Position numbers and translations under genes: made by a program
Shown here: positions 1 to 64,000 of the stretch, one piece after another
Layout of the letters: each line of letters begins with the position of its first letter
How positions within the stretch are numbered: the stretch's first letter is position 1
The notes under the pieces: model-generated
The model's input: the letters and a program-made list of their open reading frames with translations, nothing else
Databases searched by the model: none
Told to the model about the DNA's origin: nothing
Assembly (NCBI GenBank): GCA_964524915.1
Contig: CAZGEB010000002.1
Coordinates: 5,094 to 69,093 of the forward strand
Origin: an uncultured Candidatus Saccharibacteria bacterium
GTDB taxonomy: Bacteria > Patescibacteriota > Doudnabacteria > UBA920
Direction of reading: 5' to 3'
Length of the DNA stretch: 64,000 nucleotides

Positions 1-650
1 AAACCTGGAGACAAAATCATGAGAAATTTAAAAAAATATTTCTCACACTTGGACTTTTATTTGGAAGCTTAGGCCTACTCTTTTCAATGTCCCGGGCCGG
101 CTACTTAGCACTGACTGTAGCAGCCAGTATTTTTCTATTTCAAAAGTTATCCAAACTGCAATTAGTTTGTACTTTTATAATCGGAGTTGTGGCAATCATC
201 GGGCTAGTGAATTTTTTGCCAATTGTGAAATACAGGCTTACTCACGCGGCTTTCAAAGACAACGCTAGTAGCGCGAGACTAGAGCTTTGGAAAGGCGGAG
301 TAAACCTGCTCAAGCAAAATCCAGTTTTCGGCGTTGGCCTAGGAGGGTTTTCACGAGAATATGCAAAGCTAAACATTGACCCAATTTACGGCACGCACAC
401 CTCTCCTCATAATATTTTTCTACATTTTTGGCTAGAAACTGGACTGCTTGGGCTTTTATCCATCTCTTCAATCTTTATTTTCTTGATCTGGCAAGGTTTT
501 TTCCAAAAATCTGTAACTCTTAACCAAAAAGCCTTGGGTTTATTTGTGATGGCAATCATCATACATGGCCTTTTTGATATCGCCTACTTCAAAAATGACC
601 TCGCTCTTACCTTTTGGCTCATATTGGCGACATTTGGGCAAAATGAATAA
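1..650 (+). CDS. O-antigen ligase (Wzy_C) family membrane protein, C-terminal portion; reading frame is open to the window start
   Basis: Frame 3 has no stop from base 3 to 650. Motifs RLELWKGG..NPVFGVGLGGF and HNIFLHFWLETGLLGL match the Wzy_C/O-antigen ligase family. Multi-pass hydrophobic. Confidence 0.6.
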   Translation, partial: TWRQNHEKFKKIFLTLGLLFGSLGLLFSMSRAGYLALTVAASIFLFQKLSKLQLVCTFIIGVVAIIGLVNFLPIVKYRLTHAAFKDNASSARLELWKGGVNLLKQNPVFGVGLGGFSREYAKLNIDPIYGTHTSPHNIFLHFWLETGLLGLLSISSIFIFLIWQGFFQKSVTLNQKALGLFVMAIIIHGLFDIAYFKNDLALTFWLILATFGQNE

Positions 651-671
651 TTCCTTTATACTATATAGGCG

Positions 672-2090
672 ATGGAATCATATAATCAAAAAAATCATAT
701 AATAGGCCCAAAAATCCAAACAGTATCCATAAATACGGATCATTTGCCGCAAAAAAATCCTGGCAAGAAAAGTCGCTGGAAAAAAATCGGTGTTGCGCTG
801 ACACTGTTTTTGGTTGTCGTCCTTTTGGGTGCTGGCGCGGCAATCGCCTATTTTTCCGAAGCCACTAAGTCTATTTTCAAAAACCAACCCTCACAAAATA
901 TCATCAGTCAAGTTGGTGGACTATTTCAAGCTAAACTTCAAGGTGAAAACGAAGGGCAGATAAATGTACTTCTTTTGGGAATAGGCGGAGAAAATCACGA
1001 TGGCGGATATTTGTCTGACTCCATAGTTTTAGCACAGATACATACAGATAGTAAACAAGTTGTCCTCACCTCCATACCCAGAGATTTAGTGATCAATATA
1101 CCTAGACTGCAAGGTAGAAAGATCAATGCAGCCCTAGCAGAAGGATATTTGAAAAACCACAATTGGCAAGAAGGAATTTCACTCGCCACCCAATCAGTAG
1201 AAAGCGTAACGGGTCTTCAAATACCATATACTGGCATCATAGACTTCCAAGGATTTACCAAAATTATCAACCAGTTAGGTGGAGTAGACGTACAAATTGT
1301 GAGCACCTTCACAGACAACCAATACCCAGACGGCAAAGATGGATATATCGCACCAGTCACATTTAAAGCTGGTCCAGAGCACATGACCGGAGAACGCGCG
1401 CTAATCTTTGCCCGTTCTAGACATGCAGGTGGAAGTGAGGGTTCGGATTTCGCCAGAAGTAAAAGACAGCAGCTAGTAATAGAGGCGGTAAAGAAAAAAG
1501 TACTTTCTGGGGCCATCATTACCAAAATATCTAATCTCAATCAAATTCTACAGACCACGGCCGAACATATACACACCAACCTCAATCAAGATGAACTGTG
1601 GCGAATGTTCACTCTAACAAAAGGTATGGATATAGTGGCCATGTCGCTTACTCCAGACACTGGGCTCATTTGCCCGAAAATCCAGGAAGCTACAGGAGCA
1701 TATATTTTGGATCTCTGCCCAGGCAAGACTGAAGATGATTTAAGTGCGTTTTTTAAAAACACTAAATACACAGCCAAAGCCAACCAAGAAACAAGTCGAA
1801 TCCTTTTGGCAGCCAAAAACGCCTTCAATACCAAAGCCTCAGAAATCAGCCGTGAAATGGAAAATTCTGGAGCAGTTGTAACTAGACTAAATTACGACGA
1901 AATTCAACCAGAAGAAAATATTTTTTATCAACTAAACTCAAAGCCAGAAACAGTCAATTATTTAAAACACGTCTTTGGAGCCACCGAGGTAGTATTACCA
2001 CCTCCGAGCATTAAGATAGATAGAGAAAAATACGATATTATAATTGTACTAGGGAATCAAAATTCTAGTGCGGAAAACATGGAATTTTAA
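672..2090 (+). CDS. LytR-CpsA-Psr (LCP) family cell-envelope phosphotransferase
   Basis: N-terminal TM anchor followed by VLLLGIGGENHDGGYLSDSIVLAQIHTDSKQVVLTSIPRDL, the typical LCP core. Confidence 0.8.
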   Translation: MESYNQKNHIIGPKIQTVSINTDHLPQKNPGKKSRWKKIGVALTLFLVVVLLGAGAAIAYFSEATKSIFKNQPSQNIISQVGGLFQAKLQGENEGQINVLLLGIGGENHDGGYLSDSIVLAQIHTDSKQVVLTSIPRDLVINIPRLQGRKINAALAEGYLKNHNWQEGISLATQSVESVTGLQIPYTGIIDFQGFTKIINQLGGVDVQIVSTFTDNQYPDGKDGYIAPVTFKAGPEHMTGERALIFARSRHAGGSEGSDFARSKRQQLVIEAVKKKVLSGAIITKISNLNQILQTTAEHIHTNLNQDELWRMFTLTKGMDIVAMSLTPDTGLICPKIQEATGAYILDLCPGKTEDDLSAFFKNTKYTAKANQETSRILLAAKNAFNTKASEISREMENSGAVVTRLNYDEIQPEENIFYQLNSKPETVNYLKHVFGATEVVLPPPSIKIDREKYDIIIVLGNQNSSAENMEF

Positions 2091-3447
2091 AATTCCGAAT
2101 ATTTTTATGACACCCATAGTTGCCATAGTAGGACCAATCAATGCTGGAAAATCAACACTTTTTAATCGTCTGGCCGGACAACGTCTAGCTGTCACCTCAG
2201 AGGTGGCTGGAACCACCCGCGACAGACAATACGCGGAAATAGAATGGAACAACAAAGCCTTTCTCTTGGTAGACACGGCCGGGCTTTCTTTTGATGCCAA
2301 TGAAAATGAGATTTTGGAAAAAAATGTTTTGAAACAAATCAAAACTGCCCAGCAAGAAGCAGATATTTTGATTTTCTTGGTAGACGGAAAAGAAACCCCA
2401 GAAAGTTTAGATAGAAAAGTCCTCTTAGAATTTCGCAAAAGCAAAAAGCCAGTAATACTCGCCGTCAACAAATTAGATTCTCCAAAAAAACAGCTGGAAG
2501 CGTCCATTACTTTTGCCAAACTGGGTATCAAAACTATCATTCCCATTTCCTCTACCACAGGTGGCGGCACGGGTGACTTACTTGACGCCATCGCCGCCAT
2601 ATTACCATCTGCATCCCAAGCTACAAGCCAACAGCTACAAGCTACAAGCTCAATCTCTATCGCCATTGTCGGCAAGCCAAATGTGGGCAAAAGTAGTCTC
2701 TTTAACAAAATTATCAAAAGCGAAAGGATGGTAGTCTCACCAGTTCCAGGCACTACCAGAACTGCCATAGACAGCCAAATAGATATAGACGGCAGAGAAT
2801 TTACCTTTATAGATACAGCTGGGCTAAAAAGAAAAGCCAATAAACAAATAGAGCCGGAAATTTTTTCCTCTTACCAAGTTTATAAATCCATCCGCAGAAG
2901 TGATGTGTGTTTTTTGGTGATAGACATAAGCGAAACCATCACCCACCAAGATTTGGCAATCGCAGAAATCATCACTGAACAACAAAAAGGCTGCGTGATC
3001 ATAGCCAACAAGATTGACATTGTAGGAATCAAAGCCACAAAGCAAGAAGCAGACAAAACTCAGGCGCTACTTTCTGCCAAGTTTCCATTCCTCTGGATGT
3101 GCCCACTCTTTTTGGTTTCAGCCAAAACTGGCACAGGAGTCAAAGACGCCATCAAAGCTGCGGAAAGAATCTACACTTCTCGCCATAAAACCATCACCCA
3201 AGAAAGACTAGACGCCTTCTTGGCCAATAGGATGAAAGAAAATCCACCAAAAAGATTGAAAGATCAAAAAGAGCCCAAAGTTTTTGGACTCAAACAAATC
3301 AGTACAGACCCTCCTGCCTTTGCTATTACGGTCAACCAGCCCTCTGCTATTTCTAAACAATTTCAAAATGCATTGCGTAATGCTATTATAAAAGAGTTAG
3401 ATTTCTGGGGCACACCCATCAAAGTGCTGATGAAGAAGAAAATTTAG
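2068..3447 (+). CDS. der: ribosome-associated GTPase EngA/Der (tandem GTPase domains + KH-like C-terminus)
   Basis: Two G-domains: GPINAGKSTLFN..DTAGL and GKPNVGKSSLFN..DTAGL. The start may instead be at 2107 (MTPIVAIVG). Confidence 0.9.
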   Translation: MRKTWNFKIPNIFMTPIVAIVGPINAGKSTLFNRLAGQRLAVTSEVAGTTRDRQYAEIEWNNKAFLLVDTAGLSFDANENEILEKNVLKQIKTAQQEADILIFLVDGKETPESLDRKVLLEFRKSKKPVILAVNKLDSPKKQLEASITFAKLGIKTIIPISSTTGGGTGDLLDAIAAILPSASQATSQQLQATSSISIAIVGKPNVGKSSLFNKIIKSERMVVSPVPGTTRTAIDSQIDIDGREFTFIDTAGLKRKANKQIEPEIFSSYQVYKSIRRSDVCFLVIDISETITHQDLAIAEIITEQQKGCVIIANKIDIVGIKATKQEADKTQALLSAKFPFLWMCPLFLVSAKTGTGVKDAIKAAERIYTSRHKTITQERLDAFLANRMKENPPKRLKDQKEPKVFGLKQISTDPPAFAITVNQPSAISKQFQNALRNAIIKELDFWGTPIKVLMKKKI

Positions 3448-3683
3448 TAGCCACCAAGGGGCGCTGATTCAGCCCGCTCATTACGGAACCGTCGAACAGC
3501 ACAATCATTTGTCGCCTCACAAACTTCCCTAGTCTTGCTGCAATATTTGCAAACCCCCTTTTCAGTATATTGAACTTCCACCTTAGTGCCAAAATTGGCT
3601 GACACTTTTGCCGCTCTTGCAAATTCCCTATCCCAAAAATTACCATAATGCTCTTCCGTTCCCAAACCTAAAACTTCCAACAT
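3444..3683 (-). CDS. hypothetical small Cys-rich protein
   Basis: 79-aa ORF in the 286-bp der-pth gap containing CKYCSKTREVCEATNDC. No recognisable family. Confidence 0.25.
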   Translation of the reverse strand: MLEVLGLGTEEHYGNFWDREFARAAKVSANFGTKVEVQYTEKGVCKYCSKTREVCEATNDCAVRRFRNERAESAPLGGY

Positions 3684-3733
3684 AGATATATTAAAATTAA
3701 ATTTATAAAATCTACTGTCTATTAACTAATATT

Positions 3734-4315
3734 ATGCACCTAATCGTTGGACTTGGCAACCCAGGCAAAAAATACGAAAATACCAGACACAATGCTGGCT
3801 TTTTGGCTGTGGATCATTTTATGGAAGGCAGAGAAAAAATCTCTTGCCAACACAAATTCCAAGGAGAGCTGTGTGAGCTGCAATTTATAGCCAAAGAAAT
3901 TCAAGGACAAAATATCAAGGTCTTATTCTTGAAGCCCCAAACCTACATGAACAATTCAGGCGTTGCAGTAGCTGAAGCTGTAAGATTTTACAAGATTGAT
4001 ATTGAAAAAGAATTGCTAATAATTCACGATGAACTAGATTTGAAGTTTGGATATATCAAACCCGCTTTTGACAGTGGCCCTGCAGGCCACAACGGCATTA
4101 AATCTATTATTGAAAATTTGGGCACACAAAAATTCCACCGCCTGAGAATTGGGGTGGAGTCCAGACTTTCTAGAAACGAAAGACCAACCGAAGATTACGT
4201 TTTGGAAAACTTTAATGCAACTGAAATAGAAAACCTCAAAAATTCTGTATTCCCAAAAACAGATGAGTATATAGCAAGATTTTTACTAAATACTGGCACT
4301 AAAAGTGTTCAGTAG
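3734..4315 (+). CDS. pth: peptidyl-tRNA hydrolase
   Basis: MHLIVGLGNPGKKYENTRHNAGF is the canonical Pth N-terminus. Confidence 0.9.
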   Translation: MHLIVGLGNPGKKYENTRHNAGFLAVDHFMEGREKISCQHKFQGELCELQFIAKEIQGQNIKVLFLKPQTYMNNSGVAVAEAVRFYKIDIEKELLIIHDELDLKFGYIKPAFDSGPAGHNGIKSIIENLGTQKFHRLRIGVESRLSRNERPTEDYVLENFNATEIENLKNSVFPKTDEYIARFLLNTGTKSVQ

Positions 4316-4535
4316 GTTGGCTATCAAGGATTAAAGATTAAGGATCAAGGATAACCACTCTGTGGTCTTAGTCCCACTTGCAAGCGGAAGTCTCACACAA
4401 CAAAAGCTATGCAAAACTTCCCTTGCCTGAAATCCACTTGTGCTAGGAGGGATGCTCAAGCTGGATCTCAACTTGCAAGCAGGACCAAAACCGCAATTCA
4501 TTTGCAATATACTTTAAAATCTTTCATCTTGTCAA

Positions 4536-5645
4536 ATGCCTACCAATTTTGACCAAGAAAGTCTATACAGACACTGCTTTAATTTAGTCCCAAATATAGG
4601 GCAACGTAGGCTCTCCAAAATCCTACAGTATTTTGAGAGCGCAAGACAAGCTTGGATGGCAAAAAATTCTGAATGGGAAAATATTGACTTAGAAAAAACT
4701 ATCATAGAAAATATTTTTGCCTATAAAACAAAAATAAATCCCGCAGAGGAGCAAAATAAATTAAAGCAGCTGCAAATAAACCTTCTAATCCCAGAAGATC
4801 CGAGGTTTTTCACAGCACTTAAAGAAATACACGATCCTCCGCAACTCCTCTATTATAGAGGACACCTTCCAGAGCCAGACAGTCTTATGGTCGCGGTGGT
4901 TGGTACGAGAATGATTACTGGATATGGAAGAGTAACCACTCCGATCATCACAAAGTCTTTGGCTAGTGGCGGCGCGGTGATTGTCTCTGGACTGGCGTAT
5001 GGAGTAGACGCAGAAGCCCACAAAGCTGCCATAGAGGCCAAAGGAATCACACTGGCAGTGCTGGGGTGCGGCATAGACGACGCCACTATATATCCAAAAG
5101 ACCATCTACTTTTAGCCACTCAAATTTTAGAAAACCGAGGCTGCATAATTAGCGAACACCCACCCAAAACCCCAGGACTCAAACAAAACTTCATCATGAG
5201 GGACAGAATTATGTCTGGGCTATGCCAGGCCATCGTAGTGGTAGAGTGCGACCTAAAAAGTGGATCGCTAATCACCGCCAAATTCGCAGTTGAACAAAAC
5301 CGCCTCCTTTTTGCTGTACCGGGAAATATAACCTCTAAAATGTCAGAAGGTCCCAACAGACTCATTCAACAAGGAGCACGGCCCATCCTAGAAGGACGCG
5401 AGGTATTTAGTGAATTAAATATCACACCCACCGCCTCCAATTCTGCCGAAATTTTTCAAATACCAAAATTGAATACCCAAGAAACTATCATTTTTGGATT
5501 TTTATCCAATACTCCCAAATACCCAGACCAGCTAGTGGCTGAAAGTGGTTTGTCCGCAAGTCAAGTTACCGCCACACTTGGGATGCTAGAATTAAAAGGT
5601 GTCATCAAAAACTTGGGCGGTAATCAATACGTAAGAAATGTCTAA
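4536..5645 (+). CDS. dprA: DNA-processing protein DprA (Smf)
   Basis: VAVVGTRMITGYGRVTTPIITKSLASGGAVIVSGLAYGVDAEAHKAA is the Rossmann-like DprA core. Confidence 0.85.
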   Translation: MPTNFDQESLYRHCFNLVPNIGQRRLSKILQYFESARQAWMAKNSEWENIDLEKTIIENIFAYKTKINPAEEQNKLKQLQINLLIPEDPRFFTALKEIHDPPQLLYYRGHLPEPDSLMVAVVGTRMITGYGRVTTPIITKSLASGGAVIVSGLAYGVDAEAHKAAIEAKGITLAVLGCGIDDATIYPKDHLLLATQILENRGCIISEHPPKTPGLKQNFIMRDRIMSGLCQAIVVVECDLKSGSLITAKFAVEQNRLLFAVPGNITSKMSEGPNRLIQQGARPILEGREVFSELNITPTASNSAEIFQIPKLNTQETIIFGFLSNTPKYPDQLVAESGLSASQVTATLGMLELKGVIKNLGGNQYVRNV

Positions 5646-6903
5646 TATCAAATTTCTAATTTCTAAAAAACACGCAGCGCTGGCGATAATTATGGCCACT
5701 TGCATCATTATCACAATGGTCGGCTTTTATTTATTTCAAAATAATAAATCTCCTCTCCCCACCTCCAATGCCTCAATAGACACCCTTGAAGATGCGTGGG
5801 CCGTAGCCGCACAAAATATTAAAGATACAAACCAAACAACTGAAGTGACCTTCTTGGCAGTTGGAGATATTTCCCTTTCTCGTAATATCGCCTACACTAT
5901 CCAAAAAAATGGCAACGACCCAGACTACCCGTTTCGTAACATCTCTGCACTCCTCAAATCCACTGATTTTAATTTTGGTAATCTAGAAACTCCTTTTTCA
6001 TCTAGCGATAGGTTTACCCCAAGCAATACTCTAGTATTTAATGCGCCAAAGCTTAATGTCAAAGGCTTGGTAGATAACAATTTTAAAATTCTCAACCTAG
6101 CCAACAACCACTCTTTTGACCAAGGCATGGACGGCATCCGTACTACACAAAAAGTTCTCAAGGAAAACGACATTCAGTTTATGGGCACAGGAGAAAGCCT
6201 GGATGAATCATGGCAGCCTGCAATCATAGAAAAAAATGGAATCAAAATTGGCTTTATCGGCGCATCCTATGCTTCTATAAATGATGGCGGAAAATCTACA
6301 AACAACTTCGTCTCACGTATAGAAGACATTTCCCATCTTCAACTCGCAATTCGTAATACTAAACTCGTAGCAGATTTTCTAGTAGTTACCATGCACGCAG
6401 GCACAGAATACACCACCAAACCAAATCAATCTCAAATAGATTTTGCGCATGCAGCAATTGATGCTGGTGCAGACATGGTCATTGGCGCTCATCCCCACTG
6501 GGTACAAGAAAAAGAAATATATTGCCCGAAATCAGTTTCCTCCCCTGTCCAAGGGGAGGCTAGGTGGGGTGAAAATTCTGCGCAACTCGCAAATTCAAAT
6601 GAATTCACAGAACCTAAACAAACAAATTGTAAACCCATTTATTATTCTCTAGGTAATTTTATTTTTGATCAATCTTGGAGTAAGGAAACCACAGAGGGTT
6701 TGGCTTTAAAGATTACATTAAACAAAACTGTTTCTTCTCTATCCCCTAGTGAGGGGAAAGATGGCTTGCCCGCCAGTGAAAGGCTCTGGCAGGCAGGAGA
6801 TGGGTTGTATGAAAATAATTCACCCACCACTATAAAATCCTTAGAAGAAATTCCTATAAAAATAGAAAACAACTGCTGCGCAGTTGTCTCAAAAAAAGAA
6901 TAA
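5638..6903 (+). CDS. CapA/PgsA-family metallophosphatase (poly-gamma-glutamate capsule synthesis-like)
   Basis: LAVGDISLSR..NFGNLETP..VVTMHAGTEYT..GADMVIGAHPHWVQ. The C-terminal part carries two GC-rich palindromic in-frame insertions. Confidence 0.75.
   Translation: MSNIKFLISKKHAALAIIMATCIIITMVGFYLFQNNKSPLPTSNASIDTLEDAWAVAAQNIKDTNQTTEVTFLAVGDISLSRNIAYTIQKNGNDPDYPFRNISALLKSTDFNFGNLETPFSSSDRFTPSNTLVFNAPKLNVKGLVDNNFKILNLANNHSFDQGMDGIRTTQKVLKENDIQFMGTGESLDESWQPAIIEKNGIKIGFIGASYASINDGGKSTNNFVSRIEDISHLQLAIRNTKLVADFLVVTMHAGTEYTTKPNQSQIDFAHAAIDAGADMVIGAHPHWVQEKEIYCPKSVSSPVQGEARWGENSAQLANSNEFTEPKQTNCKPIYYSLGNFIFDQSWSKETTEGLALKITLNKTVSSLSPSEGKDGLPASERLWQAGDGLYENNSPTTIKSLEEIPIKIENNCCAVVSKKE
6529..6580. 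repeat. GC-rich palindromic element (cctcccc-tgtccaa-ggggagg) in frame inside capA-like CDS
   Basis: Inverted repeat CCTCCCC/GGGGAGG in a 38% GC gene; encodes SSPVQGEARWGE. Confidence 0.5.
6741..6765. repeat. GC-rich palindromic element (tcccct-agtg-agggga) in frame inside capA-like CDS
   Basis: Perfect 6-bp inverted repeat with a 4-nt loop; encodes LSPSEGK. Confidence 0.45.
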
Positions 6904-6912
6904 AAGAGTTTA

Positions 6913-7188
6913 TTAAAACAAGCCTTCCCTTGAGTCAAACTTAAACCCAGCCTCTCTCCCTTTAACTTCACTCAAAGCTCTGTCAATATCTGCTTCTGCA
7001 TTAGGCAAATATGTCTGCCAATCACCGTCAAAAATCTTGTATATTCCGGGGTAGGCCTTTATTCTTGCCTCGATATCACTTACGGTAATAGGCTTATAGT
7101 TTCTATTGGGGTGCTTCCTTTCTGAAAGGATAAGTTGTACCGCAAACTCAACGGCTTGCTTAGGATTTGTGATTGAATTAATGTTCAT
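6913..7188 (-). CDS. hypothetical protein
   Basis: 91-aa ORF between capA and topA on the opposite strand. No recognisable motif. Confidence 0.35.
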   Translation of the reverse strand: MNINSITNPKQAVEFAVQLILSERKHPNRNYKPITVSDIEARIKAYPGIYKIFDGDWQTYLPNAEADIDRALSEVKGREAGFKFDSREGLF

Positions 7189-7203
7189 ATATGATTTTCA
7201 AAT

Positions 7204-7233
7204 TTGACAAATCTACTTAATTCCCCGTACAAT
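7204..7233 (+). promoter_or_regulatory. sigma-70-like promoter upstream of topA (TTGACA-18-TACAAT)
   Basis: TTGACA at 7204-7209 and TACAAT at 7228-7233, about 65 bp upstream of the topA ATG. Confidence 0.5.
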
Positions 7234-7300
7234 CTAGACTGTATTATAAAATAACTAGAAGATTACTGCAAATAGATAGATTTCACCATATTTTAACCCC

Positions 7301-9685
7301 ATGTCAAAACCTTTAATAATAGTAGAGTCCCCCACCAAAGCCCGAACCATCACCAAGTTCCTCGGGAGTGAATATATAGTGGAGGCAAGTGTGGGCCATA
7401 TCAGGGACCTCCCTAAATCCAAGATTTCTATTGATGTTAAAAATGATTTTACCCCCACCTACGTCATTCCACCTGCCAAAGCAGAAATAGTAGAAAAACT
7501 GAAACACCTAGCAGCAAAAGCCTCAGAAATCATTCTAGCAACCGACGCCGACCGAGAAGGTGAGGCTATTTCTTGGCATCTGATCCAAGCCCTAGGCTTG
7601 GAAAATAAGAAAACAGAAAAAAGAAATCAGAAAAATCAATTGGAGGCTGCCTCTGCTTCCGAGCTCACGCCTCACGCCTCTCCGCCAGCCGGCGGACTCA
7701 CGCCTATCAAGAGAATTGTTTTTCACGAAATTACCAAATCAGCCATTGAAGAAGCCTTAAAACACCCAAGAGACTTAGATCAAAATCTGGTAGATGCCCA
7801 GCAAGCTCGCCGCGTACTAGATAGACTAGTAGGCTATGAGCTCTCACCTTTCCTCTGGAGAAAAGTACGCTACGGACTTTCTGCTGGCAGAGTCCAAAGT
7901 GTAGCTGTGAGGCTCGTCGTGGAAAGAGAAAGAGAAATTCAAAAATTTAAAACAGATGAATACTGGAGTATCAAAGCCCTAGCAGAAAACCAAGCAAAAT
8001 TCACTTTCGAAACCAGACTACACAAAGTAGCCGAAAAAAACCTGGGCAAATTAGATATTACAAATCAAGCTCAAGCAGAAAAGTATGTAGGAGAAATGCA
8101 AAAAGCTTCTTGGGTGGTTTCTAGCGTGCAGAAAAAAGAAGCCAAGCGCAACCCTTCAGCACCTTTTACCACCTCCACCCTCCAGCAAGAAGCAGCAAGA
8201 AAACTTGGATTTAGCGCCAAACAAACCATGGCAGTTGCCCAAGGTTTGTACGAGCAAGGTTTTATCACCTACATGCGTACCGATAGTTTGAACTTGTCAG
8301 ATTCAGCGATTAAACAAGCCAAAGAGATTATAACTGGACAATTTGGAAACCAGTATACACTAGAGACGCCAAGAATATTTACAAACAAATCCAAAGGCGC
8401 ACAAGAAGCTCACGAAGCCATTCGTCCCACAGACCTATCTAAACTTCCACAACATTTAAGTGGGGACCTGGACAGAAATCAATCCAGACTCTACGACCTT
8501 ATTTGGAAAAGAACCATCGCCTGTCAAATGCAACAAGCTTTGGTAGAACAAACTACAGTAGATATAGAAGGTAAATGTACCACAGAAAATAATCCTTACA
8601 CCTTGAGAGCCAACGGACAGATCATTAAATTTGATGGATTTATCAGAGTTTATACAGAAGGCAAAGACGCAGAAGATGACACAGAAGAAGACGGTGAAAA
8701 AACTTTGCCGGACTTAAAAGAAGGAGAGACTATCAGCGTCACCGACATTACTCCCGAGCAACACTTCACCGAACCACCTCCTAGATATACTGATGCCACA
8801 CTTATCAAAGCCCTAGAATCAGCTGGCATAGGCAGACCTTCTACCTACGCCCCCACCCTCACTACCATTCAAGAGAGAGAGTATGTAGACAAAGAAGACA
8901 AAAAATATAAACCAACTGAAGTTGGAATAATCGTTAATGATCTTTTGGTAGAACATTTTCCAGAAATTGTGGACATCAATTTCACCGCTAGGATAGAAGA
9001 AGAATTTGATGAAATCGCCGAAGGCAAAACTAAGTGGGTACCGGTAATTCGGGAATTTTACGAACCCTTTAAAAAACATTTGATAGAAAAAGAAGCTGCA
9101 GTAGAAAAGCAAGTAGAAGAATCAAATGTCCCCTGCAGCCACTGCGGCAAGATGATGATCATCAAATTTGGTAGAGCAGGCAGATTCCTCGCCTGCCCAG
9201 ATCCTGAAAGCAAAATTACTCAGCCACTACCAGAGGAAGCCGCCAAGATCAAAGAGCTAGAAGAAAAAACCAAAGACGAGAGATGCCCTATTTGCGACAA
9301 GCCTATGGAGGTCAAGCGTGGCAGGTTTGGATTTTTCCTTGGCTGCACTGACTACCCCAAGTGTAAAGGCATATCAAAAATTTGGAATAAGACTGGTTTC
9401 AAGTGTCCGAACTGTTTAGAAAATGCAGACAGAAAAAATAAACCGGGCGACATCGTAGAGAAAAAAGGGCGTGGTCGCGCCAAACCTTTTTGGGCATGCA
9501 CTAGGTGGCCTGATTGTGAATTTATTATAAACGTCCATCCAGAGTCAGAGACCCAGCTCAAAGAGCTGTTTGAAGCTTGGAAAAAAGCTCCCAAAAAAGA
9601 CAAGGATGAAAAGAAGTCTCGCTATACAAAAAAGCCTACCACCAAGAAAACTGCAGCCAAAACAAAAAAGGATTCGGGCAAGTAA
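7301..9685 (+). CDS. topA: DNA topoisomerase I with C-terminal Zn-ribbon repeats and a Lys-rich tail
   Basis: Toprim N-terminus LIIVESPTKARTI, active-site GFITYMRTDS, and three C4 zinc ribbons (CSHCGKMM..C, CPICDKPM..C, CPNC..C). Confidence 0.95.
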   Translation: MSKPLIIVESPTKARTITKFLGSEYIVEASVGHIRDLPKSKISIDVKNDFTPTYVIPPAKAEIVEKLKHLAAKASEIILATDADREGEAISWHLIQALGLENKKTEKRNQKNQLEAASASELTPHASPPAGGLTPIKRIVFHEITKSAIEEALKHPRDLDQNLVDAQQARRVLDRLVGYELSPFLWRKVRYGLSAGRVQSVAVRLVVEREREIQKFKTDEYWSIKALAENQAKFTFETRLHKVAEKNLGKLDITNQAQAEKYVGEMQKASWVVSSVQKKEAKRNPSAPFTTSTLQQEAARKLGFSAKQTMAVAQGLYEQGFITYMRTDSLNLSDSAIKQAKEIITGQFGNQYTLETPRIFTNKSKGAQEAHEAIRPTDLSKLPQHLSGDLDRNQSRLYDLIWKRTIACQMQQALVEQTTVDIEGKCTTENNPYTLRANGQIIKFDGFIRVYTEGKDAEDDTEEDGEKTLPDLKEGETISVTDITPEQHFTEPPPRYTDATLIKALESAGIGRPSTYAPTLTTIQEREYVDKEDKKYKPTEVGIIVNDLLVEHFPEIVDINFTARIEEEFDEIAEGKTKWVPVIREFYEPFKKHLIEKEAAVEKQVEESNVPCSHCGKMMIIKFGRAGRFLACPDPESKITQPLPEEAAKIKELEEKTKDERCPICDKPMEVKRGRFGFFLGCTDYPKCKGISKIWNKTGFKCPNCLENADRKNKPGDIVEKKGRGRAKPFWACTRWPDCEFIINVHPESETQLKELFEAWKKAPKKDKDEKKSRYTKKPTTKKTAAKTKKDSGK
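7661..7705. repeat. in-frame insertion: hairpin CTCCGCCAGCCGGCGGACTC flanked by TCACGCC direct repeats
   Basis: tcacgcc tcacgcc [tctccgccagccggcggac] tcacgcc. The 20-bp core is identical to 38424-38443 in the pnp leader. Encodes ELTPHASPPAGGLTPIK. Confidence 0.6.
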
Positions 9686-9925
9686 ATAAGGCGCTATTTT
9701 ATATGTCACTCATTCGAGACTTCCGGGAAGCCATGGTAAATGCGAGGAAGATTATAGAAACCAAAAAAGAAATTACAATTTTAAGAAGAGAAAATTAAAT
9801 ATTAAGCCAGAAGATAAAGGCGTTAGAGCCCATCGAATTAGAAAAAATAGACGGCGTCTGGACAAGCACAAGAGAAACATCACCAAGACCAACAAAATCA
9901 TAACTAACTAGTAGCACAAATAAAC

Positions 9926-9954
9926 AACCCCTGAAACTTCAGGGGTTGTTTTGG
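9926..9954. terminator. bidirectional intrinsic terminator between topA(+) and the 9964 ORF(-)
   Basis: aacccctgaaacttcaggggtt is a perfect 8-bp G/C stem, followed by gttttgg. Confidence 0.6.
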
Positions 9955-9963
9955 TTATAAAAT

Positions 9964-10266
9964 TTATTCTTTTTCTGTTTTTGCTCCAGATGGCAAAAAT
10001 CTTCCAAGCCACACAGAAACCAAAGCAGCGATAACAGTTATCAATGCAGCATAACCGATTTCTCCTACCAAAGAATCACCATGGAAAAATCTTTCAAACA
10101 AATGATGCAAAGCTTTGTCCCAAGCGAGAGCAGCAATGAGTCCCACCGCAGCAATAACTAAAAAAATAATCCTTTGCATCACACTCAAATACACATGCCT
10201 GACTTCATGCTTTTCCAAAAACTTCTCTAGTTCTGCGACTATGATTTTCTGCTCACTATCCAACAT
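9964..10266 (-). CDS. hypothetical small membrane protein
   Basis: 100 aa with two predicted TM helices (IIFLVIAAVGLIAALA, YAALITVIAALVSVWL). Confidence 0.45.
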   Translation of the reverse strand: MLDSEQKIIVAELEKFLEKHEVRHVYLSVMQRIIFLVIAAVGLIAALAWDKALHHLFERFFHGDSLVGEIGYAALITVIAALVSVWLGRFLPSGAKTEKE

Positions 10267-10299
10267 AAAAAATTAATATTTTACCTCCGTGCTATTCTT

Positions 10300-10509
10300 T
10301 TAATCTTCTAGATCCCCAAGAGTGCTTGTGGGGCTGGCTGTTATCTCTTTATGGCCGCCAAAACTAGGCCACTTTGCTTTAACCGAAACTCCAGTTTGTT
10401 TAGCTAATTCAATCAATTTTTGAGCAAAGTTTTTAAAACTATCATCATAGCCAAACTCAATTTCAGCGGATAATCCACTAACCTTCATATATATTATAGA
10501 AAATAGCAA
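10300..10509 (-). CDS. hypothetical protein
   Basis: 69-aa ORF immediately upstream of tRNA-Lys. No motif. Confidence 0.3.
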   Translation of the reverse strand: MLFSIIYMKVSGLSAEIEFGYDDSFKNFAQKLIELAKQTGVSVKAKWPSFGGHKEITASPTSTLGDLED

Positions 10510-10510
10510 A

Positions 10511-10588
10511 TGGTGGGTTCGCCGGGGATCGAACCCGGGACCGTTGGCTTAAGAGGCCACTGCTCTACCAGCTGAGCTACGAACCCGC
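10511..10588 (-). tRNA. tRNA-Lys (anticodon CTT), CCA encoded
   Basis: Reverse complement GCGGGTTCGTAGCTCAGCTGGTAGAGCAGTGGC-CTCTTAA-GCCAACGGTCCCGGGTTCGATCCCCGGCGAACCCACCA. Cloverleaf with a G27:A43 mismatch; anticodon loop CTCTTAA. Confidence 0.85.
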
Positions 10589-10792
10589 AAAATACAATAC
10601 CAAAATCAATAATTCAAAATAACTATTCCCAATATTCAAAAACCCACCGTCTTTATACTACTCCAATACAACAAACAGGAAAATTTTATCGCACGAACCT
10701 GGCTAGTCGCCCGAAGATTTAACGTAAATCGTGGTTACACCACCAGAGAGCTTTACAGGGTGGCTGTGCCACCCGGAGCTTTAGCGTAGGGT

Positions 10793-10867
10793 GGTGGGTT
10801 CGCCGGGGATCGAACCCGGGACCGTCTCCTTAAAAGGGAGCTGCTCTACCGACTGAGCTACGAACCC
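10793..10867 (-). tRNA. tRNA-Lys (anticodon TTT), CCA encoded
   Basis: Reverse complement GGGTTCGTAGCTCAGTCGGTAGAGCAGCTCC-CTTTTAA-GGAGACGGTCCCGGGTTCGATCCCCGGCGAACCCACCA. Same G27:A43 mismatch as its neighbour. Confidence 0.85.
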
Positions 10868-10976
10868 AAAACGTACAGACAGATACTTCAATATTTTACC
10901 TATATTTCAAAATATTTTCAAGTGGTCTGTCAATTTGCCAAGAACGCCCCAAAAGACTACACTTATATCATAAATC

Positions 10977-11429
10977 TTGATAATTATTCATTTTATGGAA
11001 AATACCAACCCAGCCCAAACCCCACAATCCCCAATGGAAGAAAAAACTTGGAGGCAATGGATTCCCCTAGGCATCCTCATCGTGGCAGCCGCTCTCATAG
11101 GCTGGCAATTAGGCAAGCCTACCACCAAGGATATGAATGACAAAAATAAAGAGCAAACCAGCTCTGTGCAAACCACTCAAAAAGAAGAAAGCATTCAAAA
11201 ACCCAGCTCTGGCAGTCAAAGCATTCAAGGCGATCAATTAAAACTGGAAGGCGTAATGCTCCCATCCAAAGAACCCAAGCGCGGCAATGTAGTACTGCAA
11301 TCAGGCGACCAAATTATTTACCTCTGGACCAGCCGTGACATTGGTCAATTCATCGACAAAGAAGTCACCGTGACCGGCACAGGCAGCATCACTAGTTTTA
11401 AAATTTCTAGCATTGAATTAAAAAAATAA
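10977..11429 (+). CDS. hypothetical membrane-anchored protein
   Basis: N-terminal TM helix (WIPLGILIVAAALIGW) then a Ser/Gln-rich linker and a beta-rich C-terminus. Start may be at 10995. Confidence 0.45.
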   Translation: MIIIHFMENTNPAQTPQSPMEEKTWRQWIPLGILIVAAALIGWQLGKPTTKDMNDKNKEQTSSVQTTQKEESIQKPSSGSQSIQGDQLKLEGVMLPSKEPKRGNVVLQSGDQIIYLWTSRDIGQFIDKEVTVTGTGSITSFKISSIELKK

Positions 11430-11447
11430 AAAACATTTATAGATAAA

Positions 11448-12377
11448 ATGCAAAATTTCGTACCCCAATCCACCGGCGATTTCGAGCTTTTAGATTCAGG
11501 CATGTCCATGCGCCTAGAGAAATGGGGGCAGTATACTTTGTCACGCCCAGACCCACAAGCCATTTGGCAACCTTCTCTTCCCAAAGAAGAATGGGAAAAA
11601 GCTGATGCGGTTTTTGACGATGGCTGGAAAATAAAAAATAAAATCCAGCAACCTTGGGTGTATAAGTACAACCTCTCTGCCCCAATCAAAGCATCGGGGC
11701 ATCTCCCCTCACAAGGAGAGAGTATAAGGTTGTTCGCAAGGCTCACGGCTTTTAAACACACTGGTATTTTTCCAGAGCAAGCCTACAACTGGCAATGGCT
11801 TTCCCACAAGCTAAAAGCTATAAGCTATAAGCTAAAAATCCTCAACCTCTTCGCTTACACAGGTGCTACCACTTGTCTACTAGCTAGCCTTGGCTGCCAG
11901 GTAACTCATGTTGATGCATCAAAACCCTCTATTGAGTGGGCGAAAAATAATGCGAAGCTGAATAATCTCCCAGAAGATAGTATCCGCTGGATTTTAGATG
12001 ATGCGGCCAAGTTTGTAAAAAGAGAAATTAGGCGTGGGGCCGAGTACGACGGCATCATCATGGACCCGCCTGCTTTTGGGCACTCCCCTAGTGGTAAAAC
12101 TTGGAAATTTTCAGAAAATTTACCAGAACTGCTTTCCGATTGCATAAAGCTCTTGAGCCCACATGCACAATTTTTGATAATCAATGCCTACGCCACCAAC
12201 ACTTCTAGCATTGCGCTACAAAATTTATTAGAAGACAGCTTGCCCCCTCCCCTTCTGAGGGGAGGGTTGGGGAGGGGTGGTATTGAATCAGGCGAACTTT
12301 TACTTGAGCAAAAAAATAAACGCCTGCTATCCACAGGCATTCTCGCTAGATGGTCAAAACACACTAATCACAACTAA
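11448..12377 (+). CDS. class I SAM-dependent methyltransferase (RlmI/RlmK-like rRNA methyltransferase fold)
   Basis: FAYTGATTCLLASLGCQVTHVDASK...DGIIMDPPAFG. Carries an in-frame heptamer repeat (11806-11835) and a GC-rich palindromic insertion (12241-12290). Confidence 0.7.
   Translation: MQNFVPQSTGDFELLDSGMSMRLEKWGQYTLSRPDPQAIWQPSLPKEEWEKADAVFDDGWKIKNKIQQPWVYKYNLSAPIKASGHLPSQGESIRLFARLTAFKHTGIFPEQAYNWQWLSHKLKAISYKLKILNLFAYTGATTCLLASLGCQVTHVDASKPSIEWAKNNAKLNNLPEDSIRWILDDAAKFVKREIRRGAEYDGIIMDPPAFGHSPSGKTWKFSENLPELLSDCIKLLSPHAQFLIINAYATNTSSIALQNLLEDSLPPPLLRGGLGRGGIESGELLLEQKNKRLLSTGILARWSKHTNHN
12241..12290. repeat. GC-rich palindromic element (ccccctcccc-ttctg-aggggaggg-tt-ggggagggg) in frame in methyltransferase CDS
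   Basis: Reverse orientation of the CCCTCCCCTCAGAAGGGGAGGGG core. Encodes PPPLLRGGLGRGG. Confidence 0.6.
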
Positions 12378-12387
12378 TCCTTATCAC

Positions 12388-13662
12388 ATGACAGAGTTGT
12401 TGACGTTCACACAAGAATTATCCACCTCGGAGTGGAAGACCCAATTCCAAAAGGCAGCCAGAACCATTACCGACTTACGGGGTTATTTCAATTTTACCGA
12501 AGCAGAAATTCAAGAGATGAGTGAGACACTCAAAAATACTAGGATGAACATAACTCCTTATTTACTGAGTCTAATTGAAGTAGACACCAATTTAAAAATC
12601 AAACCTAACGATCCTATTTGGCTACAATATGGTCCGTCCAAAATAGAAGCAAATATCTATGATAAAGAGCAAACATGGGAAAGACGGGCAGAGATGTTTG
12701 CGAGTGGACTTGATAATGAGACATTATCTCAAGATTTAGAGCAAGAAGACTTTTTAGGACAACACAAATACCCAGACAAAGTAGTCATACGAATTGCCCA
12801 CCATTGCGGGGCGTATTGTAGATTCTGCTACGAAAGAAGGCGAACCCTAGAGCAAAATCCACCCAGTACTTCCAGAAAAGCACTGGAGCAAGCAGTGCAA
12901 TATTTACAAACTCACCCAGGAGTGAGAGAGGTTATCCTATCAGGTGGAGATCCGCTTGCACTACCCGATAATGCGATTGAAACATGGATTACAAGTTTCA
13001 GCAAAATAAGCACCATAGAATCAGTGCGTATTCATACTAGAATGTTAGCGCAAAACCCATATCGCACTACCCCAGAGCTGATTGAGATTTTAAAAAACAA
13101 TGGAGTTAAGTGGATAAACGTACAAGTTAATCATCCTAAGGAGATCACCGACGAATTTCTTTGTGCCGTAAAAAATATCAAAAAAAATGGTATCATCGTC
13201 AAAACAGAAAGCCCCATTATTCATAGACTAAACGACGACCCTGAGATTCTGGCAACACTAATTAAACTGTGTCGCAGACATGGTATACAACATCATCATT
13301 GGTTTCATTCTATGCCAAGCACCCCCGTAGAAATGCGCACCTCCATAGAAAAGGCCATATTGTTGTTCCAAAAAACAAAAAAACTATTGGGTATACGCTG
13401 GAATTCATCGGAGCTGGGAGACCTAGTAATCCCACACCCTGACGGCAAGCGAACAGTTCCTTGGGAAGAAATTAACATTGACACCACCCTGCCAAGAGAA
13501 AAATGGGGGACACAAAATTTTCAGTTTACAACTAACAATGATGGTAAACCTATTATAAAATTTACTTCTTGGAATTCACATCAAACAGAACTGCAGGAAT
13601 ACCTAGACCCTAACATAAATCTATACGATATTAGCAAAAGCGATTTTATCGGTTTACTTTAA
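12388..13662 (+). CDS. KamA-family radical SAM protein (lysine 2,3-aminomutase / EpmB-like)
   Basis: CGAYCRFCYER is the KamA-type CX3CX2C cluster. The 12277 ORF start overlaps the upstream gene, so the start is taken at ATG 12388. Confidence 0.75.
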   Translation: MTELLTFTQELSTSEWKTQFQKAARTITDLRGYFNFTEAEIQEMSETLKNTRMNITPYLLSLIEVDTNLKIKPNDPIWLQYGPSKIEANIYDKEQTWERRAEMFASGLDNETLSQDLEQEDFLGQHKYPDKVVIRIAHHCGAYCRFCYERRRTLEQNPPSTSRKALEQAVQYLQTHPGVREVILSGGDPLALPDNAIETWITSFSKISTIESVRIHTRMLAQNPYRTTPELIEILKNNGVKWINVQVNHPKEITDEFLCAVKNIKKNGIIVKTESPIIHRLNDDPEILATLIKLCRRHGIQHHHWFHSMPSTPVEMRTSIEKAILLFQKTKKLLGIRWNSSELGDLVIPHPDGKRTVPWEEINIDTTLPREKWGTQNFQFTTNNDGKPIIKFTSWNSHQTELQEYLDPNINLYDISKSDFIGLL

Positions 13663-13747
13663 TAATCAGACACATTTACTCACAAACCTCTGTTTTTAAT
13701 AAAAAAAATAATACTCCCACCTATAAGCTATAAACTATAAGCTAATT

Positions 13748-14293
13748 CTACACTTCTTGTCTGTTTGCCACAAATCGGCCAAACACGACCAGGAAAATCA
13801 CAGGAGAGACCAACCAAAAAACTTTTGCCCCTGCATACAAAAACACTTGTTGTACCAAAGGTGCAAACCCGTCCCTTACAGGCCCAGGCAAATAACCCAA
13901 AACTATACTTGTCAGCAAGCCGACCTGCAAAACCGAAAAAATAATTATAAAAATCAACCCCACCCCCCTGCCTTCAGCCGAAAGCTTGAAAGCGTGCTTG
14001 GAAAGTGCTAGAAAAATTATCACGAACAAAACCCCAAACACTACTAAATTTTGCAAATCCCCATCTGCGACTGACAGTCTTTCTGCCACCATTTTGTGCA
14101 ACCATGGCACCTCAAGAGCAAGCAACCTGGATACATAAATAGCAATCAAAAGCCCAAGCACTCTTCCCCTACCAGCAGAAAATGCATAGAGAATAGAAAC
14201 ACCCAGCCACCCCAAAAGAATAAATAGGCTCCAAGAAGGCTGGCTCCAATTAAAACCCCTCACTAAATTTTCAACATGACTAAAATCCAACAT
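13748..14293 (-). CDS. CvpA-family membrane protein
   Basis: 181 aa with four TM segments, resembling CvpA (colicin V production) topology. Confidence 0.55.
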   Translation of the reverse strand: MLDFSHVENLVRGFNWSQPSWSLFILLGWLGVSILYAFSAGRGRVLGLLIAIYVSRLLALEVPWLHKMVAERLSVADGDLQNLVVFGVLFVIIFLALSKHAFKLSAEGRGVGLIFIIIFSVLQVGLLTSIVLGYLPGPVRDGFAPLVQQVFLYAGAKVFWLVSPVIFLVVFGRFVANRQEV

Positions 14294-14354
14294 AAATATA
14301 TTATACCATTAATTTAGTGGTATAATATATTTGTATTATTAAAATAAATAAAGT

Positions 14355-14669
14355 ATGAGAAAAATCCTACTCACTGGTGGAGTTGTGATAGCGGCATTGC
14401 TCGCATTTATCACAATGAACGCCAAAAGATCCCAAAGTCCAACCGATTTGGTGGACCAGAACATGACAAACAATAGCAGAGCAGAAGCTGTTATCCCAAA
14501 CTCACCATCCACCGGCAACCCTGTGGATGACGTGGCCCAAGCTATCAGCAACGAGACCGAAGCTGAAAATAAAATCGCAAGCGAGGCTGAAGTCGCCCCA
14601 GCAGACTTCACAGCTGAAGTTACAGAAACTAATGCTATAAATAATTTCTATGATGCAAATAAATTCTAA
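14355..14669 (+). CDS. hypothetical secreted/anchored small protein
   Basis: Signal-anchor MRKILLTGGVVIAALLAFITM followed by an acidic tail. Confidence 0.4.
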   Translation: MRKILLTGGVVIAALLAFITMNAKRSQSPTDLVDQNMTNNSRAEAVIPNSPSTGNPVDDVAQAISNETEAENKIASEAEVAPADFTAEVTETNAINNFYDANKF

Positions 14670-15462
14670 AATTATATTTTCAGCAACTCTAGTTGCTAGT
14701 CTTTCTTTGGTTTTTCCAGTTTCAGCAGCCCAGGCAAAATTAGAAGGCCCTGAAACCAATAGGCCAACCACGACCAAAGAAGCCATTTCAACAAATAAAG
14801 ATACAGCCAAAGAAGCAGCTGGAAATTTTTGTACCAGATTTAGCACAGAACACACAAATCTAGAATCAAAATTAGCAGAAAAGGAACAAGAGCTAAACAC
14901 CCGACGCCAAGAAAGAGCGGAGAAAACTATTGAAAAAAGAGAAACTAGAGATGAAAAGTTGGACAGTGTGAGAGATCAGGGAGATACACAAAGAGAAGCT
15001 AATTTTACCAAGCTCCTAGAAAAAGCTGACACCGACGCCAAGAAAGCTGCGGTAGAAGCCTACAAAAAGACTATCCAAGATGCTATAACAAAAAGACGCA
15101 CCGCAGTAGATGCAGCACTCAAAACTTTTCGCGATGGCGTAAATGCTGCAGCAGTCACCCACAAAGCTGCGGTAGACAAAGCCATAGAAACTCTCAAAAC
15201 CGCAACTGATGCAGCTACCACAAAAGCCGCCGCTGACTGTGCAGCAAACGTCCCCCCCACCACAGTTAGACAGACTTTCATGAAATCTATGGAAGCTGCC
15301 AGAAAAGCTTTTCAGACAGCTAGAAATTCCACTTCAAACCCAGGCAAGAAAGTAGAAGAGCTTGCTAAAGCTAAAAATGCCAGCATCAAAGCTGCTTTTG
15401 ATGAATTTAGAACCACTGCAGAAAAAGCTCGCGCCACCCTCAAAACTGCTTTCGGAATGTAA
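14650..15462 (+). CDS. hypothetical secreted coiled-coil protein (contains a C7 homopolymer tract)
   Basis: Signal peptide ...FPVSAAQA followed by Lys/Ala/Glu-rich helical repeats. C7 run at 15252-15258 encodes VPPTT. Confidence 0.5.
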   Translation: MMQINSKIIFSATLVASLSLVFPVSAAQAKLEGPETNRPTTTKEAISTNKDTAKEAAGNFCTRFSTEHTNLESKLAEKEQELNTRRQERAEKTIEKRETRDEKLDSVRDQGDTQREANFTKLLEKADTDAKKAAVEAYKKTIQDAITKRRTAVDAALKTFRDGVNAAAVTHKAAVDKAIETLKTATDAATTKAAADCAANVPPTTVRQTFMKSMEAARKAFQTARNSTSNPGKKVEELAKAKNASIKAAFDEFRTTAEKARATLKTAFGM

Positions 15463-15532
15463 AATATATAAAAAATATGTTTAAAAAGCCCAACTTTTAA
15501 AGCTGGACTTTTTTTATTAGAGAGGTTATTTT

Positions 15533-16264
15533 TTAAGTCAATGAAATATTATATTTTTGAAGAGCCTTTTGTAGTTCGTCCCAACGAATCGGCATATTGT
15601 GATTATCTTTCAAATCCAAAGCTATCGGATAAATCAACTTTGCTATTTCTACAGCCTTGTCTTTTTCCCCAATTTGCAAAAACACCAAAGCCAACCTAGC
15701 TAGGTTTCCACTATGAACAACCTTCTGATGCCAGCCCCGAAGTTCAGTTTTACCACTCGTCATCTCTACAGCTTTTTCTAAATTAGAAACCCCCTCTTCT
15801 ATTTTCCCATCAAAAGCTTGCGCCTTGCCTAATTGACTTAAATACTCCGCATACTCTCCAGGCTTTTCTTTTTCAATATCACCCAAGTTTTGGATGGCTT
15901 TTTCCATCTCCCCCAAAGCTTCTGGATATTTTTTATAATGAAAAAAGTAATCCCCTGCTCGCAAATGCATCACCGCCACTGCCTGGCCAGACAATTTTAA
16001 ATCTACTGCCAACTGAAGCCCTGCAGCTGTGACTCCATGCATCAAGTGTAGATAAAACTCCTGCCCAGTTTTTGTAAATTGATCTTTGAAAATCAGTAAC
16101 TGATGCCAGTAAGCATTCACTGCCAAAACACCATCTTTTTTCAAAGCAGCATCAAGTAAAGCTTTTTGACTCAAAAGTAAAGCCTGGTCAATATCCCCAG
16201 ACTCCCTCGCCTTTTCTAATGGCTCAAAATATTGTACGTAATCCATATAAAACAAGGATACCAA
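15533..16264 (-). CDS. hypothetical protein with TPR-like helical repeats
   Basis: 243 aa with repeated A..Y/L..A helical patterning. No catalytic motif seen. Confidence 0.45.
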   Translation of the reverse strand: MVSLFYMDYVQYFEPLEKARESGDIDQALLLSQKALLDAALKKDGVLAVNAYWHQLLIFKDQFTKTGQEFYLHLMHGVTAAGLQLAVDLKLSGQAVAVMHLRAGDYFFHYKKYPEALGEMEKAIQNLGDIEKEKPGEYAEYLSQLGKAQAFDGKIEEGVSNLEKAVEMTSGKTELRGWHQKVVHSGNLARLALVFLQIGEKDKAVEIAKLIYPIALDLKDNHNMPIRWDELQKALQKYNISLT

Positions 16265-16299
16265 AATATGATTTTCCTAGCAAATGCTATACTAAGCTC

Positions 16300-17166
16300 A
16301 TGGGCATATTTTATGCAATTTTAGCTATGCTTTCTTGGGGTGGTGGAGATTTTTTAATAGAAAGATCTAGCAGAAAATTTGGCGCGCCCTTGGCACTTTT
16401 TTATGTGACTGCAGTCGGAAGCCTCATAACACTACCTTTTATATACAAAGATTTATGGAGCATCCTGCAAAATCCACCCGCGAGCTTGATGGTGTTACTT
16501 CTAGCCTCTATCATCACCCTCTTCGCCTCCATAATAGACTTTGAGGCATTAAGAATTGGCAAGCTTTCAGTGGTAGAACCAGTTTACGCCACAGAAGTTT
16601 TTGTGACCATAGTTTTAAGTACTGTAATCATTCAAGAAATAATTTCTAAAGGACAAATCATCTTGGTCATTCTTTTAATGCTTGGGGTGGCCATGGTCTC
16701 ACTGAAATCCTTACGCCGCCTCAAAAAAGTTTTTCTAGAAAAAGGCGTGGGCCTAGCATTTCTTTCTGCTATCCTAATGGGCTTTACCAATTTCTTTGTA
16801 GGTTACAGTTCCAGACTCACCTCACCTCTACTTACTCATTGGTTCACCTGTACAATAATTGCTGTGGCAATGCTGATATATTTGTGGAAAAACAAAGCAT
16901 ACAAAAAGATATTAGGCTCAATAAAAAATAATGCCTTACTCATTACATCCGTTGGCATACTAGATACTCTAGCCTGGGTCAGTTTTTCTTATAGTGCCAT
17001 ACTAATACCCATAGCCATAGCCACCGCAATTTCGGAAAGCTATATAGCCATTGCCGCCATATTGGGACTCGCTCTAAACAAAGAAAAACTAAAAAAACAC
17101 CAAAAACTTGGTGTTTTCATAGCTATCATCTCCGCCATTTTCCTGGCTTATTTATCGGAAAAGTAA
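16300..17166 (+). CDS. DMT-superfamily (EamA-like) transporter
   Basis: About ten TM helices starting MGIFYAILAMLSWGGGDFL. Start moved to 16300 to avoid overlap with the upstream minus-strand gene. Confidence 0.65.
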   Translation: MGIFYAILAMLSWGGGDFLIERSSRKFGAPLALFYVTAVGSLITLPFIYKDLWSILQNPPASLMVLLLASIITLFASIIDFEALRIGKLSVVEPVYATEVFVTIVLSTVIIQEIISKGQIILVILLMLGVAMVSLKSLRRLKKVFLEKGVGLAFLSAILMGFTNFFVGYSSRLTSPLLTHWFTCTIIAVAMLIYLWKNKAYKKILGSIKNNALLITSVGILDTLAWVSFSYSAILIPIAIATAISESYIAIAAILGLALNKEKLKKHQKLGVFIAIISAIFLAYLSEK

Positions 17167-17215
17167 AAATCAAATTGGGGTTTTTTAAATGAAGCATCCA
17201 AGCAAAGTAAACACA

Positions 17216-17890
17216 TTATCGCTTTACCGCCTTTATTAACATAAAAGCTGGGTATTTGTCGTTGTTTACTCTTTCAGCATTTGAAGGATCATACTTTTCA
17301 TCATAATCAATCAAATCAAAGTGCGATAAAAAATATGGGCTGAAAAACTCTGAAAATGTATGGCTTGGTTCGTGAACCACAAGCTTGCCACCAAACAGAA
17401 CAGAATGCACTAACTCTTTTTTGAAAAAATCTTTCCCATTCTTTTTCTTTTCCATAAACTGACGGATTGGATGCACAACCACAAAACAAAACACGCCCCC
17501 TTTTTTCAACACACGAAAAACTTCCTTGTAAGTTGGGTCTAAAGTTTTGGAGGTTTGAAATACATATTTACTAGCTACATAATCGAAGAAATTATTCCTG
17601 AAGGGTACTTTTTCATTTTTTGCTACCACCAACTCTGACCCTGGCAATCTTTTCTTGGCAAGCTCTATCATTTCCCTTGACACATCAACGCCATATACTT
17701 TAGCACCAGCAGTTTGAAAATTTTTCAGATCAATAGCATCACCACAACCTAGATCCAATATTTTTTTACCTTTCATCCCTGAAAGCAGTCGCGGATAATA
17801 AGCAGCATTTGTTATCTTGTCCAATTTGGAATGCAACAAAGAAAACTTACCTGCAATTTTATCGTATTGTTTAAGCTCTTCTAATTTCAT
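17216..17890 (-). CDS. class I SAM-dependent methyltransferase
   Basis: Motif I ILDLGCGDAID; post-I VYGVDVS; FDYVAS. Confidence 0.75.
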   Translation of the reverse strand: MKLEELKQYDKIAGKFSLLHSKLDKITNAAYYPRLLSGMKGKKILDLGCGDAIDLKNFQTAGAKVYGVDVSREMIELAKKRLPGSELVVAKNEKVPFRNNFFDYVASKYVFQTSKTLDPTYKEVFRVLKKGGVFCFVVVHPIRQFMEKKKNGKDFFKKELVHSVLFGGKLVVHEPSHTFSEFFSPYFLSHFDLIDYDEKYDPSNAERVNNDKYPAFMLIKAVKR

Positions 17891-18474
17891 AATTTTACTG
17901 GCTTACCTTTTACTTTTACCACCTTCGATCTTTTGCCCAGACACGTAAACTGTACTAGACTTTTTGGTCTTATGCCAGTCTCGTTCTCTATTCTGTCTAT
18001 ACCAGCATACTCCTCTTTGTCAGCTAGGCATATAATATCCAGAATGTTAATTTTATGCTTTCGTAGCAGTTTAACCATCGATATTATAGTACCACCTGTA
18101 TCAATCAGATCTTCAACCAATACCACATTATCGCCTTTCTTACACCCCAACAGATACATCTTGCCTTCCGTATAAGCGTTTCTAAAATCTACTCCTATTT
18201 TAGCTTTCAAATGCGGAGGATTCCATTTCACCATCCCTAGTGATTTCTTTTGTGCATAAGCAATAAGAGCAGCCACAAAGCCACCCCTATCCTCCTCACC
18301 AACAATCTTGTTGGCTTTATAAAAACTAGTTAGCCCTGAAAGCTCTTTAACCACATCGCTTAATAATGCATAGGTCGCATCAGGGCTATGATCGGTAATT
18401 GGATTGACTAAATAATTGTGCCCACCAACCTTTACGATCTTTTGATTATTAAAAGCTTTAATTACTTCTTTCAT
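17887..18474 (-). CDS. phosphoribosyltransferase-family protein (purine PRTase-like)
   Basis: PRPP-binding loop VVLVEDLIDTGGTI. Confidence 0.65.
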   Translation of the reverse strand: MKEVIKAFNNQKIVKVGGHNYLVNPITDHSPDATYALLSDVVKELSGLTSFYKANKIVGEEDRGGFVAALIAYAQKKSLGMVKWNPPHLKAKIGVDFRNAYTEGKMYLLGCKKGDNVVLVEDLIDTGGTIISMVKLLRKHKINILDIICLADKEEYAGIDRIENETGIRPKSLVQFTCLGKRSKVVKVKGKPVKL

Positions 18475-18555
18475 GGATTGCTTGTTCTTTCATCCCAGCA
18501 GAAGATCTGTTATGTCCCCTCCGGGATTACTAAAATTATACCGCCATTATAAAAA

Positions 18556-19725
18556 CTAAAATCCTTCTTTCACGCTTTCCCAAAAACCTTTATCTACTTC
18601 CACGCTTTCACCACGCAACTTTGCGAGCTCTGACAAGAGCTCTTTTTCTTTTTTAGATAATTTATTTGGCACCAAAACTCGCACCGTCAAAAACAAGTCG
18701 CCCTTTTTAGAAGAATTGACATGCGGCACACCCTTGCCAGAAACTTTTAGCACTGTCTCACTTTGCGTACCAGCAGGAACTTTGATTTCGATCTTTCCGT
18801 CAATGGTATCCAGCTGAATTTTGGAGCCCAAAGTTGCCTGCAAAAAGCTCACTGGTAAATTTTTATACAAATCAAATCCATCCCTACGAAAATCTTTGGA
18901 CTCTTGTACTTTTACGTTTATAAATAAATCTCCAAAATGAGAACCCTTGTAGCCCACTTCTCCCTCTCCTTGCATACGAATTCTTTGACCATTATCAATA
19001 CCTGCCGGAATATTTACTTCCAAAGTTTTAGTACGACGAAGAGCGCCTCTACCACCACAAACAGAGCAAGGCACTTCAGGTATTTTTCCATCCCCTTCGC
19101 ACTTATCACACTGAGTAGCCTGTTGCATCACCCCAAAAACCGTTCGCCTTTGTGTCAAAATCTGCCCCTGGCCATGACACTTTGAACAAGTTACGACTTT
19201 GGTGTCTGGCGCAGCCCCGCTCCCATTACATACATTGCAAGCGTCAGTTTTTTCCAGAGAAATGGTTTTCGTCACTCCATGCATGGATTCTTCAAAGCTG
19301 ATAGAAATAGGCATTTCCAAATCCACGCCACGCTGCCTGCGAGATTGACGCGACTGTCCTCCCCCAAAGAGATCAGAAAAAATATCTCCGAAATCTCCGC
19401 CAAAGGCGGATCCTCCTTGAGCGGAAAAATCACCAAACCCAAATCCTTCAAATGGATTGCCACCACCAAAACCGCCAAAGCCTGACCCGCCAGCCCCACC
19501 CCCGCGTGAAGCTTGGTCAAAAGTCTGCCCGTATGTATCATACTGCTGCTTTTTAGTGGCGTCTGACAAAACCTGGTAAGCCTCGTTTACTTCTTTAAAC
19601 TTCTCCTCGTTGCCAGTGCCTTTGTCGGGATGAAATTCATGCGCCTTTTTTCTATAGGCACGTTTAATTTCATCCGCCGAAGCAGACTTTGTAACTCCTA
19701 GAATTGAATATAAATCTTTAGCCAT
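18556..19725 (-). CDS. dnaJ: chaperone DnaJ
   Basis: J-domain with HPD, a Gly/Phe-rich region, and four CxxCxGxG repeats. Confidence 0.95.
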
Positions 19726-19736
19726 AGCTCAACCTT

Positions 19737-19762
19737 ATAGGTTATACCTGATACCTTATAGA
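19737..19762. repeat. left inverted repeat flanking the four-helix-bundle gene
   Basis: taggttatacctgataccttatagaa. Its reverse complement ttctataaggtatcaggtataaccta matches the right flank acctataaggtataaggtatccc. Confidence 0.5.
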
Positions 19763-19766
19763 ATAA

Positions 19767-20132
19767 CTAGATACGCAATTTGGCAATCATCACATTTAAC
19801 ATTTTCATAACCTCTGTTAAAACAAAACCCACTTGTTCTTTTTGTGGCTGGTTAATAAAATTCAACATCAAGGCAACTTCTAATTGTGTTTCGAGTTCTG
19901 CCCCAGAAGCAAAAGCAACTGACAAAAACTGGCAATAATCTTTTTTGGTACTTCTGTACCTGCCCTCGGCGATATTAGACGGGATCGAAACAGAACACCT
20001 TCGCATTTGAGACACCAGCCCAAACTTTTCATTTTCAGGAAACCTTGAAGTTACTTGATAAACCAGCTTCACCACCTGCATGGATTTTTGCCAAACAATT
20101 AAATCTTTATAGCTTTGTTTTTTGTCTTCCAT
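19767..20132 (-). CDS. four-helix-bundle protein (TIGR02436 / 23S rRNA intervening-sequence protein family)
   Basis: DLIVWQKS..FPENEKFGLVSQMRRCSVSIPSNIAEG..FL..A.GS..E..TQL. Confidence 0.8.
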   Translation of the reverse strand: MEDKKQSYKDLIVWQKSMQVVKLVYQVTSRFPENEKFGLVSQMRRCSVSIPSNIAEGRYRSTKKDYCQFLSVAFASGAELETQLEVALMLNFINQPQKEQVGFVLTEVMKMLNVMIAKLRI

Positions 20133-20154
20133 AAATTATTCCGCCGCATGCCTT

Positions 20155-20180
20155 TACCTATAAGGTATAAGGTATCCCGC
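20155..20180. repeat. right inverted repeat flanking the four-helix-bundle gene ((GGTATAA)n-like)
   Basis: acctataaggtataaggtatcccgc, in inverted orientation relative to 19737-19762. Confidence 0.5.
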
Positions 20181-20189
20181 TAAAAGACC

Positions 20190-20528
20190 CTAATCTATCT
20201 TAAACCCTATTTTTTGATCAGGTACCACTGCTAGCTGAATAGTCCCAAACTGCTCCTCATAACGAGCTAAGTTCTCTTGCATGGCCCGGGCTAGGCGCTT
20301 ATAATGACTTGGCGACAAAATCATACGAGCGGTGAGTTGCCCTGCTGGTGGCATAATAGTCATAAAATCCATGATAAACTCTTCGCCTGTGTGGGCCACC
20401 TGTACCATATTAGCATACTGTCCACGCAAGACCTTGTCCTCTACCTTCACCTGAATCTGTTGCCCTACCGGCGGCGTCTGGTCACCCTGTCCACCTTGTG
20501 CCTGCGGCACTGGTTGATTTTGTTCCAT
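20190..20528 (-). CDS. DUF3467-family protein
   Basis: QYANMVQVAHTGEEFIMDFMTIMPP, with a Gln/Gly-rich N-terminus. Confidence 0.6.
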   Translation of the reverse strand: MEQNQPVPQAQGGQGDQTPPVGQQIQVKVEDKVLRGQYANMVQVAHTGEEFIMDFMTIMPPAGQLTARMILSPSHYKRLARAMQENLARYEEQFGTIQLAVVPDQKIGFKID

Positions 20529-20579
20529 AAATAATCTACTATTGCATTAATAATATATTAGCCATACGCGCTCAAACTT

Positions 20580-20870
20580 ATGTCTGAAAATACAAAAGAA
20601 ACCAGAAATATACCGAGAACCACAATAGGAATAAAATACATGCAACCCGACAAAGAATATTTCATACTAAGCGTAGACCCACAAGGTAACCAAGTAACAG
20701 ATCTACGGCCGTCAGAAACAGGCAATATCGTTCTTATTTCAAAAACTGCCAGAGTTTACACAAGAACATTCACAACCGGTAATGCACTTTACCCTATAAA
20801 GTATATAGATGGCAAGTGGATTCTCAAAAGAACTCAACAAGAAATAGAGTATGAAGTTGTCTTGTACTAG
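20580..20870 (+). CDS. hypothetical protein
   Basis: 96-aa ORF on the opposite strand inside the heat-shock gene cluster. No motif. Confidence 0.3.
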   Translation: MSENTKETRNIPRTTIGIKYMQPDKEYFILSVDPQGNQVTDLRPSETGNIVLISKTARVYTRTFTTGNALYPIKYIDGKWILKRTQQEIEYEVVLY

Positions 20871-21283
20871 CTGCTAACGGTGTTTAAAAACTCTCTCATA
20901 TACGGCATCAAGTTTGGCAACTGCAATATTTCTTGAGCGGTTAAGAATTTAAGCTCGGAATGCTCTTCTCCAGTCTGAACGTCCTTAGGATCTCCAGTAA
21001 TTCTTACATCATAAATTATGAAATGTACTGGAGTAGTATCTAAATGACCATGAAATTCAAAAGCCTGCTGACTTTCTGCAACCTCCAAACCAGTTTCTTC
21101 CCACACTTCTCTTTTTAACCCATCCTCTTTAGTCTCTAACGCCTTTTTCCACTTACCTCCCGCGAAATCCCAAAGCCCATGAAAGGCCTTGGAATTCCGC
21201 AAGAGCACTAAATACGTATCACCTGAACGTATCACGGCCTTCAACGCAACAATACCTTCTTTTTTTTCTAGTTCAGGAGTCAT
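20867..21283 (-). CDS. NUDIX hydrolase
   Basis: Nudix box GGKWKKALETKEDGLKREVWEETGL. Confidence 0.8.
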   Translation of the reverse strand: MTPELEKKEGIVALKAVIRSGDTYLVLLRNSKAFHGLWDFAGGKWKKALETKEDGLKREVWEETGLEVAESQQAFEFHGHLDTTPVHFIIYDVRITGDPKDVQTGEEHSELKFLTAQEILQLPNLMPYMREFLNTVSS

Positions 21284-21289
21284 GACTAT

Positions 21290-23176
21290 TTATTTCTTCT
21301 CATCCCCACTTACATCTTTGAACTCCGCATCTACGGTTGAGTTTGAATCTGTCCCTTGAGCTGAATCTGCTGCGTTACCACTAGCCGCTTGTCCCTCGCC
21401 ACTTGTTGCTCCCTGCGCATACATAGCCGCCCCCACCTTTTGAATCGCAGCTGAAAGCTCATCAATTGCTTTTTGTATGCTAGTCGTGTCTGAGCCCTCC
21501 TTTGCAGTTTTTAAAGCTGCAACTTTGACTTCTACTTCTGCTTTGTCTTCTGCTTTGGCTTTGTCACCTGCATCCTTCAAAGTTTTTTCAGAAACCGCCA
21601 TCAAAGTATCAGCATGATTTCGCAAATCTACCAATTCTTTCCTCTTTCTATCTTCCTCTGCGTGTGCTTCTGCTTCTTTTTTCATCTTTTCTACTTCTTC
21701 TTTAGAAAGTGAAGTAGAGCCTTGGATAGTAATATTCTGCTCTTTGCCAGTTGCTTCATCCTTTGCTGTCACTTTTACAATACCACTTGCGTCTATATCA
21801 AAAGTAACTTTGATTTGTGGCACACCCCTTGGCGCTGGTGGAACACCATCCAAAACAAATCTCCCCAAAGACTTATTGTCTGCGGCAAATTCACGCTCTC
21901 CTTGCAAGACATGAATCTCTACTGAAGTTTGATTGTCCGCTGCGGTTGAAAAGACCTGTGATTTAGAAGTTGGGATAGTAGTATTGCGATCAATGATCGG
22001 AGTCCTCACCCCACCAAGTGTTTCAAGCCCGAGAGTCAAAGGAGTTACGTCCAAAAGCAAAATTTCCTTGCCTTGCACATCCCCAGATAAAATTCCCCCT
22101 TGAATAGCCGCGCCCTTGGCAACAGCTTCCATTGGATCCACACCACGCTCTACTTGTTTGCCAATAAAATCTTCCACAAATTTCTGCACAATCGGCATAC
22201 GAGTTGGACCACCAATCAAAATAATCTTATCAATATTTTGTGGAGTAAGCTTGGCATCACTTAAAGCCTGAGTAATAGGCGTACGCATTCTTTCTACTAT
22301 TGCTCTAACCAAATCTTCCAACTTTGCGCGAGTGATTTTCATCTGCAAATGCTTAGGACCTGTTGCATCTGCTGTAATAAATGGCAAATTGATTTCAGTT
22401 TCCAAAGTAGTAGAAAGCTCTATCTTGGCTTTTTCTGCGGCCTCGCGTACACGATTCATCGCCATTTTATCTTGCCCCACATCTATGCCACTTTGTCCTT
22501 TAAACTCACCAGTGATAAAATCAATCAAAGCCTTATCCATGTCTTTGCCGCCTAGAGCTGTATCTCCACTAGTAGAAAGCACTTCAAAGGTTGCCTGCCC
22601 ATCTACTTCAGAAAAATCCATTATGGTCACATCAAAAGTGCCTCCACCAAGGTCAAAAACTAATATTTTTTGATCCTTAGCAGAAGTCTTGTCCAGTCCA
22701 TAAGCAAAAGCTGCAGCAGTAGGCTCATTGATCACACGCACTACTTCTAGACCTGCAATTTCTCCAGCATTTTTAGTAGCCTGACGCTGGGCATCATCAA
22801 AATAAGCTGGCACAGTAATCACCGCTTTTTCTACTTTTTCACCCAAAAAACTTTCCGCATCTTTTTTCACCTTCTGCAAAATAAAAGCAGAAATTTGTTC
22901 GGGCGCATAGTCCTTGCCCGCAATAGTAAACTTTTCCTTGGTACCCATCTTGCGCTTCGCCTCATAGATAGTACCCTCTGGATTTGTCACTGCTTGGTTT
23001 TTTGCAGGGCCACCCACAAGCAGCTCACCATCTTTGGTAAAAGCTACGTATGATGGAAAAGCTTTTCCTCCAACTGAAGTTCCTTCAGCAGCTGGAATAA
23101 TCACAGGACTTCCCCCCTGCATAACCGCGGCTGCTGTATTTGTCGTACCCAAATCTATACCAATAATTTTACTCAT
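21290..23176 (-). CDS. dnaK: chaperone DnaK (Hsp70)
   Basis: [18 protein letters not shown], and the EKAKIELS..region; full-length Hsp70. Confidence 0.97.
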
Positions 23177-23222
23177 ATATTTTTCTCCTTGTTATTTAGA
23201 ATAATGAAGTAAGTATAAAGAA

Positions 23223-23606
23223 TTAAGAATAAAAACTTTTTGACTTTTTAATTAAACCATTAATTATTTTATGTAACTCCACTAATGTACTGCTTATATA
23301 ATTGTAATCCGTTTTAGTAATAAATCCTAAATCCCTAGAAATCATAAATTGATTTTGGACTTCGGTAACAGACCCCAAGCTGATCGCATAGAATCTCGCC
23401 TTGTCTGCATAAGTACTCCTACTAAACCCCTCCGCAATATTGGATGTTATGGAAACCGATGCCCTGCGCAACTGATTGGTCAAACCAAACATTTCGGCTT
23501 TTGGAAAAGAATTAGTTAAACGATAAACCTCCAAGACTAACTCATGACCTTTTTTCCAAGCAAGTAAATCAGTAAAATTATGAATCTTGGCTTTTTCTTC
23601 ATTCAT
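23223..23606 (-). CDS. four-helix-bundle protein (TIGR02436 family), second copy
   Basis: LLAWKKGHELVLEVYRLTNSFPKAEMFGLTNQLRRASVSITSNIAEG. Confidence 0.8.
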   Translation of the reverse strand: MNEEKAKIHNFTDLLAWKKGHELVLEVYRLTNSFPKAEMFGLTNQLRRASVSITSNIAEGFSRSTYADKARFYAISLGSVTEVQNQFMISRDLGFITKTDYNYISSTLVELHKIINGLIKKSKSFYS

Positions 23607-23643
23607 AGGGCTTTACTCTTTACTCTTACTTCTTTAATCTTGC

Positions 23644-24177
23644 TTATTTCTTCTTCCCAATCCCTACCCCACTTGGTCTGACTACTTTGCCGCCGATCAT
23701 GTAGCCAGGCACATATTCCTCCACCACCACACCATCTTCCCCGCCCTCTATTTCTTTAATAGCTTCATGGAAATTTGGATCAAACTTTTTTCCCAAAGCT
23801 TCAACTCTTTGCACTCCCAACTCTTCCAGTGCCTTATCCAACTGCTTGATTAATCCTGCAATACCATTTTTCCAGTCACTGTATTTCTCCACAAATTCTT
23901 TATTCTTTATTCTTAATTCTTCATTCTCCTCTGGCATATGCCTGAGCGCTTGCCCTAAAGAATCCAAGGAAGGCAAAAGTTTTGCCACTGCCACTTCCCT
24001 TGCAAAGTCCACCAACTCTTTACTTTTCTTTTCTTGCCCTGCTTGAAAATTTAGTAGGTCCGCCTGCGCCCGCTTCCAACCATTTAGATTTGCTTCGGCT
24101 TCCGACTTGGCCTCATCCAGTTGTTGGATTAAAGTCTTTTCTTCTTGATCGTTAGTTGTGTAATTATCATCGCTCAT
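23644..24177 (-). CDS. grpE: nucleotide exchange factor GrpE
   Basis: GWKRAQADLLNFQ..and the C-terminal beta-domain GYMIGGKVVRP. Contains an in-frame (TTATTCT)4 repeat at 23891-23918. Confidence 0.9.
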   Translation of the reverse strand: MSDDNYTTNDQEEKTLIQQLDEAKSEAEANLNGWKRAQADLLNFQAGQEKKSKELVDFAREVAVAKLLPSLDSLGQALRHMPEENEELRIKNKEFVEKYSDWKNGIAGLIKQLDKALEELGVQRVEALGKKFDPNFHEAIKEIEGGEDGVVVEEYVPGYMIGGKVVRPSGVGIGKKK

Positions 24178-24319
24178 AAATTCGAAATTCTAATATCGTA
24201 ATCCGAAACAAATTCAAAGCCATAAAATATAAAATAAGAATGCAAAGTTTTAAATTTTTAAATTCGAATTTTAATATTGTTTCGAATTTAGTGCTTCGTA
24301 ATTCGATTTTCTTTATTAC

Positions 24320-25087
24320 TTAAATATTTACGTGATTAAATATCTCCAAGAACACTACAACCACTGCTCCACCACCTCCAAGTAATTTTGTAATGTATTC
24401 CAAAATTCCCATGTTCTTTTGGTACTTCATAGATTTGGGGCCCAGAAGTCCTACCACCCCGCGCTTACCATCCGGGAGGCTTACACCCGACACCACCATA
24501 GAGTAATCACTTTTGCCAATCTGAATTTCCTGCCCTATTACAGCCTTGGGTGTCTGGTCACCATAATCTGCAATAATCTGCTCTGCATAGCTGTCTATAT
24601 TGTCAAAAAATTCTGCAATCTCTCTAGCGTCTTCTTTGGGAAGACCAGGATTATTTAAAATATTTGAAAGACCAACAGTAGAAGTTTCTCCAGGAAGAAG
24701 TGTAAAGCTTGCTTGATCGCTTGCTTCTGCCAAAAGCTTGGCTAGTCTTCTGCCCACTTCTACATTGATAGTTTGAAGTTTCAACACTTCTCTTTTTAAT
24801 TTATCCTGCTCTTTTATAGAAAGCTGCACTCGCTCCATGAGCTGGGAAACAAAATAACGAAAACCCATATCCGTCGGCACTCTCCCACTAGAGGTATGCG
24901 GCTGATGGATAAAGCCCAACTTTTCCAAAGCCTGCATCTCATTTCTCAAAGTCGCAGCAGACACATCAAAATACCCTTTTTCAATCAAATCCTGACTTGC
25001 CACCGGGCTTCCGGTGTCGCAATTTTCCTTCACTATAGCCGCCAAAACCTGTGCTTGACGGGGGGTAATTTGTGGATAATCTGACAT
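24320..25087 (-). CDS. hrcA: heat-inducible transcription repressor HrcA
   Basis: Winged-helix N-terminus ITPRQAQVLAAIVKENCDTGSPVASQDL..ATLRNEMQALEKLGFI. Confidence 0.9.
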   Translation of the reverse strand: MSDYPQITPRQAQVLAAIVKENCDTGSPVASQDLIEKGYFDVSAATLRNEMQALEKLGFIHQPHTSSGRVPTDMGFRYFVSQLMERVQLSIKEQDKLKREVLKLQTINVEVGRRLAKLLAEASDQASFTLLPGETSTVGLSNILNNPGLPKEDAREIAEFFDNIDSYAEQIIADYGDQTPKAVIGQEIQIGKSDYSMVVSGVSLPDGKRGVVGLLGPKSMKYQKNMGILEYITKLLGGGGAVVVVFLEIFNHVNI

Positions 25088-25108
25088 TGCTTACATAATA
25101 TACAACCT

Positions 25109-25135
25109 TTAGCACTCTGTCAAGTAGAGTGCTAA
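25109..25135. promoter_or_regulatory. CIRCE operator (HrcA binding site) upstream of hrcA
   Basis: TTAGCACTC-tgtcaagta-GAGTGCTAA is a perfect 9-N9-9 match to the CIRCE consensus, about 22 bp upstream of the hrcA start. Confidence 0.9.
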
Positions 25136-25155
25136 AATGCTATACTATAATTCTT

Positions 25156-25659
25156 ATGCCATACAAGAAAATTCTCTTAGTCTTGGGGCTCCTGGTGTGC
25201 CTAGCGGCCTTCTGGCAGCATGTTCAAAAACAACCAGAAAACAGCCAAAACCCTCCCTCGCCAACCACCACCCCAAATATCCAAGTTGGGCTAAATCAAA
25301 CTGAAAACTTTTCCCAAAAGCCCTCTGCGAAGGGGGAAAATTTTGTGCTGCCCAATTATTTAAAGCTCCACACTTATGCACTGGAAGGCTTTTGGCGTTT
25401 CAGTGAGGACGCAGCCTTGCTTGATAAATCAAATGGCAAAATCAAATTGCATTTTTATGGAAAAAAAGTCATCTTGCGAGCAGAAAGCAAAAAGCCGGCT
25501 ACTATAAAAATAGCAACCGACTCCCTTGCTCCTACCTTTTTAGAAATAAGCAGTTTACAAGACTATATAGTTTTTGAAAGTAATTCTGCAAATGAACACA
25601 CTTTAGAGATCACAGTAAGCAACCCAGAATTTCAACTAACAAATATGCACTTTCGATAA
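25156..25659 (+). CDS. hypothetical secreted protein
   Basis: Signal/anchor MPYKKILLVLGLLVCLAAF, then a Pro/Thr-rich linker and a beta-rich domain. Confidence 0.45.
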   Translation: MPYKKILLVLGLLVCLAAFWQHVQKQPENSQNPPSPTTTPNIQVGLNQTENFSQKPSAKGENFVLPNYLKLHTYALEGFWRFSEDAALLDKSNGKIKLHFYGKKVILRAESKKPATIKIATDSLAPTFLEISSLQDYIVFESNSANEHTLEITVSNPEFQLTNMHFR

Positions 25660-25707
25660 GTATGGCCTCAAAGATTACCGGATCTAAACAAAGCCAAGCT
25701 CAAAGTG

Positions 25708-26049
25708 TTATTCGGTAAGGTATTGGCATCCCTCAAAAGCAGCTACTGCATTGTTCATATTATTTTCTGCAAACTCTAGGGTATTTCCACCACTATTGTC
25801 TTGACCCTTTACTTGCTGGTAAGCACTCATAGCATCGGCTAAAACCGCAGCCCTTTCCTGGCATTCCCTTATTGCATTTACAATAGAAGAAAAAGCATCT
25901 GCTTTACTTTTTTGCGGGGTTAATAAAGAGTTACCCTGCAAATTTAAAACTAAAGAAAATATAGATATAAAAGCAAGCATTCCGATCAACCAATTTTTTT
26001 GGGTATTGGTAAACCAGTTGCCATTTGGACTATTTTGTTCTTCTTGCAT
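25708..26049 (-). CDS. hypothetical membrane-anchored protein
   Basis: Single TM helix LIGMLAFISIFSLVL. Confidence 0.4.
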   Translation of the reverse strand: MQEEQNSPNGNWFTNTQKNWLIGMLAFISIFSLVLNLQGNSLLTPQKSKADAFSSIVNAIRECQERAAVLADAMSAYQQVKGQDNSGGNTLEFAENNMNNAVAAFEGCQYLTE

Positions 26050-26147
26050 ATTTATTTTGTTAAAATTTTATTCTTGACATTAAAAATTTAAAATCCTAAT
26101 CCAGATATACTAATTATCTCTAACAGCTGTAATTATTATAGCACAAA

Positions 26148-27164
26148 TCAACTGTTGCTCTGATCCCCCGAAAACTCTTCTATGACAACCATGATAGCAC
26201 TGGCAAGTGGCACGGCAAGAAGTAGACCAACTATTCCACCTAGTTTAAATCCGATCAACAAAGCAAAGATCACCACCAAAGGCGACACCCCCACAGTTTT
26301 TTCCATTATCTTCGGCACCAATACATAGCTTTCAGTTTTTTGAATAAGTAGATACAAAACTATCACCCCCAAAGCCAAAGCAGGACTTTGGAGTAAAGCA
26401 AAAAGAAAAGCTGGTACCGCAGATACTATAGGACCTATATACGGCACCACCTCCAAAAGCCCAGCAATAAGCGCCAGCACCAAAGCATACTCTACTCCCA
26501 AAATAGAAAGTCCTATATAAGTAAAAACAAAGATTGCTAAACTCAAAATAATTTGTCCTAAAACCCACAAGCCCATTTTTTTCTGAATCACTTCTATGAG
26601 ATGAATCACCTGTTCTCTTCTAGAAACTGGCACCAACGGGCGAATCAATTCCTTTATGCCCTTCCTTTCTGCGACCACTAGATAAAACGACACCACCAAA
26701 ACTGTAAAGAAACTGAAAAATCCACTGAAAGCCCCGAGGGTACGACTCACTACAGTATTTCCCTCACTGCCTCCAGAGACTACATCACGCACCAAACCCG
26801 AAAGACCTTCTTGCCCACCAAAAAGTGAAGCTAGCCCAGGATATGAAGATTGCAGTCTTGCCAGTGCATCTGGTAAATTCAAAGCCAATTTTTGCATTTG
26901 TGCGCTGATAGGCGGCAAAATACTAGAAATCGCCAAAGCAGCCAAACCCATTACTAGCAAATACACAGCCACTACCGACACCCCGCGAGGAATTTTTTTC
27001 TTGTGCAAATAATCAGCCAGAGGATCCATAGCACTAGCCAAAACCAAAGCTAGCAAAAAAAGTGCCAAGACGTCTCTGACCGCCCAAAGAAAAGCTGCGC
27101 CCAAAACCACCAAAGCGATTTTGATAATCACTCTTGTGGAATATTCTAGTTCTGAAAATTTCAT
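26148..27164 (-). CDS. AI-2E family transporter (PerM-like)
   Basis: About eight TM helices with the AI-2E pattern (ALFLLALVLASAMDPLADYL...). Confidence 0.75.
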   Translation of the reverse strand: MKFSELEYSTRVIIKIALVVLGAAFLWAVRDVLALFLLALVLASAMDPLADYLHKKKIPRGVSVVAVYLLVMGLAALAISSILPPISAQMQKLALNLPDALARLQSSYPGLASLFGGQEGLSGLVRDVVSGGSEGNTVVSRTLGAFSGFFSFFTVLVVSFYLVVAERKGIKELIRPLVPVSRREQVIHLIEVIQKKMGLWVLGQIILSLAIFVFTYIGLSILGVEYALVLALIAGLLEVVPYIGPIVSAVPAFLFALLQSPALALGVIVLYLLIQKTESYVLVPKIMEKTVGVSPLVVIFALLIGFKLGGIVGLLLAVPLASAIMVVIEEFSGDQSNS

Positions 27165-27211
27165 ATAAATTTAGTATATACCTATATACCAATAAAACAA
27201 AACCCCGAGCT

Positions 27212-27493
27212 TTAAGCCTCTGGGGTTGTAGTTTGTTCTGTACCTGAATTTACAATGGCACTAATTTTTGCAATTTCTTCTTCTGTCCTTCTCATGCCCT
27301 CCACAGCGTATGCCAAGATTTGACCTGACACTGTATCCGACAAGCCTTCTGCCAGCAAGGCCTCCACCAGCATCCTCTGCACGGTCTGGTCCTCTACACA
27401 TTCAAATATTAAATGAACAATATCTTGAATAGCAGGACTCACCAAAGGCTTACTCTGCATTGCCATGTGCCCCCCGCTCATTATTAACTGCAT
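27212..27493 (-). CDS. hypothetical protein; possibly the 3' part of a longer gene split at a poly-G tract
   Basis: A 43-aa upstream ORF in another frame (MEVGKENVMNNEERLHELEIKLSAFQRLINAVNNE...) joins this ORF at the C6/G6 tract at 27470-27475. Confidence 0.35.
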   Translation of the reverse strand: MQLIMSGGHMAMQSKPLVSPAIQDIVHLIFECVEDQTVQRMLVEALLAEGLSDTVSGQILAYAVEGMRRTEEEIAKISAIVNSGTEQTTTPEA

Positions 27494-27639
27494 TTATCAA
27501 TCTCTGAAAAGCTGACAGTTTAATTTCCAATTCATGTAATCTTTCCTCATTATTCATAACATTTTCTTTTCCCACTTCCATATATATTTTTCCTTTGTTT
27601 ATATATTAATTAAATTTTTAATTTATTTACTAATTTTCA

Positions 27640-28536
27640 TTATAACGAATCTCGAATTTTCTTTAAGATTTTTACATCCTCTTTCACTCTATCATGATCA
27701 GTTTCCAAAATCAATGGAAAAGTAATGTCATTCTTACTCTTTGAGAGAAGACTGTCAAGAGCTTTCAAAAAGGCCATTATTCCAGCCTTTCCAAGCTTCC
27801 CTTGCCCTATATGTTCATGCCTATCTTTGTGACTACCTAGCTCCACTTTACTGTCATTTACGTGCGACATGCGTAGAAACTTCAGTCCAATAATTTTATC
27901 AAACTGTTTCAAAACTTCGAGCGCTGATTTTTCTGTACGCAAATCATAACCGCTACCAAAAGCATGCTGAGTATCAAAACAAATTCCCCCAAAACCTTTT
28001 TTGCCAACTAGCGGCTTCATCAAATCTCTAACTTCTTCAAAAGTATCGCCCAAGACAGCTCCCGCACCTGCAGAAATTTCTATAAGCAACTCTGTAGTGC
28101 CTTTGTAATTTTTCAAAACTTCCACCAAACCTTTTTGTGCTTGCGCAAATCCTTTTTCTTCATTGTCTTTTAAACTTCCCGGATGGAACATGACAAACTT
28201 TGCACCCAGCAATGTGCCACGCTCCAATTCATCTCGCACTATAGCAATAGAAGATTTATAAGTAGCGGGCTTTGGTGAACCAAAGTTGATGTAATAAGGC
28301 GCATGAATAACAAAGCACGCCCCCTCTCCTTTTGAGGAGAGGGATGGGGAGAGGTTGTATTTCCCAGTCTCCCCTCTAAACTGTTCCAAAACTTCTTTGG
28401 TCAATTTCGGAGCTGGACCTCCCTGAGGTGAACGAGAAAATATTTGAAAAGTCTCGCAGCCCAAAGCCGCCGCCATTTTCGGCGCATTAAATACTCCTCC
28501 CGCAATACTCACATGACAACCTATTTGAAATTTCAT
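27640..28536 (-). CDS. nfo: endonuclease IV (AP endonuclease, Nfo)
   Basis: MKFQIGCHVSIAGG..HAPYYINFGSP..LIEISAGAG..FDTQHAFGSGYDL..HVNDSK. Carries an in-frame GC-rich palindromic insertion (28321-28385) encoding GETGKYNLSPSLSSKGEGA. Confidence 0.85.
   Translation of the reverse strand: MKFQIGCHVSIAGGVFNAPKMAAALGCETFQIFSRSPQGGPAPKLTKEVLEQFRGETGKYNLSPSLSSKGEGACFVIHAPYYINFGSPKPATYKSSIAIVRDELERGTLLGAKFVMFHPGSLKDNEEKGFAQAQKGLVEVLKNYKGTTELLIEISAGAGAVLGDTFEEVRDLMKPLVGKKGFGGICFDTQHAFGSGYDLRTEKSALEVLKQFDKIIGLKFLRMSHVNDSKVELGSHKDRHEHIGQGKLGKAGIMAFLKALDSLLSKSKNDITFPLILETDHDRVKEDVKILKKIRDSL
28321..28385. repeat. GC-rich palindromic element (CCCCTCTCC-TTTTG-AGGAGAGGG-AT-GGGGAGAGG...CTCCCCTCT) inside nfo
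   Basis: Inverted G/C arms in an AT-rich gene; the reading frame is maintained. Confidence 0.6.
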
Positions 28537-28988
28537 AATTTTTCCTTTACCCCCTCCCCTTTCTGCGAGTTCGCCGAAGCTTTAGCGTAGGAGAATGAGG
28601 GGAGGGTTGGGGAGGGGTTGGTTACTACTTGTTTAATAACCTCCAGCACTCCTTCTAAATTTTTATCAATCTCATTATTCCAAAAATGTAAAACAATGTA
28701 GCCTTGCGATTCCAAAAATTCTTGTTTCTGATTATCTGTAAATTTACCACTGGCCTCATTATGTTGACTACCATCCAACTCAATAGCCAACTTTTTGGCT
28801 CGACAAGAAAAATCAACAATCACAGCACCGATTTGTACTTGGCGCTTAAATTGTAAGCCTAAAAAACGATGGGCTCGCAGACGTGACCACAGCTTCGCCT
28901 CCCAAGGAGTTTGAGACTTACGAAGTTGTCGGGAATAAGACAAATAAGGCTCATGAACAAGTCGTTTTGGCATACTTTCATTATACAA
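28533..28988 (-). CDS. DUF559 endonuclease-domain protein (Vsr/restriction-endonuclease-like fold)
   Basis: LRK..T..E..LW..LR...GLQFKRQVQIGAVIVDFSC...LAIELDGSQH...VLHFWNNEI. Its C-terminal ~25 aa are encoded by the GC-rich element at 28549-28625. Confidence 0.6.
   Translation of the reverse strand: MYNESMPKRLVHEPYLSYSRQLRKSQTPWEAKLWSRLRAHRFLGLQFKRQVQIGAVIVDFSCRAKKLAIELDGSQHNEASGKFTDNQKQEFLESQGYIVLHFWNNEIDKNLEGVLEVIKQVVTNPSPTLPSFSYAKASANSQKGEGVKEKL
28549..28625. repeat. GC-rich palindromic element with long loop (CCCCTCCCC...GAGGGGAGGG-TT-GGGGAGGGG)
   Basis: The loop contains cgccgaagctttagcgtagg, which recurs between the two tRNA-Lys genes (10770-10790). Confidence 0.6.
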
Positions 28989-29040
28989 CCCCTCCCTTGA
29001 TCCCTCCCCTCAGAAGGGGAGGGGTTTAAGACACAAACTG
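28981..29040. repeat. GC-rich palindromic element (CCCCTCCC-TTGAT-CCCTCCCC-TCAGAA-GGGGAGGGG) between the DUF559 and M16 peptidase genes
   Basis: Canonical copy of the family, at the 5' end of the DUF559 gene and over the C-terminal codons and stop of the M16 peptidase gene (29026). Confidence 0.6.
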
Positions 29041-30291
29041 TTTAAACTTCTTCTCGTCCTTAAAAGGACCTAAAACCACCATGGACATTTTGTTTTTTTG
29101 GAAAAGTTCTTTGGCAACATCTTTTACTTGCTTTGCGGTTACCGCGTCCACGCGAGCAAAGGCTTCTTCTGGAGTGCGAATTTGTTTTTTAAAAGCCGCT
29201 TGTTCCAGCACCCAGTCTAGTCTAGTTTGATTATCTTCCAAGGCCAAAGCAGTTTTTCCTTTCAAATACTCTTTGGCTTTTTTCATTTCCTCCTCACCAA
29301 CTATTTCTTCCGAAATACGCTTGAGTTCTGCCAAAATTACAGAGATAGCCTCATCGCATTTCTCCACGCGCACTCCCGACATTACTCCAAATTCCCCCAC
29401 ATCTTGATATGAATTAGGTGATGCCACCACATAATATGCCAAGCCTCTTTTTTGTCTGACCTCTTCCCAAAGCCTAGAGGACATACCGCCACTCAAGATA
29501 GCAGACAAAACTGCCGTAGCAGGCCCTCGCTTGTCGTCATTTGGAAAACCTTTAAAACCAATACAAACAACTGCTTGCTCATTTTCTTTGTAAATGACTT
29601 TGAGACGTGGCTTTGTTTGTTTGTCTTTGGCTTTTTCCCAGCCACCGCCTTTTTTCTTTTTGACACTTCCCCAATATTTTTTAATCAAAGAATCCAATTC
29701 TCTTTCGTCAAAATTTCCAGACACCCCAATCAACATATTGGTAGTCTGGTAATGCCTTTGCATGTACTCTCTAAAATCTTTTGCGGTAAATTTTTGAATG
29801 GTTTTTTTGTAACCAATAATCTCTCTTCCTAAATGATCTTTTTGCCACATGAGTTTATCCAGGGCTTCTGCTGCGACATTTGTCGGCTGATCCTTGCCCA
29901 TATTCAACTCTTCTATGATCACACCTTTTTCTTTTTCCATCTCCACCTCGTCCAAAAGTGGATTTTGCACCATATCTGTCAAAATATCAAAGATCAAAGC
30001 CAAATGCTTGCCGCGAGTTTTTATAAAAAACTGTGTGTGCTCTTTTCCAGTATTGGCATTGAAGTCGCCACCCAAGCCATCTACTACAGCATTAATAGCC
30101 AAAGGGCTTGGATATTTTTTTGTACCTTTAAATAAAAAGTGCTCTAAAAAATGAGAAATCCCAGCTTCTTTTTCAGACTCACTCCTTGAGCCAGTTTTCA
30201 CAAAAATATCCACGACCACGCTTTCAGTGTCCCTACTTGGAACCTTGATAATTGTCAGTCCATTTGCCAAAACTTGTTTTGTGTAATGCAT
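29026..30291 (-). CDS. M16-family zinc peptidase (insulinase/pitrilysin-like)
   Basis: Inverted zinc motif HFLEHFLFKGT (HxxEH). Confidence 0.85.
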   Translation of the reverse strand: MHYTKQVLANGLTIIKVPSRDTESVVVDIFVKTGSRSESEKEAGISHFLEHFLFKGTKKYPSPLAINAVVDGLGGDFNANTGKEHTQFFIKTRGKHLALIFDILTDMVQNPLLDEVEMEKEKGVIIEELNMGKDQPTNVAAEALDKLMWQKDHLGREIIGYKKTIQKFTAKDFREYMQRHYQTTNMLIGVSGNFDERELDSLIKKYWGSVKKKKGGGWEKAKDKQTKPRLKVIYKENEQAVVCIGFKGFPNDDKRGPATAVLSAILSGGMSSRLWEEVRQKRGLAYYVVASPNSYQDVGEFGVMSGVRVEKCDEAISVILAELKRISEEIVGEEEMKKAKEYLKGKTALALEDNQTRLDWVLEQAAFKKQIRTPEEAFARVDAVTAKQVKDVAKELFQKNKMSMVVLGPFKDEKKFKQFVS

Positions 30292-30292
30292 A

Positions 30293-30550
30293 TTATTTAT
30301 TTTTTAAAAAAGCAAGCAGATCAATCATAAGTTGACTAAACTCCTCCTCAAACCACAACTCCCAGAAGTGATCAGTACTGCTCTTTTCAAGCCGGGCAAT
30401 CCCACTTTCTAGCTTTTGTCTTGCCGCCATAACCGAAGCCGTATTGGGAGATACCACATGATTACACCTAAACTGTTCCAAAGCCCGCCTGGCACTGTCT
30501 AAATCGTCTAAATATCTACGCAACAAAGATTGTTCTGGTGAGTTAGACAT
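30293..30550 (-). CDS. hypothetical protein
   Basis: 85-aa ORF with no motif, part of a run of small minus-strand ORFs. Confidence 0.3.
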   Translation of the reverse strand: MSNSPEQSLLRRYLDDLDSARRALEQFRCNHVVSPNTASVMAARQKLESGIARLEKSSTDHFWELWFEEEFSQLMIDLLAFLKNK

Positions 30551-30582
30551 AAATCATCTTATTATTCAAAAAGTGCAATACT

Positions 30583-30885
30583 CTACCTCCATAAGCACAT
30601 ATATCTTTCGATATCTTTTTTAAAAATTAGTTCTAAGTGTGCCAGCCTAGCATCCGCAGTAGCCACAGATGAAAAATAATATTCATGATTCATAGTGGTG
30701 TGTATTCTAAGATCTCTATGGGCTACTTGCATATCATCAGCCATTTGCCAAAGTTCTGCACCATGCTTATCTCGTAACTCAGGAATACCCCACAAATATT
30801 TCGCTCGTTCCTTTATTGCAAGAGCCAGCTCCGTATAATAATTTATCTCCCTTTGGTATATTTCCTCTTCCGTCACTTGACTCAT
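30583..30885 (-). CDS. hypothetical protein
   Basis: 100-aa ORF with no motif. Confidence 0.3.
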   Translation of the reverse strand: MSQVTEEEIYQREINYYTELALAIKERAKYLWGIPELRDKHGAELWQMADDMQVAHRDLRIHTTMNHEYYFSSVATADARLAHLELIFKKDIERYMCLWR

Positions 30886-31212
30886 TTTACGCTCCTTATA
30901 AAAATCAAAGTCATTAATTCTGAAAATAAAACTTACCGCGGCCTTTGAGTCAATTACTCAAAATATTTATTGACCAAATTCATATAACAAAACAATGCTT
31001 CGCTTGCGGTGCTTAGACAAGCTCTCTTGCCGTATCATAGCATTTATATAGTCTATAAATCTAGCAGCTTCTGACCAAAAAATCTCATCATTTTTTCCTT
31101 GCCATTTTAAAGCCCCAGAAAACTCACCACCAAAGTTTGTCAGCTGTAAACATAACAGTATTCCTAAAAATCTTTGCTCATATATTTAACTTACCAAAAT
31201 AGCACCCTCTTT

Positions 31213-31286
31213 TTGTCATCCCGAGCGAGGTTTTACGAGCCGAGGGATCCCTCCATTCCGCAAAGCCTCCAGTCGGGATGACACAA
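31213..31286. mobile_element. MITE-like element with TTGTCATCCCGAG / TCGGGATGACACAA terminal inverted repeats
   Basis: 11-12-bp terminal inverted repeats about 48 bp apart, immediately 3' of the GIY-YIG nuclease gene. Same terminal inverted-repeat family as 38361-38462 and 40540-40644. Confidence 0.5.
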
Positions 31287-31295
31287 GAGGAATAG

Positions 31296-31595
31296 TTACC
31301 ACTCTAGACTTAAATCTTTCCAACTAGGATTCATTTGTTTTATTAAAAATTCTTTTTTCTCCCTACGCCAACCCTTCAGTTGTTTTTCTCTGATAATGGC
31401 TGATTCAATATTTTCAGTCTCTTCAAAGAAAATCAATTTATGACAATTGTATCTTTTAGTAAATCCTTCTAGTAAATTATTTTTATGCTCGTACACTCTT
31501 CTGACTAAATCATTTGTCACACCAACATACAAAGTCCCGCTCGTACTTGCCATAATATAAACATAATAAAATCTATTTTGCATAATGCAAACCAT
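31296..31595 (-). CDS. GIY-YIG nuclease-domain protein (UPF0213-like)
   Basis: FYYVYIMASTSGTLYVGVTNDLVRRVYEHK...EKQLKGWRREKK. Confidence 0.75.
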   Translation of the reverse strand: MVCIMQNRFYYVYIMASTSGTLYVGVTNDLVRRVYEHKNNLLEGFTKRYNCHKLIFFEETENIESAIIREKQLKGWRREKKEFLIKQMNPSWKDLSLEW

Positions 31596-31626
31596 GCAAC
31601 TTCTTTACCAAAACAATCTCAAAATT

Positions 31627-31977
31627 CATAGCTGTCTCTTAATTTGTATGCGGTGCTTTTTAATATAAGCACTTATATCTGTGACATTCTGAAATTCTTC
31701 AAAAAATACTTCGCAATGTGCAGCCTCTGTACTATAAGCAATTGCATCTATATTTTCCCCCTTATGATACGGCTCTAATTTTTCAATCTTACCATACACA
31801 ATAGCATTCCTTAACTAATCTTGTGGATCTGTCGACCAAGTACTCGCAAGCAACGAAGCCAACTTATTCTGCAAAGCTTCCGCCTCACGCATAAGAGGTG
31901 TGGCATTTCTGCGCTCAAACTGCCGTACCGGTTCTGTAACTCTTACAATAAAATTATCTAATTTACTAAATAAATTC
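31627..31977 (-). pseudogene. disrupted gene: ~116-codon reading frame interrupted by an in-frame TAG at 31813-31815
   Basis: MNLFSKLDNFIVRVTEPVRQ...STDPQD-TAG-LRNAIVYGKIEKLEPYHKGENIDAIAYST...IKRQL. All other genes in the window use standard stops. Confidence 0.35.
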
Positions 31978-32022
31978 ATAAGAATACAATTTTAGTTCTC
32001 AAAAGCATATTGCAAACCTACA

Positions 32023-32316
32023 CTACATACAACCACCCAACAGTTTTACGCACTCCGCTTTTGCCTTAGCATAAAGACTTTCAAAGTCAGGAGAAATACT
32101 AGGTCGGTCCAACATTTCAAGACACTGTGAAAATGCCACCACTACTTGATTATAAGCCTCAAAATCAAATACTGACCCACCCTGAGACAAAGCAAACCTC
32201 AAAACCCTCTCCCACTGTTTAACCTCTGCCACCAATGCAACCCTATCTCTCTCGCGACCAACCGCAGCAGCAGCTAGATTACCACCCTGCAAATACCTCC
32301 AATTTATTTCTGACAT
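32023..32316 (-). CDS. hypothetical protein
   Basis: 97-aa ORF directly upstream of glyQS. No motif. Confidence 0.3.
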   Translation of the reverse strand: MSEINWRYLQGGNLAAAAVGRERDRVALVAEVKQWERVLRFALSQGGSVFDFEAYNQVVVAFSQCLEMLDRPSISPDFESLYAKAKAECVKLLGGCM

Positions 32317-33741
32317 CTATATTTTCTCTCCTAAGTAAGCTGGTAAATCTTTTACAGAAATGCGAACCTGTTCTTGTGTGTCACGGTCGCGTACGGTTAC
32401 AGTATCATCCTCCAAAGTTTGGAAATCTACGGTAATGCAAAAAGGTGTACCAATTTCATCTTGTGAATAATACCTCTTGCCTACATTGCCACGGTCATCC
32501 CAAGCTATGGGTAGGAGTTGCGAGTTGCGAGTTGCGAGTTGCGAGTAAATACTGCGGGCTTTTTCTACCAGCTCGGGTTTGTTTTTTAGCAGTGGAAACA
32601 CTGCACATTTATAAGGAGCTAATTTTGGTGGTAGCGCAAGCCACACTCGTTTTACTTGCGCGTTGTCGTCTAGATCTTCTCTGTAAAACTCAAAAAGAGT
32701 AGATAAAAACAAACGGTTAAAACCCAAAGAAGACTCCACTATATATGGATTAAACCTCTCGCCTGTTGCCTCGTCAAAATAAGTCAAATCTTGACCGGAA
32801 AATTTGGAGTGTTGATCCAGGTCGTAGCTGCCACGATTGTGCAGCCCTTCTATTTCCTTAAATCCCATTTCGGAAAACTCGTACTCTATATCCCATGCAT
32901 CCCTAGCGTAAAAAGCTCTCTCATCCTCTTCGTGTTGACGCCACCTGACACGCTCTTTACTAAATCCCAGAAAATCCACATAAAAATTTTTACGATATTC
33001 TTTCCACTCTTCATAATGTTTGTCTGCGTCCACGGGCGCACAAAAATACTGCACGTCCATTTGTTCAAATTCCCGAGTTCTAAAAAGAAAATTCTTTACT
33101 GTAATTTCATTACGAAAAGCCTTGCCTATTTGGGCAATACCAAAAGGGAGTTTCCTACGAGTAGTATTTTGCACCGACCTCCAGTCCACATAAATATTTT
33201 GGCAACTTTCCCCCTTCAAATAAACAAGGTTACTTGCTTCTTCTGTAGGGCCTAAAAATGTCTTTACTAATAAATTAAACTTTTTGGCAGCGGATAATGC
33301 ATTACCATCTGGACTTTTCAGTCCTTTTGACTGGATGAGGTCACTAGCTTGTTCCGCGGTCAAGGACCCTGCATTTTCCATTAAACCTGCCTCTTCTATC
33401 AAATGATCTGCTCTGTATCTTTTGTGCGTCACCAGATCTTCTACAAGTAAATCAGCAAAACCACCTACGTGACCACTGGCCTCCCAAACTCTTGGGTGCA
33501 TAAAAATCGCACCCTCAATTTCCACCACATCTTCCCGCTTTTGCGTATTCCAATATCTCCAAGCATGTTCTAAATTTTTCTTGAGCAAAAACCCCAAAGG
33601 ACCAAAGTCGTAGGTAGCAGCAAAACCCCCATAAATTTCTGAAGAGGGAAATACAAACCCACGACGCTTACAGAGCGCCACTATTTTTTCCATCTTTCCC
33701 TCCGAAGCCTTGGCAGAGGATAGTAAATTTTCTTGTTGCAT
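32317..33741 (-). CDS. glyQS: glycine--tRNA ligase (dimeric GlyQS type)
   Basis: MEKIVALCKRRGFVFPSSEIYGGFAATYDFGPLG and class II motifs. Carries an in-frame (GAGTTGC)4 repeat at 32515-32545. Confidence 0.9.
   Translation of the reverse strand: MQQENLLSSAKASEGKMEKIVALCKRRGFVFPSSEIYGGFAATYDFGPLGFLLKKNLEHAWRYWNTQKREDVVEIEGAIFMHPRVWEASGHVGGFADLLVEDLVTHKRYRADHLIEEAGLMENAGSLTAEQASDLIQSKGLKSPDGNALSAAKKFNLLVKTFLGPTEEASNLVYLKGESCQNIYVDWRSVQNTTRRKLPFGIAQIGKAFRNEITVKNFLFRTREFEQMDVQYFCAPVDADKHYEEWKEYRKNFYVDFLGFSKERVRWRQHEEDERAFYARDAWDIEYEFSEMGFKEIEGLHNRGSYDLDQHSKFSGQDLTYFDEATGERFNPYIVESSLGFNRLFLSTLFEFYREDLDDNAQVKRVWLALPPKLAPYKCAVFPLLKNKPELVEKARSIYSQLATRNSQLLPIAWDDRGNVGKRYYSQDEIGTPFCITVDFQTLEDDTVTVRDRDTQEQVRISVKDLPAYLGEKI
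32515..32545. repeat. heptanucleotide tandem repeat (AGTTGCG/GAGTTGC)x4 in frame inside glyQS
   Basis: gagttgcgagttgcgagttgcgagttgcgag encodes SQLATRNSQL on the minus strand. Identical tract in tgt (34660-34691). Confidence 0.9.
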
Positions 33742-33750
33742 ATAAATAAC

Positions 33751-33888
33751 TTATTTGCGCAATTTTTTAAGAATAATCTGTCCGATTTCTCGATGCTTGG
33801 GACAAGTATCCTGATGAGTTTCTGAAGAAGTAGCACCACAACTGCAAATAACTTTTTCTGTCTCCTGATTCACTTCTGTGTTTGACAT
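33751..33888 (-). CDS. hypothetical 45-aa Cys-containing peptide
   Basis: MSNTEVNQETEKVICSCGATSSETHQDTCPKHREIGQIILKKLRK. Below the ORF-track cutoff; found by manual translation. Possible Zn-ribbon (C..C...C..H). Confidence 0.25.
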   Translation of the reverse strand: MSNTEVNQETEKVICSCGATSSETHQDTCPKHREIGQIILKKLRK

Positions 33889-34111
33889 ATTTCAGCTTAT
33901 TAAAAATAATAATAAAACAAAAAACTCATCACTAAATATTAGTTTAACACTAAATACTTAGGGACGAGTTTTGAAAAAATAAACCCGCGGTTCCACCCTA
34001 CTTCCCCGCCGATAGCGGGACCACTTTATTAAAATTTATAGCTCCAGCCTGCCACAGCCTTCATAGCTACCATAAGTATATGACAACGACCCCCATGTGT
34101 CAAAAACGAAT

Positions 34112-34384
34112 TTATTTTTTATAATACCTAGGAATCTCGCCACCACCATACTGTTCAGAAGAATTTTCATTATCATCTGGCCATGGTTGAAGCCCTCGAC
34201 GCTCTATTCTTCTAGCAATTTCTTCCGCACTTAAACCACATATAGATTTGTTGTGTTGTGAATGATGAGGCTCGTTAAACACAATCCCAGCTGGACGAGG
34301 AGACAGTCTTAGCTGTTTTGGATCAAAAAAAACCGTCACAGAAAAAATCATGCCGCACTTTTTACACTGTTTTATATCTCTCAT
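34112..34384 (-). CDS. hypothetical small protein
   Basis: MRDIKQCKKCGMIF... 90-aa ORF immediately downstream of tgt. Confidence 0.3.
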   Translation of the reverse strand: MRDIKQCKKCGMIFSVTVFFDPKQLRLSPRPAGIVFNEPHHSQHNKSICGLSAEEIARRIERRGLQPWPDDNENSSEQYGGGEIPRYYKK

Positions 34385-35556
34385 GACTTAATTTCCCTAA
34401 AATCTTCCACCATCTTATCAAAATAATCAAACTCTATTGCTAGCCTGATTTTGCCCATGAGGTTTAGATAAAATCTGAGGTTGTGCATGGTGGCAAGGCG
34501 TAAAGCTAAAGGCTCTCCTGTGGCAAAAAGATGCCTGAGATAAGCTCTGGTGTGATTTAAACAAGCATAGCAATTACAATTTGGATCAATGGGCGTAAAA
34601 TCCTCCGCATACTTCTGTACACGAATATCTATGGTCTCGTAGCCCTCCCCGATTTCTAGTTGCGAGTTGCGAGTTGCGAGTTGCGAGGAAATATATAGTC
34701 TGCCGTGACGCGCTTCTCTACTTGGAATCACACAGTCAAAAGTATCACACCCTCTAGCAACTGCTTGCACTATATCAAAGGGGGTACCCACACCAAGCAA
34801 ATGTTTTGGTGAATTTTCTGGTAAATGTGGGACAGCAGACTCTACCGCGATCATCATTTCATCGTGACCTTCCCCTACTGCCACTCCACCGATAGCAAAA
34901 CCCTCAAACCCCAAAGCCACCATGTCTTCAGCTGATTTCTTTCTTAAATCTGGGAAAGATGCGCCTTGTACAATCCCCCAAAGTTTTTGTCCGCGGTTTA
35001 CCGGGTCACCATCCAAAACTATTCTTTGATGCTCCTTTACAGCCCTCTCTGCCCATCTTTTTGTCAGCTCTATAGACTGTTTTGATCTTTCATACTCAAA
35101 AGGAAAGCCTGGAAAATCATCTAGAATCAAAGCCACATCTGATCCTAAATTTGCTTGAATCTGCACAGACTTTTCTGGAGACAACATTTCTTCTCTACCG
35201 TCTAGGTCAAATTGAAAAAACACTCCGGCTTCTGTCACTTTTCGCATTTTTGCCAAAGAAAAAACTTGAAAGCCGCCACTGTCAGTAAAAATCGGCCCTT
35301 GCCAATTCATAAACTGGTGGAGTCCTCCGGCTTTATAAACAAGTCCATCCCCAGGGCGTTGCCACAAATGATAGGTGTTGGCAAGGATCATTTCTGCCCC
35401 CCAAAATTTCAGCTCTTCACTCGTGACACTTTTTACTGTGCCGCGCGTGCCAATAGGCAAAAAGATCGGCGTATGAACCTGACCGTGATGCGTATTTATA
35501 ATTCCAAGCCTTGCTTTTGACTTAGAATCTTTTTTTAAAATTTCAAAATATGGCAT
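34381..35556 (-). CDS. tgt: queuine tRNA-ribosyltransferase
   Basis: LPIGTRGTVKSV..., zinc site CNCYACLNH. Carries an in-frame (AGTTGCG)4 repeat at 34660-34691. Confidence 0.9.
   Translation of the reverse strand: MPYFEILKKDSKSKARLGIINTHHGQVHTPIFLPIGTRGTVKSVTSEELKFWGAEMILANTYHLWQRPGDGLVYKAGGLHQFMNWQGPIFTDSGGFQVFSLAKMRKVTEAGVFFQFDLDGREEMLSPEKSVQIQANLGSDVALILDDFPGFPFEYERSKQSIELTKRWAERAVKEHQRIVLDGDPVNRGQKLWGIVQGASFPDLRKKSAEDMVALGFEGFAIGGVAVGEGHDEMMIAVESAVPHLPENSPKHLLGVGTPFDIVQAVARGCDTFDCVIPSREARHGRLYISSQLATRNSQLEIGEGYETIDIRVQKYAEDFTPIDPNCNCYACLNHTRAYLRHLFATGEPLALRLATMHNLRFYLNLMGKIRLAIEFDYFDKMVEDFREIKS
34660..34691. repeat. heptanucleotide tandem repeat (AGTTGCG)x4 in frame inside tgt
   Basis: agttgcgagttgcgagttgcgagttgcgag encodes SQLATRNSQL, the same peptide as in glyQS. 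Confidence 0.9.
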
Positions 35557-35565
35557 TGCGTGTCT

Positions 35566-35817
35566 TTACTTACAATTTTTCGCTATCCATTCTTTAGAAA
35601 AAGCAATTCTTGCGTTAATGTCTTCCTTTGGGATTTTGGCATTGTGCATAGCCAAGATTAGCCCCGTCATGTGATCAATACTTAACTCTTTAATACCCAA
35701 CGCAGCAAAATTAACTTCAATAGTGCCGGCACGAAAACCACCACTTGCCACTCGGGACAATGGTGATTTTCTAAATTCTCCACTTGATAGTTCAAAATTC
35801 ATCAGACAAAAAATCAC
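35566..35817 (-). CDS. hypothetical protein
   Basis: 83-aa ORF between tgt and pnp. Confidence 0.3.
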   Translation of the reverse strand: MIFCLMNFELSSGEFRKSPLSRVASGGFRAGTIEVNFAALGIKELSIDHMTGLILAMHNAKIPKEDINARIAFSKEWIAKNCK

Positions 35818-36110
35818 TTAGTTACTGGTTTGGGCGTATAAAATATATCAACCTTAGCCTTACTCAAGTCCACCTCTTCTACAAATTCAAATTCATGTAG
35901 CCTAACATATTTCAAAACTCTTTTTTTCGGCACTCTTCTAACAGGCCCCACCTCAACCTCATAATCTTCTGAAGGTAAATCTAAACTCAAACGAGCAGAC
36001 ACCTCAATCGATTCGTCTGGCAAATCGGCTGGCCTGACCTCCATTTCAGCATGTAACCACTGCATATTTTCCAATTTACCACCATCTAATATTCTTTTTA
36101 TTACGCCCAT
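35814..36110 (-). CDS. hypothetical protein
   Basis: ORF trimmed to the internal ATG at 36110 to avoid overlap with the pnp stop. No motif. Confidence 0.3.
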   Translation of the reverse strand: MGVIKRILDGGKLENMQWLHAEMEVRPADLPDESIEVSARLSLDLPSEDYEVEVGPVRRVPKKRVLKYVRLHEFEFVEEVDLSKAKVDIFYTPKPVTK

Positions 36111-36117
36111 ATAAAAA

Positions 36118-38340
36118 TTAATTATCTCTTTGTCCGTTTCCACCATGTGGTTTCCAATCAAAACCTCTTTGACCGCGGTCGTGAGGAGGGCCTTGGCGTT
36201 CTGGTGCTGGCTTTGCAAAAGGTCTGTGAGTTAAATTGATACGGCCTTGACTATCTATTTCTTGTACTTTCACTTTCAAAGTGTCGCCAATATTTACTAC
36301 ATCCTCTACACGATTTACTCTGTAATTTGCAAGCTCAGAAATATGTACCATACCATCTTGACCTGGAATCAATTCCACAAAAGCACCAAAGTTCATTATG
36401 CGTACTACTTTACCTTCAAATTCTTCACCTACTTGAATTTGGCGAGTGAGATCTTTGATCCACTTCACAGCTTTTGCATTTCCATCTTCATTGACTGAGC
36501 AAACCATTACAAGACCTGAGTCTTCTATGTCTATCTTCACACCAGTTTCAGCAATGATTTGGTTAATCACTTTGCCTCCGGGACCTATCACATCGCGAAT
36601 CTTGTCTACTGGTATATAGAAGCTGACAATGCGTGGCGCATAAGGAGACATTTCAGGGCGAGGCGCTGGCAAGGCTTCTTTCATTTTTTGAATAATGTAA
36701 AGTCTACCAGGCTTTGCTTGCTCCAGAGCTTTTGCAAGTATTTCTACTGTAAGTCCTTTGACTTTGATATCTAGCTGCAAAGCCGACACGCCTTCTTCTG
36801 AGCCTGTGACCTTGAAATCCATGTGACCATTAAAGTCTTCTATACCAGCGATATCAGTCAAAACTTTGTAATTTGAAGGATTACTTTCATCCATTACCAG
36901 ACCCATCGCCACACCACCAATAACTTTTGAAATAGGCACACCAGCGTCCATTAGCGCCAAAGAAGACCCACAAGTACTTGCCATGGAAGTGGAACCATTA
37001 CTGGCTATAGCTTCACTCACCAATCTCATGGTATAAGGGAAATCTTTTTGAGCAGGCAAAACCCCAGACGCATCCAAAGCTTTTTCAGCCAAAGCCCCGT
37101 GTCCAATTTCACGACGGCCAGGACCCCTTAGAGGTGACACTTCACCAACTGAGTAACCAGGCATGTTGTAGTGATGAATATAGCGCTTGTTTGTGCCCTC
37201 AGCTGGATCCTCTATACCATCTAGCAGCTGCTCATCGCCTTTGCTACCCAAGGTCACAACTGTCAAAACCTGAGTTTCACCGCGAGTAAATAAAGCTGAC
37301 CCATGAGTACGAGGCAAGATCCCAACTTCGCAGGAAATTTTGCGAGTCTCGTCTAGTCTTCTACCGTCTACTCTACGATCATTTTCTAATATTTGCTTTT
37401 GCTGATACTTTTTTAATATATAATCTGCGCAAAAAGTCACCTCTTTGGCAATTTTTTCTTGCTTGATAATTTCAGGTTTATCCGCAAACTCAACTGAAAT
37501 GATTTCTTCAATTTCTTTTAAGACAGCATTTATTCTCTCTTCTCTTTCAGCTTTTTCTTTCACATACACAGCAGCTTCAATTTTTTCTTCTGTCAAAAGC
37601 TCTTTTGTCCTGGCCATTATACTTTCATTTGGCAAAACAAAAGCAGCGGCAGCTTTTTCTTTGCCAATTTCGGTTCGCCACTGATTCTGCATCTCCACTA
37701 ATTCACCCAAAAACTTTTGAGCAAATTTTACACCCTCTACAATATCCACTTCACTCACCAATTCAGCACCCATCTCCACCATCAAGATGTGCTCTCCGGT
37801 ACCAGAGACCACTAAATCCATAGAAGATTTTTCTCGCTGTTCATGAGTTGGATTGACTACATATTGACCATTAATTTTTCCAACCCTCACAGCTGCCACA
37901 GGACCATCAAAAGGAATGTCAGAAATAGTCAAAGCAGTGGAAGCTGCTACCACAGCCAGCATATCTGGATCATTCTGCATGTCTACTGACAACACTGTAA
38001 CTACTACCTGCACATCATTGCGCATGCCGTAAGGAAAAAGTGGACGAAGTGTGCGATCGATCACACGCCCCGACAAAATAGCGTCATCGGTTGCCCGACC
38101 TTCACGCTTGACCCATCTACTACCCTTGATTTTGCCAGCAGCGTAAAGACGCTCTTCGTAATCCACCAAAAGTGGAAAATAATCTAAATCCCGAGGCTTG
38201 TCTGTCATTACACAAGTCGCCAAAACTACTGTATCTCCCAAACGAGCCAAAACTGCACTATTGGCCTGTAAAGCCATGCGTCCAGTTTCAAAACTCATTT
38301 TTTCTGTACCAATAATTCTTTCTATCGTTTGCACTGCCAT
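36118..38340 (-). CDS. pnp: polyribonucleotide nucleotidyltransferase (PNPase)
   Basis: Two RNase PH domains plus KH and S1 domains, with a Gly/Arg-rich tail. Start set at MAVQTIERIIG (38340). The 76 codons upstream in the ORF track lie over MITE-like repeats and are unlikely to be coding. Confidence 0.93.
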   Translation of the reverse strand: MAVQTIERIIGTEKMSFETGRMALQANSAVLARLGDTVVLATCVMTDKPRDLDYFPLLVDYEERLYAAGKIKGSRWVKREGRATDDAILSGRVIDRTLRPLFPYGMRNDVQVVVTVLSVDMQNDPDMLAVVAASTALTISDIPFDGPVAAVRVGKINGQYVVNPTHEQREKSSMDLVVSGTGEHILMVEMGAELVSEVDIVEGVKFAQKFLGELVEMQNQWRTEIGKEKAAAAFVLPNESIMARTKELLTEEKIEAAVYVKEKAEREERINAVLKEIEEIISVEFADKPEIIKQEKIAKEVTFCADYILKKYQQKQILENDRRVDGRRLDETRKISCEVGILPRTHGSALFTRGETQVLTVVTLGSKGDEQLLDGIEDPAEGTNKRYIHHYNMPGYSVGEVSPLRGPGRREIGHGALAEKALDASGVLPAQKDFPYTMRLVSEAIASNGSTSMASTCGSSLALMDAGVPISKVIGGVAMGLVMDESNPSNYKVLTDIAGIEDFNGHMDFKVTGSEEGVSALQLDIKVKGLTVEILAKALEQAKPGRLYIIQKMKEALPAPRPEMSPYAPRIVSFYIPVDKIRDVIGPGGKVINQIIAETGVKIDIEDSGLVMVCSVNEDGNAKAVKWIKDLTRQIQVGEEFEGKVVRIMNFGAFVELIPGQDGMVHISELANYRVNRVEDVVNIGDTLKVKVQEIDSQGRINLTHRPFAKPAPERQGPPHDRGQRGFDWKPHGGNGQRDN

Positions 38341-38360
38341 ATTTTTACCTTTCTTATGGT

Positions 38361-38462
38361 TTGTCATCCCAGAATTTTCTGCTTTGAGAAAATATCTGGG
38401 ACCCAGATTGGATTCCGGATCGCACTCGCCTCCGCCAGCCGGCGGACTCGTTTGTCCGGAAT
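38361..38462. mobile_element. MITE-like element (TTGTCATCCCAG...CCGGAATGACAT) in the pnp leader, containing the CTCCGCCAGCCGGCGGACTC hairpin
   Basis: Terminal inverted repeats related to the 31213 and 40540 elements. Core 38424-38443 is identical to topA 7679-7698. Confidence 0.5.
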
Positions 38463-38502
38463 GACATACCCACATGCAGTGACTTGCAAGCTCACAAAGA
38501 CA

Positions 38503-38527
38503 TTGTCTTGTCATCCCCGAGTAGTCG
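38503..38527. repeat. collapsed MITE-like hairpin TTGTCATCCCCGAG-TAG-TCGGGGAT
   Basis: Same terminal motif with arms directly abutting. Confidence 0.45.
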
Positions 38528-38587
38528 GGGATCTTTTCTTGCTTAATGAAATATGAAAATTTCCACACTCATACTTCTTAAGTAGAG

Positions 38588-38612
38588 ATTCCCGTCTTCA
38601 CGGGAATGACAT
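38588..38612. repeat. collapsed MITE-like hairpin ATTCCCG-TCTTCA-CGGGAATGACAT
   Basis: Right terminal inverted repeat CGGGAATGACAT paired with a short left arm. Confidence 0.45.
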
Positions 38613-38672
38613 GCAATAAATCTTCGTACAGTCTGCAAACCACTACAGTTAATTAATTTTTAAATAAGCTTT

Positions 38673-38957
38673 TTATCTTATAACGCCTTCATCAAACCTT
38701 TTAATAATACTTTCAAGCTTCGCAATCACATTCCTCATAACATCCTTACTTGTTGGATTAGCACCTCTTCCCAAATTTTGATTCAATTCTACAACATACT
38801 TCTTATGCAAATTAAAGGCTCTAGCGGCTCTTGAATCATTTGGCAATACCCCTTGATAAAATTCTTTTATACGAGACTCCAAAGTATCAACCAAACCATT
38901 TAAATCATTGAGAAGTTGGTCATATGTCGCCCCCCCTTCTTGTTTTTCTCCTGGCAT
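38673..38957 (-). CDS. hypothetical protein (contains a G7/C7 homopolymer near the N-terminus)
   Basis: 94-aa ORF between rpsO and pnp. C7 run at 38930-38936 encodes EGGA. Confidence 0.4.
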   Translation of the reverse strand: MPGEKQEGGATYDQLLNDLNGLVDTLESRIKEFYQGVLPNDSRAARAFNLHKKYVVELNQNLGRGANPTSKDVMRNVIAKLESIIKRFDEGVIR

Positions 38958-39022
38958 AAAATTAAGTTGGGTTACTTATTTTAATCAAATAGGGGTGTAG
39001 ACTTCCACACCCCACAAAAAAA

Positions 39023-39358
39023 TTATTCAGAAACCACTACTTCACCACTTGCCACTTGAGCCGCATCTTGCTGGGCTTGACTTGCTTTGAGCAAATTTTG
39101 AAGTCCAAGTTTCTTTGCAATCTTCATTGCTCTTTCCAAACTTTCATCTTCCAAAAATCTAAAAAGTCTCCTGCGGTTACCCACCATCTTCAAAAGACCT
39201 CTTCTGGAGTGGTTGTCTTTTTTGTGCACTTTCAAATGTTCACTTACGAGACGAATTTCTTCGGTCAAGATAGCGATCTGTACCTCAGGACTACCAGTGT
39301 CTTCTCTGTGAATTCTAAATTTGCGAATAATCGCATCTTTGTCTTTTTTATCAAGCAT
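39023..39358 (-). CDS. rpsO: 30S ribosomal protein S15 with a C-terminal extension
   Basis: [28 protein letters not shown] is the S15 signature; about 20 extra C-terminal residues. Confidence 0.9.
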
Positions 39359-39538
39359 AAATATTCCTTTCGCATCAACAATTATTAAATAAATGTGATG
39401 CGTTCTCTACGGCTTTCACCCTAGAGAACTGTACGAACTGAGCTGCTTAAAGTCCCAGCCGTAGATTAATTAATTCTATATATACTATACTATATATAGG
39501 GTGGTTTATGCAAATGCATATTTTGCCCAAAATACCCC

Positions 39539-40522
39539 ATGAATTCCAAGAATCAAATAGAGCAATATATCCAAGATTTCCTAGAATATTGCGAAATTGA
39601 GAAAAATCGCAGCCCCAAAACTTTGGTGGCTTATGCTCATTATTTAAAAAGATTTGCTGATTTCACCAAAAGCAAAAACATCTCATCTCCGGACAAAATA
39701 GACCTAGAAGCCGTCAGGCAATTTCGCCTACATTTAAACAGGCTCAGTGACGACAAAGGCAAAAACCTCAAACTGATCAGTCAATCTTATCACATCATAG
39801 CTCTTCGGGCTTTCTTGAAATATTTATCCAAACGAGATGTGACCACCCTTGCCGCAGAAAAAATCGAACTGCCAAAAAATCCCTCACGCGAAGTCACCGC
39901 TCTTTCAGACGATGAGCTCCACAGAATTTTAGCCGCAGTAAACGACAACGAAGACCAAATGCAGCAACTCCGAGACCGCGCCATCCTACTCACCCTCTTC
40001 TCTTCTGGGGTGCGTATTTCTGAATTGGTTTCCCTCACCCAAAAAATGGTAAGCCTAGACAGGGGCGAATTTACTGTCCGTGGAAAAGGCGATAAACTCC
40101 GACTAGTTTTTTTGTCTACAGAAGCTACCGCTGCTATAAAAAATTATTTAAGCAAAAGAAAAGACAACCACCCTGCCCTTTTTATAGCTCACGGTAAATC
40201 TAAAAATGAATTAGAAAGAGAAATCTCCGCCCAATCCTCTGATCTATCAGGTATAAGGTATAAGGTATCAGCTACCGGCCTCACCGCAAGGTCAATCCAG
40301 AGACTCATCCACAAATACGCCATGCTTGCTGGAGTTTACAAAAAAGTCACCCCCCACACCCTCCGACACTCTTTTGCAACCGATCTTTTACGTAATGGCG
40401 CAGATATTCGCTCTGTACAAACCATGCTTGGCCACGCCTCAATCACCACTACGCAAATCTACACTCATGTAACCAATGAATCTTTGCGTGAAGTACACAA
40501 AAAATTTCACGGAAAAAATTAG
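39539..40522 (+). CDS. tyrosine recombinase XerC/XerD family
   Basis: R..HTLRHSFATDLL..GHASITTTQIYTHV (catalytic RHRY). Contains an in-frame (GGTATAA)n repeat at 40251-40270. Confidence 0.85.
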   Translation: MNSKNQIEQYIQDFLEYCEIEKNRSPKTLVAYAHYLKRFADFTKSKNISSPDKIDLEAVRQFRLHLNRLSDDKGKNLKLISQSYHIIALRAFLKYLSKRDVTTLAAEKIELPKNPSREVTALSDDELHRILAAVNDNEDQMQQLRDRAILLTLFSSGVRISELVSLTQKMVSLDRGEFTVRGKGDKLRLVFLSTEATAAIKNYLSKRKDNHPALFIAHGKSKNELEREISAQSSDLSGIRYKVSATGLTARSIQRLIHKYAMLAGVYKKVTPHTLRHSFATDLLRNGADIRSVQTMLGHASITTTQIYTHVTNESLREVHKKFHGKN

Positions 40523-40539
40523 CAACAACGCTTGCCTAG

Positions 40540-40644
40540 TTTGTCATTGCGAGGAGCGAAACTTTGTGAGCAACGAAGCAATCCAGACTGAGGACACCCT
40601 AGATTGCTTCGTCTCCGCCTAGGCGGACTTCTCGCAATGACAAG
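40540..40644. mobile_element. MITE-like element with perfect 14-bp terminal inverted repeats (CTTGTCATTGCGAG ... CTCGCAATGACAAG)
   Basis: Internal inverted repeat CGAAGCAATC/GATTGCTTCG and a CTCCGCCTAGGCGGACTTCTCGC hairpin related to the topA/pnp-leader hairpin. Lies 18 bp after the xerC stop. Confidence 0.55.
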
Positions 40645-40673
40645 AATAAATGTTTAGTATGAAATTCTATCAA

Positions 40674-41270
40674 TCATTTCAATCTTTTAAATTTTGTTCT
40701 TACCACATGCCAAATTCCAGGACTTATAGACAGTAGTATTATCAACACAACTCCAGGAATAATATATTTCTCAATATTTGGCACTGTACTTCCAAGCCAA
40801 AACCCAAGCAGCGTCAAACCAACTGACCAAAGCAAGGCCCCCACAACAGAATACAAAATAAATTTAGCAAACGGCATTCTTGCCACCCCAGACACCACTG
40901 GACTAAAAGTCCGAACCACTGGCACAAATCTCGCAATCACCACAGCCTTACCACCATGTTTTTCAAAAAAATCATGACTGCGTTTTAAGTGCTCTGGATT
41001 GAAAAGCCTAGACTTTGGCCGAGAAAAAAGTTTTGGTCCAGCATGCTTGCCGATCTGATAGCCTACATTGTCCCCCAAAAGTGTAGCCAAAAACAAAACC
41101 AAGCATAACCAAAAAATATTCAAGAAACCCTGTCCAGACAAAATCCCAGCAGTAAAAAGTAGGCTGTCCCCGGGCAAGAAAAACCCCACCAGAAGACCTG
41201 TTTCCGCAAAAACTATTCCAAAAAGCCCCGCATATCCGGCTGTCCTAATAATCGTCTCTAAATTAAACAT
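40674..41270 (-). CDS. DedA-family membrane protein
   Basis: VFAETGLLVGFFLPGDSLLFTAGIL is the DedA signature. Start trimmed to the internal ATG at 41270; the upstream 17 codons lie in a hairpin-rich leader. Confidence 0.75.
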   Translation of the reverse strand: MFNLETIIRTAGYAGLFGIVFAETGLLVGFFLPGDSLLFTAGILSGQGFLNIFWLCLVLFLATLLGDNVGYQIGKHAGPKLFSRPKSRLFNPEHLKRSHDFFEKHGGKAVVIARFVPVVRTFSPVVSGVARMPFAKFILYSVVGALLWSVGLTLLGFWLGSTVPNIEKYIIPGVVLIILLSISPGIWHVVRTKFKRLK

Positions 41271-41429
41271 AAATAAAATAGCACTGAGTAATGAGAAGTG
41301 AGCAGTGAGATTGCAGCCCAAGACTCATTCCTCAAGTCTCACTTCTCACGGCTTTTTATAAATTTGCCACACACCCCACTTTTCTAGTATACTATAAAAA
41401 GAATTTTTAAATAAATTCATAAATACTCT

Positions 41430-41506
41430 GGTCCCGTAGCTCAGTTGGATAGAGCGCAAGCTTGCGGAGCTTGAGGTCGCAGGTTCGACCCCTGCCGGGA
41501 TCACCA
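41430..41506 (+). tRNA. tRNA-Arg (anticodon GCG), CCA encoded
   Basis: GGTCCCGTAGCTCAGTTGGATAGAGCGCAAGC-TTGCGGA-GCTTGAGGTCGCAGGTTCGACCCCTGCCGGGATCACCA with full cloverleaf. G34 instead of the usual A34/I34. Confidence 0.8.
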
Positions 41507-41568
41507 TTCTTAACGTGGTAATGGTGGTGTTTCAACCCCCACCATGCAACATCACAAATGTATACTCC

Positions 41569-41645
41569 GACTCCGTAGCTCAGTTGGATAGAGCGAGAGA
41601 CTTCTAATCTCTAGGTCGCTGGTTCGATCCCAGCCGGAGTCACCA
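41569..41645 (+). tRNA. tRNA-Arg (anticodon TCT), CCA encoded
   Basis: GACTCCGTAGCTCAGTTGGATAGAGCGAGAGA-CTTCTAA-TCTCTAGGTCGCTGGTTCGATCCCAGCCGGAGTCACCA. Confidence 0.85.
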
Positions 41646-41955
41646 CTGTATTATTTTTATTAGTATATGGAAAAGATAGAATTTCTAACAGTACTTGGAG
41701 GAACAGCAGCAGAAATAGAAGAAGCGGAATTGTGCATAAGAACCTGCTCGCATTATCTAAGGGCATTAGAATTAGCAAGATTAAGCCATGGCACCCCACA
41801 GCCTTGTCGTTACTCAGAGAATAGAACCGTTCTTAAAGGGGACCAGCAAATTAAAAGCCTAATACTCCCTTGTGCCCTAGAAGTCAAATACGATCCTTTT
41901 AGTTCTCCGGAGATAAGTGTTAGTTCTAGGTGTTTTAAAAAATAACCTCGCCAGC

Positions 41956-42651
41956 ATGCCCGAAATCCGTTTACAAAAAATATTAAACCAAGCAGGAGTA
42001 GCTTCGAGGCGTAGAGCCGAGGAGCTTATTTTGTCTGGCAAAGTAAGGGTAAATGGAAACGTGGCAAAACTTGGTGACAAAGCCGACCCAGAAGTGGACA
42101 AAATCACTGTCGGCAGGCATCCCATAGAAAAGCCCAGTAATGAAAAATTGATCTACTTAGCCCTCAACAAACCAAAAGGCTACATGTCCAGTAAACACGA
42201 CCCGCAAGGCCGTCCAACTATTTTTAAATTACTACCACCAGAACTCAGGACAAAAGTTTGGAACGTGGGAAGATTGGATTATCAAACTGAAGGACTGCTA
42301 CTCATGACAAATGATGGTGAGCTCACACAAAAACTCGCCCATCCATCATTTGAACACGAAAAAGAATACGAAGTAGTGCTCAACCAGTCCCCCACCAAAG
42401 AGCAACTCAAAGACCTCCGAGGTGGAGTAAAAATAGCTACAGGTATCACACGCCCGGCAAATATCAAAGCCACTGCTGGCACCACACTATACATGATTAT
42501 TCATGAAGGCAAAAAAAGACAAATCCGTCGCATGCTAGAAGCAGTGGACCTAAAGGTAAAAAATCTCAAGCGCATTCGCATGGGCAAACTCAAACTTCCC
42601 AATATCCCAGTTGGCACATACAAAGAAATCAAAAAAGAAGACATTATTTGA
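41956..42651 (+). CDS. rluB: pseudouridine synthase, RsuA/RluB family
   Basis: S4 domain RLQKILNQAGVASRRRAEELILSGKVRVNG and catalytic NVGRLDYQTEGLLL. Confidence 0.85.
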   Translation: MPEIRLQKILNQAGVASRRRAEELILSGKVRVNGNVAKLGDKADPEVDKITVGRHPIEKPSNEKLIYLALNKPKGYMSSKHDPQGRPTIFKLLPPELRTKVWNVGRLDYQTEGLLLMTNDGELTQKLAHPSFEHEKEYEVVLNQSPTKEQLKDLRGGVKIATGITRPANIKATAGTTLYMIIHEGKKRQIRRMLEAVDLKVKNLKRIRMGKLKLPNIPVGTYKEIKKEDII

Positions 42652-42724
42652 AAACAATCCGAAAATTTTAGGGTTGTTTTTTTAATCTTCACAAAAACGC
42701 CTAGTCTTTTGCTATAATAAACAA

Positions 42725-43147
42725 ATGAGCACAGACAAACTAGAAATCCGGCCCAAACAATCTAAATACAAACTTCGGGCAAAAAAATCTTCAGCTGGAC
42801 TTGGACTTTTTACAGATAGTGAAATACCAAAAGGAGCACAAATTATTCAGTACGGTGGCTACAAGCTTACAAATGAACAAGCAGAAAAAAAGGGCGGCAA
42901 ATATTTATTTGAAGGAGTAGACGATAAATTTACCATAGACGGTACACCCAGATGGAACATAGCTAGATATATCAACCACTCTTGCAAACCCAACGCCGAA
43001 GCTATTTGGTACGGCAATCAAGTTTTTATTTGCTCCAAAAGAAAAATCAAGCCAGGAGAAGAGATTACCTACCACTACGGCAAAGACTATTACAATATTC
43101 TTTTGGGTGGCAAAAAAGGCTGTAAATGTCTAGAGTGTAAAAAATAA
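42725..43147 (+). CDS. SET-domain protein (protein-lysine methyltransferase-like)
   Basis: NHSCKPN and the post-SET GCKCLECKK; 140 aa. Confidence 0.8.
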   Translation: MSTDKLEIRPKQSKYKLRAKKSSAGLGLFTDSEIPKGAQIIQYGGYKLTNEQAEKKGGKYLFEGVDDKFTIDGTPRWNIARYINHSCKPNAEAIWYGNQVFICSKRKIKPGEEITYHYGKDYYNILLGGKKGCKCLECKK

Positions 43148-43148
43148 A

Positions 43149-43715
43149 ATGACATTTCATCAAAAATATATTGGGAAAATAATTGTAGTTATTTTATTAT
43201 TATTGTCTCTAACTTTAGCGATATGGGTACTACTCTACCCAGAATCCTATTTCCTGAGGTCTTGGATTGGATGCAAAAGCAGACCGTATTCAGAAATAGG
43301 CCGTGACAATACTGGAAACTGGTGTCAAAACAGCTCGGGTTCAATTAAAATTTATCAGCCGCAAAATACAACAGCAGAGTCAATAGAGCCACTCAAGTTT
43401 ATAAATATTAGCCAAGACCAAAAAATCTCATCCCCACTCACGATCAAAGGACAAGCTCCGGGCAATTGGTTTTTTGAAGGCAGCTTTCCTATAAAAATTA
43501 CCGATTCAACTGGAAACACTTTGGGCAGTGGTACTGCGAAAAGTATTGGTGACTGGATGACAAGTAGCTTGGTTGATTTTACTGCTATAATTACATTTGA
43601 GGAAACTCATGACACACAAGGATTTATAATTTTCTCAAAAGATAATCCATCTGGCTTACCAGAAAACGACCAATCAATTAAATTACCAATTAAATTTGAA
43701 ACAAATAAAAGATAA
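43149..43715 (+). CDS. membrane-anchored Gmad2-like immunoglobulin-domain protein
   Basis: N-terminal TM anchor; GQAPGNWFFEGSFPIKITDSTGN resembles the Gmad2 Ig-like domain. Confidence 0.45.
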   Translation: MTFHQKYIGKIIVVILLLLSLTLAIWVLLYPESYFLRSWIGCKSRPYSEIGRDNTGNWCQNSSGSIKIYQPQNTTAESIEPLKFINISQDQKISSPLTIKGQAPGNWFFEGSFPIKITDSTGNTLGSGTAKSIGDWMTSSLVDFTAIITFEETHDTQGFIIFSKDNPSGLPENDQSIKLPIKFETNKR

Positions 43716-44234
43716 ATGTTAAAATATAATATGCACCAAAAACAATCAGGATTCACACTTATAGAACTTTTAGTAGTTTTGGCCATCATTGGCCTTATGG
43801 CAGCTATCGCCACAGTCAGCTATGGCGTAGCCAGAGACAAATCCAGAAACGGTAAAGCCCAAGGAGATATTAAGCAACTCTATACGGCGTCTGAACAAAT
43901 GGGCATAGACACTAGCAAGCGTCCCGGCGGCTGTGCCTTCAGCCAAACAGCAGCAGGAGTCATGATCTTACTTAATTCAGCCAACTCAGGCCTAGAAACT
44001 CAGCCTACAGCAGGCACCACAGTATCTCCATGCGCCTGGACAGCTACAGATATAGCTGGATGGAAAGGTCCATACCTACCCTCCTCCACCATGCTGGATC
44101 CATGGGGAACTGCCTATTACTTTGACATGGGTTACCAAACTGGCACTAGCACTATCGCAGCTTTGGTCTCTTGGGGCAAAAACAAACTCGTTGGCACCTA
44201 TGACAGTGACAACATATACTTACAGCTTAAATAA
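43716..44234 (+). CDS. type IV pilin / pseudopilin (prepilin N-terminal methylation motif)
   Basis: QSGFTLIELLVVLAIIGLMAAIA is a class III signal peptide with G|FTLIE. Confidence 0.7.
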   Translation: MLKYNMHQKQSGFTLIELLVVLAIIGLMAAIATVSYGVARDKSRNGKAQGDIKQLYTASEQMGIDTSKRPGGCAFSQTAAGVMILLNSANSGLETQPTAGTTVSPCAWTATDIAGWKGPYLPSSTMLDPWGTAYYFDMGYQTGTSTIAALVSWGKNKLVGTYDSDNIYLQLK

Positions 44235-45875
44235 ATGTTTGACACCAAAGATTTACAAAATACATTCTCGGGAGATCTTCTCTCTGACCAAGAATCTTTA
44301 AACAATTTTCGCAAAGACGCGAGCATTTTTGAAGCCACCCCAAAACTCATAGCTAGGCCAAAAAATGTCCAGGACATTTCTGCTTTAATAAATTTCGCCA
44401 CCACCCAAGTAAAAAATGGCAACAAAACTAGCCTTACCGCTAGCTGCGGACGCACAGACATGACCGGCGGCTCTATCTCAGAAGATATCATTGTAGATTT
44501 TGCCAAATACTTAAATCACATTGGAGAAATAAACTCAGACACAATCACGGTAGAGCCAGGAGCTTTCTACCGAGACTTTGAAAAGAAAACTCTAGAACAT
44601 AATTTAATCATGCCGAGCTTCCCTGCTTCAAAAAGTATTTGTGCTGTGGGAGGCATGGTGGGTAATAATTCCGGAGGAGAACTTTCTCTCAAATACGGAC
44701 AAACAGTGAATTTCGTAAAAGAGCTAGAAGTAGTTTTGGCGGACGGGAATATCTACACTCTAAAGCCATGGAACCAAACAGAGCTTCTAGAAATAATCAA
44801 ACAAGACAACTTTCTCGGAAAAACAGTTGCCAAGCTTTGGCAGCTGATTTCTGAAAATAAAGATTTAATTCAAAAATCAGAGCCCACTACTTCCAAAAAT
44901 TCTTCTGGATATTATCTTTGGAAAATTTGGGATGGAAAATTTTTTGATCTCACCAAACTTTTCACTGGCTCACAGGGCACTTTGGGAATCATCACAAAAA
45001 TCAAATTTCAGTTAGTCCCCATAAAACAGCACAAAAAACTTCTGGTAATTTTCTTGCACGAAATCGACAAGCTAGGCGATATCGTCAACCTAGTCAAAAA
45101 AAGCCACCCAGAATCCATGGAGCTTTTCGATGATCACACTCTCAAATTAGCCTTGAGATTTTTTCCTGATATTGCCAAAAAAATGAAAGCGGGTATTTTG
45201 AAGCTCTTGTGGCAATTCCTTCCCGAAGCTTTTATGGCGATTACAGGCGGACTTCCACGCATGGTTATTCTAGTAGAATTTGCCGAAGACTCAAAAGAAG
45301 AAGCTGCAAAACTTGCCCGAAATCTCCAAAGTCAACTACAACAAAATTTTAAAATCAAAACTCACATAACCAAAAACGAGGGGGAATCGCAAAAGTATTG
45401 GACTATTCGCAGAGAAAGTTTCAATCTTTTAAGACAGCACGCCCACGGCAAGATCTCCTCCCCTTTTGTAGAAGATATCATTGTGCACACAGAACAGCTG
45501 CCAGAATTTCTTCCAAGGCTTACAGCAATATTTTCAAGATACCCCAGCTTTGAGTACACTATAGCAGGACATGCAGGAGATGCCAATTTTCATATCATCC
45601 CCTTTGTGGATTTGAAAAATCCAGAAGAAAGAAAAATGGTAGAAAGGCTCTCAGAGGAAATTTATACTTTGATCAAAGAGTTCAAAGGCTCTATCACAGC
45701 CGAACACAACGACGGTATCTCTCATGGCGTGTATCTAAACATGATGTTTGGTCCAGAAATTTTGGAACTTTTCCGTCAAACCAAAACTCTCTTTGACCCA
45801 CTAAATATCTTCAACCCTCACAAAAAAATCCAAGCAACTTTTGAATACTTCGAAAAGCATTTAAGAAAAGAATAA
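44235..45875 (+). CDS. FAD-linked oxidase (PCMH-type FAD-binding domain, GlcD/D-lactate dehydrogenase-like)
   Basis: PSFPASKSICAVGGMVGNNSGG..YGQTVNFVKELEVVLADGNIY, with a C-terminal FAD-oxidase domain. Confidence 0.8.
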   Translation: MFDTKDLQNTFSGDLLSDQESLNNFRKDASIFEATPKLIARPKNVQDISALINFATTQVKNGNKTSLTASCGRTDMTGGSISEDIIVDFAKYLNHIGEINSDTITVEPGAFYRDFEKKTLEHNLIMPSFPASKSICAVGGMVGNNSGGELSLKYGQTVNFVKELEVVLADGNIYTLKPWNQTELLEIIKQDNFLGKTVAKLWQLISENKDLIQKSEPTTSKNSSGYYLWKIWDGKFFDLTKLFTGSQGTLGIITKIKFQLVPIKQHKKLLVIFLHEIDKLGDIVNLVKKSHPESMELFDDHTLKLALRFFPDIAKKMKAGILKLLWQFLPEAFMAITGGLPRMVILVEFAEDSKEEAAKLARNLQSQLQQNFKIKTHITKNEGESQKYWTIRRESFNLLRQHAHGKISSPFVEDIIVHTEQLPEFLPRLTAIFSRYPSFEYTIAGHAGDANFHIIPFVDLKNPEERKMVERLSEEIYTLIKEFKGSITAEHNDGISHGVYLNMMFGPEILELFRQTKTLFDPLNIFNPHKKIQATFEYFEKHLRKE

Positions 45876-45876
45876 T

Positions 45877-46260
45877 ATGCAAACCCAAACAGACGACCTC
45901 AAGGACACACTGGATCCACTAACTTTCCACGTCACCCAAGAAAAAGGCACAGAAGCACCTTTTACTGGTAAATACGTAAACGAACACGCAAGTGGCATTT
46001 ACAAATGTGTCGTTTGTGGACAAGAACTTTTCTCGTCTGAAGCAAAATTTGACTCCGGCACTGGCTGGCCATCTTTTGACGAGCCAATGAATCTAGAACA
46101 CGTGAATTTAATAACAGATGATTCCCACGGTATGCACCGCACAGAAGTTGAATGCAAAAAATGCGGAGCTCATTTAGGACACGTTTTTGACGACGGCCCC
46201 ACAAAAACAGGGCAAAGATTCTGCATCAATTCCTGTGCACTCAACCTAGAAAAGAAATAA
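45877..46260 (+). CDS. msrB: peptide-methionine (R)-S-oxide reductase
   Basis: CVVCGQELF..GWPSF..RTEVECKKCGAHLGHVFDDGP. Confidence 0.9.
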   Translation: MQTQTDDLKDTLDPLTFHVTQEKGTEAPFTGKYVNEHASGIYKCVVCGQELFSSEAKFDSGTGWPSFDEPMNLEHVNLITDDSHGMHRTEVECKKCGAHLGHVFDDGPTKTGQRFCINSCALNLEKK

Positions 46261-46270
46261 CAAAAAACAA

Positions 46271-46306
46271 AAGGATCCCCTATATTTTATAAGGGATCCT
46301 TTTAAA
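46271..46306 (+). terminator. intrinsic terminator after msrB
   Basis: aaggatccc-ctatattttataa-gggatcctt followed by ttaaaat. Confidence 0.65.
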
Positions 46307-46331
46307 ATCCAAAATTTGCTATACTAGGCTC

Positions 46332-47684
46332 ATGAGAAAATACTTTATTTATTTATTTGGGCTAATAAATTTAAGTCTTATCTTTTATTTCTGGGCGGCA
46401 AACTCCTGGCATCTTTTAAGCCAAGACCGTGCCAGTATAAATCTGGCCATAGGCAGGCTTTCCGGTTTACTGCTGGTTTCTTGTATCTTACTGCAATTTC
46501 TCATCATGAGTCGTGCCCCTGCCTTAGAGCAAACTTTCGGGCTAGACAAGCTCTCCCGTCTACACCATTTCATTGGCAAATACCTGGTCATAATATTTTT
46601 ATTTTGCCATGTACTACTTATAACGATCGCCTATGCAAGCTTTAGCGAGCGCGGGTTTTTCTCTCAATACCTAGGTTTTCTGAAATTTGAGGACCTACCA
46701 AATGCCATGATTGCTCAATGGCTGTTTATTTTTGTGATTATTTATTCCATTTTTATGGTGCTCAAAAAATGGAATTTTGAAAAATGGTACTACGCACACC
46801 TCTCAGTTTATATAGCCATCATCCTCGCCTTCGGTCATCAACTAGAACTCGGTGGTGACTTTGCGGAAAGTAAAATCTTCACCTGGTACTGGTACCTACT
46901 CTATGCCTTTGTTGCCCTAATGCTGGCAATATACCGCTTTGGAAAACCCTTATGGCTGTTTTATAAACATCGCTTTTATATAGAAAAGATAATAGCCGAG
47001 ACTCCAGATGTAACTTCTGTATATATTTCTGGCAAACAAATGGATAAATTCAAATTCCATCCCGGACAATTTGTCATAGTGAGATTTTTGGATAAACAAA
47101 GGCGCTGGCAAGCCCACCCTTTTTCTCTGTCGCAACCTTTTAACGGACAGAATATCCGTCTCTCTATAAAAGCCTCTGGCGACTTCACCTCTCAAGCCTC
47201 ACTCCTCACTCCTCACTCCTCACTCCTAATTGAGGGCCCCTATGGTGTCTTTACTCCTAATAAATTGAAAAATAATAAAGCACTGCTCATCGCGGGCGGT
47301 ATTGGCATTACCCCTATCCGCGGAATAATGGAGGCTTTAGGCGAGAATAAAAAAGAAGCCATACTACTCTACGCCAACAAAACAGAAAAAGATATTGCCC
47401 TGCGTGAAGAAATAGAAAAACTTGGAGAAAAATACCACTTCCCAATTCACCACATACTAAACAACCAGCCCAAGTCTCCCAATCTCAAGTCTCAAGTCTC
47501 AAGCCTCATCACTATACACGATGGTATGATAAATCAAAATCTCATACAGTCTGAGGTAGATGATATCACGCACTGGGAGGTATTCCTTTGTGGTCCCCCA
47601 CCCATGATGACCGCTATCACAAAAGTTTTAATCGCCTTGGGTGTCCCCAAACAAAGTATTTACTTTGAAAGATTTAGTTTGTAA
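46332..47684 (+). CDS. NOX-like ferric-reductase-domain flavocytochrome (TM heme domain + FAD + NAD(P)H-binding domains)
   Basis: Six TM helices with paired His, HPFSLS (FAD), GGIGITP (NAD). Carries two in-frame heptamer tandem repeats. Confidence 0.7.
   Translation: MRKYFIYLFGLINLSLIFYFWAANSWHLLSQDRASINLAIGRLSGLLLVSCILLQFLIMSRAPALEQTFGLDKLSRLHHFIGKYLVIIFLFCHVLLITIAYASFSERGFFSQYLGFLKFEDLPNAMIAQWLFIFVIIYSIFMVLKKWNFEKWYYAHLSVYIAIILAFGHQLELGGDFAESKIFTWYWYLLYAFVALMLAIYRFGKPLWLFYKHRFYIEKIIAETPDVTSVYISGKQMDKFKFHPGQFVIVRFLDKQRRWQAHPFSLSQPFNGQNIRLSIKASGDFTSQASLLTPHSSLLIEGPYGVFTPNKLKNNKALLIAGGIGITPIRGIMEALGENKKEAILLYANKTEKDIALREEIEKLGEKYHFPIHHILNNQPKSPNLKSQVSSLITIHDGMINQNLIQSEVDDITHWEVFLCGPPPMMTAITKVLIALGVPKQSIYFERFSL
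47191..47225. repeat. heptanucleotide tandem repeat (CACTCCT)x4-5 in frame inside the NOX-like gene
   Basis: Encodes SLLTPHSSLL between the FAD and NAD subdomains. Confidence 0.85.
47471..47500. repeat. heptanucleotide tandem repeat (CAAGTCT)x3 in frame inside the NOX-like gene
   Basis: ctcaagtctcaagtctcaagcctc encodes NLKSQVSSL. Confidence 0.8.
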
Positions 47685-47687
47685 GAA

Positions 47688-48383
47688 ATGAACAAGCACT
47701 CCAGAATAGTGAAAGAGCACTTTGATATTAAGTACAAAGACTACGACTCGCTCATCAAAAAACTCATACCCAAATACACCACCATGCACAAAAAGGCTGT
47801 AGGGGCCTTGCTTTCCAAAATGCCAAAACAAAGCAATATTTTAGACTTAGGTATTGGCACCGGACAAACTGCCCTAGAAATTTTAAAATCACAGCCTCAA
47901 TGTAAAATATTTGGCATAGACATTTCTTCGGGCATGATAAAACAAGCTCAAGACAGACTTTTAGAGTATAAAAAACAAATCCGATTCTTAAATCAAGACA
48001 TCAATAATCTAAAGATCAAACATAGATTTGAAGGCTGCATTTCCGTGCTATGCATCCACCATTTAAACGAAAAACAAAAATTGAAATTATTTCGTAAAAT
48101 ATTTTCCTCCCTAAAATCCCAATCCACTTTCGTCATAGCAGACCTGGTAAACTTCCCCACCACCAAAGAAACCAGACAAATAGAAAATAAATGGAAGAGG
48201 TATCTGTATAACGGACTAGGTAAAAAGCAAGGCGAATACTGGTTTCAAAATTATTTAGAAGAAGACCTACCCAGCTCCACACCAGAGCAAATTCACTGGC
48301 TTAAAAAAGCAGGGTTTGTAAATGCTGATTGCATTTGGAAACATCTAAATTATGCGGTGATAGTAGCCAAAAAACCTCAATAA
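47688..48383 (+). CDS. class I SAM-dependent methyltransferase
   Basis: Motif I ILDLGIGTGQTAL; post-I IFGIDISSGM. Confidence 0.7.
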   Translation: MNKHSRIVKEHFDIKYKDYDSLIKKLIPKYTTMHKKAVGALLSKMPKQSNILDLGIGTGQTALEILKSQPQCKIFGIDISSGMIKQAQDRLLEYKKQIRFLNQDINNLKIKHRFEGCISVLCIHHLNEKQKLKLFRKIFSSLKSQSTFVIADLVNFPTTKETRQIENKWKRYLYNGLGKKQGEYWFQNYLEEDLPSSTPEQIHWLKKAGFVNADCIWKHLNYAVIVAKKPQ

Positions 48384-48406
48384 TTCGCCTTAAATAAGCG
48401 GAGCAT

Positions 48407-48435
48407 TTGACTATTTCTATAAAAAGTGATATAAT
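48407..48435 (+). promoter_or_regulatory. consensus sigma-70 promoter TTGACT-17-TATAAT
   Basis: ttgact atttctataaaaagtga tataat; near-perfect hexamers with a 17-bp spacer. Confidence 0.55.
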
Positions 48436-48467
48436 ACGTTATTGTTGAATAATTAATATTCACCTGA

Positions 48468-48503
48468 ACCAGCCATGGTATTTTAACTGGCTGGTTTTTA
48501 TTT
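48468..48503 (+). terminator. terminator-like hairpin about 30 nt downstream of the 48407 promoter (possible attenuator or tiny sRNA)
   Basis: aaccagcca-tggtattttaac-tggctggtt followed by tttatttac. Confidence 0.45.
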
Positions 48504-48540
48504 ACAATTTTGAGTCTCTATGTTGTGTTATTATTAGATT

Positions 48541-49953
48541 ATGAAAATCACTTTCAATGGAGCAGCACTAAATGTGACAGGCTCTAAACATTTGATAGAA
48601 ACCAACGGACTCAAGATCCTTTTTGATTGCGGATTACACCAAGGCAAAAGAGCAGAAACCACTGCAAAGAACCGCTCTTTCCCCTTCAATCCAAAAGAAA
48701 TTGATGCGGTAATCTTGTCTCACGCCCACGCAGACCATTGTGGTATGTTGCCGCTACTGGTCAAACAAGGATTTTCTGGAAAAATATATGCCACTCCCGC
48801 CACGCGTGACATTGCCGAGTACATCATGCTGGACTCCAGCCATATCCAAAAACAAGACGCGGAGTATTTCAACACTCACCTACCAGAAGGAGATCAGCCC
48901 ATAGAGCCCATATATGACGATGAGGATGTAAAAGCAGCCCTAGCCCAATTTGAACCAGTTGAGTATTTTTTGCATTCAGGGAAATGGACTAGTATCTCTA
49001 AAACTGTAAAATTTAAATTTTTGGACGCAGGTCACATCCTTGGATCCAGCATAGTTGTGCTGACCTCCCAAGAGGGCAAAACAGATAGCCATAAAAAAAC
49101 CATAGCTTTTTCCGGTGACCTCGGTGGTAGGGCCAAACCCCTACTCAGAGACCCAGAAATTATCGAGGAACCACTAGATGCTTTTCTCCTTGAATGCACC
49201 TACGGCAACCATACCCATAGGCCTTTGAGATTTGCCAAACAAGCACTAGCAGATTTAATTAATCGCGCGGTCAAACACAAACAAAAGATTTTGGTGCCGG
49301 CTTTTGCCTTGGGTAGAACTCAAGAAATCATCTATATACTCCACCAACTCACAGACAGCAGACAAATCCCTCGCATCCCTATTTACATAGACAGTCCGCT
49401 CGCCTCACACATTACCAAAGTTTTTGAAGGGTACAATGAAGAATACGATGCAGAAAGCTGGAGAGATTTTTCACGCAAAGGTGAGCCACCTTTTTCTTTT
49501 ACCAATTTGAACTACACACAAAGCCCGGAAGAGTCCAAAGAGCTCAATACTCTCGAGGGGCCGTGGATGGTAGTATCATCTTCTGGCATGTGCGAAGCCG
49601 GTAGAATCCTCCACCACCTCAAAAATCACATCACTGACCCGGATACCATAATAGCTTTCACTGGCTACCAAGCGGAACACACGCTTGGAAGAAAAATTTT
49701 GACCGGACAATCCCCAGTAAAAATTTACGGGCAATACATGGACGTCAAAGCTCAAGTAGAAGTCTTTAACGAATTCTCCGCTCATGCAGACCAATCAGGG
49801 CTACTAGACTACCTCAAAATGATCCAAACTCAAAAAGTTTGTCTAGTGCACACAGAAGAGCCCCAGGCACAAGAATTTAAAGCTGTTTTGGCAGAAAAAA
49901 TGCCGGAAATCAATGTAATAATCCCAGAAGACAGGGAGTCCCTGGATTTATAG
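48541..49953 (+). CDS. MBL-fold beta-CASP ribonuclease (CPSF/RNase-J-like family)
   Basis: HAHADHCG, the beta-CASP region, and C-terminal RNA-specificity domain pattern. Confidence 0.75.
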   Translation: MKITFNGAALNVTGSKHLIETNGLKILFDCGLHQGKRAETTAKNRSFPFNPKEIDAVILSHAHADHCGMLPLLVKQGFSGKIYATPATRDIAEYIMLDSSHIQKQDAEYFNTHLPEGDQPIEPIYDDEDVKAALAQFEPVEYFLHSGKWTSISKTVKFKFLDAGHILGSSIVVLTSQEGKTDSHKKTIAFSGDLGGRAKPLLRDPEIIEEPLDAFLLECTYGNHTHRPLRFAKQALADLINRAVKHKQKILVPAFALGRTQEIIYILHQLTDSRQIPRIPIYIDSPLASHITKVFEGYNEEYDAESWRDFSRKGEPPFSFTNLNYTQSPEESKELNTLEGPWMVVSSSGMCEAGRILHHLKNHITDPDTIIAFTGYQAEHTLGRKILTGQSPVKIYGQYMDVKAQVEVFNEFSAHADQSGLLDYLKMIQTQKVCLVHTEEPQAQEFKAVLAEKMPEINVIIPEDRESLDL

Positions 49954-50057
49954 AGTATTGACGAAACCTGAGCTTCGGCGGTAAAATACATACCGTGTTT
50001 TTTAAACACCTCAAGCGGGGTGTTTATTGTTTGGCGAATAATTTAATACTAAAAAAT

Positions 50058-50900
50058 ATGGCTGATAGATGGGATTATTTTCGTAGACAAATACCTGACA
50101 TTAAAATACCAAATATGGAAAAAGAAAGAAGAATTTTGGATGCATGGGATATTGGATACATAGCAAGAACAAAAGCAGAACCCCTGCGAGACGACTTTAC
50201 TCTCACATGCATAGATGGAAGAAGTTATGGCAAAAATACTGCGGGGATCGGCGGGGCGGACGCGGGAGGACTGGGAAAGATGAAGGCCGCGTGTAATGAC
50301 TTGGACATATCAATAACCCCAAAACAAGCTTGTGAAATAATCATAGAAGCCAAGGGCGGAGCAGATTTTGTATATGGTCATACAAGCCAAAGTGACACAG
50401 GCTCCCTTTTGTGCGTATCTGGCTGCGGGCACTGTATGGGAATGACCAAGCCAAATAAATTAAAAGCTTATGGACTGAAACCTGGGGATGATGAGTGGAT
50501 GGTTGAGGCTTACGAAATAATGAAAGAGTGCCGTATACAAATTATAAAATACCCAGGCACCCACCAAGAAGGCGCGCTAACCATAGTCAGGGGCAATGTA
50601 TTCCTCCCCCATAATGGTATACTAGAAACAGGTGAGGACTGGCAAAGCTTTATATATAACGTAGATGTGGACAGGGATGAAACAACCAAGCTCGCAGATA
50701 CATTTAGTCAGATGGTGAGAACGTCTAGAATAACGCCCAGTGCCCTAAGAAATCTTTTCTGGGAAAAGGCACAAGCTCAAATCCAAAAAACCGCACATGA
50801 CCTCGCTGTATTTGAAGGTCGTCCCCTACCAGTTTTTGAAGTTTCTTTTGCTAACCCACGAAATCCAAGAAATACTTTTAAAGTCACACAACTATCTTAA
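50058..50900 (+). CDS. hypothetical protein with conserved Cys/His cluster
   Basis: TCIDGRS...GGADAGG...VYGHTSQSDTGSLLCVSGCGHCMG. No confident family; start taken at MADRWDYF. Confidence 0.4.
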   Translation: MADRWDYFRRQIPDIKIPNMEKERRILDAWDIGYIARTKAEPLRDDFTLTCIDGRSYGKNTAGIGGADAGGLGKMKAACNDLDISITPKQACEIIIEAKGGADFVYGHTSQSDTGSLLCVSGCGHCMGMTKPNKLKAYGLKPGDDEWMVEAYEIMKECRIQIIKYPGTHQEGALTIVRGNVFLPHNGILETGEDWQSFIYNVDVDRDETTKLADTFSQMVRTSRITPSALRNLFWEKAQAQIQKTAHDLAVFEGRPLPVFEVSFANPRNPRNTFKVTQLS

Positions 50901-51188
50901 ATGATCAAACATCTAAACATAACTATCACTGGCAAAGTACAAAGATCTGGTTTTCGTTTTGAAGCAATTATAGCGGCTCAAGAACTAGGACTGTTTGGGT
51001 TTGTAGAATACAAAGAAAAAAGTGTCTATATAGAAGTAGAGGGTGAAGTAGAACATTTAAAAAAATTCTTGGGCTGGTGCCACAAAGGTCCAGAAGGTAG
51101 CCTCATAGAAAAAGTGGGCTACGAGTCAACCGAAGACTTAAAAAACTTTAAAGACTTTAAAGCAAAAACAGAAGAAGATGAATATTAA
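50901..51188 (+). CDS. acylphosphatase-like protein
   Basis: 95 aa; ITGKVQRSGFRFEA resembles acylphosphatase motif 1. Confidence 0.5.
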   Translation: MIKHLNITITGKVQRSGFRFEAIIAAQELGLFGFVEYKEKSVYIEVEGEVEHLKKFLGWCHKGPEGSLIEKVGYESTEDLKNFKDFKAKTEEDEY

Positions 51189-51648
51189 AATCAACCAAAA
51201 AGCTCCAGCCTTTTCCTTGCCAGACCAAGCTGGAAAAATTCACAGCCTCAAAGATTACCTGGGGCAATGGGTCATCCTATATTTTTACCCAAAAGATGAC
51301 ACTCCAGGCTGCACTAAAGAGGCTTGTGGTTTTCGAGATAATCTGCCAAAGTTTAAAAAGATGGACGCCATAATTTTCGGAGTGAGCGCCGACTCAAGCG
51401 CTAAACACGAAAAATTTGCCACCAAATACAAACTTCCCTTTACCCTACTTTCTGATGAGAAAAAAGAAGTTTTGGAAAAATACAGTGTCTGGGCAAAAAA
51501 GAAATTTATGGGACGTGAATATATGGGCATCCTTCGCACCACTTTCTTGATCAACCCCGAAGGCAAAATTGCCAAAATTTACGAATCTGTCAAACCAGAA
51601 ACTCACGCAGAAGAAATCTTGAAAGATTTAAAAAGTTTACAAAAATAA
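51178..51648 (+). CDS. bcp: peroxiredoxin Bcp (thiol peroxidase)
   Basis: FYPKDDTPGCTKEACGFRD. Confidence 0.85.
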   Translation: MNIKINQKAPAFSLPDQAGKIHSLKDYLGQWVILYFYPKDDTPGCTKEACGFRDNLPKFKKMDAIIFGVSADSSAKHEKFATKYKLPFTLLSDEKKEVLEKYSVWAKKKFMGREYMGILRTTFLINPEGKIAKIYESVKPETHAEEILKDLKSLQK

Positions 51649-51709
51649 TAGTTTGGATACAACAAAAGCTCGTCGTAAAAATGACGGGCTTTTGTGTTAT
51701 AATCACGGT

Positions 51710-53521
51710 ATGGAAAGTAAGCAGCATAATAAATTTTCACTCAAAGAATTATTAAAAAACTCGTTCCGCATTACACAGATACTTTGGCAGGAACAAAAAC
51801 TTTTAATAATAGGCACGGGAATAACAATACTATTCTCTGCCCTACTGCCTTTTATACGCTCTTGGTTAAGCGGGCAGCTGATAAACAATCTCATCAAACT
51901 CATCGGTACACATTCTGCAAATGAATCATTGTGGTTGCTGATTGGGGGGATTATCACGATCAGCATCGCAAGCACATCAATAAACACTTTTCAATCCTAC
52001 CAAGCAATTCTTTTAAGACATTATATTGAGGAAAAGTTTGACCTGTTGATTCTAAAAAAACGTACTGAAATAGATGTTGCCAGCTATGAAAACCCAAAAC
52101 TACACGATCTTTTTCAAAGCGTTAGAGATGATGGCTGGTGGAGAATTCATGGTCAAGCAGAAAGACAATTCTATCTTCTAGAGAATATTATTGAAGTATT
52201 CATAGCCAGTTTAATAATATCAAGCAAAGCTTGGTGGCTCTTACCACTGGTTGTCTTTGGCGCATTGCCAGAACTAGTCGCTGAAACAAAAAATGGGGAC
52301 AGGACATGGAGCATCAACAGCTCAAACGCTGAAGACAGACGTAGATACTGGCAACTAAAAGAGCATTTTACTTTTCTTCCAAATTTAATAGAAGTGAAGC
52401 TTTTAGGCTTAGCTAAAAACTTTTTAGAGAGAATATCTCTCTTATACCAAAACTTTAGGAGTAAGGAAAAACGTAATGAAAGAAAAAGACTTCTGTGGAA
52501 CCTCTGCACCTCTTCTATAAACCAATTGGCCATGGCTATGGCTATTATTTATTTTGCCGTGCAAGTCATAAATGGGCATCTGGATATAGGAAATTTCTCT
52601 TTCCTGTTAGCCTCAATCGCCTCACTGCAATCTTCTTTTTCTTCAACATTTAGAAACTTGGCTAGACAATACGAAGACAATCTATTTATAACTGATGTAT
52701 TTCGCCTTTTGGACCTTAAACCAGAACTAACGCATACAAAAAAACCCTTGCTTGTAAAAACAAAGTCTTCGCCATCAATCCATTTTAAAAATGTTTCTTT
52801 TAAATACCCAGGAAAAGATGCTTGGGTTTTGAAAAATATCAACCTAGAGATTAGACCTGGCGAAAAAGTAGCAATGGTTGGAATCAACGGAGCCGGCAAA
52901 ACCACTCTGGTAAAACTTTTGTGTAGATTTTATGACCCTGTAGACGGACAGATACTCATAGACGGCAAAGACTTAAAAGAAATTGAAAAAGAAAGTTGGT
53001 ATAGATCTTTAGGTATCCTTTTTCAAGACTATGCCACTTATAATTTTAAGATCAAAGATGCCATCGCAATAGGAAAAATCACTGAAAAAGAAAACTTAAA
53101 CAAAATCCGTCTTGCTGCAGAACAAAGCGAGGCTATGAAGTTTATAGAAGAATTTCCAGATAAACTAAACCAGCAACTTGGACGCGAGTTCCCTGGTGGC
53201 ACAGAGCCTAGCCAAGGACAATGGCAAAAGTTGGCCCTAGCCCGGATCTTTTACCGCAATGCCAATGTCTGGATTTTGGATGAACCTACAGCCTCAATTG
53301 ACGCAGAAAGTGAAGCCAAGATATTTGAGAAATTAGAAAAACTTCCAAAAGACAAAACTGTGATTTTGATATCTCACCGCTTCTCCACTGTCAGAAATGC
53401 CGATAAAATCATCGTACTAAAAGATGGAACCATAAGTGAGCAAGGCACTCATACAGAGCTACTAAAAAATAAACAAGACTACGCTAGACTCTTCCACATG
53501 CAAGCCAAAGGTTACGAATAA
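51710..53521 (+). CDS. ABC transporter, fused permease/ATP-binding (MsbA-like exporter)
   Basis: Six-TM domain, then Walker A GINGAGKTTL, signature SQGQWQKLALAR and Walker B ILDEPTASID. An extended -10 (TGTTATAAT, 51693-51701) sits just upstream of ATG 51710. Confidence 0.85.
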   Translation: MESKQHNKFSLKELLKNSFRITQILWQEQKLLIIGTGITILFSALLPFIRSWLSGQLINNLIKLIGTHSANESLWLLIGGIITISIASTSINTFQSYQAILLRHYIEEKFDLLILKKRTEIDVASYENPKLHDLFQSVRDDGWWRIHGQAERQFYLLENIIEVFIASLIISSKAWWLLPLVVFGALPELVAETKNGDRTWSINSSNAEDRRRYWQLKEHFTFLPNLIEVKLLGLAKNFLERISLLYQNFRSKEKRNERKRLLWNLCTSSINQLAMAMAIIYFAVQVINGHLDIGNFSFLLASIASLQSSFSSTFRNLARQYEDNLFITDVFRLLDLKPELTHTKKPLLVKTKSSPSIHFKNVSFKYPGKDAWVLKNINLEIRPGEKVAMVGINGAGKTTLVKLLCRFYDPVDGQILIDGKDLKEIEKESWYRSLGILFQDYATYNFKIKDAIAIGKITEKENLNKIRLAAEQSEAMKFIEEFPDKLNQQLGREFPGGTEPSQGQWQKLALARIFYRNANVWILDEPTASIDAESEAKIFEKLEKLPKDKTVILISHRFSTVRNADKIIVLKDGTISEQGTHTELLKNKQDYARLFHMQAKGYE

Positions 53522-53633
53522 TAATAATATAGAGACAGAATAGCGAGACCTGAAAAAGATAACAAGAAAAAAATAAAGCCGTGATGTCTTAGTACTCAAG
53601 ACTCACGGCTCATTTCTCATTACTAATTACTTA

Positions 53634-54986
53634 TCAATAGTAATCTCTCAACTTTTTGGTTTCTGGATGAGCTTTGATTTTTTCTAGAGCCTTAAATTCA
53701 ATCTGACGAATACGCTCACGAGTCACTCCAAATTCAGCGCCCACTTCTTCCAAAGTATGTTCTATATTATCATCCAAACCAAAACGCATACGCAAAACTC
53801 TTTGCTCTCTTGGGTCTAGCTCCTGCATGACCACCTGTGTGTAGGCTTTTAGCAGTTGCCTACCCGCAACCTCATTTGGACGACTCTGTACGTCATCTGC
53901 GGCGATCATATCACTCAAAGCAGATTCGTCTTCGTTGTCTGCGCTAATTGGAGAGTCTATGGAAACAGTGTCCTGAGAAATCTTTCTCAAATGATAAACC
54001 TTTTCCACATCAATACCCATTTCAGCAGCAATCTCTTCTGCCAGAGGTTCTCTTCCTAAATCTTGCACCAACTGTCTTTCTGCTTGAAAATATTTATTCA
54101 AAGTCTCTACCATGTGCACTGGAATGCGGATGGTACGAGACTGATCAGCCAATGCGCGAGTAATAGCCTGACGAATCCACCAAGTAGCATAAGTAGAAAA
54201 TTTATAGCCCTTTGTATAATCAAACTTCTCTACTGCGCGAAATAATCCCAAGTTTCCTTCTTGAATCAAATCAAGCAGGCTTAAATTTCTGCCGTTATAT
54301 TTTTTTGCGTTGGACACCACCAAACGCAAATTCGCCTCTGTCAATCTTTTCTTCGCCGCCACATCACCCTTGGCAATCCTCTTTGCCAGCTCTATTTCTT
54401 CTGTAGCAGAAAGCAACGGCACCTTACCAATTTCACGCAAATACATCTGAACAGAGTCATCATAAATATCCCCAAGGTCATAGGCCTCTGGCATCTCAAC
54501 TGACTTCTTGTTTGTAGATCCTTTTGCTGGTACCGATTGTTCCCACACACCAGCCACCTCCTGATCTACCACTTCTATGCCATTTCTCTCAAGTTCAGAC
54601 AAAATTCTTTCCAGAGCCACCACATCCTCTTCCAGCTTTGGCAGCACGTGCAAAACTTCTGCTTCAGTAATAAAAGAACGCGTTTGACCCTTCTTGAGCA
54701 AACTCTGTAAAGCTTTCATGTGCTCAGCATCCAAAGGCACAGACGGTGGCAAAACCACCTTTCGGGCAGTCTTAGTTTTATTTACAGAAGCTTTCACGGA
54801 CTTCTTTTTATTATTTTTTCTCACGGCAGAAGCTTTTGTCTTTGCGGTAGCCTTATGTGAACCAGAAACAGATTTATGAATCGGCTTCTTCTTTGCAGGC
54901 TTCGCCTTTTTGTGCACCTTCAAAACAGCCTTTTTATTTTTCAAAGGTTTTTTTGAAATTGCTTTCTTGGCCATCTTTTTTACCAT
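53634..54986 (-). CDS. rpoD: RNA polymerase sigma factor RpoD (sigma-70) with Lys-rich N-terminus
   Basis: Regions 2.x ([13 protein letters not shown]) and 4.2 ([19 protein letters not shown]). Confidence 0.95.
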
Positions 54987-55022
54987 AAAATTTAACTAAC
55001 AAAAAATTAATGAAACAAATAA

Positions 55023-56756
55023 TTACTGTTCCAACAAAAGACGCTTCTGGGCAAGATCTGCCGCAGAAGTTTTTAAAAATTTTATAGACTCTAAGTCGCC
55101 TTGATTTTGGGCCTCTTGAAGTTTCAAAGAAATTTCCTTCAGGCTTCTAGAAAGACCCCTTTGGCGTAGAAGACGGCAGCTCTTTTCCAACTGTTCTAAG
55201 ACATCGCTGGCACTACCATTCTCCGAATTTTGATATAGTGATTCTACCACAAACTCAGCCTCTTTGGCTATAGGTAAACTTTTGACCAAAGCCACCTCTC
55301 CACGCATCAAAAGATCCACTATTTTTTTATTTTCAGTACCCACAAAATCATCAGACGAAATGCCCAAGTCTCTTGCGAAAGCCATCAATTTTTCAAAGAG
55401 CAAAAAGCCTCCCAAAACCTGTTTTTCCAAACCAAACTGCTGACCACTCTCTACTTCCACACTTTTATCACTACTACCCTCCAGTGCCAAAGACAGGCCA
55501 TGCTCAGAAATCCCAAGTTCAGAGACCACCCTGTCTTGCCAGTGCTCCCTCTCAAGCGGGTCTTTGATTAATTTTAATAATGGAGTTAAAAACTCAGTTG
55601 CAAACTTTACCCGACTTAAACTACCCGAGGTATGTAAAGTTTTCGCCATTTGAATATAATGATCCAAAACATGCTTTTTACTAGCCAAAGCCATTTTCCA
55701 AGCTTCTAAATTTGTGCGGATCAACTCATCTGGATCCTTACTCTCTCCCAAGGACACCACAAAAACCTCCAGGCCAATGCCCAAACAAGACAATGCCGCC
55801 TTGCGCAGAGCCTCCTGCCCAGCTTTGTCACTATCAAAACATAAAATAATAGAGCCGGCCACTCGCCTAACCACCTTGGCCTGAATTTCTGTAAAAGCTG
55901 TTCCGGAAGTTGCTACAGTATTTTCAAAACCCGCTTGATGACAACTAATACAATCCATCTGCCCCTCCACCACAAGCAACTCCTTGCTCTTTGCCGCAAA
56001 TTCTTTTGCCTGAAAAAGACCAAATAAAATTTCACTCTTGTGATATATAGGACTTTCGGCGCTGTTTACATATTTAGCAAAATTGGCATTTGCCTCCAAA
56101 ATTCTCGCACTAAATCCCACTACTTGTCCGCGAATATTAAAAATGGGAAAAGTTACTCGACCCCGAAACCTGTCGTAAAAAATATTTTTATCGCTGCGAG
56201 AATAAATCCCGCTACGAACAATTTTGTCTCCAGAAATCTTATACTTGGCCAATTCCTTAAGCACAGCCTGACCATCCATAGGACAAAAACCAATTTTCCA
56301 TTTTTTGATAGTTTGCAAAGTAAGGCCGCGACCAGACAAATATTTAAGCGCGGCAACCCCTGAAGGAGACAAAAGCGTGCGATGGTAAAACTCAGCTGCA
56401 AAGGCTGCTATTTTCAAAAGCTCTTCTTTTTCTTGCTTGTTTTTTTTCTCTCCTGGATCAAAGCTTGGCAATTCTATTCCCGCTTGTTCTGCCAGCATTT
56501 CCAAAGCTTCACGAAATTCCAATTTTTCAATCTTCTGAACAAAACTAATTACATCCCCGCCTTCCCCACAGCCAAAACAATGCCAGATCTGCCTTGCAGG
56601 GGTCACGTGAAAACTAGGAGTTTTTTCACCGTGGAAAGGACAAAGGCCCCGAAAATTTACACCGGCTCTTTTAAGCGGCATGTAGCGACTTATAACCTCG
56701 GCAACGTCTAAACGACTCTTTACCTCCTCTACTGAATTGTTTTGCGAAGCTTGCAT
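55023..56756 (-). CDS. dnaG: DNA primase
   Basis: Zinc finger CPFHGEKTPSFHV..WHCFGCGEGGDVISF and Toprim EGQMD. Confidence 0.9.
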   Translation of the reverse strand: MQASQNNSVEEVKSRLDVAEVISRYMPLKRAGVNFRGLCPFHGEKTPSFHVTPARQIWHCFGCGEGGDVISFVQKIEKLEFREALEMLAEQAGIELPSFDPGEKKNKQEKEELLKIAAFAAEFYHRTLLSPSGVAALKYLSGRGLTLQTIKKWKIGFCPMDGQAVLKELAKYKISGDKIVRSGIYSRSDKNIFYDRFRGRVTFPIFNIRGQVVGFSARILEANANFAKYVNSAESPIYHKSEILFGLFQAKEFAAKSKELLVVEGQMDCISCHQAGFENTVATSGTAFTEIQAKVVRRVAGSIILCFDSDKAGQEALRKAALSCLGIGLEVFVVSLGESKDPDELIRTNLEAWKMALASKKHVLDHYIQMAKTLHTSGSLSRVKFATEFLTPLLKLIKDPLEREHWQDRVVSELGISEHGLSLALEGSSDKSVEVESGQQFGLEKQVLGGFLLFEKLMAFARDLGISSDDFVGTENKKIVDLLMRGEVALVKSLPIAKEAEFVVESLYQNSENGSASDVLEQLEKSCRLLRQRGLSRSLKEISLKLQEAQNQGDLESIKFLKTSAADLAQKRLLLEQ

Positions 56757-56898
56757 ACTCTTACTTTACTCGTTTCTACCCACTTTGACAAACACGATAT
56801 TATGGTAAAATATAGTAGGTGTTACCCTTGCAAATACTGGTTAAAATTGGCGTAAATCAACAGTCGCTGGCATTAGAGATATCCTCAAAAACTCATTA

Positions 56899-57891
56899 AT
56901 GGAAAATGAAATTACAATCTATAAAGCAGAAAATGGACCAGAAGTAAGGGTTCAATTTGAAGATGAAACTGTATGGCTGACGCAAGCACAAATGGCTGAA
57001 TTATTCCAGAAAGACGTCCGCACCATTTCTTTTCATATTAAAGCCATTTATAAAGAAAAAGAATTAGAAATAGCCAAAACCTCCCGCAAACAAGCCAATT
57101 CTCATATTATTGGAATTGGCTTAAATAAGCCAACTACTTATTATAACTTGGATGTGATTATTTCAGTTGGCTACAGAGTCAAATCAAAACGCGGCACACA
57201 GTTTCGTATCTGGGCAACTGCGAAACTTCGGGACTATATGCTGAAAGGTTTTGCGGTCAACGCAGACAAGCTAAAAGAAAAAAATAGCAATAGTCTAAAA
57301 GAACTAGAGGGTGCGGTAAAACTTTTGCAAGGAGCCATAGAATCCGGCCGCCTGGATGGTTATGAAAAAGAATTGCTAAAAATCATCACCGACTATACTG
57401 ACACATGGGTACTGCTAAACAAATACGATCATGACCAGCTCAAGATAGAGAACACCACCAAGAAAGTCATATTTAAATTAGACTACGAAAATATCACTGC
57501 GTCTATCCAGCAATTTAAAAAGAGATTAATAGTAAAGGGCGAAGCTACCTCTCTTTTTGGTAAAGAATCAGGAGACAAACTCCAAGGACTTTTAGGCAAC
57601 ATAGAACAAACTTTTGACGGCAAGCCAGTTTATGAAAGCCTAGAAGAAAAAGCCGCCCACCTCCTTTACTTTGCTATAAAGGATCATCCTTTTGTAGACG
57701 GAAACAAGCGCATCGGCTCCCTACTTTTCTTGCTCTATTTAATAAAGAATCACAGTCTATATAACAAACGTGGTGAACGCAAACTAAACGACAATGCCCT
57801 AGCCGCCCTCGCCCTTTTGATTGCCGAAAGCAAACCAGAACAAAAAGATATAATGGTCAGGCTAGTAGTGAATTTGATAAATAAAAAATGA
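56899..57891 (+). CDS. RhuM-family protein with C-terminal Fic/Doc domain
   Basis: RhuM-like N-terminus (EVRVQFEDETVWLTQAQMAELF) and Fic motif HPFVDGNKRIGS. Confidence 0.7.
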   Translation: MENEITIYKAENGPEVRVQFEDETVWLTQAQMAELFQKDVRTISFHIKAIYKEKELEIAKTSRKQANSHIIGIGLNKPTTYYNLDVIISVGYRVKSKRGTQFRIWATAKLRDYMLKGFAVNADKLKEKNSNSLKELEGAVKLLQGAIESGRLDGYEKELLKIITDYTDTWVLLNKYDHDQLKIENTTKKVIFKLDYENITASIQQFKKRLIVKGEATSLFGKESGDKLQGLLGNIEQTFDGKPVYESLEEKAAHLLYFAIKDHPFVDGNKRIGSLLFLLYLIKNHSLYNKRGERKLNDNALAALALLIAESKPEQKDIMVRLVVNLINKK

Positions 57892-57898
57892 TGAATCT

Positions 57899-58306
57899 AT
57901 GGCGAATCTATACGTAGTGTCTACTTTTATGTCCGAAGAAATGGCTAGCTATAGCCATGAGCTATTTTCCGCACTCACCAAAAGAGGCATAGTATGCCTC
58001 AAACCATCTTTTTCTGGAAAAGCAGAAGAAAGTAAAAAGCAAGCAGAAGAACTATTCCTCCACCTATGTTTAGACATAACAAAAGCTGAAACAATACTCT
58101 TTATTGCAGAAAACGAAACTACAGACTGGGGAGCGGTTTTAGGTTTTGCATATGGACTAAAAAAGGAGATTATTATTTTAGCAGAAGAGGATACCTACAT
58201 TTCTTTTATGGCGTCTCGTATGAAAACCAAATCACTTAGGGTTAAATCCATAAAAGAAATCGAAGCATATGCTGACAACTTAGCAGAATTAATCAAAAAG
58301 GACTAA
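57899..58306 (+). CDS. hypothetical protein, possibly nucleoside 2-deoxyribosyltransferase-like fold
   Basis: LYVVSTF...DWGAVLGFAYGLKKEIIILAEE is a weak resemblance only. Confidence 0.3.
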   Translation: MANLYVVSTFMSEEMASYSHELFSALTKRGIVCLKPSFSGKAEESKKQAEELFLHLCLDITKAETILFIAENETTDWGAVLGFAYGLKKEIIILAEEDTYISFMASRMKTKSLRVKSIKEIEAYADNLAELIKKD

Positions 58307-58316
58307 CATATCAGAC

Positions 58317-58895
58317 ATGAAAGTTATCCTAGGAACAGTCGCCGCGGTACTATCCATTGCCGCCACCATTCCTTATATAATAGATACCTATAAAGGAACA
58401 ACCAAGCCGCATTCTATCTCTTGGTTTATTTGGGGTACTCTTGCTGGAATTATTTTTCTAGCTCAAATTTTAAATGGGGGTGGTAGCGGAGCTTGGGCAA
58501 CAGGCATGGTAGCCGCACTAAACCTTTTTGTTTTTTTCCTATCGCTCAAACACGGAGAAAAACACATCACACCATTTGACTGGACATGTTTGGGTGTGGC
58601 TATAGTCGCCATTTTAATATGGCTAATAATAAAAGATCCAACAATCGCCATTATCATCATAAGTGCTGTAGATTTAACAGGCGCCCTTCCAACCATAAGA
58701 AAACTCTATAGTAAGCCCTACGAAGAAACCCTAAAAACATACATTTTATATTTCATCACCTGGACACTTTCACTTGCTGCACTAAAGAATTATAATCTAA
58801 TTACAGTACTAGACACAGCCACCCTACTAGTAATGAATTTTGCAATCATTATGATTACGGTCGTAAGAAGGGAGCAACAAAAAAATGACAAGTAG
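58317..58895 (+). CDS. hypothetical 6-TM membrane protein
   Basis: Six predicted TM helices. No motif. Confidence 0.4.
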   Translation: MKVILGTVAAVLSIAATIPYIIDTYKGTTKPHSISWFIWGTLAGIIFLAQILNGGGSGAWATGMVAALNLFVFFLSLKHGEKHITPFDWTCLGVAIVAILIWLIIKDPTIAIIIISAVDLTGALPTIRKLYSKPYEETLKTYILYFITWTLSLAALKNYNLITVLDTATLLVMNFAIIMITVVRREQQKNDK

Positions 58896-59271
58896 GAAAG
58901 ATCTCCCATTATTGAGTAATATTTTCTTCCTGGCGCCAGTTTATATGGCCGTTCAATGGTCTATTTTCTGGTACTCTGTGGTCCTGGTCGGACTGCTACT
59001 CGCATCAACCGCGCACCATTATTACCCAGAACACAATTCCATAGACAAAACAGACACAATGATTTCTCGAGCACTAATGCTCGCCAATACTCTCCTGCTG
59101 GTGATGGGTCATTTCACACCACTAATATACTCAATGGCCACAATCGCATCGGCGATTATTGCAGTTTATTTATTTCGTATACAAAAAAGAAATTATGATA
59201 TTATACACACTGGTTTTCACATTTTTTCCAGCCTGGTCTGCATTTTCTCATTACTAACTTACCGCAACTAA
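58885..59271 (+). CDS. hypothetical 4-TM membrane protein
   Basis: Hydrophobic segments. No motif. Confidence 0.35.
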   Translation: MTSRKDLPLLSNIFFLAPVYMAVQWSIFWYSVVLVGLLLASTAHHYYPEHNSIDKTDTMISRALMLANTLLLVMGHFTPLIYSMATIASAIIAVYLFRIQKRNYDIIHTGFHIFSSLVCIFSLLTYRN

Positions 59272-59278
59272 ATTATCC

Positions 59279-60604
59279 ATGACCAAACTTAAACCCTCCA
59301 AAAAAACCATTTATTTAGACCACGCGGCTACTACCCCAATCCGCGAAGAAGTCTTGCGCGTGATGAAGCCATATTTTGCAGAAAAATTTGGTAACCCTTC
59401 TAGTCTTTACAAGCTGGGAGTAGAAGCAAAGAATGCAATAGAGGATGCTAGAAAATCTATTGCGGAGAATCTAAACGCCAGAGCAGAAGAAATCATTTTT
59501 ACCGCTGGAGGTAGTGAGAGTGTAAATTTGGGAATACTTGGAGTTGCCAAGAATCACAAAGCAAAACAACCTCTCTCTATCTCTCCCCTCACAAGGCGAG
59601 AAAACCGGAAAAGAACGCACGGACACATCATCACTTCCAAAATAGAGCATCATGCTGTATTAAATACATTAGAACAACTGGAAAAAGAGGGCTTTGCCGT
59701 GACACAAATCAGTGTGGACAATGAAGGTTTTTTTGATATTGAAGAATTTAAAAAAGCTATCCGCCCAGATACTTTTCTGGTAAGTCTCATGTACGCCAAT
59801 AATGAAATAGGCACCATAGAGCCTATCCGTGAAATTTCAAAAATAATCAAACAGGAAAATCTACACCGCTTCCAACTAAAAACTAAAAACTCTCAACTAA
59901 AAACCCCCATCCTCCTCCACACCGACGCCTGCCAAGCAGCTGGCTTTTTGGATCTAAATGTGCAAAGACTTGGCGTGGACCTAATGAGCATCAATGCCAG
60001 TAAAATCTACGGCCCCAAACAAATTGGTTGCTTGTATGCAAAAAAAGGGATCGCCCTCTCCCCTATTATTTTTGGGGGCGGGCAAGAAAGAAATCTCAGG
60101 AGCGGTACAGAGAATGTTGCAGGCATAGTTGGTTTTGCTAAAGCTTTGGAATTGGCGGCTTTGGAAAGAGATAAAGAGGTACAGAGACTAGAGAAATTAA
60201 GGGATTATTTATTTAAAGAAATAATTAAAATAAATAAAAACTCTGTTTTAAATGGTCCGAGTATCGCAAATACAACCTCTCCCCTAACCCCTCTCCTCAG
60301 AAGGCGAGGGGAAACAGGTCGCCGCCTACCAAATAATTTAAATATTACATTTCCAAATGCTGAAGGTGAAGCGCTCATGCTTTACTTGGATGCTTACAAT
60401 ATCGCAGTTTCCACAGGGAGCGCCTGCACGGCCTACGAAACTGACCCTTCTCATGTACTGAAAGCTGTTGGGTTAAGCGATGAGGATGCCAAATCTAGCC
60501 TGCGCATCACATTGGGAAAATCTACCAACAAAAAAGATTTAGAGTACTTTATAAAAGCCCTCAAAGAAACTCTCGAAATAGTTTCAAAAAATACAGTTGC
60601 GTAA
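59279..60604 (+). CDS. iscS: cysteine desulfurase (IscS/NifS family) carrying two in-frame repeat insertions
   Basis: LDHAATTP, PLP-Lys SINASKIYGPKQIG, active Cys STGSACTA. Insertions at 59571-59610 (SISPLTRRENRKRT) and 60271-60320 (TSPLTPLLRRRGETGRRL). Confidence 0.9.
   Translation: MTKLKPSKKTIYLDHAATTPIREEVLRVMKPYFAEKFGNPSSLYKLGVEAKNAIEDARKSIAENLNARAEEIIFTAGGSESVNLGILGVAKNHKAKQPLSISPLTRRENRKRTHGHIITSKIEHHAVLNTLEQLEKEGFAVTQISVDNEGFFDIEEFKKAIRPDTFLVSLMYANNEIGTIEPIREISKIIKQENLHRFQLKTKNSQLKTPILLHTDACQAAGFLDLNVQRLGVDLMSINASKIYGPKQIGCLYAKKGIALSPIIFGGGQERNLRSGTENVAGIVGFAKALELAALERDKEVQRLEKLRDYLFKEIIKINKNSVLNGPSIANTTSPLTPLLRRRGETGRRLPNNLNITFPNAEGEALMLYLDAYNIAVSTGSACTAYETDPSHVLKAVGLSDEDAKSSLRITLGKSTNKKDLEYFIKALKETLEIVSKNTVA
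59571..59610. repeat. degenerate GC-rich palindromic element (CTCTCCCC-TCACAA-GGCGAG) in frame in iscS
   Basis: Related to CCCTCCCCTCAGAAGGGGAGGG. Confidence 0.5.
60271..60320. repeat. GC-rich palindromic element (CTCTCCCCT-AA-CCCCTCTCC-TCAGAA-GGCGAGGGG) in frame in iscS
   Basis: Same TCAGAAGG loop as the 28981 copy. Confidence 0.6.
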
Positions 60605-60675
60605 ATACTGACTGCAATTATAAGACTTCTGGATAAGATAATGGTTGCTGTAAATTTAGTATTTATAAAACACTG

Positions 60676-60712
60676 GATCCCGGATATTTTTGGCTTTCTA
60701 AAAATATCCGGG
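60676..60712. promoter_or_regulatory. perfect 15-bp inverted repeat ATCCCGGATATTTTT-N7-AAAAATATCCGGGAT downstream of iscS
   Basis: No clean U-tract on either strand, so it may be an operator-like palindrome rather than a terminator. Confidence 0.4.
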
Positions 60713-60803
60713 ATGAAAAAAGTGCAGCAGAAAATTAAAAAGTATAGTTTTTAAAAGACCAAAAACAGTCGCTAAACAAGTCTTTTTCTGGAAAAATACA
60801 CAG

Positions 60804-60833
60804 TTGCACAAAATAGCAATATTTTGTTATAAT
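60804..60833 (+). promoter_or_regulatory. sigma-70-like promoter for tRNA-Tyr (TTGCAC-18-TATAAT)
   Basis: ttgcac at 60804-60809 and tataat at 60828-60833, about 10 bp before the tRNA 5' end. Confidence 0.5.
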
Positions 60834-60843
60834 GCAAATATGT

Positions 60844-60930
60844 GGGTCGGTGGCGGAGCGGTCAATCGCAGCTGACTGTAAATCAGCCGTCCTCGTGGCT
60901 ACGCAGGTTCGAATCCTGCCCGGCCCACCA
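60844..60930 (+). tRNA. tRNA-Tyr (anticodon GTA), class II with long variable arm, CCA encoded
   Basis: GGGTCGGTGGCGGAGCGGTCAATCGCAGCTGA-CTGTAAA-TCAGCCGTCCTCGTGGCTACGCAGGTTCGAATCCTGCCCGGCCCACCA. Confidence 0.85.
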
Positions 60931-61108
60931 CGAATCAAGCAAAAATTCTGGTTCATAGCATAGCTATTAAACCGAAACAAAGATCGAGGCGTGTCCTGCA
61001 CTGGAGGCTTTGCGACTAGCGCAGGACTATACAGATAGCGCTCAATGCTTACAAAACCTCATTAAATATTACGCGACTTCCTCAGCTAATATACAAAACC
61101 TCAATATT

Positions 61109-61141
61109 AAAACTGTCCCGCCTATGGCGGGACAGTTTTAA
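61109..61141. terminator. bidirectional intrinsic terminator between tRNA-Tyr(+) and rnj(-)
   Basis: aaaactgtcccgcc-tatg-gcgggacagtttt is a perfect 10-bp stem flanked by A/T runs on both sides. Confidence 0.7.
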
Positions 61142-61189
61142 TTATGCTGTTTTATCTGTGTAAATCTGCGTCCTAAATATCTGCGAACT

Positions 61190-63070
61190 TTACACTTCTA
61201 TAATCACCGGTAAGACCATGGGTCTACGATTGGTTTTGTGGAAGAGATACTCGCCCACTTGATCGCGAATCAAATTTCTGAGATAAGCAGAACCAGGCTC
61301 ATTAGCATCTTTAGGCTTCGCACCTTTCACTTCACAAGTCTTTCGTACTTCATGCTTGATCTCGCGGATGATATCTTCATTGCCCTTCATATAAATGAAG
61401 CCTCTAGAGACAATATCCGGCAAGTTGATTAGTTTTCCTGTGTGATGATCTATGGTAGTAATGATCACTACCATACCATCTTTTGCCATGACTTGGCGGT
61501 CCCTCAAAACCACTTCTTCTACATCCCCCACGCCAAGACCATCTACAAAGACATAACCAGCCTCCACTTTGTCATCCAAAAGTTTGGCTGAGCCGTCGCT
61601 GCGAATTTCTAGGACAGAGCCGTTATCCATCACAAAACAATTTTCTTGTGGTATGCCCACACTTTGCGCCAGCTTAGTATGCGCCACCAGCATGTGGTGT
61701 TCACCGTGAATTGGCACGAAGTATTTAGGTTTTACCAACCCAAACATCATTTTCAATTCTTCTTGCTGACCATGACCAGAAGAGTGAATATCTAGAACTT
61801 TATTATAAATCACATTGGCGCCCTGTCGAGTCAAATTGTCCAAGACCTCCACAATAGAGCCTTCATTGCCAGGAATTGGAGAAGAAGACAAAACTACAGT
61901 ATCACCTTGCTTGATCTTCACAATCTTGTGCTCGCCGCGGGACATTCTGGCCAAAGCAGACATTTCTTCACCTTGGGAACCAGTTGTCAAAACTACCAAT
62001 TGATTGTCTGGATACCTAGAAGCTGCTTCTGATTTAATAAAAATCTTCGGCTGGATCCTGAGGTAGCCCATAGACAAAGCAATTTCTATGGCGTTGACCA
62101 TACTTCTTCCAGTCACAATAATCTTACGATTATGCTTGGCAGCAGCATCACAAACTGATTGGATACGAGAAAGCAGTGATGAGAAAGTTGCTACTATCAT
62201 ACGAGATTTGGCATCTTGCATGATTCTATCAATCACATTTGCTAATTCTTTTTCACTCACACAGTATCCAGGCTTTTCAGCGTTGGTGGAGTCACCCATG
62301 AAAAGTATTACACCTTCGCCGCCGTACTTGGCAATCTTGTCAAATTCAGTTGGTCTTTGGTCAGTTGGTGTGTGGTCAAATTTCCAGTCAGTTGCGTAAA
62401 CTATTTTGCCTATTGGGGTAGAAATTCGGAAACCTACACAGTCTGGAATATTGTGATTCAAGCGGAAAAATTCTACATGAAAAACTCCGAGACTCAAAGT
62501 GTCATCCTTGGTAATAGGATTAACCTTTGCCCTACCCACCATATTAAATTCCTCAAGGCGCTTCTTGATCATAGCAATACTGAGTGGCATGCTATAAATA
62601 GGCGGATCCCCCAATTTTGCCAGCACATAAGGCAAGGCACCAATATGGTCCAAGTGAGCATGAGTCACTAAGATGCCACGAATTTTGTGCTTATTATCTT
62701 CTAAATATTTGGTATTTGGAATGATATAGTCAATTCCAGGAGTAGTTTCGTCTGGAAAATGAAAACCCATATCCACGATAATAATATCGTTACCAAATTC
62801 AAAAGCAGTACAGTTCATTCCCACTTCTTCCACACCACCCAAAGGAATTACCCTCAAAGTATTGCGATTGGTGAGGCCTGCGTGCAAAGTCGCACTAGAG
62901 ACTGGTCTGTCTAGGCCGCCAGCAGTTTTCTGTGTAGGCCTAGTATTTACCCGTCTGGCACTGCGAGTTAAAGGCAGTGGTGGCATTCTACGCTGAGGAG
63001 ACCTCCCCCTCCCATGAGGCTGCGATGGAGATTTTCCTCCTGCAGCAAAAGTATTCTTGTTGAATATCAT
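61190..63070 (-). CDS. rnj: ribonuclease J with ~70-aa Arg/Pro-rich N-terminal extension
   Basis: MBL motif THAHLDHIGALP, beta-CASP and C-terminal domain. N-terminal GRGRSPQRRMPPLPLTRSARR low-complexity extension. Confidence 0.9.
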   Translation of the reverse strand: MIFNKNTFAAGGKSPSQPHGRGRSPQRRMPPLPLTRSARRVNTRPTQKTAGGLDRPVSSATLHAGLTNRNTLRVIPLGGVEEVGMNCTAFEFGNDIIIVDMGFHFPDETTPGIDYIIPNTKYLEDNKHKIRGILVTHAHLDHIGALPYVLAKLGDPPIYSMPLSIAMIKKRLEEFNMVGRAKVNPITKDDTLSLGVFHVEFFRLNHNIPDCVGFRISTPIGKIVYATDWKFDHTPTDQRPTEFDKIAKYGGEGVILFMGDSTNAEKPGYCVSEKELANVIDRIMQDAKSRMIVATFSSLLSRIQSVCDAAAKHNRKIIVTGRSMVNAIEIALSMGYLRIQPKIFIKSEAASRYPDNQLVVLTTGSQGEEMSALARMSRGEHKIVKIKQGDTVVLSSSPIPGNEGSIVEVLDNLTRQGANVIYNKVLDIHSSGHGQQEELKMMFGLVKPKYFVPIHGEHHMLVAHTKLAQSVGIPQENCFVMDNGSVLEIRSDGSAKLLDDKVEAGYVFVDGLGVGDVEEVVLRDRQVMAKDGMVVIITTIDHHTGKLINLPDIVSRGFIYMKGNEDIIREIKHEVRKTCEVKGAKPKDANEPGSAYLRNLIRDQVGEYLFHKTNRRPMVLPVIIEV

Positions 63071-63280
63071 TTCTTTTTCTTAATTATCTATCCTAAAGGC
63101 GAAAACAAACACGCGAAATTACTGTGAATAAAAAAGTAATTATGCGAAGACAAAATTAATCGCAAGCAAAATGCTTTTCAAATTTTTATGTCTTGAAATA
63201 AAGTCTGAAAAAATCAGAGCCTATTCGCCAATATACCCAAGTGTACTTAAAATAAATACACTTGAAATACTCACGAAAAA

Positions 63281-63561
63281 TTATTTTTCTTTTTCAATAT
63301 CTATGACTGGACCATCGATTTGTTTCGGTTCTTGGACTTTTGAAATCCTTGCAAAAGTCTCTTTAAAAAGGGCTCCTTCTCCATCCAATACTGGACCCAC
63401 AACAACAGCGTCACCATGAACCAATACCACCCCCCATCAGGAGATAATATTCTGCCAGATTTTATAACCACAATCTCAGAATTAGTACCGCCTGGGGAAA
63501 TTATTCCTGGTTCACTTGTTAATTTTTTAAGCATAAAACTATTTTTTAAACTCAGCAACAC
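63281..63561 (-). pseudogene. beta-helix (bactofilin-like) small gene split by a frameshift at a C6/G6 tract
   Basis: Frame A MLKKLTSEPGIISPGGTNSEIVVIKSGRILSPDGG and frame B VLVHGDAVVVGPVLDGEGALFKETFARISKVQEPKQIDGPVIDIEKEK* join at 63430-63435. Either a true frameshift, phase variation or a homopolymer sequencing error. Confidence 0.3.
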
Positions 63562-63666
63562 TGGCGAAAATAAACCGCCCTAGATTCCCAAAACAACACC
63601 GCCCCTCCCCCACAACCTTGCGACTATATGTACCTTCGCCCAGCACTTTCCACAGCTTTAAGCTCT

Positions 63667-63740
63667 TGGTGCTCACGGGGAGAGTCGAACTCCCACGACC
63701 TTGCGGTCACCCAGACTCAGAGTCGGGGCGTATCTGCCAA
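63667..63740 (-). other. tRNA-like 3' fragment (T-arm + acceptor 3' strand + CCA) with non-canonical 5' half
   Basis: Reverse complement ends ...GGGAGTTCGACTCTCCC-CGTGAGC-A-CCA. The 5' region (TTGGCAGATACGCCCCGAC...) cannot pair with the acceptor 3' strand and lacks a D-arm. Contains a GACC-GCAA-GGTC hairpin. Confidence 0.3.
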
Positions 63741-63827
63741 TGGTGGGCGTGGAGAGACTCGAACTCTCACGAGATTGCTCCCATACGCACCTGAAGCGTA
63801 CGTGTATACCAATTTCACCACACGCCC
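63741..63827 (-). tRNA. tRNA-Leu (anticodon CAG), class II, CCA encoded
   Basis: Reverse complement GGGCGTGTGGTGAAATTGGTATACACGTACGC-TTCAGGT-GCGTATGGGAGCAATCTCGTGAGAGTTCGAGTCTCTCCACGCCCACCA. Confidence 0.85.
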
Positions 63828-64000
63828 AAGCTTAGTTTATTTAACTTTTAGGATAATGGAGGTTATAGACAAGCCGACAAACAAAACCGCCAAGACAATA
63901 GTGAAAAAGAAAATCCATTTCTCAGAGCCCCTGCGAGCTTGGATCACCCCACCACTACCGCCAAAAACAGTGGAGAGCCCACCTGCAGAACGATTTTGGA

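What the first reader, a model, noticed from the sequence alone, without database searches (positions are those of the whole stretch)
28321..29040. GC-rich palindromic element family inserted in frame inside essential genes; hotspot around nfo/DUF559
A ~25-45-bp element with G/C-only inverted arms recurs at least eight times in this 38% GC window. The consensus is CCCTCCCC-TCAGAA-GGGGAGGG, with variants CCCCTCTCC...GGAGAGGG and CTCTCCCC-TCACAA-GGCGAG. Four copies lie within 720 bp (28321, 28549, 28981 and the nfo-internal copy). The others sit inside open reading frames without breaking them: nfo (encodes GETGKYNLSPSLSSKGEGA), iscS twice, the RlmI-like methyltransferase (PPPLLRGGLGRGG) and capA twice. 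In-frame palindromic insertions into coding sequence are known from Rickettsia RPEs and Neisseria Correia elements. I am not aware of this G4AG4-type family being described. It looks like a selfish, hairpin-forming element tolerated in surface loops of host proteins.
Basis: seen in the sequence. Interest (0 to 1): 0.85.

Follow-up and report, generated by a model that had tools for sequence, protein, structure and literature searches.

The report
Triplex-motif repeats bracketing a DUF559 nuclease
The 40-bp GC-rich repeat that sits in frame inside essential genes of this small-genome (Patescibacteria) bacterium belongs to the long-known but unexplained BoxC / "intrastrand triplex motif" family. 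Here and across many bacterial phyla it also forms the inverted ends of a small DUF559 nuclease gene, which may be what spreads it.

Summary
Nine copies of a ~35-45-bp element lie in the 64-kb window, with none expected by chance. Seven are read through in frame in four genes (CapA x2, RlmI-like methyltransferase x2, Nfo, IscS x2). Orthologue alignments show lineage-specific insertions at recurrent hotspots, and AlphaFold models put the Nfo and IscS inserts in flexible loops.

The family is not new. The unit is a C-rich arm, a loop, a G-rich arm, a short spacer, and a second G block that mirrors the first. That is the architecture of BoxC/PIT/"TMECO" intrastrand triplex motifs (Holder et al. 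2015). The same core occurs in many phyla.

Two things appear to be new. First, in Patescibacteria the copies do not avoid genes, whereas in E. coli they are always intergenic. Second, the nfo "hotspot" is a DUF559 (YcjD-like, Vsr-fold) nuclease gene bracketed by two inverted copies. This bracket is general: 55 of 65 independently sampled DUF559 genes have a flanking motif, against 3 of 62 control genes. E. coli ycjD is one of them, and "empty" gene-less versions with the same termini exist.

Best reading: a REP/RAYT-like or MITE-like selfish system with DUF559 as the candidate mobilising nuclease. The physical association is shown. The enzymology is inferred.

The parts
6539..6571 (+). E8: divergent copy (CCTCCCCT-GTCCA-AGGGGAGG-CTA-GGTGGGGTG), in frame in CapA (peptide ...SSPVQGEARWGEN...)
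   Evidence: Detector hit; sequence; translation. Lies within ~33 residues absent from solved CapA 8gqb. Hairpin is the minimum-free-energy fold.
6737..6810 (+). E9: copy with a ~34-nt extra hairpin nested between the G arm and the second G block; ends GGGTTGTA. In frame in CapA (SSLSPSEGKDGLPASERLWQAGDGLYEN).
   Evidence: double-hairpin fold.
5638..6903 (+). Host gene: CapA / PGA_cap family protein, carrying E8 and E9
   Evidence: Pfam PF09587, E 6e-67
11667..11722 (-). E1: copy with a 24-nt mini-hairpin nested between the G arm and the second G block. In frame (antisense) in the methyltransferase (YNLSAPIKASGHLPSQGES).
   Evidence: nhmmer E 1.3e-3; sequence; fold. Insertion hotspot in orthologues, and P0262 has no insert there.
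12243..12282 (+). E2: canonical copy CCCCCTCCCC-TTCTGA-GGGGAGGG-TT-GGGGAGGGG-TGGTA. In frame (sense) in the methyltransferase (LPPPLLRGGLGRGG).
   Evidence: The window has 14 residues where close orthologues have 4-5.
11448..12377 (+). Host gene: RlmI-like SAM-dependent methyltransferase, carrying E1 and E2
   Evidence: Pfam PF10672; PDB 2igt, E 3e-66
28320..28359 (+). E3: copy CCCCCTCTCC-TTTTGA-GGAGAGGG-AT-GGGGAGAGG-TTGTA. In frame (antisense) in nfo (NLSPSLSSKGEGAC). The arm changes are compensatory and the third block is an exact mirror of the G arm.
   Evidence: 14 codons where empty orthologues have 4. The only pLDDT<50 segment of the Nfo model.
27640..28536 (-). Host gene: nfo (endonuclease IV), carrying E3. 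Its start overlaps the DUF559 stop by 4 nt.
   Evidence: Pfam PF01261; ORF list
28550..28620 (+). E4: downstream (3') terminus of the DUF559 cassette, inverted relative to E5. Its loop is expanded by ~30 nt. It encodes the C-terminal tail of the DUF559 ORF (NPSPTLPS...KGEGVKEKL).
   Evidence: fold. Shared with the 96%-identical relative L005.
28533..28988 (-). DUF559 (YcjD-like, Vsr-fold PD-(D/E)XK) nuclease gene. The Pfam domain covers residues 17-122. The likely start is the in-frame ATG at codon 6.
   Evidence: Pfam PF04480, E 9.5e-36. NCBIfam PRK09767, 98.7 bits. PDB 3hrl, E 1e-18. Invariant D/E-L-D-G-x-Q-H residues across four phyla-spanning homologues.
28984..29024 (-). E5: upstream (5') terminus of the DUF559 cassette (CCCCTCCCC-TTCTGA-GGGGAGGG-ATCAA-GGGAGGGG-TTGTA). 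Lies between the M16 peptidase stop and the DUF559 start, with its second G block facing the gene.
   Evidence: shared with L005
59566..59602 (-). E6: degenerate copy (TTCTCGCC-TTGTGA-GGGGAGAG-ATA-GAGAGAGG-TTGT). In frame (antisense) in IscS (KQPLSISPLTRRENRKR).
   Evidence: nhmmer E 4e-6; sequence. 17-residue gap in PDB 9wep. Private to the window and the 95% relative. Low-pLDDT loop.
60271..60311 (-). E7: copy CCCCTCGCC-TTCTGA-GGAGAGGGG-TTA-GGGGAGAGG-TTGTA. In frame (antisense) in IscS (TTSPLTPLLRRRGETG). The third block is an exact 9/9 mirror of the G arm.
   Evidence: ~18-residue gap in 9wep. pLDDT<50 at residues 332-346.
59279..60604 (+). Host gene: IscS/NifS-like cysteine desulfurase, carrying E6 and E7
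   Evidence: Pfam PF00266, E 1e-65; PDB 9wep, E 2e-93

Best explanation
The repeats are the Patescibacterial variant of the BoxC / PIT / 'TM' intrastrand triplex motif. The unit has a pyrimidine (C-rich) arm, a ~6-nt loop, the complementary purine arm, a 2-5-nt spacer, and a second purine block that mirrors the first, here followed by TTG(TA).

Two inverted copies, with their second G blocks facing inward, form the termini of a small selfish cassette that encodes a YcjD-type DUF559 (Vsr-fold PD-(D/E)XK) nuclease (window 28533-29024). The other seven copies are orphan, non-autonomous units of the same family. They were dispersed in trans and are now old and fixed.

The genome is ~87% coding, the G/C-only arms leave most reading frames free of stop codons, and copies do not avoid genes. 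Only insertions that preserve the frame and land in permissive surface loops survive. That gives the 10-18-residue P/S/L/G/E/R-rich inserts in Nfo, IscS, the methyltransferase and CapA, and explains why the same loops are colonised again and again in related lineages.

Shown: the architecture, the family relationship, the insertion status and loop location, the cross-phylum DUF559 bracket, and the existence of empty gene-less units with the same termini.

Inferred: that DUF559 recognises and nicks or cuts the folded motif and that host repair or recombination then copies the motif. This would work like RAYT with REP/REPIN sequences, or like an autonomous element with its MITEs.
For: Family:
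- The three-block layout is seen in all nine copies.
- The third block mirrors the G arm rather than repeating it: 24 against 4 among informative copies, and 8/8, 8/8 and 9/9 in the three informative window copies. This is what Holder et al.'s class II purine motif requires.
- The arms show compensatory changes (E3 against E2), and the hairpin is the minimum-free-energy fold in every copy.
- The same 23-nt core occurs in 52 loci of Saccharibacteria, Doudnabacteria, Peribacteria, Chloroflexota, Armatimonadota, Bacteroidota, cyanobacteria and Proteobacteria.

Insertions:
- Nfo, IscS, methyltransferase and CapA inserts are absent from close orthologues and solved homologues.
- In other Patescibacteria loci, 11 of 21 copies lie at least 50 codons deep in long open frames.
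- The same Nfo loop carries unrelated motif pairs in L143 and L144.
- The inserts coincide with the low-pLDDT loops.
- The window is ~87% coding and 7 of 9 copies are intragenic. Plain copies leave 3-5 of 6 frames open.

Cassette:
- The window's DUF559 gene is bracketed by E5 and E4.
- The geometry is the same in L052 and L008; at E. coli ycjD a degenerate inverted copy at the gene's 3' end is followed by TMECO no. 9 in forward orientation, and no upstream copy was found.
- In 80 metagenomic DUF559 loci chosen by protein similarity only, 55 of 65 evaluable genes have a motif within 150 bp, 34 of 65 on both sides, and 31 of 65 in the canonical (+ upstream, - downstream) orientation. For other ORFs in the same loci the figures are 3 of 62 and 0 of 62 (Fisher 1e-21 and 4e-13). 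The loci span 30-70% GC.
- 12 of 19 DUF559 genes in viral-labelled contigs also have an adjacent motif.
- The two flanking motifs of one gene resemble each other more than motifs of other loci (0.60 against 0.39, p 7e-7). Their second G block ends a median of 27 nt upstream and 19 nt downstream of the protein match.
- Empty units GCGGAGC-motif(+)-15-20 nt-motif(-)-GCTCCGC occur in L059, L023 and L031. L052 has the same termini with DUF559 inside.
- E. coli K-12 has five inverted motif pairs; by coordinates and strand four of them (+ then -, 16-28 bp apart) match the bracket geometry and one is (- then +) (Table 1 of PMC4666352).

Protein:
- DUF559 is grouped with Vsr and with a bona fide homing endonuclease (3r3p).
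- Its catalytic-type residues are conserved.

E. coli copy number:
- Motif counts track ycjD presence: 18-30 copies in ycjD-positive phylogroups A/B1/C against 1-2 in B2. In a sample of 59 chromosomes the median is 16 places per record against ~3.
Against: - No biochemical activity is known for any DUF559 protein. The closest structure, 3hrl, is uncharacterised.
- A ~110-residue nuclease cannot carry out strand transfer on its own.
- No recent mobility was seen. All five comparable copies are shared between the window and ~95%-identical relatives over ~20 kb.
- No target-site duplication or clean empty site could be defined, because the orthologues are too diverged.
- The E. coli copy-number correlation is mostly phylogenetic. 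ycjD-positive strain 042 (~10 places) is no richer than ycjD-negative O157 (~12).
- Motifs persist in lineages without ycjD.
- The 80 loci are the best relatives of an alignment built from four bracketed genes, so the result holds for the YcjD-like subfamily and not necessarily for all DUF559.
- Holder et al. saw no in vivo triplex signal.
Confidence: 0.55

Rival explanations
1. DUF559 is a free-standing homing endonuclease gene that parasitises pre-existing inverted motif pairs. It cuts the short spacer of an empty pair and is copied in by repair, using the two motifs as homology arms. The motifs themselves would spread by some other route, such as another enzyme or replication slippage / template switching at hairpins. 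DUF559 would then be a passenger and not the mobiliser.
For: Empty pairs and DUF559-occupied pairs share the same termini. DUF559 is grouped with a group I intron homing endonuclease, and there is a weak PADLOC 'HEase' match. The gene is single-copy and present in only 62% of E. coli genomes, while motifs persist without it. Strain 042 against O157 shows no copy-number effect.
Against: It does not explain how solo motifs and (-)(+) pairs reach coding loops. DUF559 sits at one site and not many, even in genomes with many potential landing pads. The motif types flanking the gene match the dispersed copies of the same genome, which both models predict.
Confidence: 0.25
2. The motifs are host-level structural DNA elements (non-B DNA that modulates replication, recombination or supercoiling and so generates variability, as Holder et al. 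proposed). They have no dedicated enzyme, and DUF559 genes are simply found in the unstable regions the motifs create.
For: Holder et al. found elevated rearrangement around TMECO sites and stable triplex formation by the single strand in vitro. The ycjD site in E. coli is a variable locus that alternates with the eef operon.
Against: The bracket is gene-specific, oriented and tight: 31 of 65 canonical on both sides against 0 of 62 control genes, with median distances of 19-27 nt. The two ends co-vary within loci. Identical cores are shared across phyla. Insertions into essential proteins are hard to see as a benefit to the host.
Confidence: 0.1
3. The copies act at the RNA level, as terminators, processing sites or mRNA stabilisers, or as elements that are removed or bypassed so they never reach the protein.
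For: They form stable hairpins. One copy follows the M16 peptidase stop codon.
Against: There is no Rfam family. The terminator scan gives no signal above chance, and E4 and E5 lack a T-tail. PIT elements showed no promoter or terminator activity, and purine-motif triplexes cannot form in RNA. Copies occur in both orientations relative to host genes (3 sense, 4 antisense) and always keep the frame open, which would be unnecessary if they were removed or bypassed.
Confidence: 0.05
4. The similarity is protein-level convergence: selection for flexible P/G/S/E-rich linkers in surface loops, and not a DNA element.
For: The inserts are low-complexity loop peptides at recurrent positions.
Against: The shared entity is the DNA. 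Different frames and strands give different peptides (PPPLLRGGLGRGG, NLSPSLSSKGEGA, TSPLTPLLRRRGETG) from the same nucleotide unit. Identical units lie outside host proteins, flanking DUF559. Arm complementarity and mirror symmetry are nucleotide-level constraints.
Confidence: 0.02

Closest known systems
BoxC / PIT elements / TMECO 'intrastrand triplex motifs' (Bachellier 1990s; Hoyne & Maher 2000; Holder et al. 2015, PMC4666352)
   Same: [quoted passage not shown] Both are G/C-rich islands, occur as multiple dispersed copies, and frequently form inverted pairs. Near-identical cores are found in many phyla.
   Different: The stem sequence is CCCCTC(C/T)CC with a third block GGGGAG(A/G)GG-TTG, instead of CCCTCNCCC ... 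GGGTGAGGG. In the window 7 of 9 copies are intragenic and translated, whereas E. coli copies are 'always' intergenic. Nested mini-hairpins are common. Holder et al. reported no linked mobility function; here a DUF559 nuclease gene is bracketed by the motif.
REP / REPIN sequences and their RAYT transposases
   Same: In both, short GC-rich palindromes are dispersed in many copies, and a single-copy nuclease-type gene is flanked by two copies in inverted orientation. Doublets (REPIN-like inverted pairs) exist alongside singlets. The copies are vertically stable and occur at low to moderate copy number.
   Different: The protein is a PD-(D/E)XK Vsr-fold DUF559, not an HUH/Y1 IS200-like transposase. 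There is no GTAG/CGTC head tetranucleotide; the conserved end is GG-TTG(TA). The motif has a third, mirror block. REPs are extragenic.
Rickettsia palindromic elements (RPEs)
   Same: Both are palindromic selfish repeats inserted in frame into conserved protein-coding genes. They are translated as extra surface peptides and tolerated in a reduced genome (own knowledge: Ogata et al. 2000).
   Different: RPEs are ~100-150 bp, AT-richer, restricted to Rickettsia, unrelated in sequence, and have no known associated nuclease gene. The present units are 33-45 bp (up to 74 bp with nested hairpins) and belong to a cross-phylum family.
Bacterial MITEs such as Neisseria Correia elements
   Same: The empty units (termini plus a short spacer) relate to the DUF559-containing unit as a MITE relates to its autonomous parent. 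Some MITEs also insert into coding sequence.
   Different: No DDE-type transposase, no demonstrable target-site duplication, and much shorter termini. The candidate enzyme is a small nuclease with no integrase domain.
Mobile GC clusters of yeast and fungal mitochondrial DNA
   Same: Both are short G/C-rich hairpin elements scattered in an AT-richer genome, sometimes in frame in protein genes (own knowledge).
   Different: They occur in organellar genomes, are unrelated in sequence, and have no triplex-type third block or DUF559 association.

Membership tests
BoxC / PIT / TM intrastrand triplex motif (Holder 2015 definition) | 5' pyrimidine (C-rich) stem of ~8-9 nt, followed after a 3-6-nt loop by the complementary purine stem (at most 1 mismatch) | tested here: met
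   All nine copies have 8-10-nt C/T arms and 5-6-nt loops (E4's loop is expanded by an insertion). The hairpin is the minimum-free-energy fold.
BoxC / PIT / TM intrastrand triplex motif (Holder 2015 definition) | A second G-rich stem after a short (~3-nt) loop, oriented as a mirror of the purine stem (reverse-Hoogsteen strand, class II) | tested here: met
   The spacer is 2-5 nt. The mirror match beats the direct match 24 to 4, with 18 ties. Window copies E3, E5 and E7 are perfect mirrors.
BoxC / PIT / TM intrastrand triplex motif (Holder 2015 definition) | Match to the TMECO consensus CCCTCNCCC-N3-6-GGGNGAGGG-N3-GGGNGAGGG | tested here: not met
   The window stems are CCCCTCCCC / CCCCTCTCC and the third block is GGGGAGGGG / GGGGAGAGG. 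This is the same architecture with a different sequence variant, so it belongs to the general G/C-rich TM class and not to the E. coli subtype.
BoxC / PIT / TM intrastrand triplex motif (Holder 2015 definition) | Over-represented, dispersed multi-copy occurrence | tested here: met
   Nine copies in 64 kb against 0 in shuffles. 52 loci in the species-representative genomes.
BoxC / PIT / TM intrastrand triplex motif (Holder 2015 definition) | The single strand actually folds into a triplex (CD/NMR) | not testable with these tools
   ViennaRNA models only the hairpin. Holder et al. showed a triplex in vitro for TMECO only, with no in vivo signal.
REP / RAYT system | The associated gene encodes an HUH/Y1 (IS200/IS605-like) RAYT transposase | tested here: not met
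   The bracketed gene is PF04480 DUF559 (plus a sub-threshold REase_MTES_1575 match), with no Y1_Tnp hit. Closest structure is 3hrl.
REP / RAYT system | The nuclease gene is flanked by two repeats in inverted orientation, and the same repeats are dispersed genome-wide | tested here: met
   Window copies E5 and E4, plus seven dispersed copies. 31 of 65 DUF559 genes are canonically bracketed against 0 of 62 controls.
REP / RAYT system | Conserved GTAG or CGTC tetranucleotide at one end of the palindrome (Di Nocera 2013) | tested here: not met
   The 5' flanks are variable. The conserved end is GG-TTG(TA) in Patescibacteria and GGTGAGG(T) elsewhere.
Rickettsia palindromic elements | ~100-150-bp palindromic element inserted in frame in protein genes of Rickettsia | tested here: not met
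   The in-frame behaviour is met. Unit length is 33-74 bp and the host is Patescibacteria. Sequence relatedness to RPEs was not tested.
MITE (e.g. Correia) | Terminal inverted repeats with a target-site duplication, derived from an autonomous transposase-encoding element | tested here: inconclusive
   Empty and DUF559-filled units share the same termini. No target duplication could be read, because the empty orthologous sites are too diverged and no polymorphic site was found.
Vsr very-short-patch repair endonuclease | Reaches the TIGR00632 / Vsr family threshold | tested here: not met
   17.2 bits against a cutoff of 97.85. The best NCBIfam match is PRK09767 (YcjD DUF559), 98.7 bits against an equivalog cutoff of 218. 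It shares the fold family with Vsr but is not a Vsr orthologue.

The most novel reading that the evidence does not exclude
YcjD-type DUF559 proteins are the missing enzymes of the BoxC / PIT / triplex-motif repeats. This would be a new, PD-(D/E)XK-based counterpart of the RAYT/REP system, present from E. coli to Patescibacteria. Its structured ~40-bp termini are mobilised in trans. In gene-dense CPR genomes they remodel essential proteins by repeatedly inserting short translated segments into the same surface loops.
Probability: 0.4. Interest if true: 0.85.

Novelty: new variant of a known kind. Interest (0 to 1): 0.7.

Why it matters
BoxC/PIT/TM repeats have been catalogued since the 1990s, with thousands of copies in hundreds of genomes. 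Their origin is unknown, no function has been demonstrated, and no enzyme has been linked to them. Holder et al. state explicitly that they never found a linked mobility function.

A strong, oriented, cross-phylum physical link to one small nuclease family gives a concrete hypothesis. Because E. coli K-12 ycjD is part of the pattern, the hypothesis can be tested in the most tractable organism. It would also assign a role to DUF559, a very widespread domain of unknown function.

For Patescibacteria, the result identifies a systematic source of lineage-specific insertions in conserved proteins (Nfo, IscS, rRNA methyltransferase, CapA). This matters for alignment, phylogeny, structure prediction and gene calling in these genomes. 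It also shows that the same repeat family can be strictly extragenic in one host and freely intragenic in another.

Tried and rejected
- Rfam gathering scan of the window: tRNAs only.
- Intrinsic-terminator reading: no signal above shuffles, and no T-tails at E4 or E5.
- G-quadruplex reading: canonical copies have four G tracts, but variants such as GGAGAGGG-AT-GGGGAGAGG break the tracts while keeping arm complementarity and mirror symmetry. A hairpin/triplex-type constraint fits better.
- Exact insertion boundaries and target duplication at nfo: the empty orthologues are only ~70% identical. 14 codons replace 4 and no duplication is readable.
- Presence/absence polymorphism against near-strain contigs L001-L005 and L142 (~95-100% identity, ~20 kb): all five comparable copies are shared. 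The only large differences are unrelated cargo next to two tRNA genes.
- A clean empty site for E. coli ycjD: in ycjD-less strains the eef efflux operon occupies the locus, so it is uninformative.
- Systematic left/right (type A / type B) differentiation of the two DUF559 termini: seen in some loci (L102, L139) and in E. coli pairs, but not generally.
- Phage vector for the cross-phylum spread: the motif is absent from 2.9 million viral contigs and DUF559 is rare there.
- Flanking by the same element of the other small selfish-looking genes in the window: the four-helix-bundle gene has none, and GIY-YIG has a different palindrome.
- Defence-system membership of DUF559: only weak PADLOC hits.
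- Literature: seven searches found no description of these elements in CPR, nor of a DUF559/YcjD-repeat link. The library is open-access only, and Hoyne 2000 and Bachellier were read only through Holder et al.
Full report
OBSERVATION

None is expected in 100 dinucleotide-preserving shuffles. Laying the copies side by side shows a longer unit: (G)CCCCTCCCC-TTCTGA-GGGGAGGG-TT-GGGGAGGGG-TTGTA.

A profile built from four copies finds two more: 59566-59602, and 11667-11722, the latter with a 24-nt mini-hairpin nested inside. A generic detector adds two in the CapA gene: 6539-6571, and 6737-6810, again with a nested hairpin. The detector finds nothing in 20 shuffles of the window. With the loop-expanded copy at 28550-28620, that makes nine copies.

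Pfam confirms the host genes: Nfo, a class-V aminotransferase (IscS/NifS-like), an RlmI-like SAM methyltransferase, CapA (PGA_cap), DUF559 and an M16 peptidase. There are three copies, not four, in 28320-29024. The '28321' copy is the nfo-internal one.

ARE THE INTRAGENIC COPIES REAL INSERTIONS IN LOOPS?

Yes.

- Nfo. The window and a 97%-identical protein have NLSPSLSSKGEGAC where 60-71%-identical Patescibacteria orthologues have four residues such as GLED, GFTD, GFED or KLSE. At codon level, 14 codons stand where the empty genes have 4.
- IscS. Both motif-encoded peptides are private to the window and a 95% relative. They fall in 17- and ~18-residue gaps of the solved cysteine desulfurase 9wep.
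- Methyltransferase. Site 2 has 14 residues against 4-5 in close orthologues. Site 1 is an insertion hotspot that one orthologue lacks entirely.
- CapA. It has ~33 extra residues relative to 8gqb at the first copy.

AlphaFold models support loop locations. In Nfo (mean pLDDT 90.3) the only segment below 50 is residues 65-72, inside the insert, between helix 47-59 and strand 75-78. In IscS (mean pLDDT 84.2) the low segments are 101-104 and 332-346, which are the two inserts, plus 382-388.

Other lineages carry different inserts at the same positions. In two Nfo orthologues (L143, L144) the DNA shows these are also motif copies, as (-)(+) pairs of different sequence. The loop was therefore colonised independently at least three times. 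In other Patescibacteria contigs, 11 of 21 copies of the core lie at least 50 codons deep in long open frames, up to 1,055 codons in 40-46% GC DNA.

The window is ~87% coding and 7 of 9 copies are intragenic, so genes are not avoided. Plain copies leave 3-5 of the six frames open. Copies occur in both orientations relative to their hosts (3 sense, 4 antisense).

WHAT IS THE ELEMENT?

A scan of one genome per species with the degenerate core CCCCTCNCCTTNTGAGGNGAGGG found 52 loci. They come from Saccharibacteria, Doudnabacteria, Peribacteria and other Patescibacteria, and also from Chloroflexota, Armatimonadota, Bacteroidota, Fibrobacterota, a cyanobacterium, Alphaproteobacteria, a Serratia and an Oscillospiraceae. 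Beyond the searched core, the second G block recurs. It is GGGGAGAGG-TTG in Patescibacteria and GGGGTGAGG(T) or GGGGGAGGGGTG elsewhere.

A literature search on those strings led to Holder et al. 2015 (PMC4666352). They describe exactly this architecture as a class II purine-motif intrastrand triplex motif: the E. coli 'TMECO', earlier called BoxC and PIT elements. Its pattern is CCCTCNCCC-N3-6-GGGNGAGGG-N3-GGGNGAGGG. They report 3,610 copies in 262 proteobacterial genomes and many G/C-rich relatives in cyanobacteria and other groups.

A triplex third strand must mirror the purine arm rather than repeat it. Among informative copies the mirror match wins 24 to 4. The three informative window copies are perfect mirrors, for example GGAGAGGGG then GGGGAGAGG. 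The arms show compensatory changes, and the hairpin is the minimum-free-energy fold of every copy.

The family is therefore known in kind. The window carries a sequence variant that does not fit the TMECO consensus itself.

Holder et al. report several properties. E. coli copies are always intergenic. Five sites are inverted pairs. The single strand forms a triplex in vitro, but no in vivo signal was seen. PIT elements have no promoter or terminator activity. No mobility function was ever found nearby. The window adds no Rfam family and no terminator signal.

THE HOTSPOT IS A DUF559 CASSETTE

The DUF559 ORF (28533-28988, minus strand) is preceded by E5 and followed by E4 in inverted orientation. 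In both, the second G block faces the gene. E4 supplies the last ~29 residues of the ORF, whose stop overlaps the nfo start.

Among the 52 motif loci, the only two tblastn hits to DUF559 lie within ~35 bp of the motif and show the same two-sided bracket (L052, L008). In E. coli K-12, TMECO no. 9 of Holder's Table 1 lies ~170 bp downstream of ycjD, which is annotated as DUF559. A degenerate copy sits at the gene's 3' end, with a duplicated gene remnant in between.

For an independent test I collected 80 metagenomic loci by DUF559 protein similarity alone and scanned them with the generic detector.

- 65 of 80 loci have a motif within 150 bp of the gene, and 38 have one on both sides.
- Orientation is biased as in the window: upstream + 51 to 18, downstream - 50 to 18.
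- Density is 6.0 per kb next to the gene against 0.31 per kb elsewhere.
- Against other ORFs of the same loci: 55 of 65 against 3 of 62 with any flanking motif, 34 of 65 against 0 of 62 with both, and 31 of 65 in the canonical orientation. Fisher p is 1e-21 and 4e-13. The loci span 30-70% GC.
- The second G block ends a median of 27 nt upstream and 19 nt downstream of the protein match.
- The two termini of one gene resemble each other more than termini of other loci (0.60 against 0.39, p 7e-7), often sharing the same nested GCGAAGC-type mini-hairpins.
- Even in viral-labelled contigs, 12 of 19 DUF559 genes have an adjacent motif.

In Patescibacteria there are also gene-less units: GCGGAGC-motif(+)-15-20 nt-motif(-)-GCTCCGC (L059, L023, L031). 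L052 has these same outer termini with DUF559 in place of the short spacer. By their coordinates, four of the five E. coli inverted pairs have this geometry, (+) then (-), 16-28 bp apart.

This is the relationship of a full-length element to its miniature derivative, or of an occupied homing site to an empty one.

THE PROTEIN

It matches PF04480 (E 1e-35) and the YcjD model PRK09767, below the equivalog cutoff. It matches Vsr only weakly. Its closest structure, 3hrl, is an uncharacterised 'endonuclease-like protein'. Surveys place DUF559 in the PD-(D/E)XK superfamily together with Vsr and the group I intron homing endonuclease 3r3p. D59, E70-L-D72-G and Q75-H76 are invariant in four homologues from very different bacteria. 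It is not a recognised defence component.

MECHANISM

The best-supported reading is a selfish nuclease/repeat system that works like RAYT with REP/REPINs, or like an autonomous element with its MITEs. DUF559 would recognise the folded motif and nick or cut it. Host repair or recombination would then copy motifs, singly or as pairs, to new sites. In a gene-dense genome, only frame-preserving insertions in permissive loops are retained.

The association, geometry, co-variation of ends, empty units and insertion biology are shown. The enzymatic steps are inferred.

The main rival is that DUF559 is a homing endonuclease gene that invades pre-existing motif pairs and has nothing to do with motif spread.

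Evidence on dependence is suggestive only. ycjD is single-copy and present in 3,378 of 5,426 complete E. coli genomes. It is confined to phylogroups A, B1 and C plus ST69 and ST182, with the eef operon in its place elsewhere. TMECO counts are 18-30 in A/B1/C strains, 1-2 in B2 and 6-15 in D/E/F. In a spread sample of 59 chromosomes, ycjD-positive genomes show 10-25 places per record (median 16) against 1-13 (median ~3) in ycjD-negative genomes. This is largely one phylogenetic contrast. The ycjD-positive D strain 042 (~10) is no richer than ycjD-negative O157 (~12).

No recent movement was seen in the window lineage. All five comparable copies are shared with ~95%-identical relatives, and they differ only by point changes and a 2-bp deletion.

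The motif is absent from viral contigs, so the route of cross-phylum sharing is open.

VERDICT

- The selfish-element / surface-loop interpretation is supported.
- The claim of an undescribed family is not supported: it is a BoxC/PIT/TM-type triplex motif.
- The intragenic, translated lifestyle in Patescibacteria and the cross-phylum DUF559 bracket appear to be undescribed in the literature I could search. They make an old question, what generates these repeats, directly testable.

Noticed in passing
window 31213-31292, next to the GIY-YIG gene at 31296-31595 (-); also L142 ~9640-9790: A different GC-rich palindrome (TGTCATCCCGAGCGAGG...CCAGTCGGGATGACA) lies immediately downstream of a small GIY-YIG nuclease gene. 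A similar GTCATTGCGATGAG...CTCGCGATGACA palindrome occurs in a strain-specific segment of the near relative. This may be a second nuclease-plus-palindrome pairing of the same general kind.
   Followed up: partly
window 23223-23606 (-): A 127-aa four-helix-bundle gene sits between grpE and dnaK in the hrcA-grpE-dnaK cluster. Its counterpart in the near relative L005 carries 23S_rRNA_IVP and weak bAvd Pfam hits on record (not scanned directly here). It has no flanking triplex motif.
   Followed up: partly
window E1 11667-11722, E9 6737-6810, E4 28550-28620; L022, L038, L052; many DUF559 termini in L086, L096, L113, L121, L125: Small extra GC-rich hairpins are nested inside the motif. They usually lie between the G arm and the second G block, are often built on GCGAAGC / GAAG-type stem-loops, and are often present in both termini of a cassette with different sequence. 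Their origin is unexplained.
   Followed up: partly
window 60931-61087 and 63073-63710, against L142 7247-7618 and 9604-10589: The only large differences between the window and a ~95%-identical relative are two replaced segments directly beside tRNA-Tyr (60844-60930) and tRNA-Leu (63741-63827). These look like tRNA-adjacent integration or replacement hotspots unrelated to the triplex motif.
   Followed up: partly
L060 (E. coli K-12 NC_000913.3 1351200-1351800): Downstream of ycjD there is a degenerate motif at the gene's 3' end. It is followed by a ~45-nt imperfect duplicate of the ycjD 3' coding end, then by the intact TMECO no. 9. Upstream of the gene is a separate 17-bp-arm hairpin (CACCTCATTCTGACAAAAG...CTTGTCAGAATGAGGTG). 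This suggests a past rearrangement at the cassette end.
   Followed up: no
A1 alignment (Nfo orthologues P0025, P0030, P0053) and the methyltransferase alignment: Motif-like peptides (e.g. NNLSAPIKQSGRLSKLGEN, MREGLGEG...) also appear as N-terminal extensions of called genes. This suggests that gene callers often extend ORFs into upstream motifs in Patescibacteria. The peptide LPLKPGETKTG at methyltransferase site 1 is shared by dozens of orthologues and may be an ancient, vertically inherited insertion.
   Followed up: partly
window 27640-30291 against L006, L007, L143, L144: The interval between the M16 peptidase gene and nfo is a variable slot. It holds the DUF559 cassette here, YafQ-type or HicA/UPF0150 toxin-antitoxin genes in relatives, and a methyltransferase in another.
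   Followed up: no

What the first reader, a model, noticed from the sequence alone, without database searches (positions are those of the whole stretch)
28533..29040. DUF559 endonuclease gene bracketed by two copies of the GC-rich element: a candidate mobilising nuclease
The DUF559 ORF (Vsr/PD-(D/E)xK-like fold, LRK..T..E..LW...IELDG..H) sits between copy 28981-29040 at its 5' end and copy 28549-28625, which encodes its last ~25 codons. It is wedged between nfo (stop overlaps its start) and the M16 peptidase. A nuclease gene flanked by the very element that is spreading through the genome resembles homing-endonuclease or MITE-transposase relationships. DUF559 proteins are poorly characterised.
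Basis: inference. Interest (0 to 1): 0.7.

Follow-up and report, generated by a model that had tools for sequence, protein, structure and literature searches.

The report
Nuclease gene bracketed by BoxC repeats
A small DUF559 nuclease gene sits between two inverted copies of a GC-rich repeat known for about 30 years (BoxC/PIT/"triplex motif") with no known origin, and the same pairing recurs in most bacterial phyla, so this nuclease is the first concrete candidate for the enzyme behind these repeats.

Summary
A 146-aa DUF559 (YcjD-type, Vsr/EDxHD-like) nuclease gene at 28533-28973(-) is bracketed by two inverted copies of a GC-rich three-block repeat. Together they form a 477-bp cassette (28549-29025) wedged between the M16 peptidase stop codon and the nfo ribosome-binding site.

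The repeat is the known BoxC/PIT/"TM-ECO" triplex-motif element, whose origin and function are unknown. Related genomes have M16 and nfo directly adjacent. One close relative has the cassette, another has unrelated DNA, and one distant relative has only a repeat doublet at that junction.

In 72 DUF559 loci from about 15 phyla, 58 have the repeat within 150 nt of the gene and 33 have it on both sides. Among 743 control ORFs the figures are 25 and 0 (p about 1e-55 and 1e-39). An independent set of loci gave 14 of 14.

Single repeats also insert in frame into genes, four or five times in this window. I found no paper that links DUF559 with these repeats.

Best reading: a selfish nuclease-repeat system that resembles REP/RAYT or homing-endonuclease systems. 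The nuclease's action on the repeat is inferred, not shown. E. coli strains that keep 12-23 repeats without ycjD show that the repeats persist without the gene.

The parts
28549..29025 (-). The whole cassette: repeat, DUF559 gene, inverted repeat (477 bp). It fills the space between the M16 stop codon and the nfo ribosome-binding site.
   Evidence: Sequence. Absent from the same junction in L091, L093, L096, L104, L106 and L111. Present in close relative L168 and replaced by unrelated DNA in close relative L167.
28533..28973 (-). DUF559 (YcjD-type, Vsr/EDxHD-like PD-(D/E)xK) nuclease CDS, 146 aa. An alternative TTG start lies at 28988. Residues ~118-146 are encoded by the downstream repeat.
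   Evidence: Pfam PF04480 E=9.5e-36. Identical to P0001. Profile match to PDB 3HRL E=1e-37 and to 3R3P E=1.4e-4. The invariant residues E25, E65, D67, H71 and D80 are present.
28983..29025 (-). Upstream repeat (BoxC/PIT/TM type). On the gene strand it reads: 9-bp hairpin CCCTCCCCT/AGGGGAGGG with a 4-nt loop, 5-nt spacer, third block GGGAGGGG, tail TTGTAT. It abuts the M16 stop codon.
28549..28625 (-). Downstream repeat in inverted orientation (third block, then hairpin, on the gene strand). The hairpin loop is enlarged to 37 nt. It is translated as the C-terminal tail of DUF559.
   Evidence: (relaxed detector). Its 22-mer is identical to the solo copy at 12257-12278.
28320..28360 (.). Solo copy of the repeat inserted in frame inside nfo. 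It encodes ...LSPSLSSKGEGAC...
   Evidence: The alignment of nfo orthologues shows an insert of about 10 aa that is absent from L087, L091, L092, L093, L096 and others.
12242..12283 (.). Solo copy in frame inside a SAM-methyltransferase-like ORF (11448..12377). It encodes ...PPPLLRGGLGRGG...
60270..60311 (.). Solo copy in frame inside the cysteine desulfurase ORF (59279..60604).
59562..59603 (.). Degenerate solo copy in frame inside the same cysteine desulfurase ORF.
   Evidence: (families D6, I3).
27640..28536 (-). nfo (deoxyribonuclease IV), the downstream flank of the insertion site. Its ATG overlaps the DUF559 stop.
29026..30291 (-). M16 peptidase gene, the upstream flank of the insertion site.

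Best explanation
Segment 28549-29025 is a discrete, horizontally spreading selfish cassette. It consists of a YcjD-type DUF559 endonuclease gene lodged between an inverted pair of BoxC/PIT/TM repeats. It has been inserted into the M16-nfo junction of an operon.

Nuclease and repeat form one system. The nuclease most likely recognises the repeat, either as sequence or in its hairpin/triplex form, and nicks or cuts in or next to it. Repair of that break from another copy would then copy the gene into repeat doublets (homing-like spread). It would also copy the 35-45-bp repeats to new sites as non-autonomous units, including in frame into genes.

Shown here: the architecture, its recurrence across phyla, presence/absence at one site, matching terminal repeats within a cassette, empty doublets that retain cassette ends, and independent insertion of single repeats.

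Inferred: nuclease activity, its target, and the copying mechanism.
For: (1) Association. 58 of 72 DUF559 loci from about 15 phyla have a repeat within 150 nt of the gene, and 33 of 72 have one on both sides. Among 743 other ORFs in the same contigs the figures are 25 and 0 (Fisher p=5e-55 and 5e-39). Background density of the repeat is 0.078 per kb. An independent set found with a core-only query gave 14 of 14 adjacent and 9 of 14 on both sides.

(2) The two repeats of one cassette share arm type in 35 of 47 cases, against 36% expected by chance. Their loops are often identical or near-identical, so they are true terminal inverted repeats.

(3) The spacing of inverted repeat pairs is bimodal: 7-41 nt (14 empty doublets) or 312-517 nt (26 pairs that hold DUF559). 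Empty doublets in L043, L056 and L085 keep the cassette's leader and trailer, including the first 8 nt of the ORF in L056.

(4) The site is polymorphic. M16 and nfo are adjacent in at least 6 relatives. L092 has a doublet only. L168 has the cassette. L167 has unrelated DNA. The relatives L093 and L106 carry their cassettes at another locus.

(5) Single repeats insert on their own into coding loops of nfo, independently in several lineages.

(6) The catalytic motif is intact, and the family is related to the intron homing endonuclease I-Bth0305I (3R3P, E=1.4e-4).

(7) Between-phylum protein identity (49%) is about the same as within-class identity (50-54%), and Deinococcus copies that are 88-91% identical lie at different junctions of one operon. 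Both point to horizontal or local mobility.

(8) In two betaproteobacterial MAGs, two DUF559 lineages coexist, each with its own third-block variant (GGAGAGGG or GGTGAGGG).

(9) In E. coli all 37 sampled ycjD+ genomes hold 17-32 repeat places, and every genome with 5 or fewer lacks ycjD. Holder et al. report 29 copies in strain 55989 and 1 in IHE3034.
Against: - No biochemical evidence exists for any YcjD-type protein.
- A PD-(D/E)xK nuclease cannot by itself join DNA strands.
- There is no target-site duplication.
- Covariation between protein clade and repeat type is weak overall: 54% against 50% identity within a host class, and 50% against 49% between classes.
- 11 of 21 sampled ycjD-less E. 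coli chromosomes, O157:H7 among them, still hold 12-23 repeat places. The repeats therefore do not need the gene to persist, and the E. coli correlation is confounded by phylogroup.
- Two opposite architectures exist (third blocks facing the gene, or hairpins facing it), which no simple model predicts.
- The top-80 loci were ranked with a query that included the repeat-encoded tail. This is a mild bias for the downstream side only.
- The genes are rare on plasmids (45 of 72,556 records) and phages (2 of 50,697), so the vehicle of horizontal spread is unknown.
Confidence: 0.55

Rival explanations
1. Passenger or homing-only model. The DUF559 gene is a free-standing homing-type selfish gene. It uses pre-existing repeat doublets as multi-copy landing pads with built-in homology arms. 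The repeats themselves spread by an unrelated mechanism, such as replication slippage, template switching or another enzyme.
For: The gene always lies in the centre of an inverted repeat pair, in either orientation of the pair. Doublets of both orientations are common without the gene (36 and 44 neighbouring pairs). Empty doublets look like unoccupied sites whose leader and trailer are contiguous. Repeats persist in E. coli without ycjD. The family is related to the EDxHD homing endonucleases.
Against: It leaves the spread of single repeats into genes without any enzyme. It does not explain why the two lineage-specific third-block variants track two DUF559 lineages within one genome. YcjD-type proteins lack the long DNA-binding extension of I-Bth0305I.
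Confidence: 0.2
2. Housekeeping model. DUF559 is a host repair nuclease, either Vsr-like mismatch repair or a structure-specific nuclease that resolves hairpin/triplex DNA. Its linkage with the repeats reflects co-selection or regulation, not mobility.
For: The fold is Vsr-like. A DUF559-domain protein of Caulobacter (VsrA) causes DNA damage when a cytosine methyltransferase is deleted and is proposed to be a mismatch-repair enzyme (PMC12907096). TM repeats stall polymerases in vitro and are linked with genome instability (PMC4666352).
Against: The Vsr model TIGR00632 scores 16 bits against a cut-off of 98. No cytosine methyltransferase gene is adjacent to the gene in the window. A housekeeping gene would not be an indel at a conserved operon junction. 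It would not sit in frame inside other genes. It would not be equally diverged within and between phyla.
Confidence: 0.1
3. Cis-element model. The repeats are regulatory or insulating parts of the nuclease gene (terminators, mRNA stabilisers, expression brakes for a toxic product). Solo copies are relics of decayed cassettes.
For: The hairpins bracket the transcript. Many ORFs read into them. E. coli ycjD is followed by a decayed second 3' fragment plus repeats.
Against: Solo copies of about 40 bp lie in frame inside essential-type genes, where a 480-bp cassette could hardly have been tolerated first. PIT elements showed no promoter or terminator activity in earlier work, as cited in PMC4666352. 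No terminator-like T tract or promoter-like site was found at the two copies that flank the gene; the single terminator-like hit in the scanned region lies in the solo copy inside nfo.
Confidence: 0.08
4. The bracket arose by chance or is an assembly artefact.
For: Contigs of this population often break at the repeats (L003, L005).
Against: The same cassette occurs in six independent assemblies and in L168. Statistics across phyla give p<1e-38.
Confidence: 0.01

Closest known systems
BoxC / PIT / TM-ECO intrastrand-triplex repeats (Bachellier et al. 1990s; Hoyne & Maher 2000; Holder et al. 2015, PMC4666352)
   Same: The same three-block anatomy and nearly the same sequence: CCCTCNCCC-N3-6-GGGNGAGGG-N3-GGGNGAGGG. 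They are frequently found as inverted pairs, are conserved across distant bacteria, and are linked with local genome instability.
   Different: Published work found them 'always intergenic' in E. coli, found no associated mobility genes, and does not mention DUF559. Here most copies are a CCCCTCCCC variant with a TTGTAT tail. Four or five of them lie in frame inside genes, and two bracket a nuclease gene.
REP/REPIN elements and their RAYT (Y1 HUH) transposases
   Same: A dispersed short GC-rich hairpin repeat. A small nuclease gene is flanked by two inverted copies of that repeat. Singlets and inverted doublets occur. There is no target-site duplication.
   Different: The enzyme fold and chemistry differ (PD-(D/E)xK/Vsr-like, not HUH tyrosine). 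The repeat has a third block. Its sequence is conserved across phyla and does not co-diverge with species. Several divergent copies can occur per genome.
EDxHD homing endonucleases (I-Bth0305I, PDB 3R3P) and Vsr
   Same: The catalytic core is homologous (profile E=1.4e-4 to 3R3P). The gene shows presence/absence polymorphism at conserved sites. It is a selfish-gene-like small ORF.
   Different: It is not inside a group I intron or an intein (no Rfam hit). It lacks the N-terminal DNA-binding half. It is flanked by repeats, not by exon halves. It does not score as Vsr.
E. coli YcjD and N. gonorrhoeae NGO0050 (PDB 3HRL)
   Same: The same protein family (E=1e-37 to 3HRL). Both loci also have BoxC/TM-type repeats beside the gene. 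ycjD is an indel between sapF and fabI (PMC12817139).
   Different: Those genes are annotated as domains of unknown function, with no link to repeats. In E. coli the flanking repeats are partly decayed.
Rickettsia palindromic elements (RPE) and MITEs
   Same: Short palindromic repeats that insert in frame into protein-coding genes (RPE). Relation between autonomous and non-autonomous copies, with shared terminal inverted repeats (MITEs).
   Different: No DDE transposase and no target-site duplication. Unlike RPEs, a candidate enzyme is physically linked to the repeat.

Membership tests
DUF559 (PF04480), YcjD-type | Scores above the Pfam gathering threshold | tested here: met
   122.4 bits against a cut-off of 20.6, E=9.5e-36, residues 17-122.
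DUF559 (PF04480), YcjD-type | Conserved catalytic-type residues (E...D-F...E-x-D-G-x2-H...D) and homology to the solved DUF559 structure | tested here: met
   E25, F55, E65, D67, G68, H71 and D80 are invariant in 36 sequences. 3HRL matches at E=1e-37.
DUF559 (PF04480), YcjD-type | Nuclease activity | not testable with these tools
   The library I searched holds no biochemical assay of a YcjD-type protein; only genetic evidence for Caulobacter VsrA.
Vsr very-short-patch repair endonuclease | Match to TIGR00632 above its cut-off | tested here: not met
   16.3 bits against a cut-off of 97.85.
Vsr very-short-patch repair endonuclease | Genetic linkage with a cytosine-5 methyltransferase | tested here: not met
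   The neighbours are the M16 peptidase and nfo.
EDxHD homing endonuclease (I-Bth0305I type) | Homologous catalytic domain | tested here: met
   Profile hit to 3R3P, E=1.4e-4. Weak PHROG and PADLOC 'homing endonuclease' hits.
EDxHD homing endonuclease (I-Bth0305I type) | Encoded within a group I intron or an intein | tested here: not met
   No Rfam family in 28200-29200. The gene is free-standing between two genes. Even where it is in frame in a host gene (L035, L048) there is no intein domain; only repeat-encoded linkers lie on each side.
EDxHD homing endonuclease (I-Bth0305I type) | Occupied and empty alleles of one conserved site | tested here: met
   Empty doublets with contiguous leader and trailer.
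BoxC / PIT / TM-ECO repeat | Three blocks: a C-rich arm, its complement after a 3-6-nt loop, and a direct repeat of the G-rich arm after about 3 nt | tested here: met
   The copy inside nfo (CCCTCTCC-TTTTGA-GGAGAGGG-AT-GGGGAGAGG) fits the published consensus. The other copies are a CCCCTCCCC variant.
BoxC / PIT / TM-ECO repeat | Intergenic location (as reported for E. coli) | tested here: not met
   Four or five copies in the window lie in frame inside ORFs.
BoxC / PIT / TM-ECO repeat | Forms an intrastrand triplex | not testable with these tools
   Only the hairpin part can be computed. Triplex formation in vitro was shown for the E. coli consensus in PMC4666352.
REP/RAYT system | The gene is flanked by two inverted copies of the dispersed repeat | tested here: met
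REP/RAYT system | The enzyme is an IS200/IS605-like Y1 HUH transposase | tested here: not met
   The Pfam and NCBIfam scans return only DUF559 and its Vsr-like relatives (weak, below-cut-off matches to MTES_1575 and Vsr), with no Y1 transposase match.
MITE plus autonomous transposon | Terminal inverted repeats shared by long (coding) and short (non-coding) forms | tested here: met
   Bimodal spacing. Shared leader and trailer.
MITE plus autonomous transposon | Target-site duplication of fixed length | tested here: not met
   The distribution of longest common flanking strings equals the null, apart from 5 outliers: L083 (46 nt), L043 (42 nt, itself repeat sequence), L075, L029 and L062.

The most novel reading that the evidence does not exclude
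YcjD-type DUF559 nucleases are the long-missing enzymes of the BoxC/PIT/triplex-motif repeats. Together they would form a pan-bacterial selfish system in which a Vsr-fold nuclease recognises a hairpin/triplex-forming repeat and drives its copying through host repair. The repeats, and even the whole nuclease cassette, can settle in frame inside protein-coding genes. This would be a second repeat-nuclease partnership, mechanistically distinct from REP/RAYT.
Probability: 0.5. Interest if true: 0.9.

Novelty: new variant of a known kind. Interest (0 to 1): 0.8.

Why it matters
BoxC/PIT/TM repeats have been known since the 1990s. They occur in hundreds of genomes with an unusually conserved sequence, form triplex DNA in vitro and mark unstable genome regions. 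Yet no origin, enzyme or function has been assigned, and the 2015 survey states that no mobility genes were ever found near them.

DUF559/YcjD is an abundant orphan family with a solved structure and no known role. Linking the two gives each a testable function, and E. coli K-12 carries both (ycjD and 23 BoxC copies).

If the link holds, it adds a second class of repeat-nuclease symbiosis beside REP/RAYT. It would explain a source of genome instability. It would also explain the GC-rich peptide inserts (PSPxLPxxGEG-like) that appear in many annotated proteins.

Tried and rejected
- Target-site duplications flanking the cassettes: none beyond chance, apart from isolated cases such as L083 with 46 nt.
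- Covariation of protein clade with repeat type across 80 loci: only 1-4 percentage points of identity, confounded by host. I use it only as a weak hint.
- Rfam families over the cassette: none. Promoter-like and terminator-like sites: none at the two flanking copies; the one terminator-like hit is in the solo copy inside nfo.
- Defence-system membership: only weak domain-level PADLOC hits (DpdF 3e-5). Rejected.
- Plasmids or phages as carriers: 45 of 72,556 plasmid records, many of them chromids or mislabelled chromosomes, and 2 of 50,697 phages. Not the usual vehicles.
- Close relatives in the GTDB genome set: best DUF559 identity only 54%, so the species itself is not represented. The organism was not identified; the syntenic relatives come from groundwater and soil metagenomes, and the only named kin among the DUF559 hits are Patescibacteria MAGs (inference).
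- A clean E. coli correlation: ycjD+ genomes always have many repeats, but half of the ycjD- genomes do too, so the test is inconclusive and confounded by phylogroup.
- The annotated record of CP178308 could not be fetched; a K-12-type genome was used in its place.
- Structure prediction was not run, because the homology to 3HRL is unambiguous.
Full report
**1.

The ORF at 28533..28988(-) exists. Starting at the ATG at 28973 it encodes 146 aa, identical to the database protein P0001. It matches Pfam DUF559 at E=9.5e-36 over residues 17-122.

Its stop overlaps the start of nfo as ATGA (nfo 27640..28536; TIGR00587 E=2e-63). The stop codon of the M16 peptidase gene (29026-29028) touches the upstream repeat.

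The two flanking repeats have the same anatomy in inverted orientation.
- Upstream, 28983-29025, read on the gene strand: a 9-bp hairpin (CCCTCCCCT / AGGGGAGGG, 4-nt loop), a 5-nt spacer, a third block GGGAGGGG that repeats the G-rich arm, and a tail TTGTAT.
- Downstream, 28549-28625: tail, third block, then a hairpin whose loop is enlarged to 37 nt. This copy is translated as the last ~25 codons of the ORF.

The repeat is far above chance. GGGGAGRGG occurs 10 times against 0.61 expected. A 22-mer is identical at 12257 and 28597, with a third copy at 3 mismatches, against 0 expected. The hairpins fold at -10 to -12 kcal/mol as DNA.

**2. The element is a known orphan repeat.**

A full-text search for its core sequence led to Holder et al. 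2015 (PMC4666352). The consensus CCCTCNCCC-N3-6-GGGNGAGGG-N3-GGGNGAGGG is the BoxC repeat of E. coli, later called the PIT element and then TM-ECO.

That paper reports the following.
- 23 copies in K-12 and 3,610 copies in 262 proteobacterial genomes.
- Triplex formation in vitro.
- Excess rearrangement around the copies.

It states that no promoter or terminator activity, no pattern in flanking genes, and 'never ... transposases or integrases' were found. DUF559 does not occur in that paper. None of the 25 papers that mention DUF559, the 17 that mention ycjD, or the hits for COG2852 and PF04480 concerns repeats. Surveys of E. coli repeat families list BoxC without any associated gene.

**3. 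The cassette is an insertion.**

The gene order M16, nfo, small ORF, AI-2E transporter is conserved in metagenomic relatives with 50-64% nfo identity. The M16-nfo junction varies among them.
- In L091, L093, L096, L104, L106 and L111 the two genes are 2-37 nt apart, with AT-rich spacers, no repeat and no DUF559. L103 and L119 have spacers of about 90 nt, also without repeat or DUF559.
- L092 has, at exactly this junction, a repeat doublet with about 14 nt between the blocks and no gene.
- Other relatives carry unrelated cargo there: NUDIX-like, glyoxalase-like and toxin-antitoxin-like ORFs.

Two relatives whose nfo is at least 90% identical differ from each other. L168 has the same cassette. 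L167 has an unrelated 89-codon ORF with no repeats.

L093 and L106 have empty M16-nfo sites but carry DUF559 cassettes elsewhere, behind an aminoacyl-tRNA-synthetase-like gene. Those copies too are flanked by repeat variants.

**4. The pairing recurs across Bacteria.**

A scan of one genome per GTDB species with a DUF559 alignment returned 596 confirmed loci. I kept the best 80. They come from Melainabacteria, Patescibacteria, Alpha-, Beta-, Gamma- and Zetaproteobacteria, Nitrospirota, Planctomycetota, Deinococcota, Bacteroidota, Elusimicrobiota, Chloroflexota, Desulfuromonadota and others.

By eye almost all show the same three-block repeat on both sides of the gene. I then used a sequence-neutral detector: an 8-bp C-rich stem with at most 1 mismatch, plus a third block.

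| Measure | DUF559 loci (72 with both flanks) | Other ORFs in the same contigs (743) |
|---|---|---|
| Repeat within 150 nt of a gene end | 58 | 25 |
| Repeat at both ends | 33 | 0 |

Relaxed settings raise the first figure to 69 of 72. Background density is 0.078 per kb. Fisher tests give p=5e-55 and p=5e-39.

One caveat applies. The loci were ranked with a query that included the repeat-encoded tail, which could favour downstream repeats. The upstream figure alone (48 of 72) is free of this bias.

A second set was found with the 117-aa core only, in the plasmid collection. By eye, 14 of 14 loci have an adjacent repeat and 9 of 14 have one on both sides. This set includes N. gonorrhoeae, the source of the 3HRL structure.

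**5. Anatomy of the system.**
- The two repeats of a cassette share arm type in 35 of 47 cases (36% expected by chance), and often have identical or near-identical loops. They are copies of each other.
- Two architectures exist. The third blocks face the gene in most loci (25 by the strict detector, 37 by the relaxed one). The hairpins face the gene in 9 to 18 loci, consistently so in Deinococcus and Synechocystis.
- The spacing of inverted pairs with blocks facing inward is bimodal: 7-41 nt (14 empty doublets) or 312-517 nt (26 pairs with DUF559).
- In L043, L056 and L085 the short spacer of the empty doublet consists of the cassette's own leader and trailer. In L056 it holds ATGAAAAC, the first 8 nt of the ORF. 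These are therefore either internal-deletion derivatives or unoccupied sites.
- There is no target-site duplication.

**6. Single repeats move on their own, into genes.**

In the window the solo copies at 12242-12283, 28320-28360, 59562-59603 and 60270-60311 lie in frame inside a methyltransferase-like ORF, nfo, and a cysteine desulfurase (the last two). A possible fifth copy at 6539-6569 lies in a CapA-like ORF.

The nfo alignment shows an insert of about 10 aa here that most orthologues lack. L098, L101 and L106 have independent repeat-derived inserts in the same loop, and several relatives have them near the C terminus.

In two gut MAGs (L035, L048) the entire cassette is one uninterrupted reading frame with an M14-peptidase-like host gene. 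The repeats serve as linkers.

**7. The protein.**
- The profile of 36 homologues hits PDB 3HRL (a DUF559 protein) at E=1e-37, and 3R3P at E=1.4e-4. 3R3P is the catalytic domain of the intron homing endonuclease I-Bth0305I of the EDxHD family (family assignment as cited in PMC9403480).
- E25, E65, D67, H71 and D80 are invariant.
- It is not Vsr by the NCBIfam cut-off.
- A DUF559-domain protein of Caulobacter damages DNA in vivo (PMC12907096). That shows such proteins can be active, but that protein is proposed to act in mismatch repair.
- Identity between phyla (49%) is about equal to identity within a class (50-54%).
- Deinococcus copies that are 88-91% identical occupy different junctions of the hpa operon.
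- Two divergent lineages coexist in each of two betaproteobacterial MAGs, each lineage with its own third-block variant.

**8. The E. coli test.**

ycjD lies between sapF and fabI, where other phylogroups have eefRABCD (PMC12817139). It is present in 3,378 of 5,426 complete genomes.

In K-12 it ends in a partial repeat. It is followed by a decayed second 3' fragment of a DUF559 gene and then by a perfect BoxC.

Repeat places per genome range from 1 to 32, with a median of 18. A spread sample from a combined query gave the following.
- All 37 ycjD+ genomes hold 17-32 places.
- Of 21 ycjD- chromosomes, 10 hold 2-5 places and 11 hold 12-23 (O157:H7 holds 15).

The hrpB-mrcB doublet is present in 3,536 genomes and missing in the rest. 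Holder et al. give 29 copies for strain 55989 and 1 for IHE3034.

The correlation therefore exists but is confounded by phylogroup, and the repeats clearly persist without ycjD.

**9. Interpretation.**

The data establish a physical and evolutionary unit of nuclease gene plus inverted repeats that inserts, decays to doublets and spreads horizontally. They also establish that single repeats insert independently.

I commit to the reading that the nuclease acts on the repeat, and that break repair copies both the cassette and the repeats. This is like homing, or like REP/RAYT, but with a Vsr-fold enzyme. My confidence is 0.55.

The rivals are:
- a homing-only passenger gene that uses doublets as landing pads (0.2);
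- a housekeeping repair or structure-specific nuclease (0.1);
- repeats as cis-regulatory parts of the gene, with solo copies as relics (0.08);
- chance or artefact (0.01).

Catalysis, target and copying mechanism are inferences. The assays that would decide are listed under next steps.

**10. Novelty.**

Both parts are known, and the logic has precedents (REP/RAYT, homing endonucleases, MITEs). The link between DUF559/YcjD and BoxC/PIT/TM repeats is not in any paper I could search. That library excludes most subscription journals.

I rate it a new variant of a known kind with high interest. It turns an open question about 30 years old into experiments that can be done directly in E. coli K-12.

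Noticed in passing
window 12242-12283, 28320-28360, 59562-59603, 60270-60311 (and possibly 6539-6569): All solo copies of the GC-rich repeat in this window lie in frame inside protein-coding ORFs: a SAM-methyltransferase-like gene, nfo, a cysteine desulfurase (twice), and perhaps a CapA-like gene. This resembles Rickettsia palindromic elements. BoxC was reported as always intergenic in E. coli.
   Followed up: partly
L035:1250-2150 and L048:9700-10650: In two gut MAGs the whole cassette (repeat, DUF559, repeat) is inserted in frame in an M14-peptidase-like gene, between the HGDEPQGK and LFIPCLNPDG motifs. The result is one uninterrupted ORF with repeat-encoded linkers and no intein domain.
   Followed up: partly
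L175:1150-2250, L176:1200-2300, L182: In Synechocystis plasmids the DUF559 cassette sits inside DNA methyltransferase genes (BREX pglX in L175, DUF1156 in L176), and the host reading frame is broken. In Picosynechococcus (L182) it lies directly upstream of a DUF1156 gene.
   Followed up: no
L087-L166, the M16-nfo junction (window 28537-29025): This intergenic junction is a hot spot in the lineage. Different relatives carry NUDIX-like, glyoxalase-like, PIN/HicAB-type toxin-antitoxin or nucleotidyltransferase/HEPN-like ORFs there. Others have none.
   Followed up: partly
L098, L101, L103, L104, L106 (nfo genes): nfo orthologues of several relatives carry independent repeat-derived inserts in the same surface loop and near the C terminus.
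   Followed up: partly
L083:~9880-10520; L174:~1810-2000: A 46-nt duplication of the carB 5' end flanks one alphaproteobacterial cassette. A 17-nt direct repeat flanks a repeat doublet in Photobacterium. These are isolated cases that may hint at how insertions arise.
   Followed up: no
L015, L024, L026, L083: In Sphingomonadales and another alphaproteobacterium the cassette lies at the same place, directly upstream of the carB start, in four species.
   Followed up: no
L170:2860-3090 (E. coli K-12-type ycjD locus): ycjD is followed by a decayed second copy of a DUF559 3' end and a perfect BoxC. The ycjD-less strains H125-H129 still match this fragment (query positions 351-568).
   Followed up: partly
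window 2617, 11808, 13721, 23895, 32515, 34658, 40245, 47197, 47471, 59874: There are many short tandem arrays with a 7-nt period and 3-5 copies, with different units (for example GAGTTGC, CTATAAG, CCTCACT). Some lie inside ORFs. They are unrelated to the GC-rich repeat.
   Followed up: no
window 31296-31595 (-): A small GIY-YIG nuclease ORF (99 aa) lies about 2 kb from the cassette. It is conserved in the close relatives L001 and L167.
   Followed up: no
L003, L005 (contig ends): Assemblies of this population often break at the repeats that flank DUF559, as expected for a dispersed repeat.
   Followed up: no

What the first reader, a model, noticed from the sequence alone, without database searches (positions are those of the whole stretch)
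31213..40644. A MITE-like family with TTGTCATYSCGAG / CTCGSGATGACAA termini at three loci
Copies are at 31213-31286 (11-12-bp terminal inverted repeats), 38361-38462, and 40540-40644 (perfect 14-bp terminal inverted repeats CTTGTCATTGCGAG/CTCGCAATGACAAG with an internal inverted repeat CGAAGCAATC/GATTGCTTCG). They share a subterminal CTCCGCC-N4-6-GGCGGACT hairpin. They sit next to nuclease or recombinase genes: immediately 3' of the GIY-YIG gene, and 18 bp after the xerC stop. Non-autonomous elements of this size with terminal inverted repeats are typical MITEs, and the adjacent GIY-YIG protein is a plausible trans-acting nuclease.
Basis: seen in the sequence. Interest (0 to 1): 0.65.

Follow-up and report, generated by a model that had tools for sequence, protein, structure and literature searches.

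The report
Hairpin repeats partnered with GIY-YIG nuclease
The three repeats are real members of a small hairpin-repeat family that, across many bacterial phyla, flanks a tiny GIY-YIG nuclease gene, which points to a compact mobile element and gene-less copies of it that the papers I could search do not describe.

Summary
The window contains four palindromic doublets (A, B, C and an unlisted D–E) and one degenerate single unit, all intergenic. Each doublet is two inverted copies of a unit: an invariant (T)GTC tag, a hairpin whose stem starts with AT, then a C. I fetched 80 relatives of the adjacent 95-aa GIY-YIG gene from many phyla. A forward unit lies within 150 nt upstream in 53 of 78. A reverse unit lies within 150 nt downstream in 58 of 77. 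The background is about 0.12 units per kb. Two diverged copies in one genome are homologous over about 363 bp, from TGTCAT to ATGACA. Their ends are near-identical although dS is about 2.1 and dN/dS is 0.05. Protein subclade tracks hairpin class in 41 of 43 elements. Strains 91–96% identical to the window differ in which doublet occupies which site, and their hairpins differ by compensatory changes. No target-site duplication was found. Rfam and the searchable literature gave no match.

Best reading: these are gene-less derivatives, resembling REPINs or MITEs, of a roughly 390-bp element that encodes a GIY-YIG nuclease with an SLX1-like fold. Cleavage at the tag/hairpin junction is inferred. 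The xerC adjacency looks coincidental.

The parts
31296..31583 (-). Stand-alone GIY-YIG nuclease gene. It is 95 aa from the ATG at 31583; the mechanical ORF call 31296-31595 gives 99 aa.
31214..31283 (.). Doublet A. The left unit is 31214-31249 (+) and the right unit is 31246-31283 (-). They overlap at a central GGGATCCC. The complementarity continues outward to CCTCTT / AAGAGG.
   Evidence: Model R1 gives E 2.4e-5 for the left unit and 0.15 for the right. A is identical in strain L005, where the flank differs from the first base after the element.
38362..38466 (.). Doublet B. The left unit is 38362-38402 (+) and the right unit is 38411-38466 (-). It starts 21 nt upstream of the pnp start codon at 38340.
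   Evidence: In strain L170 the same site holds a C-type (TGC/GCA) doublet instead.
38509..38611 (.). Doublet D-E, not in the finding. Unit D is 38509-38533 (+): TGTCATCCCCGAGTAGTCGGGGATC. Unit E is 38587-38611 (-). The spacer is 53 nt.
   Evidence: R1 gives E 2.5e-4 for D and 2.4e-3 for E. Both have 8-bp perfect stems. Against strain L171, D differs by 3 compensatory base-pair changes and E by 2.
40542..40642 (.). Doublet C. The left unit is 40542-40583 (+) and the right unit is 40602-40642 (-). It lies between the convergent xerC gene (39539-40522, +) and a VTT-domain gene (40674-41321, -).
   Evidence: C is present in L171, L172 and L173. It is absent from L170, which has an unrelated 69-nt spacer.
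60675..60716 (-). Possible degenerate single unit F: GGATCCCGGATATTTTT...AAAAATATCCGGGATGA. The tag is decayed, reading ATGAAA where ATGACA is expected.
   Evidence: R1 scores 10.8 bits, E 1.3, with the class-I 3' flank ATCCAGTG. This is weak and I treat it as tentative.

Best explanation
The repeats are gene-less derivatives of a very small element found across bacteria.

**The unit.** The basic unit is 24-45 nt. It has an invariant (T)GTC tag, then a hairpin whose stem always begins with A-T and T-A pairs, then a C. The hairpin is either a perfect 8-bp stem (class I, followed by CCAG) or 5 bp + tandem G.A mismatches + 2 G-C pairs + a triloop (class II).

**The complete element.** It is about 390 bp (range 343-515). 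One unit sits at each end in inverted orientation, so the termini read TGTCAT...ATGACA. Between them is a single gene for an 85-100-aa protein that is only a GIY-YIG nuclease domain. Doublets A, B, C and D-E are the same two ends without the gene, so they depend on a nuclease supplied in trans. The window encodes one such nuclease, immediately beside doublet A.

**Proposed mechanism (inferred).** The nuclease has an SLX1-like structure-specific fold. I propose that it recognises the tag plus hairpin, either extruded as a cruciform or exposed as single-stranded DNA. It would then cut at or near the tag/stem junction at both ends. The resulting breaks would lead to copying or relocation of the segment by host repair or ligation. 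That route would leave no target-site duplication.

**Shown versus inferred.**
- Shown: the architecture, the conserved tag, the hairpin covariation, the gene-unit association, the element boundaries, the match between protein clade and hairpin class, and turnover between strains.
- Inferred: the cleavage site, the DNA form that is recognised, and the insertion chemistry.
For: 1. **Association.** Among 80 GIY-YIG loci from Clostridia, Saccharibacteria, Bacteroidota, Proteobacteria, Cyanobacteria, Chloroflexota, Acidobacteriota, Omnitrophota, Patescibacteria and others:
   - a forward unit lies within 150 nt upstream in 53 of 78;
   - a reverse unit lies within 150 nt downstream in 58 of 77, and 45 loci have both;
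   - the nearest upstream unit is '+' in 49 and '-' in 12; the nearest downstream unit is '-' in 55 and '+' in 9;
   - the density more than 300 nt from the gene is 0.12 per kb;
   - a strict hairpin scan gives the same picture;
   - in 15 loci the ORF reads through the reverse unit and stops at the TGA of ATGACA.
2. **Independent sets.** Units flank the gene in about 6 of 13 viral-contig relatives that were not used for the model. In 15 of 25 over-long database proteins of the family, the extensions are translations of units, for example ILRFAQDD, CHPE..KDL and SFPRKRES.
3. **Boundaries.** Two copies in one assembled genome (L058, L061) align over 363 bp, from CTGTCAT to ATGACA, with unrelated flanks. 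dN/dS is 0.05 and dS is 2.1, yet the terminal units of about 28 nt are near-identical.
4. **Tag.** Hairpins found by their internal motif alone are preceded by GTC in 43 of 44, start with AT in 42 of 44 and are followed by C in 44 of 44.
5. **Structure.** A stem pair that was not used for selection reads GC 45, AU 19, GU 1 and unpaired 0.
6. **Cognate pairing.** The nearest protein neighbour has the same hairpin class in 41 of 43 elements, across unrelated hosts (permutation p < 0.0005).
7. **Turnover.** Among strains 91-96% identical to the window, C is absent in L170, B is replaced there by a C-type doublet, L005 has an extra doublet, and D and E differ by compensatory changes.
8. **Horizontal spread.** The GIY-YIG gene's closest genome relatives come from other phyla at 66-70% identity. 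The named relatives of the neighbouring PNPase are all Patescibacteria.
9. **Fold.** The protein is SLX1/HIGLE-like, with the residues invariant in the family alignment intact.
Against: - There is no biochemical or genetic evidence that this nuclease cuts or moves the units.
- GIY-YIG enzymes are hydrolytic nucleases. As far as I know, none is known to perform strand transfer, so integration must rely on host functions.
- I recovered no clean empty site. L170 lacks C, but its flanks are not alignable.
- There is no target-site duplication.
- In a minority of loci, including this window, the gene lies outside the doublet. Here a forward unit follows the stop codon and no unit lies upstream. The nearest flanking unit has the opposite orientation in 12 loci upstream and 9 downstream.
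- D and E are class-I-like, whereas the window's nuclease belongs to the class-II clade. Their partner, if one exists, is not in the window.
- The covariance model was trained on units from the same 80 loci. The strict scan and the viral set are the independent checks.
Confidence: 0.6

Rival explanations
1. The GIY-YIG gene is a homing-type selfish gene that invades pre-existing REP-like doublets. Under this reading the hairpin repeats are its target, not its cargo. The nuclease cuts a gene-less doublet, and repair from a gene-bearing copy converts it. The repeats themselves spread by some other route.
For: - There is no target-site duplication, as expected for repair-based homing.
- The gene usually sits between the two units of a doublet.
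- Covariation of protein clade with hairpin class fits target specificity equally well.
Against: - The protein has no DNA-binding domain of the kind that gives known GIY-YIG homing enzymes their specificity. It is 95 aa, catalytic domain only.
- The flanking homology would be only about 25-40 bp per side.
- The idea leaves the dispersal and strain-level turnover of gene-less doublets unexplained.
- The start and stop codons sit very close to the units, at medians of about 24 nt and 17 nt, which suggests a co-evolved compact element.
Confidence: 0.2
2. This is a domesticated partnership like REPIN-RAYT. The hairpins would serve the host, for example in mRNA stability, termination or DNA topology. 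The GIY-YIG gene would be a vertically kept caretaker that maintains them at low rates.
For: - There is a single GIY-YIG copy in the 64-kb window.
- All units are intergenic, and several sit in untranslated regions, such as the pnp leader and the gap between convergent genes.
- Hairpins are preserved by compensatory changes between strains.
- Units alternate in orientation in arrays, as REPs do in BIMEs.
Against: - The GIY-YIG gene's nearest relatives are spread across unrelated phyla, while the neighbouring PNPase tracks Patescibacteria. That argues for horizontal rather than vertical inheritance.
- Several genomes carry two or more diverged copies (L058/L061, L032, L084).
- Units are patchy among related Patescibacteria.
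Confidence: 0.12
3. The hairpins are ordinary terminators or regulatory RNA stems. Their resemblance to each other, and their position next to the GIY-YIG gene, would be coincidental.
For: - They are GC-rich stems in intergenic DNA of a genome with 40% G+C.
- No Rfam family contradicts this.
Against: - The exact terminal motif occurs 4 times against 0 expected.
- The GTC tag and trailing C are invariant in 43 and 44 of 44 hairpins.
- No T-run follows the stems.
- Units are enriched about 80-fold beside GIY-YIG genes across phyla.
- A model built from other phyla recovers the window's units.
Confidence: 0.03

Closest known systems
REP / REPIN elements with their RAYT genes (REP-associated tyrosine transposases; Bertels and Rainey 2011, PMC3116915; Di Nocera et al. 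2013, PMC3733652)
   Same: - The unit is a short imperfect palindrome with a conserved terminal tag.
- Units pair in inverted orientation to form doublets and alternating arrays.
- The location is extragenic.
- The partner gene is itself flanked by the repeats.
- Hairpin type co-varies with the partner protein.
   Different: - The tag is (T)GTC followed by AT, not GTAG or CGTC.
- The partner is a 95-aa GIY-YIG hydrolytic nuclease, not an HUH/Y1 transposase.
- The partner appears to move horizontally and is sometimes multi-copy.
- The family spans many phyla, including Patescibacteria.
Bacterial MITEs derived from insertion sequences (for example Correia/NEMIS, and the families surveyed in PMC11602168)
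   Same: - The elements are small and non-coding, with terminal inverted repeats.
- Copies are dispersed and intergenic.
- A larger coding relative shares the same ends.
- Presence and absence differ between strains.
   Different: - No target-site duplication was found.
- The coding relative encodes no recognised transposase.
- The termini are themselves autonomous hairpin units that also occur singly.
IS200/IS605 family elements
   Same: - Recognition would depend on subterminal hairpins rather than on long duplex inverted repeats.
- There is no target-site duplication.
- The elements are very small.
   Different: - IS200/IS605 ends are not inverted repeats, and the enzyme is an HUH/Y1 transposase acting on one strand.
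- Here the ends are symmetrical, and the enzyme is a GIY-YIG nuclease about half the size.
SLX1 / UPF0213 (YhbQ-like, COG2827) single-domain GIY-YIG nucleases and free-standing GIY-YIG homing endonucleases (I-TevI, Seg proteins)
   Same: - They share the catalytic fold.
- SLX1 cuts branched and stem-loop DNA, according to the PDB entry titles. This is the basis for the structure-specific cleavage proposed here.
   Different: - SLX1 needs SLX4 and is a repair enzyme.
- Homing enzymes carry DNA-binding domains and sit in introns or phage genomes.
- In what I could search, none is reported to be framed by cognate hairpin repeats.

Membership tests
MITE | Small non-coding element with terminal inverted repeats | tested here: met
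   The doublets are 70-105 bp, with inverted terminal arms of 14-16 nt at 81-94% complementarity. I identified no gene within them.
MITE | Target-site duplication flanking each copy | tested here: not met
   In 43 complete elements, direct-repeat matches of 1-6 nt occur at chance level. None is seen at A, B, C or D-E. The only regularity is T at -1 in 39 of 44 and A at +1 in 41 of 44, which may belong to the inverted repeat.
MITE | An autonomous relative with the same ends that encodes the mobilising enzyme | tested here: inconclusive
   Gene-bearing elements with the same ends exist in 44-45 of 80 loci. However, the encoded protein is a GIY-YIG nuclease whose transposition activity is untested.
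MITE | Multiple dispersed copies and insertion polymorphism | tested here: met
   The window has 4 doublets plus 1 tentative unit. Strains differ at sites B and C and at a grpE-dnaK site.
REP/REPIN-RAYT | A 20-40-nt palindromic unit with a conserved terminal tag, forming inverted doublets | tested here: met
   Canonical units are 24 nt. The tag GTC precedes 43 of 44 hairpins. '+-' neighbours have a median gap of 16 nt. The tag sequence differs from the GTAG and CGTC tags of described REPs (PMC3733652).
REP/REPIN-RAYT | The partner gene is a RAYT (an HUH/Y1, IS200-like TnpA) | tested here: not met
   The flanked gene is GIY-YIG (PF01541) and has no Y1 transposase domain.
GIY-YIG homing endonuclease (I-TevI / Seg type) | GIY-YIG catalytic domain with the conserved catalytic residues intact | tested here: met
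GIY-YIG homing endonuclease (I-TevI / Seg type) | A linker plus DNA-binding domain that confers long-site specificity, and residence in an intron or a phage genome | tested here: not met
   The 95-aa protein is one compact domain. TIGR01453 scores 18 bits against a cut-off of 56. Only 13 relatives were found in 2.9 million viral contigs. There was no PHROG hit.
UPF0213 / YhbQ-like / SLX1-like single-domain GIY-YIG (COG2827) | A stand-alone GIY-YIG protein of about 90-110 aa, similar in sequence and fold to 1ZG2, 1YWL and SLX1 | tested here: met
Any Rfam RNA family | A match at the curated gathering score | tested here: not met
   Only tRNAs reach gathering score. No relevant hit appears at E <= 5 across 31000-41000.

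The most novel reading that the evidence does not exclude
The gene-bearing form may be a previously unrecognised class of prokaryotic transposable element. It would be about 360-400 bp and the smallest autonomous one known to me. Its only protein is a 95-aa GIY-YIG nuclease that acts on tagged terminal hairpins. That would add a new enzyme class to the known DDE, DEDD, HUH, serine, tyrosine and Cas1 transposases. The doublets in this window would be its non-autonomous progeny, a GIY-YIG counterpart of REPINs. The protein family comprises about 10,000-25,000 clusters at 50% identity.
Probability: 0.4. Interest if true: 0.9.

Novelty: new variant of a known kind. Interest (0 to 1): 0.78.

Why it matters
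If the link is functional, three things follow.

- **A function for an uncharacterised family.** Small single-domain GIY-YIG "nuclease family proteins" form one of the largest uncharacterised families of small bacterial proteins. The profile finds 25,099 clusters at 50% identity at E <= 0.001 and 9,851 at E <= 1e-10. They would gain a role as partners of a tagged-hairpin repeat.
- **A second repeat-and-partner system.** The idea that short palindromic repeats persist together with a dedicated enzyme would extend beyond RAYTs. This second, mechanistically different system reaches Patescibacteria and many other phyla.
- **A minimal experimental model.** A nuclease of about 95 aa that recognises a 24-nt tagged hairpin is a very small system for studying structure-specific DNA recognition. 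It could also serve as a compact tool.

There is a practical consequence as well. The units cause systematic annotation errors. ORFs are extended through them, giving spurious peptides such as ILRFAQDD, CHPE..KDL and SFPRKRES. The 798-aa PNPase call for this very locus is an example.

Tried and rejected
- **Rfam.** Searches at gathering score and at E <= 5 found no family for the units.
- **Literature.** I searched the terminal sequences as text and found only unrelated PCR primers. I also searched GIY-YIG together with REP, REPIN, RAYT, MITE, COG2827, UPF0213, YhbQ, insertion sequence and transposon. Nothing described this association. The REP survey PMC3733652 and the MITE survey PMC11602168 contain no GTCAT motif. 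Elhai et al. 2008 on small dispersed repeats in cyanobacteria could not be opened, so overlap with those repeats remains unchecked.
- **Target-site duplication.** None was found.
- **Clean empty site.** The metagenome scan with XerC returned only relatives at 65% identity or less. Cluster members then gave four close strains. C is absent from L170, but the surrounding spacer is not alignable, so the insertion point could not be read.
- **xerC as a partner.** Rejected. Units are rare in 80 XerC loci and never follow its stop codon.
- **Defence-system or phage origin.** There were no PADLOC or PHROG hits, and the gene is rare in viral contigs.
- **Nested insertion as the cause of the reiterated terminal half-units.** Rejected, because there is no matching stack of 3' halves on the other side.
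- **A remnant forward unit upstream of the window's GIY-YIG.** I looked and found none that was convincing.
Full report
**1. Checking the observation**

- A has inverted arms at 31211-31224 and 31273-31286 (14 nt, 93% complementary).
- B has arms at 38358-38373 and 38455-38470 (16 nt, 81%).
- C has arms at 40541-40556 and 40628-40643 (16 nt, 94%).

The motif TGTCATYSCGAS occurs four times exactly, against none in 100 shuffles. Each copy folds 5-8 standard deviations better than shuffled sequence on either strand.

Minor corrections:
- B ends at 38466.
- The perfect part of C's repeat is 13 nt.
- The CTCCGCC...GGCGGACT inner hairpin is shared by B and C only.

The neighbouring genes are as stated. 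A 95-99-aa GIY-YIG protein is encoded at 31296-31595 on the minus strand (PF01541, E 1.2e-15), and A follows its stop codon. XerC is at 39539-40522, and C starts 18-19 nt after its stop. B lies 21 nt upstream of the pnp start codon at 38340. The window has about 40% G+C. Its PNPase is about 70% identical to proteins named Candidatus Doudnabacteria or Patescibacteria. The source is therefore very likely a Patescibacteria (candidate phyla radiation) genome.

**2. Anatomy: a tagged hairpin unit**

Aligning the copies showed conserved ends and unrelated interiors. Each long copy is two inverted copies of a smaller unit: GTC, a hairpin whose stem starts with AT, then C.

D is at 38509-38533 on the plus strand and reads TGTCATCCCCGAGTAGTCGGGGATC. 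E is at 38587-38611 on the minus strand. Together they form a fourth doublet with a 53-nt spacer. A degenerate unit F lies near 60675-60716. All of these are intergenic.

**3. The link to the GIY-YIG gene**

The GIY-YIG protein has thousands of relatives. A profile search finds 25,099 clusters at 50% identity at E <= 0.001 and 9,851 at E <= 1e-10.

I fetched 80 loci encoding relatives from one-genome-per-species contigs. They come from Clostridia, Saccharibacteria, Chitinophagaceae, Alpha-, Beta-, Gamma- and Deltaproteobacteria, Cyanobacteria, Chloroflexota, Acidobacteriota, Nitrospirota, Omnitrophota, Bifidobacterium and several Patescibacteria.

Reading the flanks showed the same arrangement in most loci. 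TGTCAT plus a hairpin sits shortly before the start codon, and a hairpin plus ATGACA sits just after the stop codon. In 15 loci the ORF runs through the downstream unit and ends at the TGA inside ATGACA.

I built covariance model R1 from 65 canonical 24-nt units and scanned the 80 loci.
- A forward unit lies within 150 nt upstream in 53 of 78.
- A reverse unit lies within 150 nt downstream in 58 of 77. Both are present in 45.
- The nearest upstream unit is forward in 49 and reverse in 12.
- The nearest downstream unit is reverse in 55 and forward in 9.
- More than 300 nt from the gene, the density is 0.12 per kb on both strands.

When the two nearest units bracket the gene, 41 of 58 pairs face inward, with a median gap of 310 nt. 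Gene-less neighbours alternate in orientation with gaps of 16-32 nt.

The model was trained on these loci, so independent checks matter. A strict perfect-stem scan gives 46 upstream and 34 downstream, against roughly 1% expected. Thirteen relatives from viral contigs, not used in training, show units at the gene borders in about six. Over-long database proteins of the family carry extensions that are translations of units in 15 of 25 cases.

**4. Evidence that the unit is functional**

Hairpins found only by their internal motif are preceded by GTC in 43 of 44, begin with AT in 42 of 44 and are followed by C in 44 of 44.

On the 65-unit alignment, the outer five pairs co-vary by construction. 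An inner pair that was not used for selection reads GC 45, AU 19, GU 1 and unpaired 0. Two further positions are either tandem G.A/A.G or Watson-Crick pairs.

There are two classes.
- Class I is a perfect 8-bp stem followed by CCAG.
- Class II is 5 bp + tandem G.A + GC/GC + a triloop. It often contains GCGAAGC, which I recall as an unusually stable DNA mini-hairpin. That is my own knowledge and was not tested here.

Protein subclade follows hairpin class regardless of host. The nearest protein neighbour has the same class in 41 of 43 elements (permutation p < 0.0005).

**5. Boundaries and selection**

Two copies in one assembled genome (L058 and L061) align over 363 bp at 81% identity. The homology runs from CTGTCAT to ATGACA, and the flanks are unrelated. 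Their ORFs have dN/dS 0.05 with dS 2.1. Synonymous sites are therefore saturated, yet the terminal units of about 28 nt are near-identical. The ends are under selection or are being homogenised.

Across 44 complete elements, the length is 343-515 bp with a median of 387. T precedes GTCAT in 39 and A follows ATGAC in 41. There is no target-site duplication beyond chance.

**6. Mobility among close relatives**

Cluster members of the window's XerC and VTT proteins led to four strains that are 91-96% identical in DNA.
- Doublet C is present in three of them. It is absent from L170, which has an unrelated 69-nt spacer.
- At site B, L170 carries a C-type doublet with TGC/GCA stems in place of the B-type doublet.
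- D and E are present in all, but the window differs from L171 by three compensatory base-pair changes in D and two in E, within otherwise conserved flanks.
- L005 has an extra class-I doublet in a variable grpE-dnaK segment that the window lacks.
- Doublet A and the GIY-YIG gene are conserved in L005, while nearby small ORFs differ.

Among 80 loci of more distant XerC relatives, units are rare and never follow the xerC stop codon. The xerC adjacency therefore appears coincidental.

**7. The protein**

Its closest genome relatives are in other phyla, unlike the neighbouring PNPase, which indicates horizontal movement. The units have 52-57% G+C, against 30% for the ORF and 41% for the window.

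**8. Interpretation**

The doublets are best read as the gene-less form of a very compact element whose two tagged hairpin ends frame a GIY-YIG nuclease gene.
- In logic the system resembles REPIN-RAYT: a tagged palindrome, inverted doublets, and a partner gene flanked by the repeats.
- In form it resembles IS-MITE pairs: shared ends, a coding and a non-coding version, and strain polymorphism.
- It fails a defining test of each: there is no RAYT and no target-site duplication.

The mechanism is inferred. I propose structure-specific cutting at the tag/stem junction of an extruded or single-stranded hairpin, followed by host-dependent copying or rejoining.

The main rival is a homing-type gene that invades pre-existing doublets. 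A domesticated caretaker role is also possible. The data exclude neither.

**9. Novelty**

I found nothing on this association in Rfam or in seven full-text searches. One potentially relevant paper on cyanobacterial small dispersed repeats could not be read.

I rate the finding as a new variant of a known kind. There is a substantial chance that the gene-bearing form is a new class of mobile element.

Noticed in passing
window 38341-38568 (minus strand), upstream of pnp (36118-38340): The open frame upstream of the PNPase start runs through doublet B and unit D. The mechanical ORF is 816 aa, starting from a GTG at 38568. The NCBI-sourced database protein for this locus is 798 aa (P0134), whereas relatives are about 750 aa. 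The N-terminal extension is probably an annotation artefact caused by the repeats.
   Followed up: partly
L013, L017, L020, L038, L083, L133/L135 (6223-6287), L170 (3784-3800): The outer ~13 nt of a unit (TGTCATYCCGAGC) is reiterated 2-4 times just outside a complete unit, without the 3' arm. The period is 20-21 nt, or 26 nt in some loci. Nested insertion does not explain it. It might be a footprint of repeated cutting and repair, or the result of slippage.
   Followed up: partly
public protein databases (P0258, P0262, P0327, P0333, P0382 and others): Many annotated GIY-YIG proteins are 30-70 aa too long. The extensions are translations of the hairpin units, for example ILRFAQDD, CHPE..KDL, VILSAAKNL, SFPRKRES, LCHCEA and FRMT. 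This is a recurrent annotation artefact.
   Followed up: partly
window 28533-28973 (minus strand): A 146-aa DUF559 / MTES_1575 endonuclease-like gene sits next to the M16 peptidase gene. The corresponding segment in strain L005 is not homologous and has an 89-aa gene instead. This is a second small nuclease gene that varies between strains.
   Followed up: partly
window 30293-32316 and L005 447-1400: A cluster of small ORFs of 54-100 aa with no Pfam match surrounds the GIY-YIG gene. The gene set differs between the window and strain L005, although the GIY-YIG gene and doublet A are conserved.
   Followed up: no
window 41430-41506: There is a tRNA-Arg with anticodon GCG, next to a tRNA-Arg(TCT). 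From memory, bacteria usually decode CGN with an ACG (inosine) tRNA, so this may reflect an unusual decoding set-up in this lineage.
   Followed up: no
window 33957-34073 (minus strand): A sub-threshold T-box leader match (36 bits against a gathering score of 93; E 3e-5) lies upstream of a class II aminoacyl-tRNA synthetase gene (32317-33741). This may be a divergent or reduced T-box.
   Followed up: no
L067 (flanks of the element) and window 31205-31292: In some copies the complementarity continues well beyond TGTCAT/ATGACA. It extends 14 nt in L067 (CCAAACACCCCCCT / AGGGGGGTGTTTGG) and 6 nt at doublet A (CCTCTT / AAGAGG). This hints that insertion may occur at the centre of a pre-existing palindrome.
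   Followed up: no
L025 2535-3690; L015 2844-3493: Some genomes hold long arrays of doublets at a fixed period, about 118 nt in L025. In L025 the GIY-YIG gene sits between doublets rather than inside one, so the units face away from it. The window's gene resembles this minority arrangement on its downstream side, where a forward unit follows the stop codon.
   Followed up: partly
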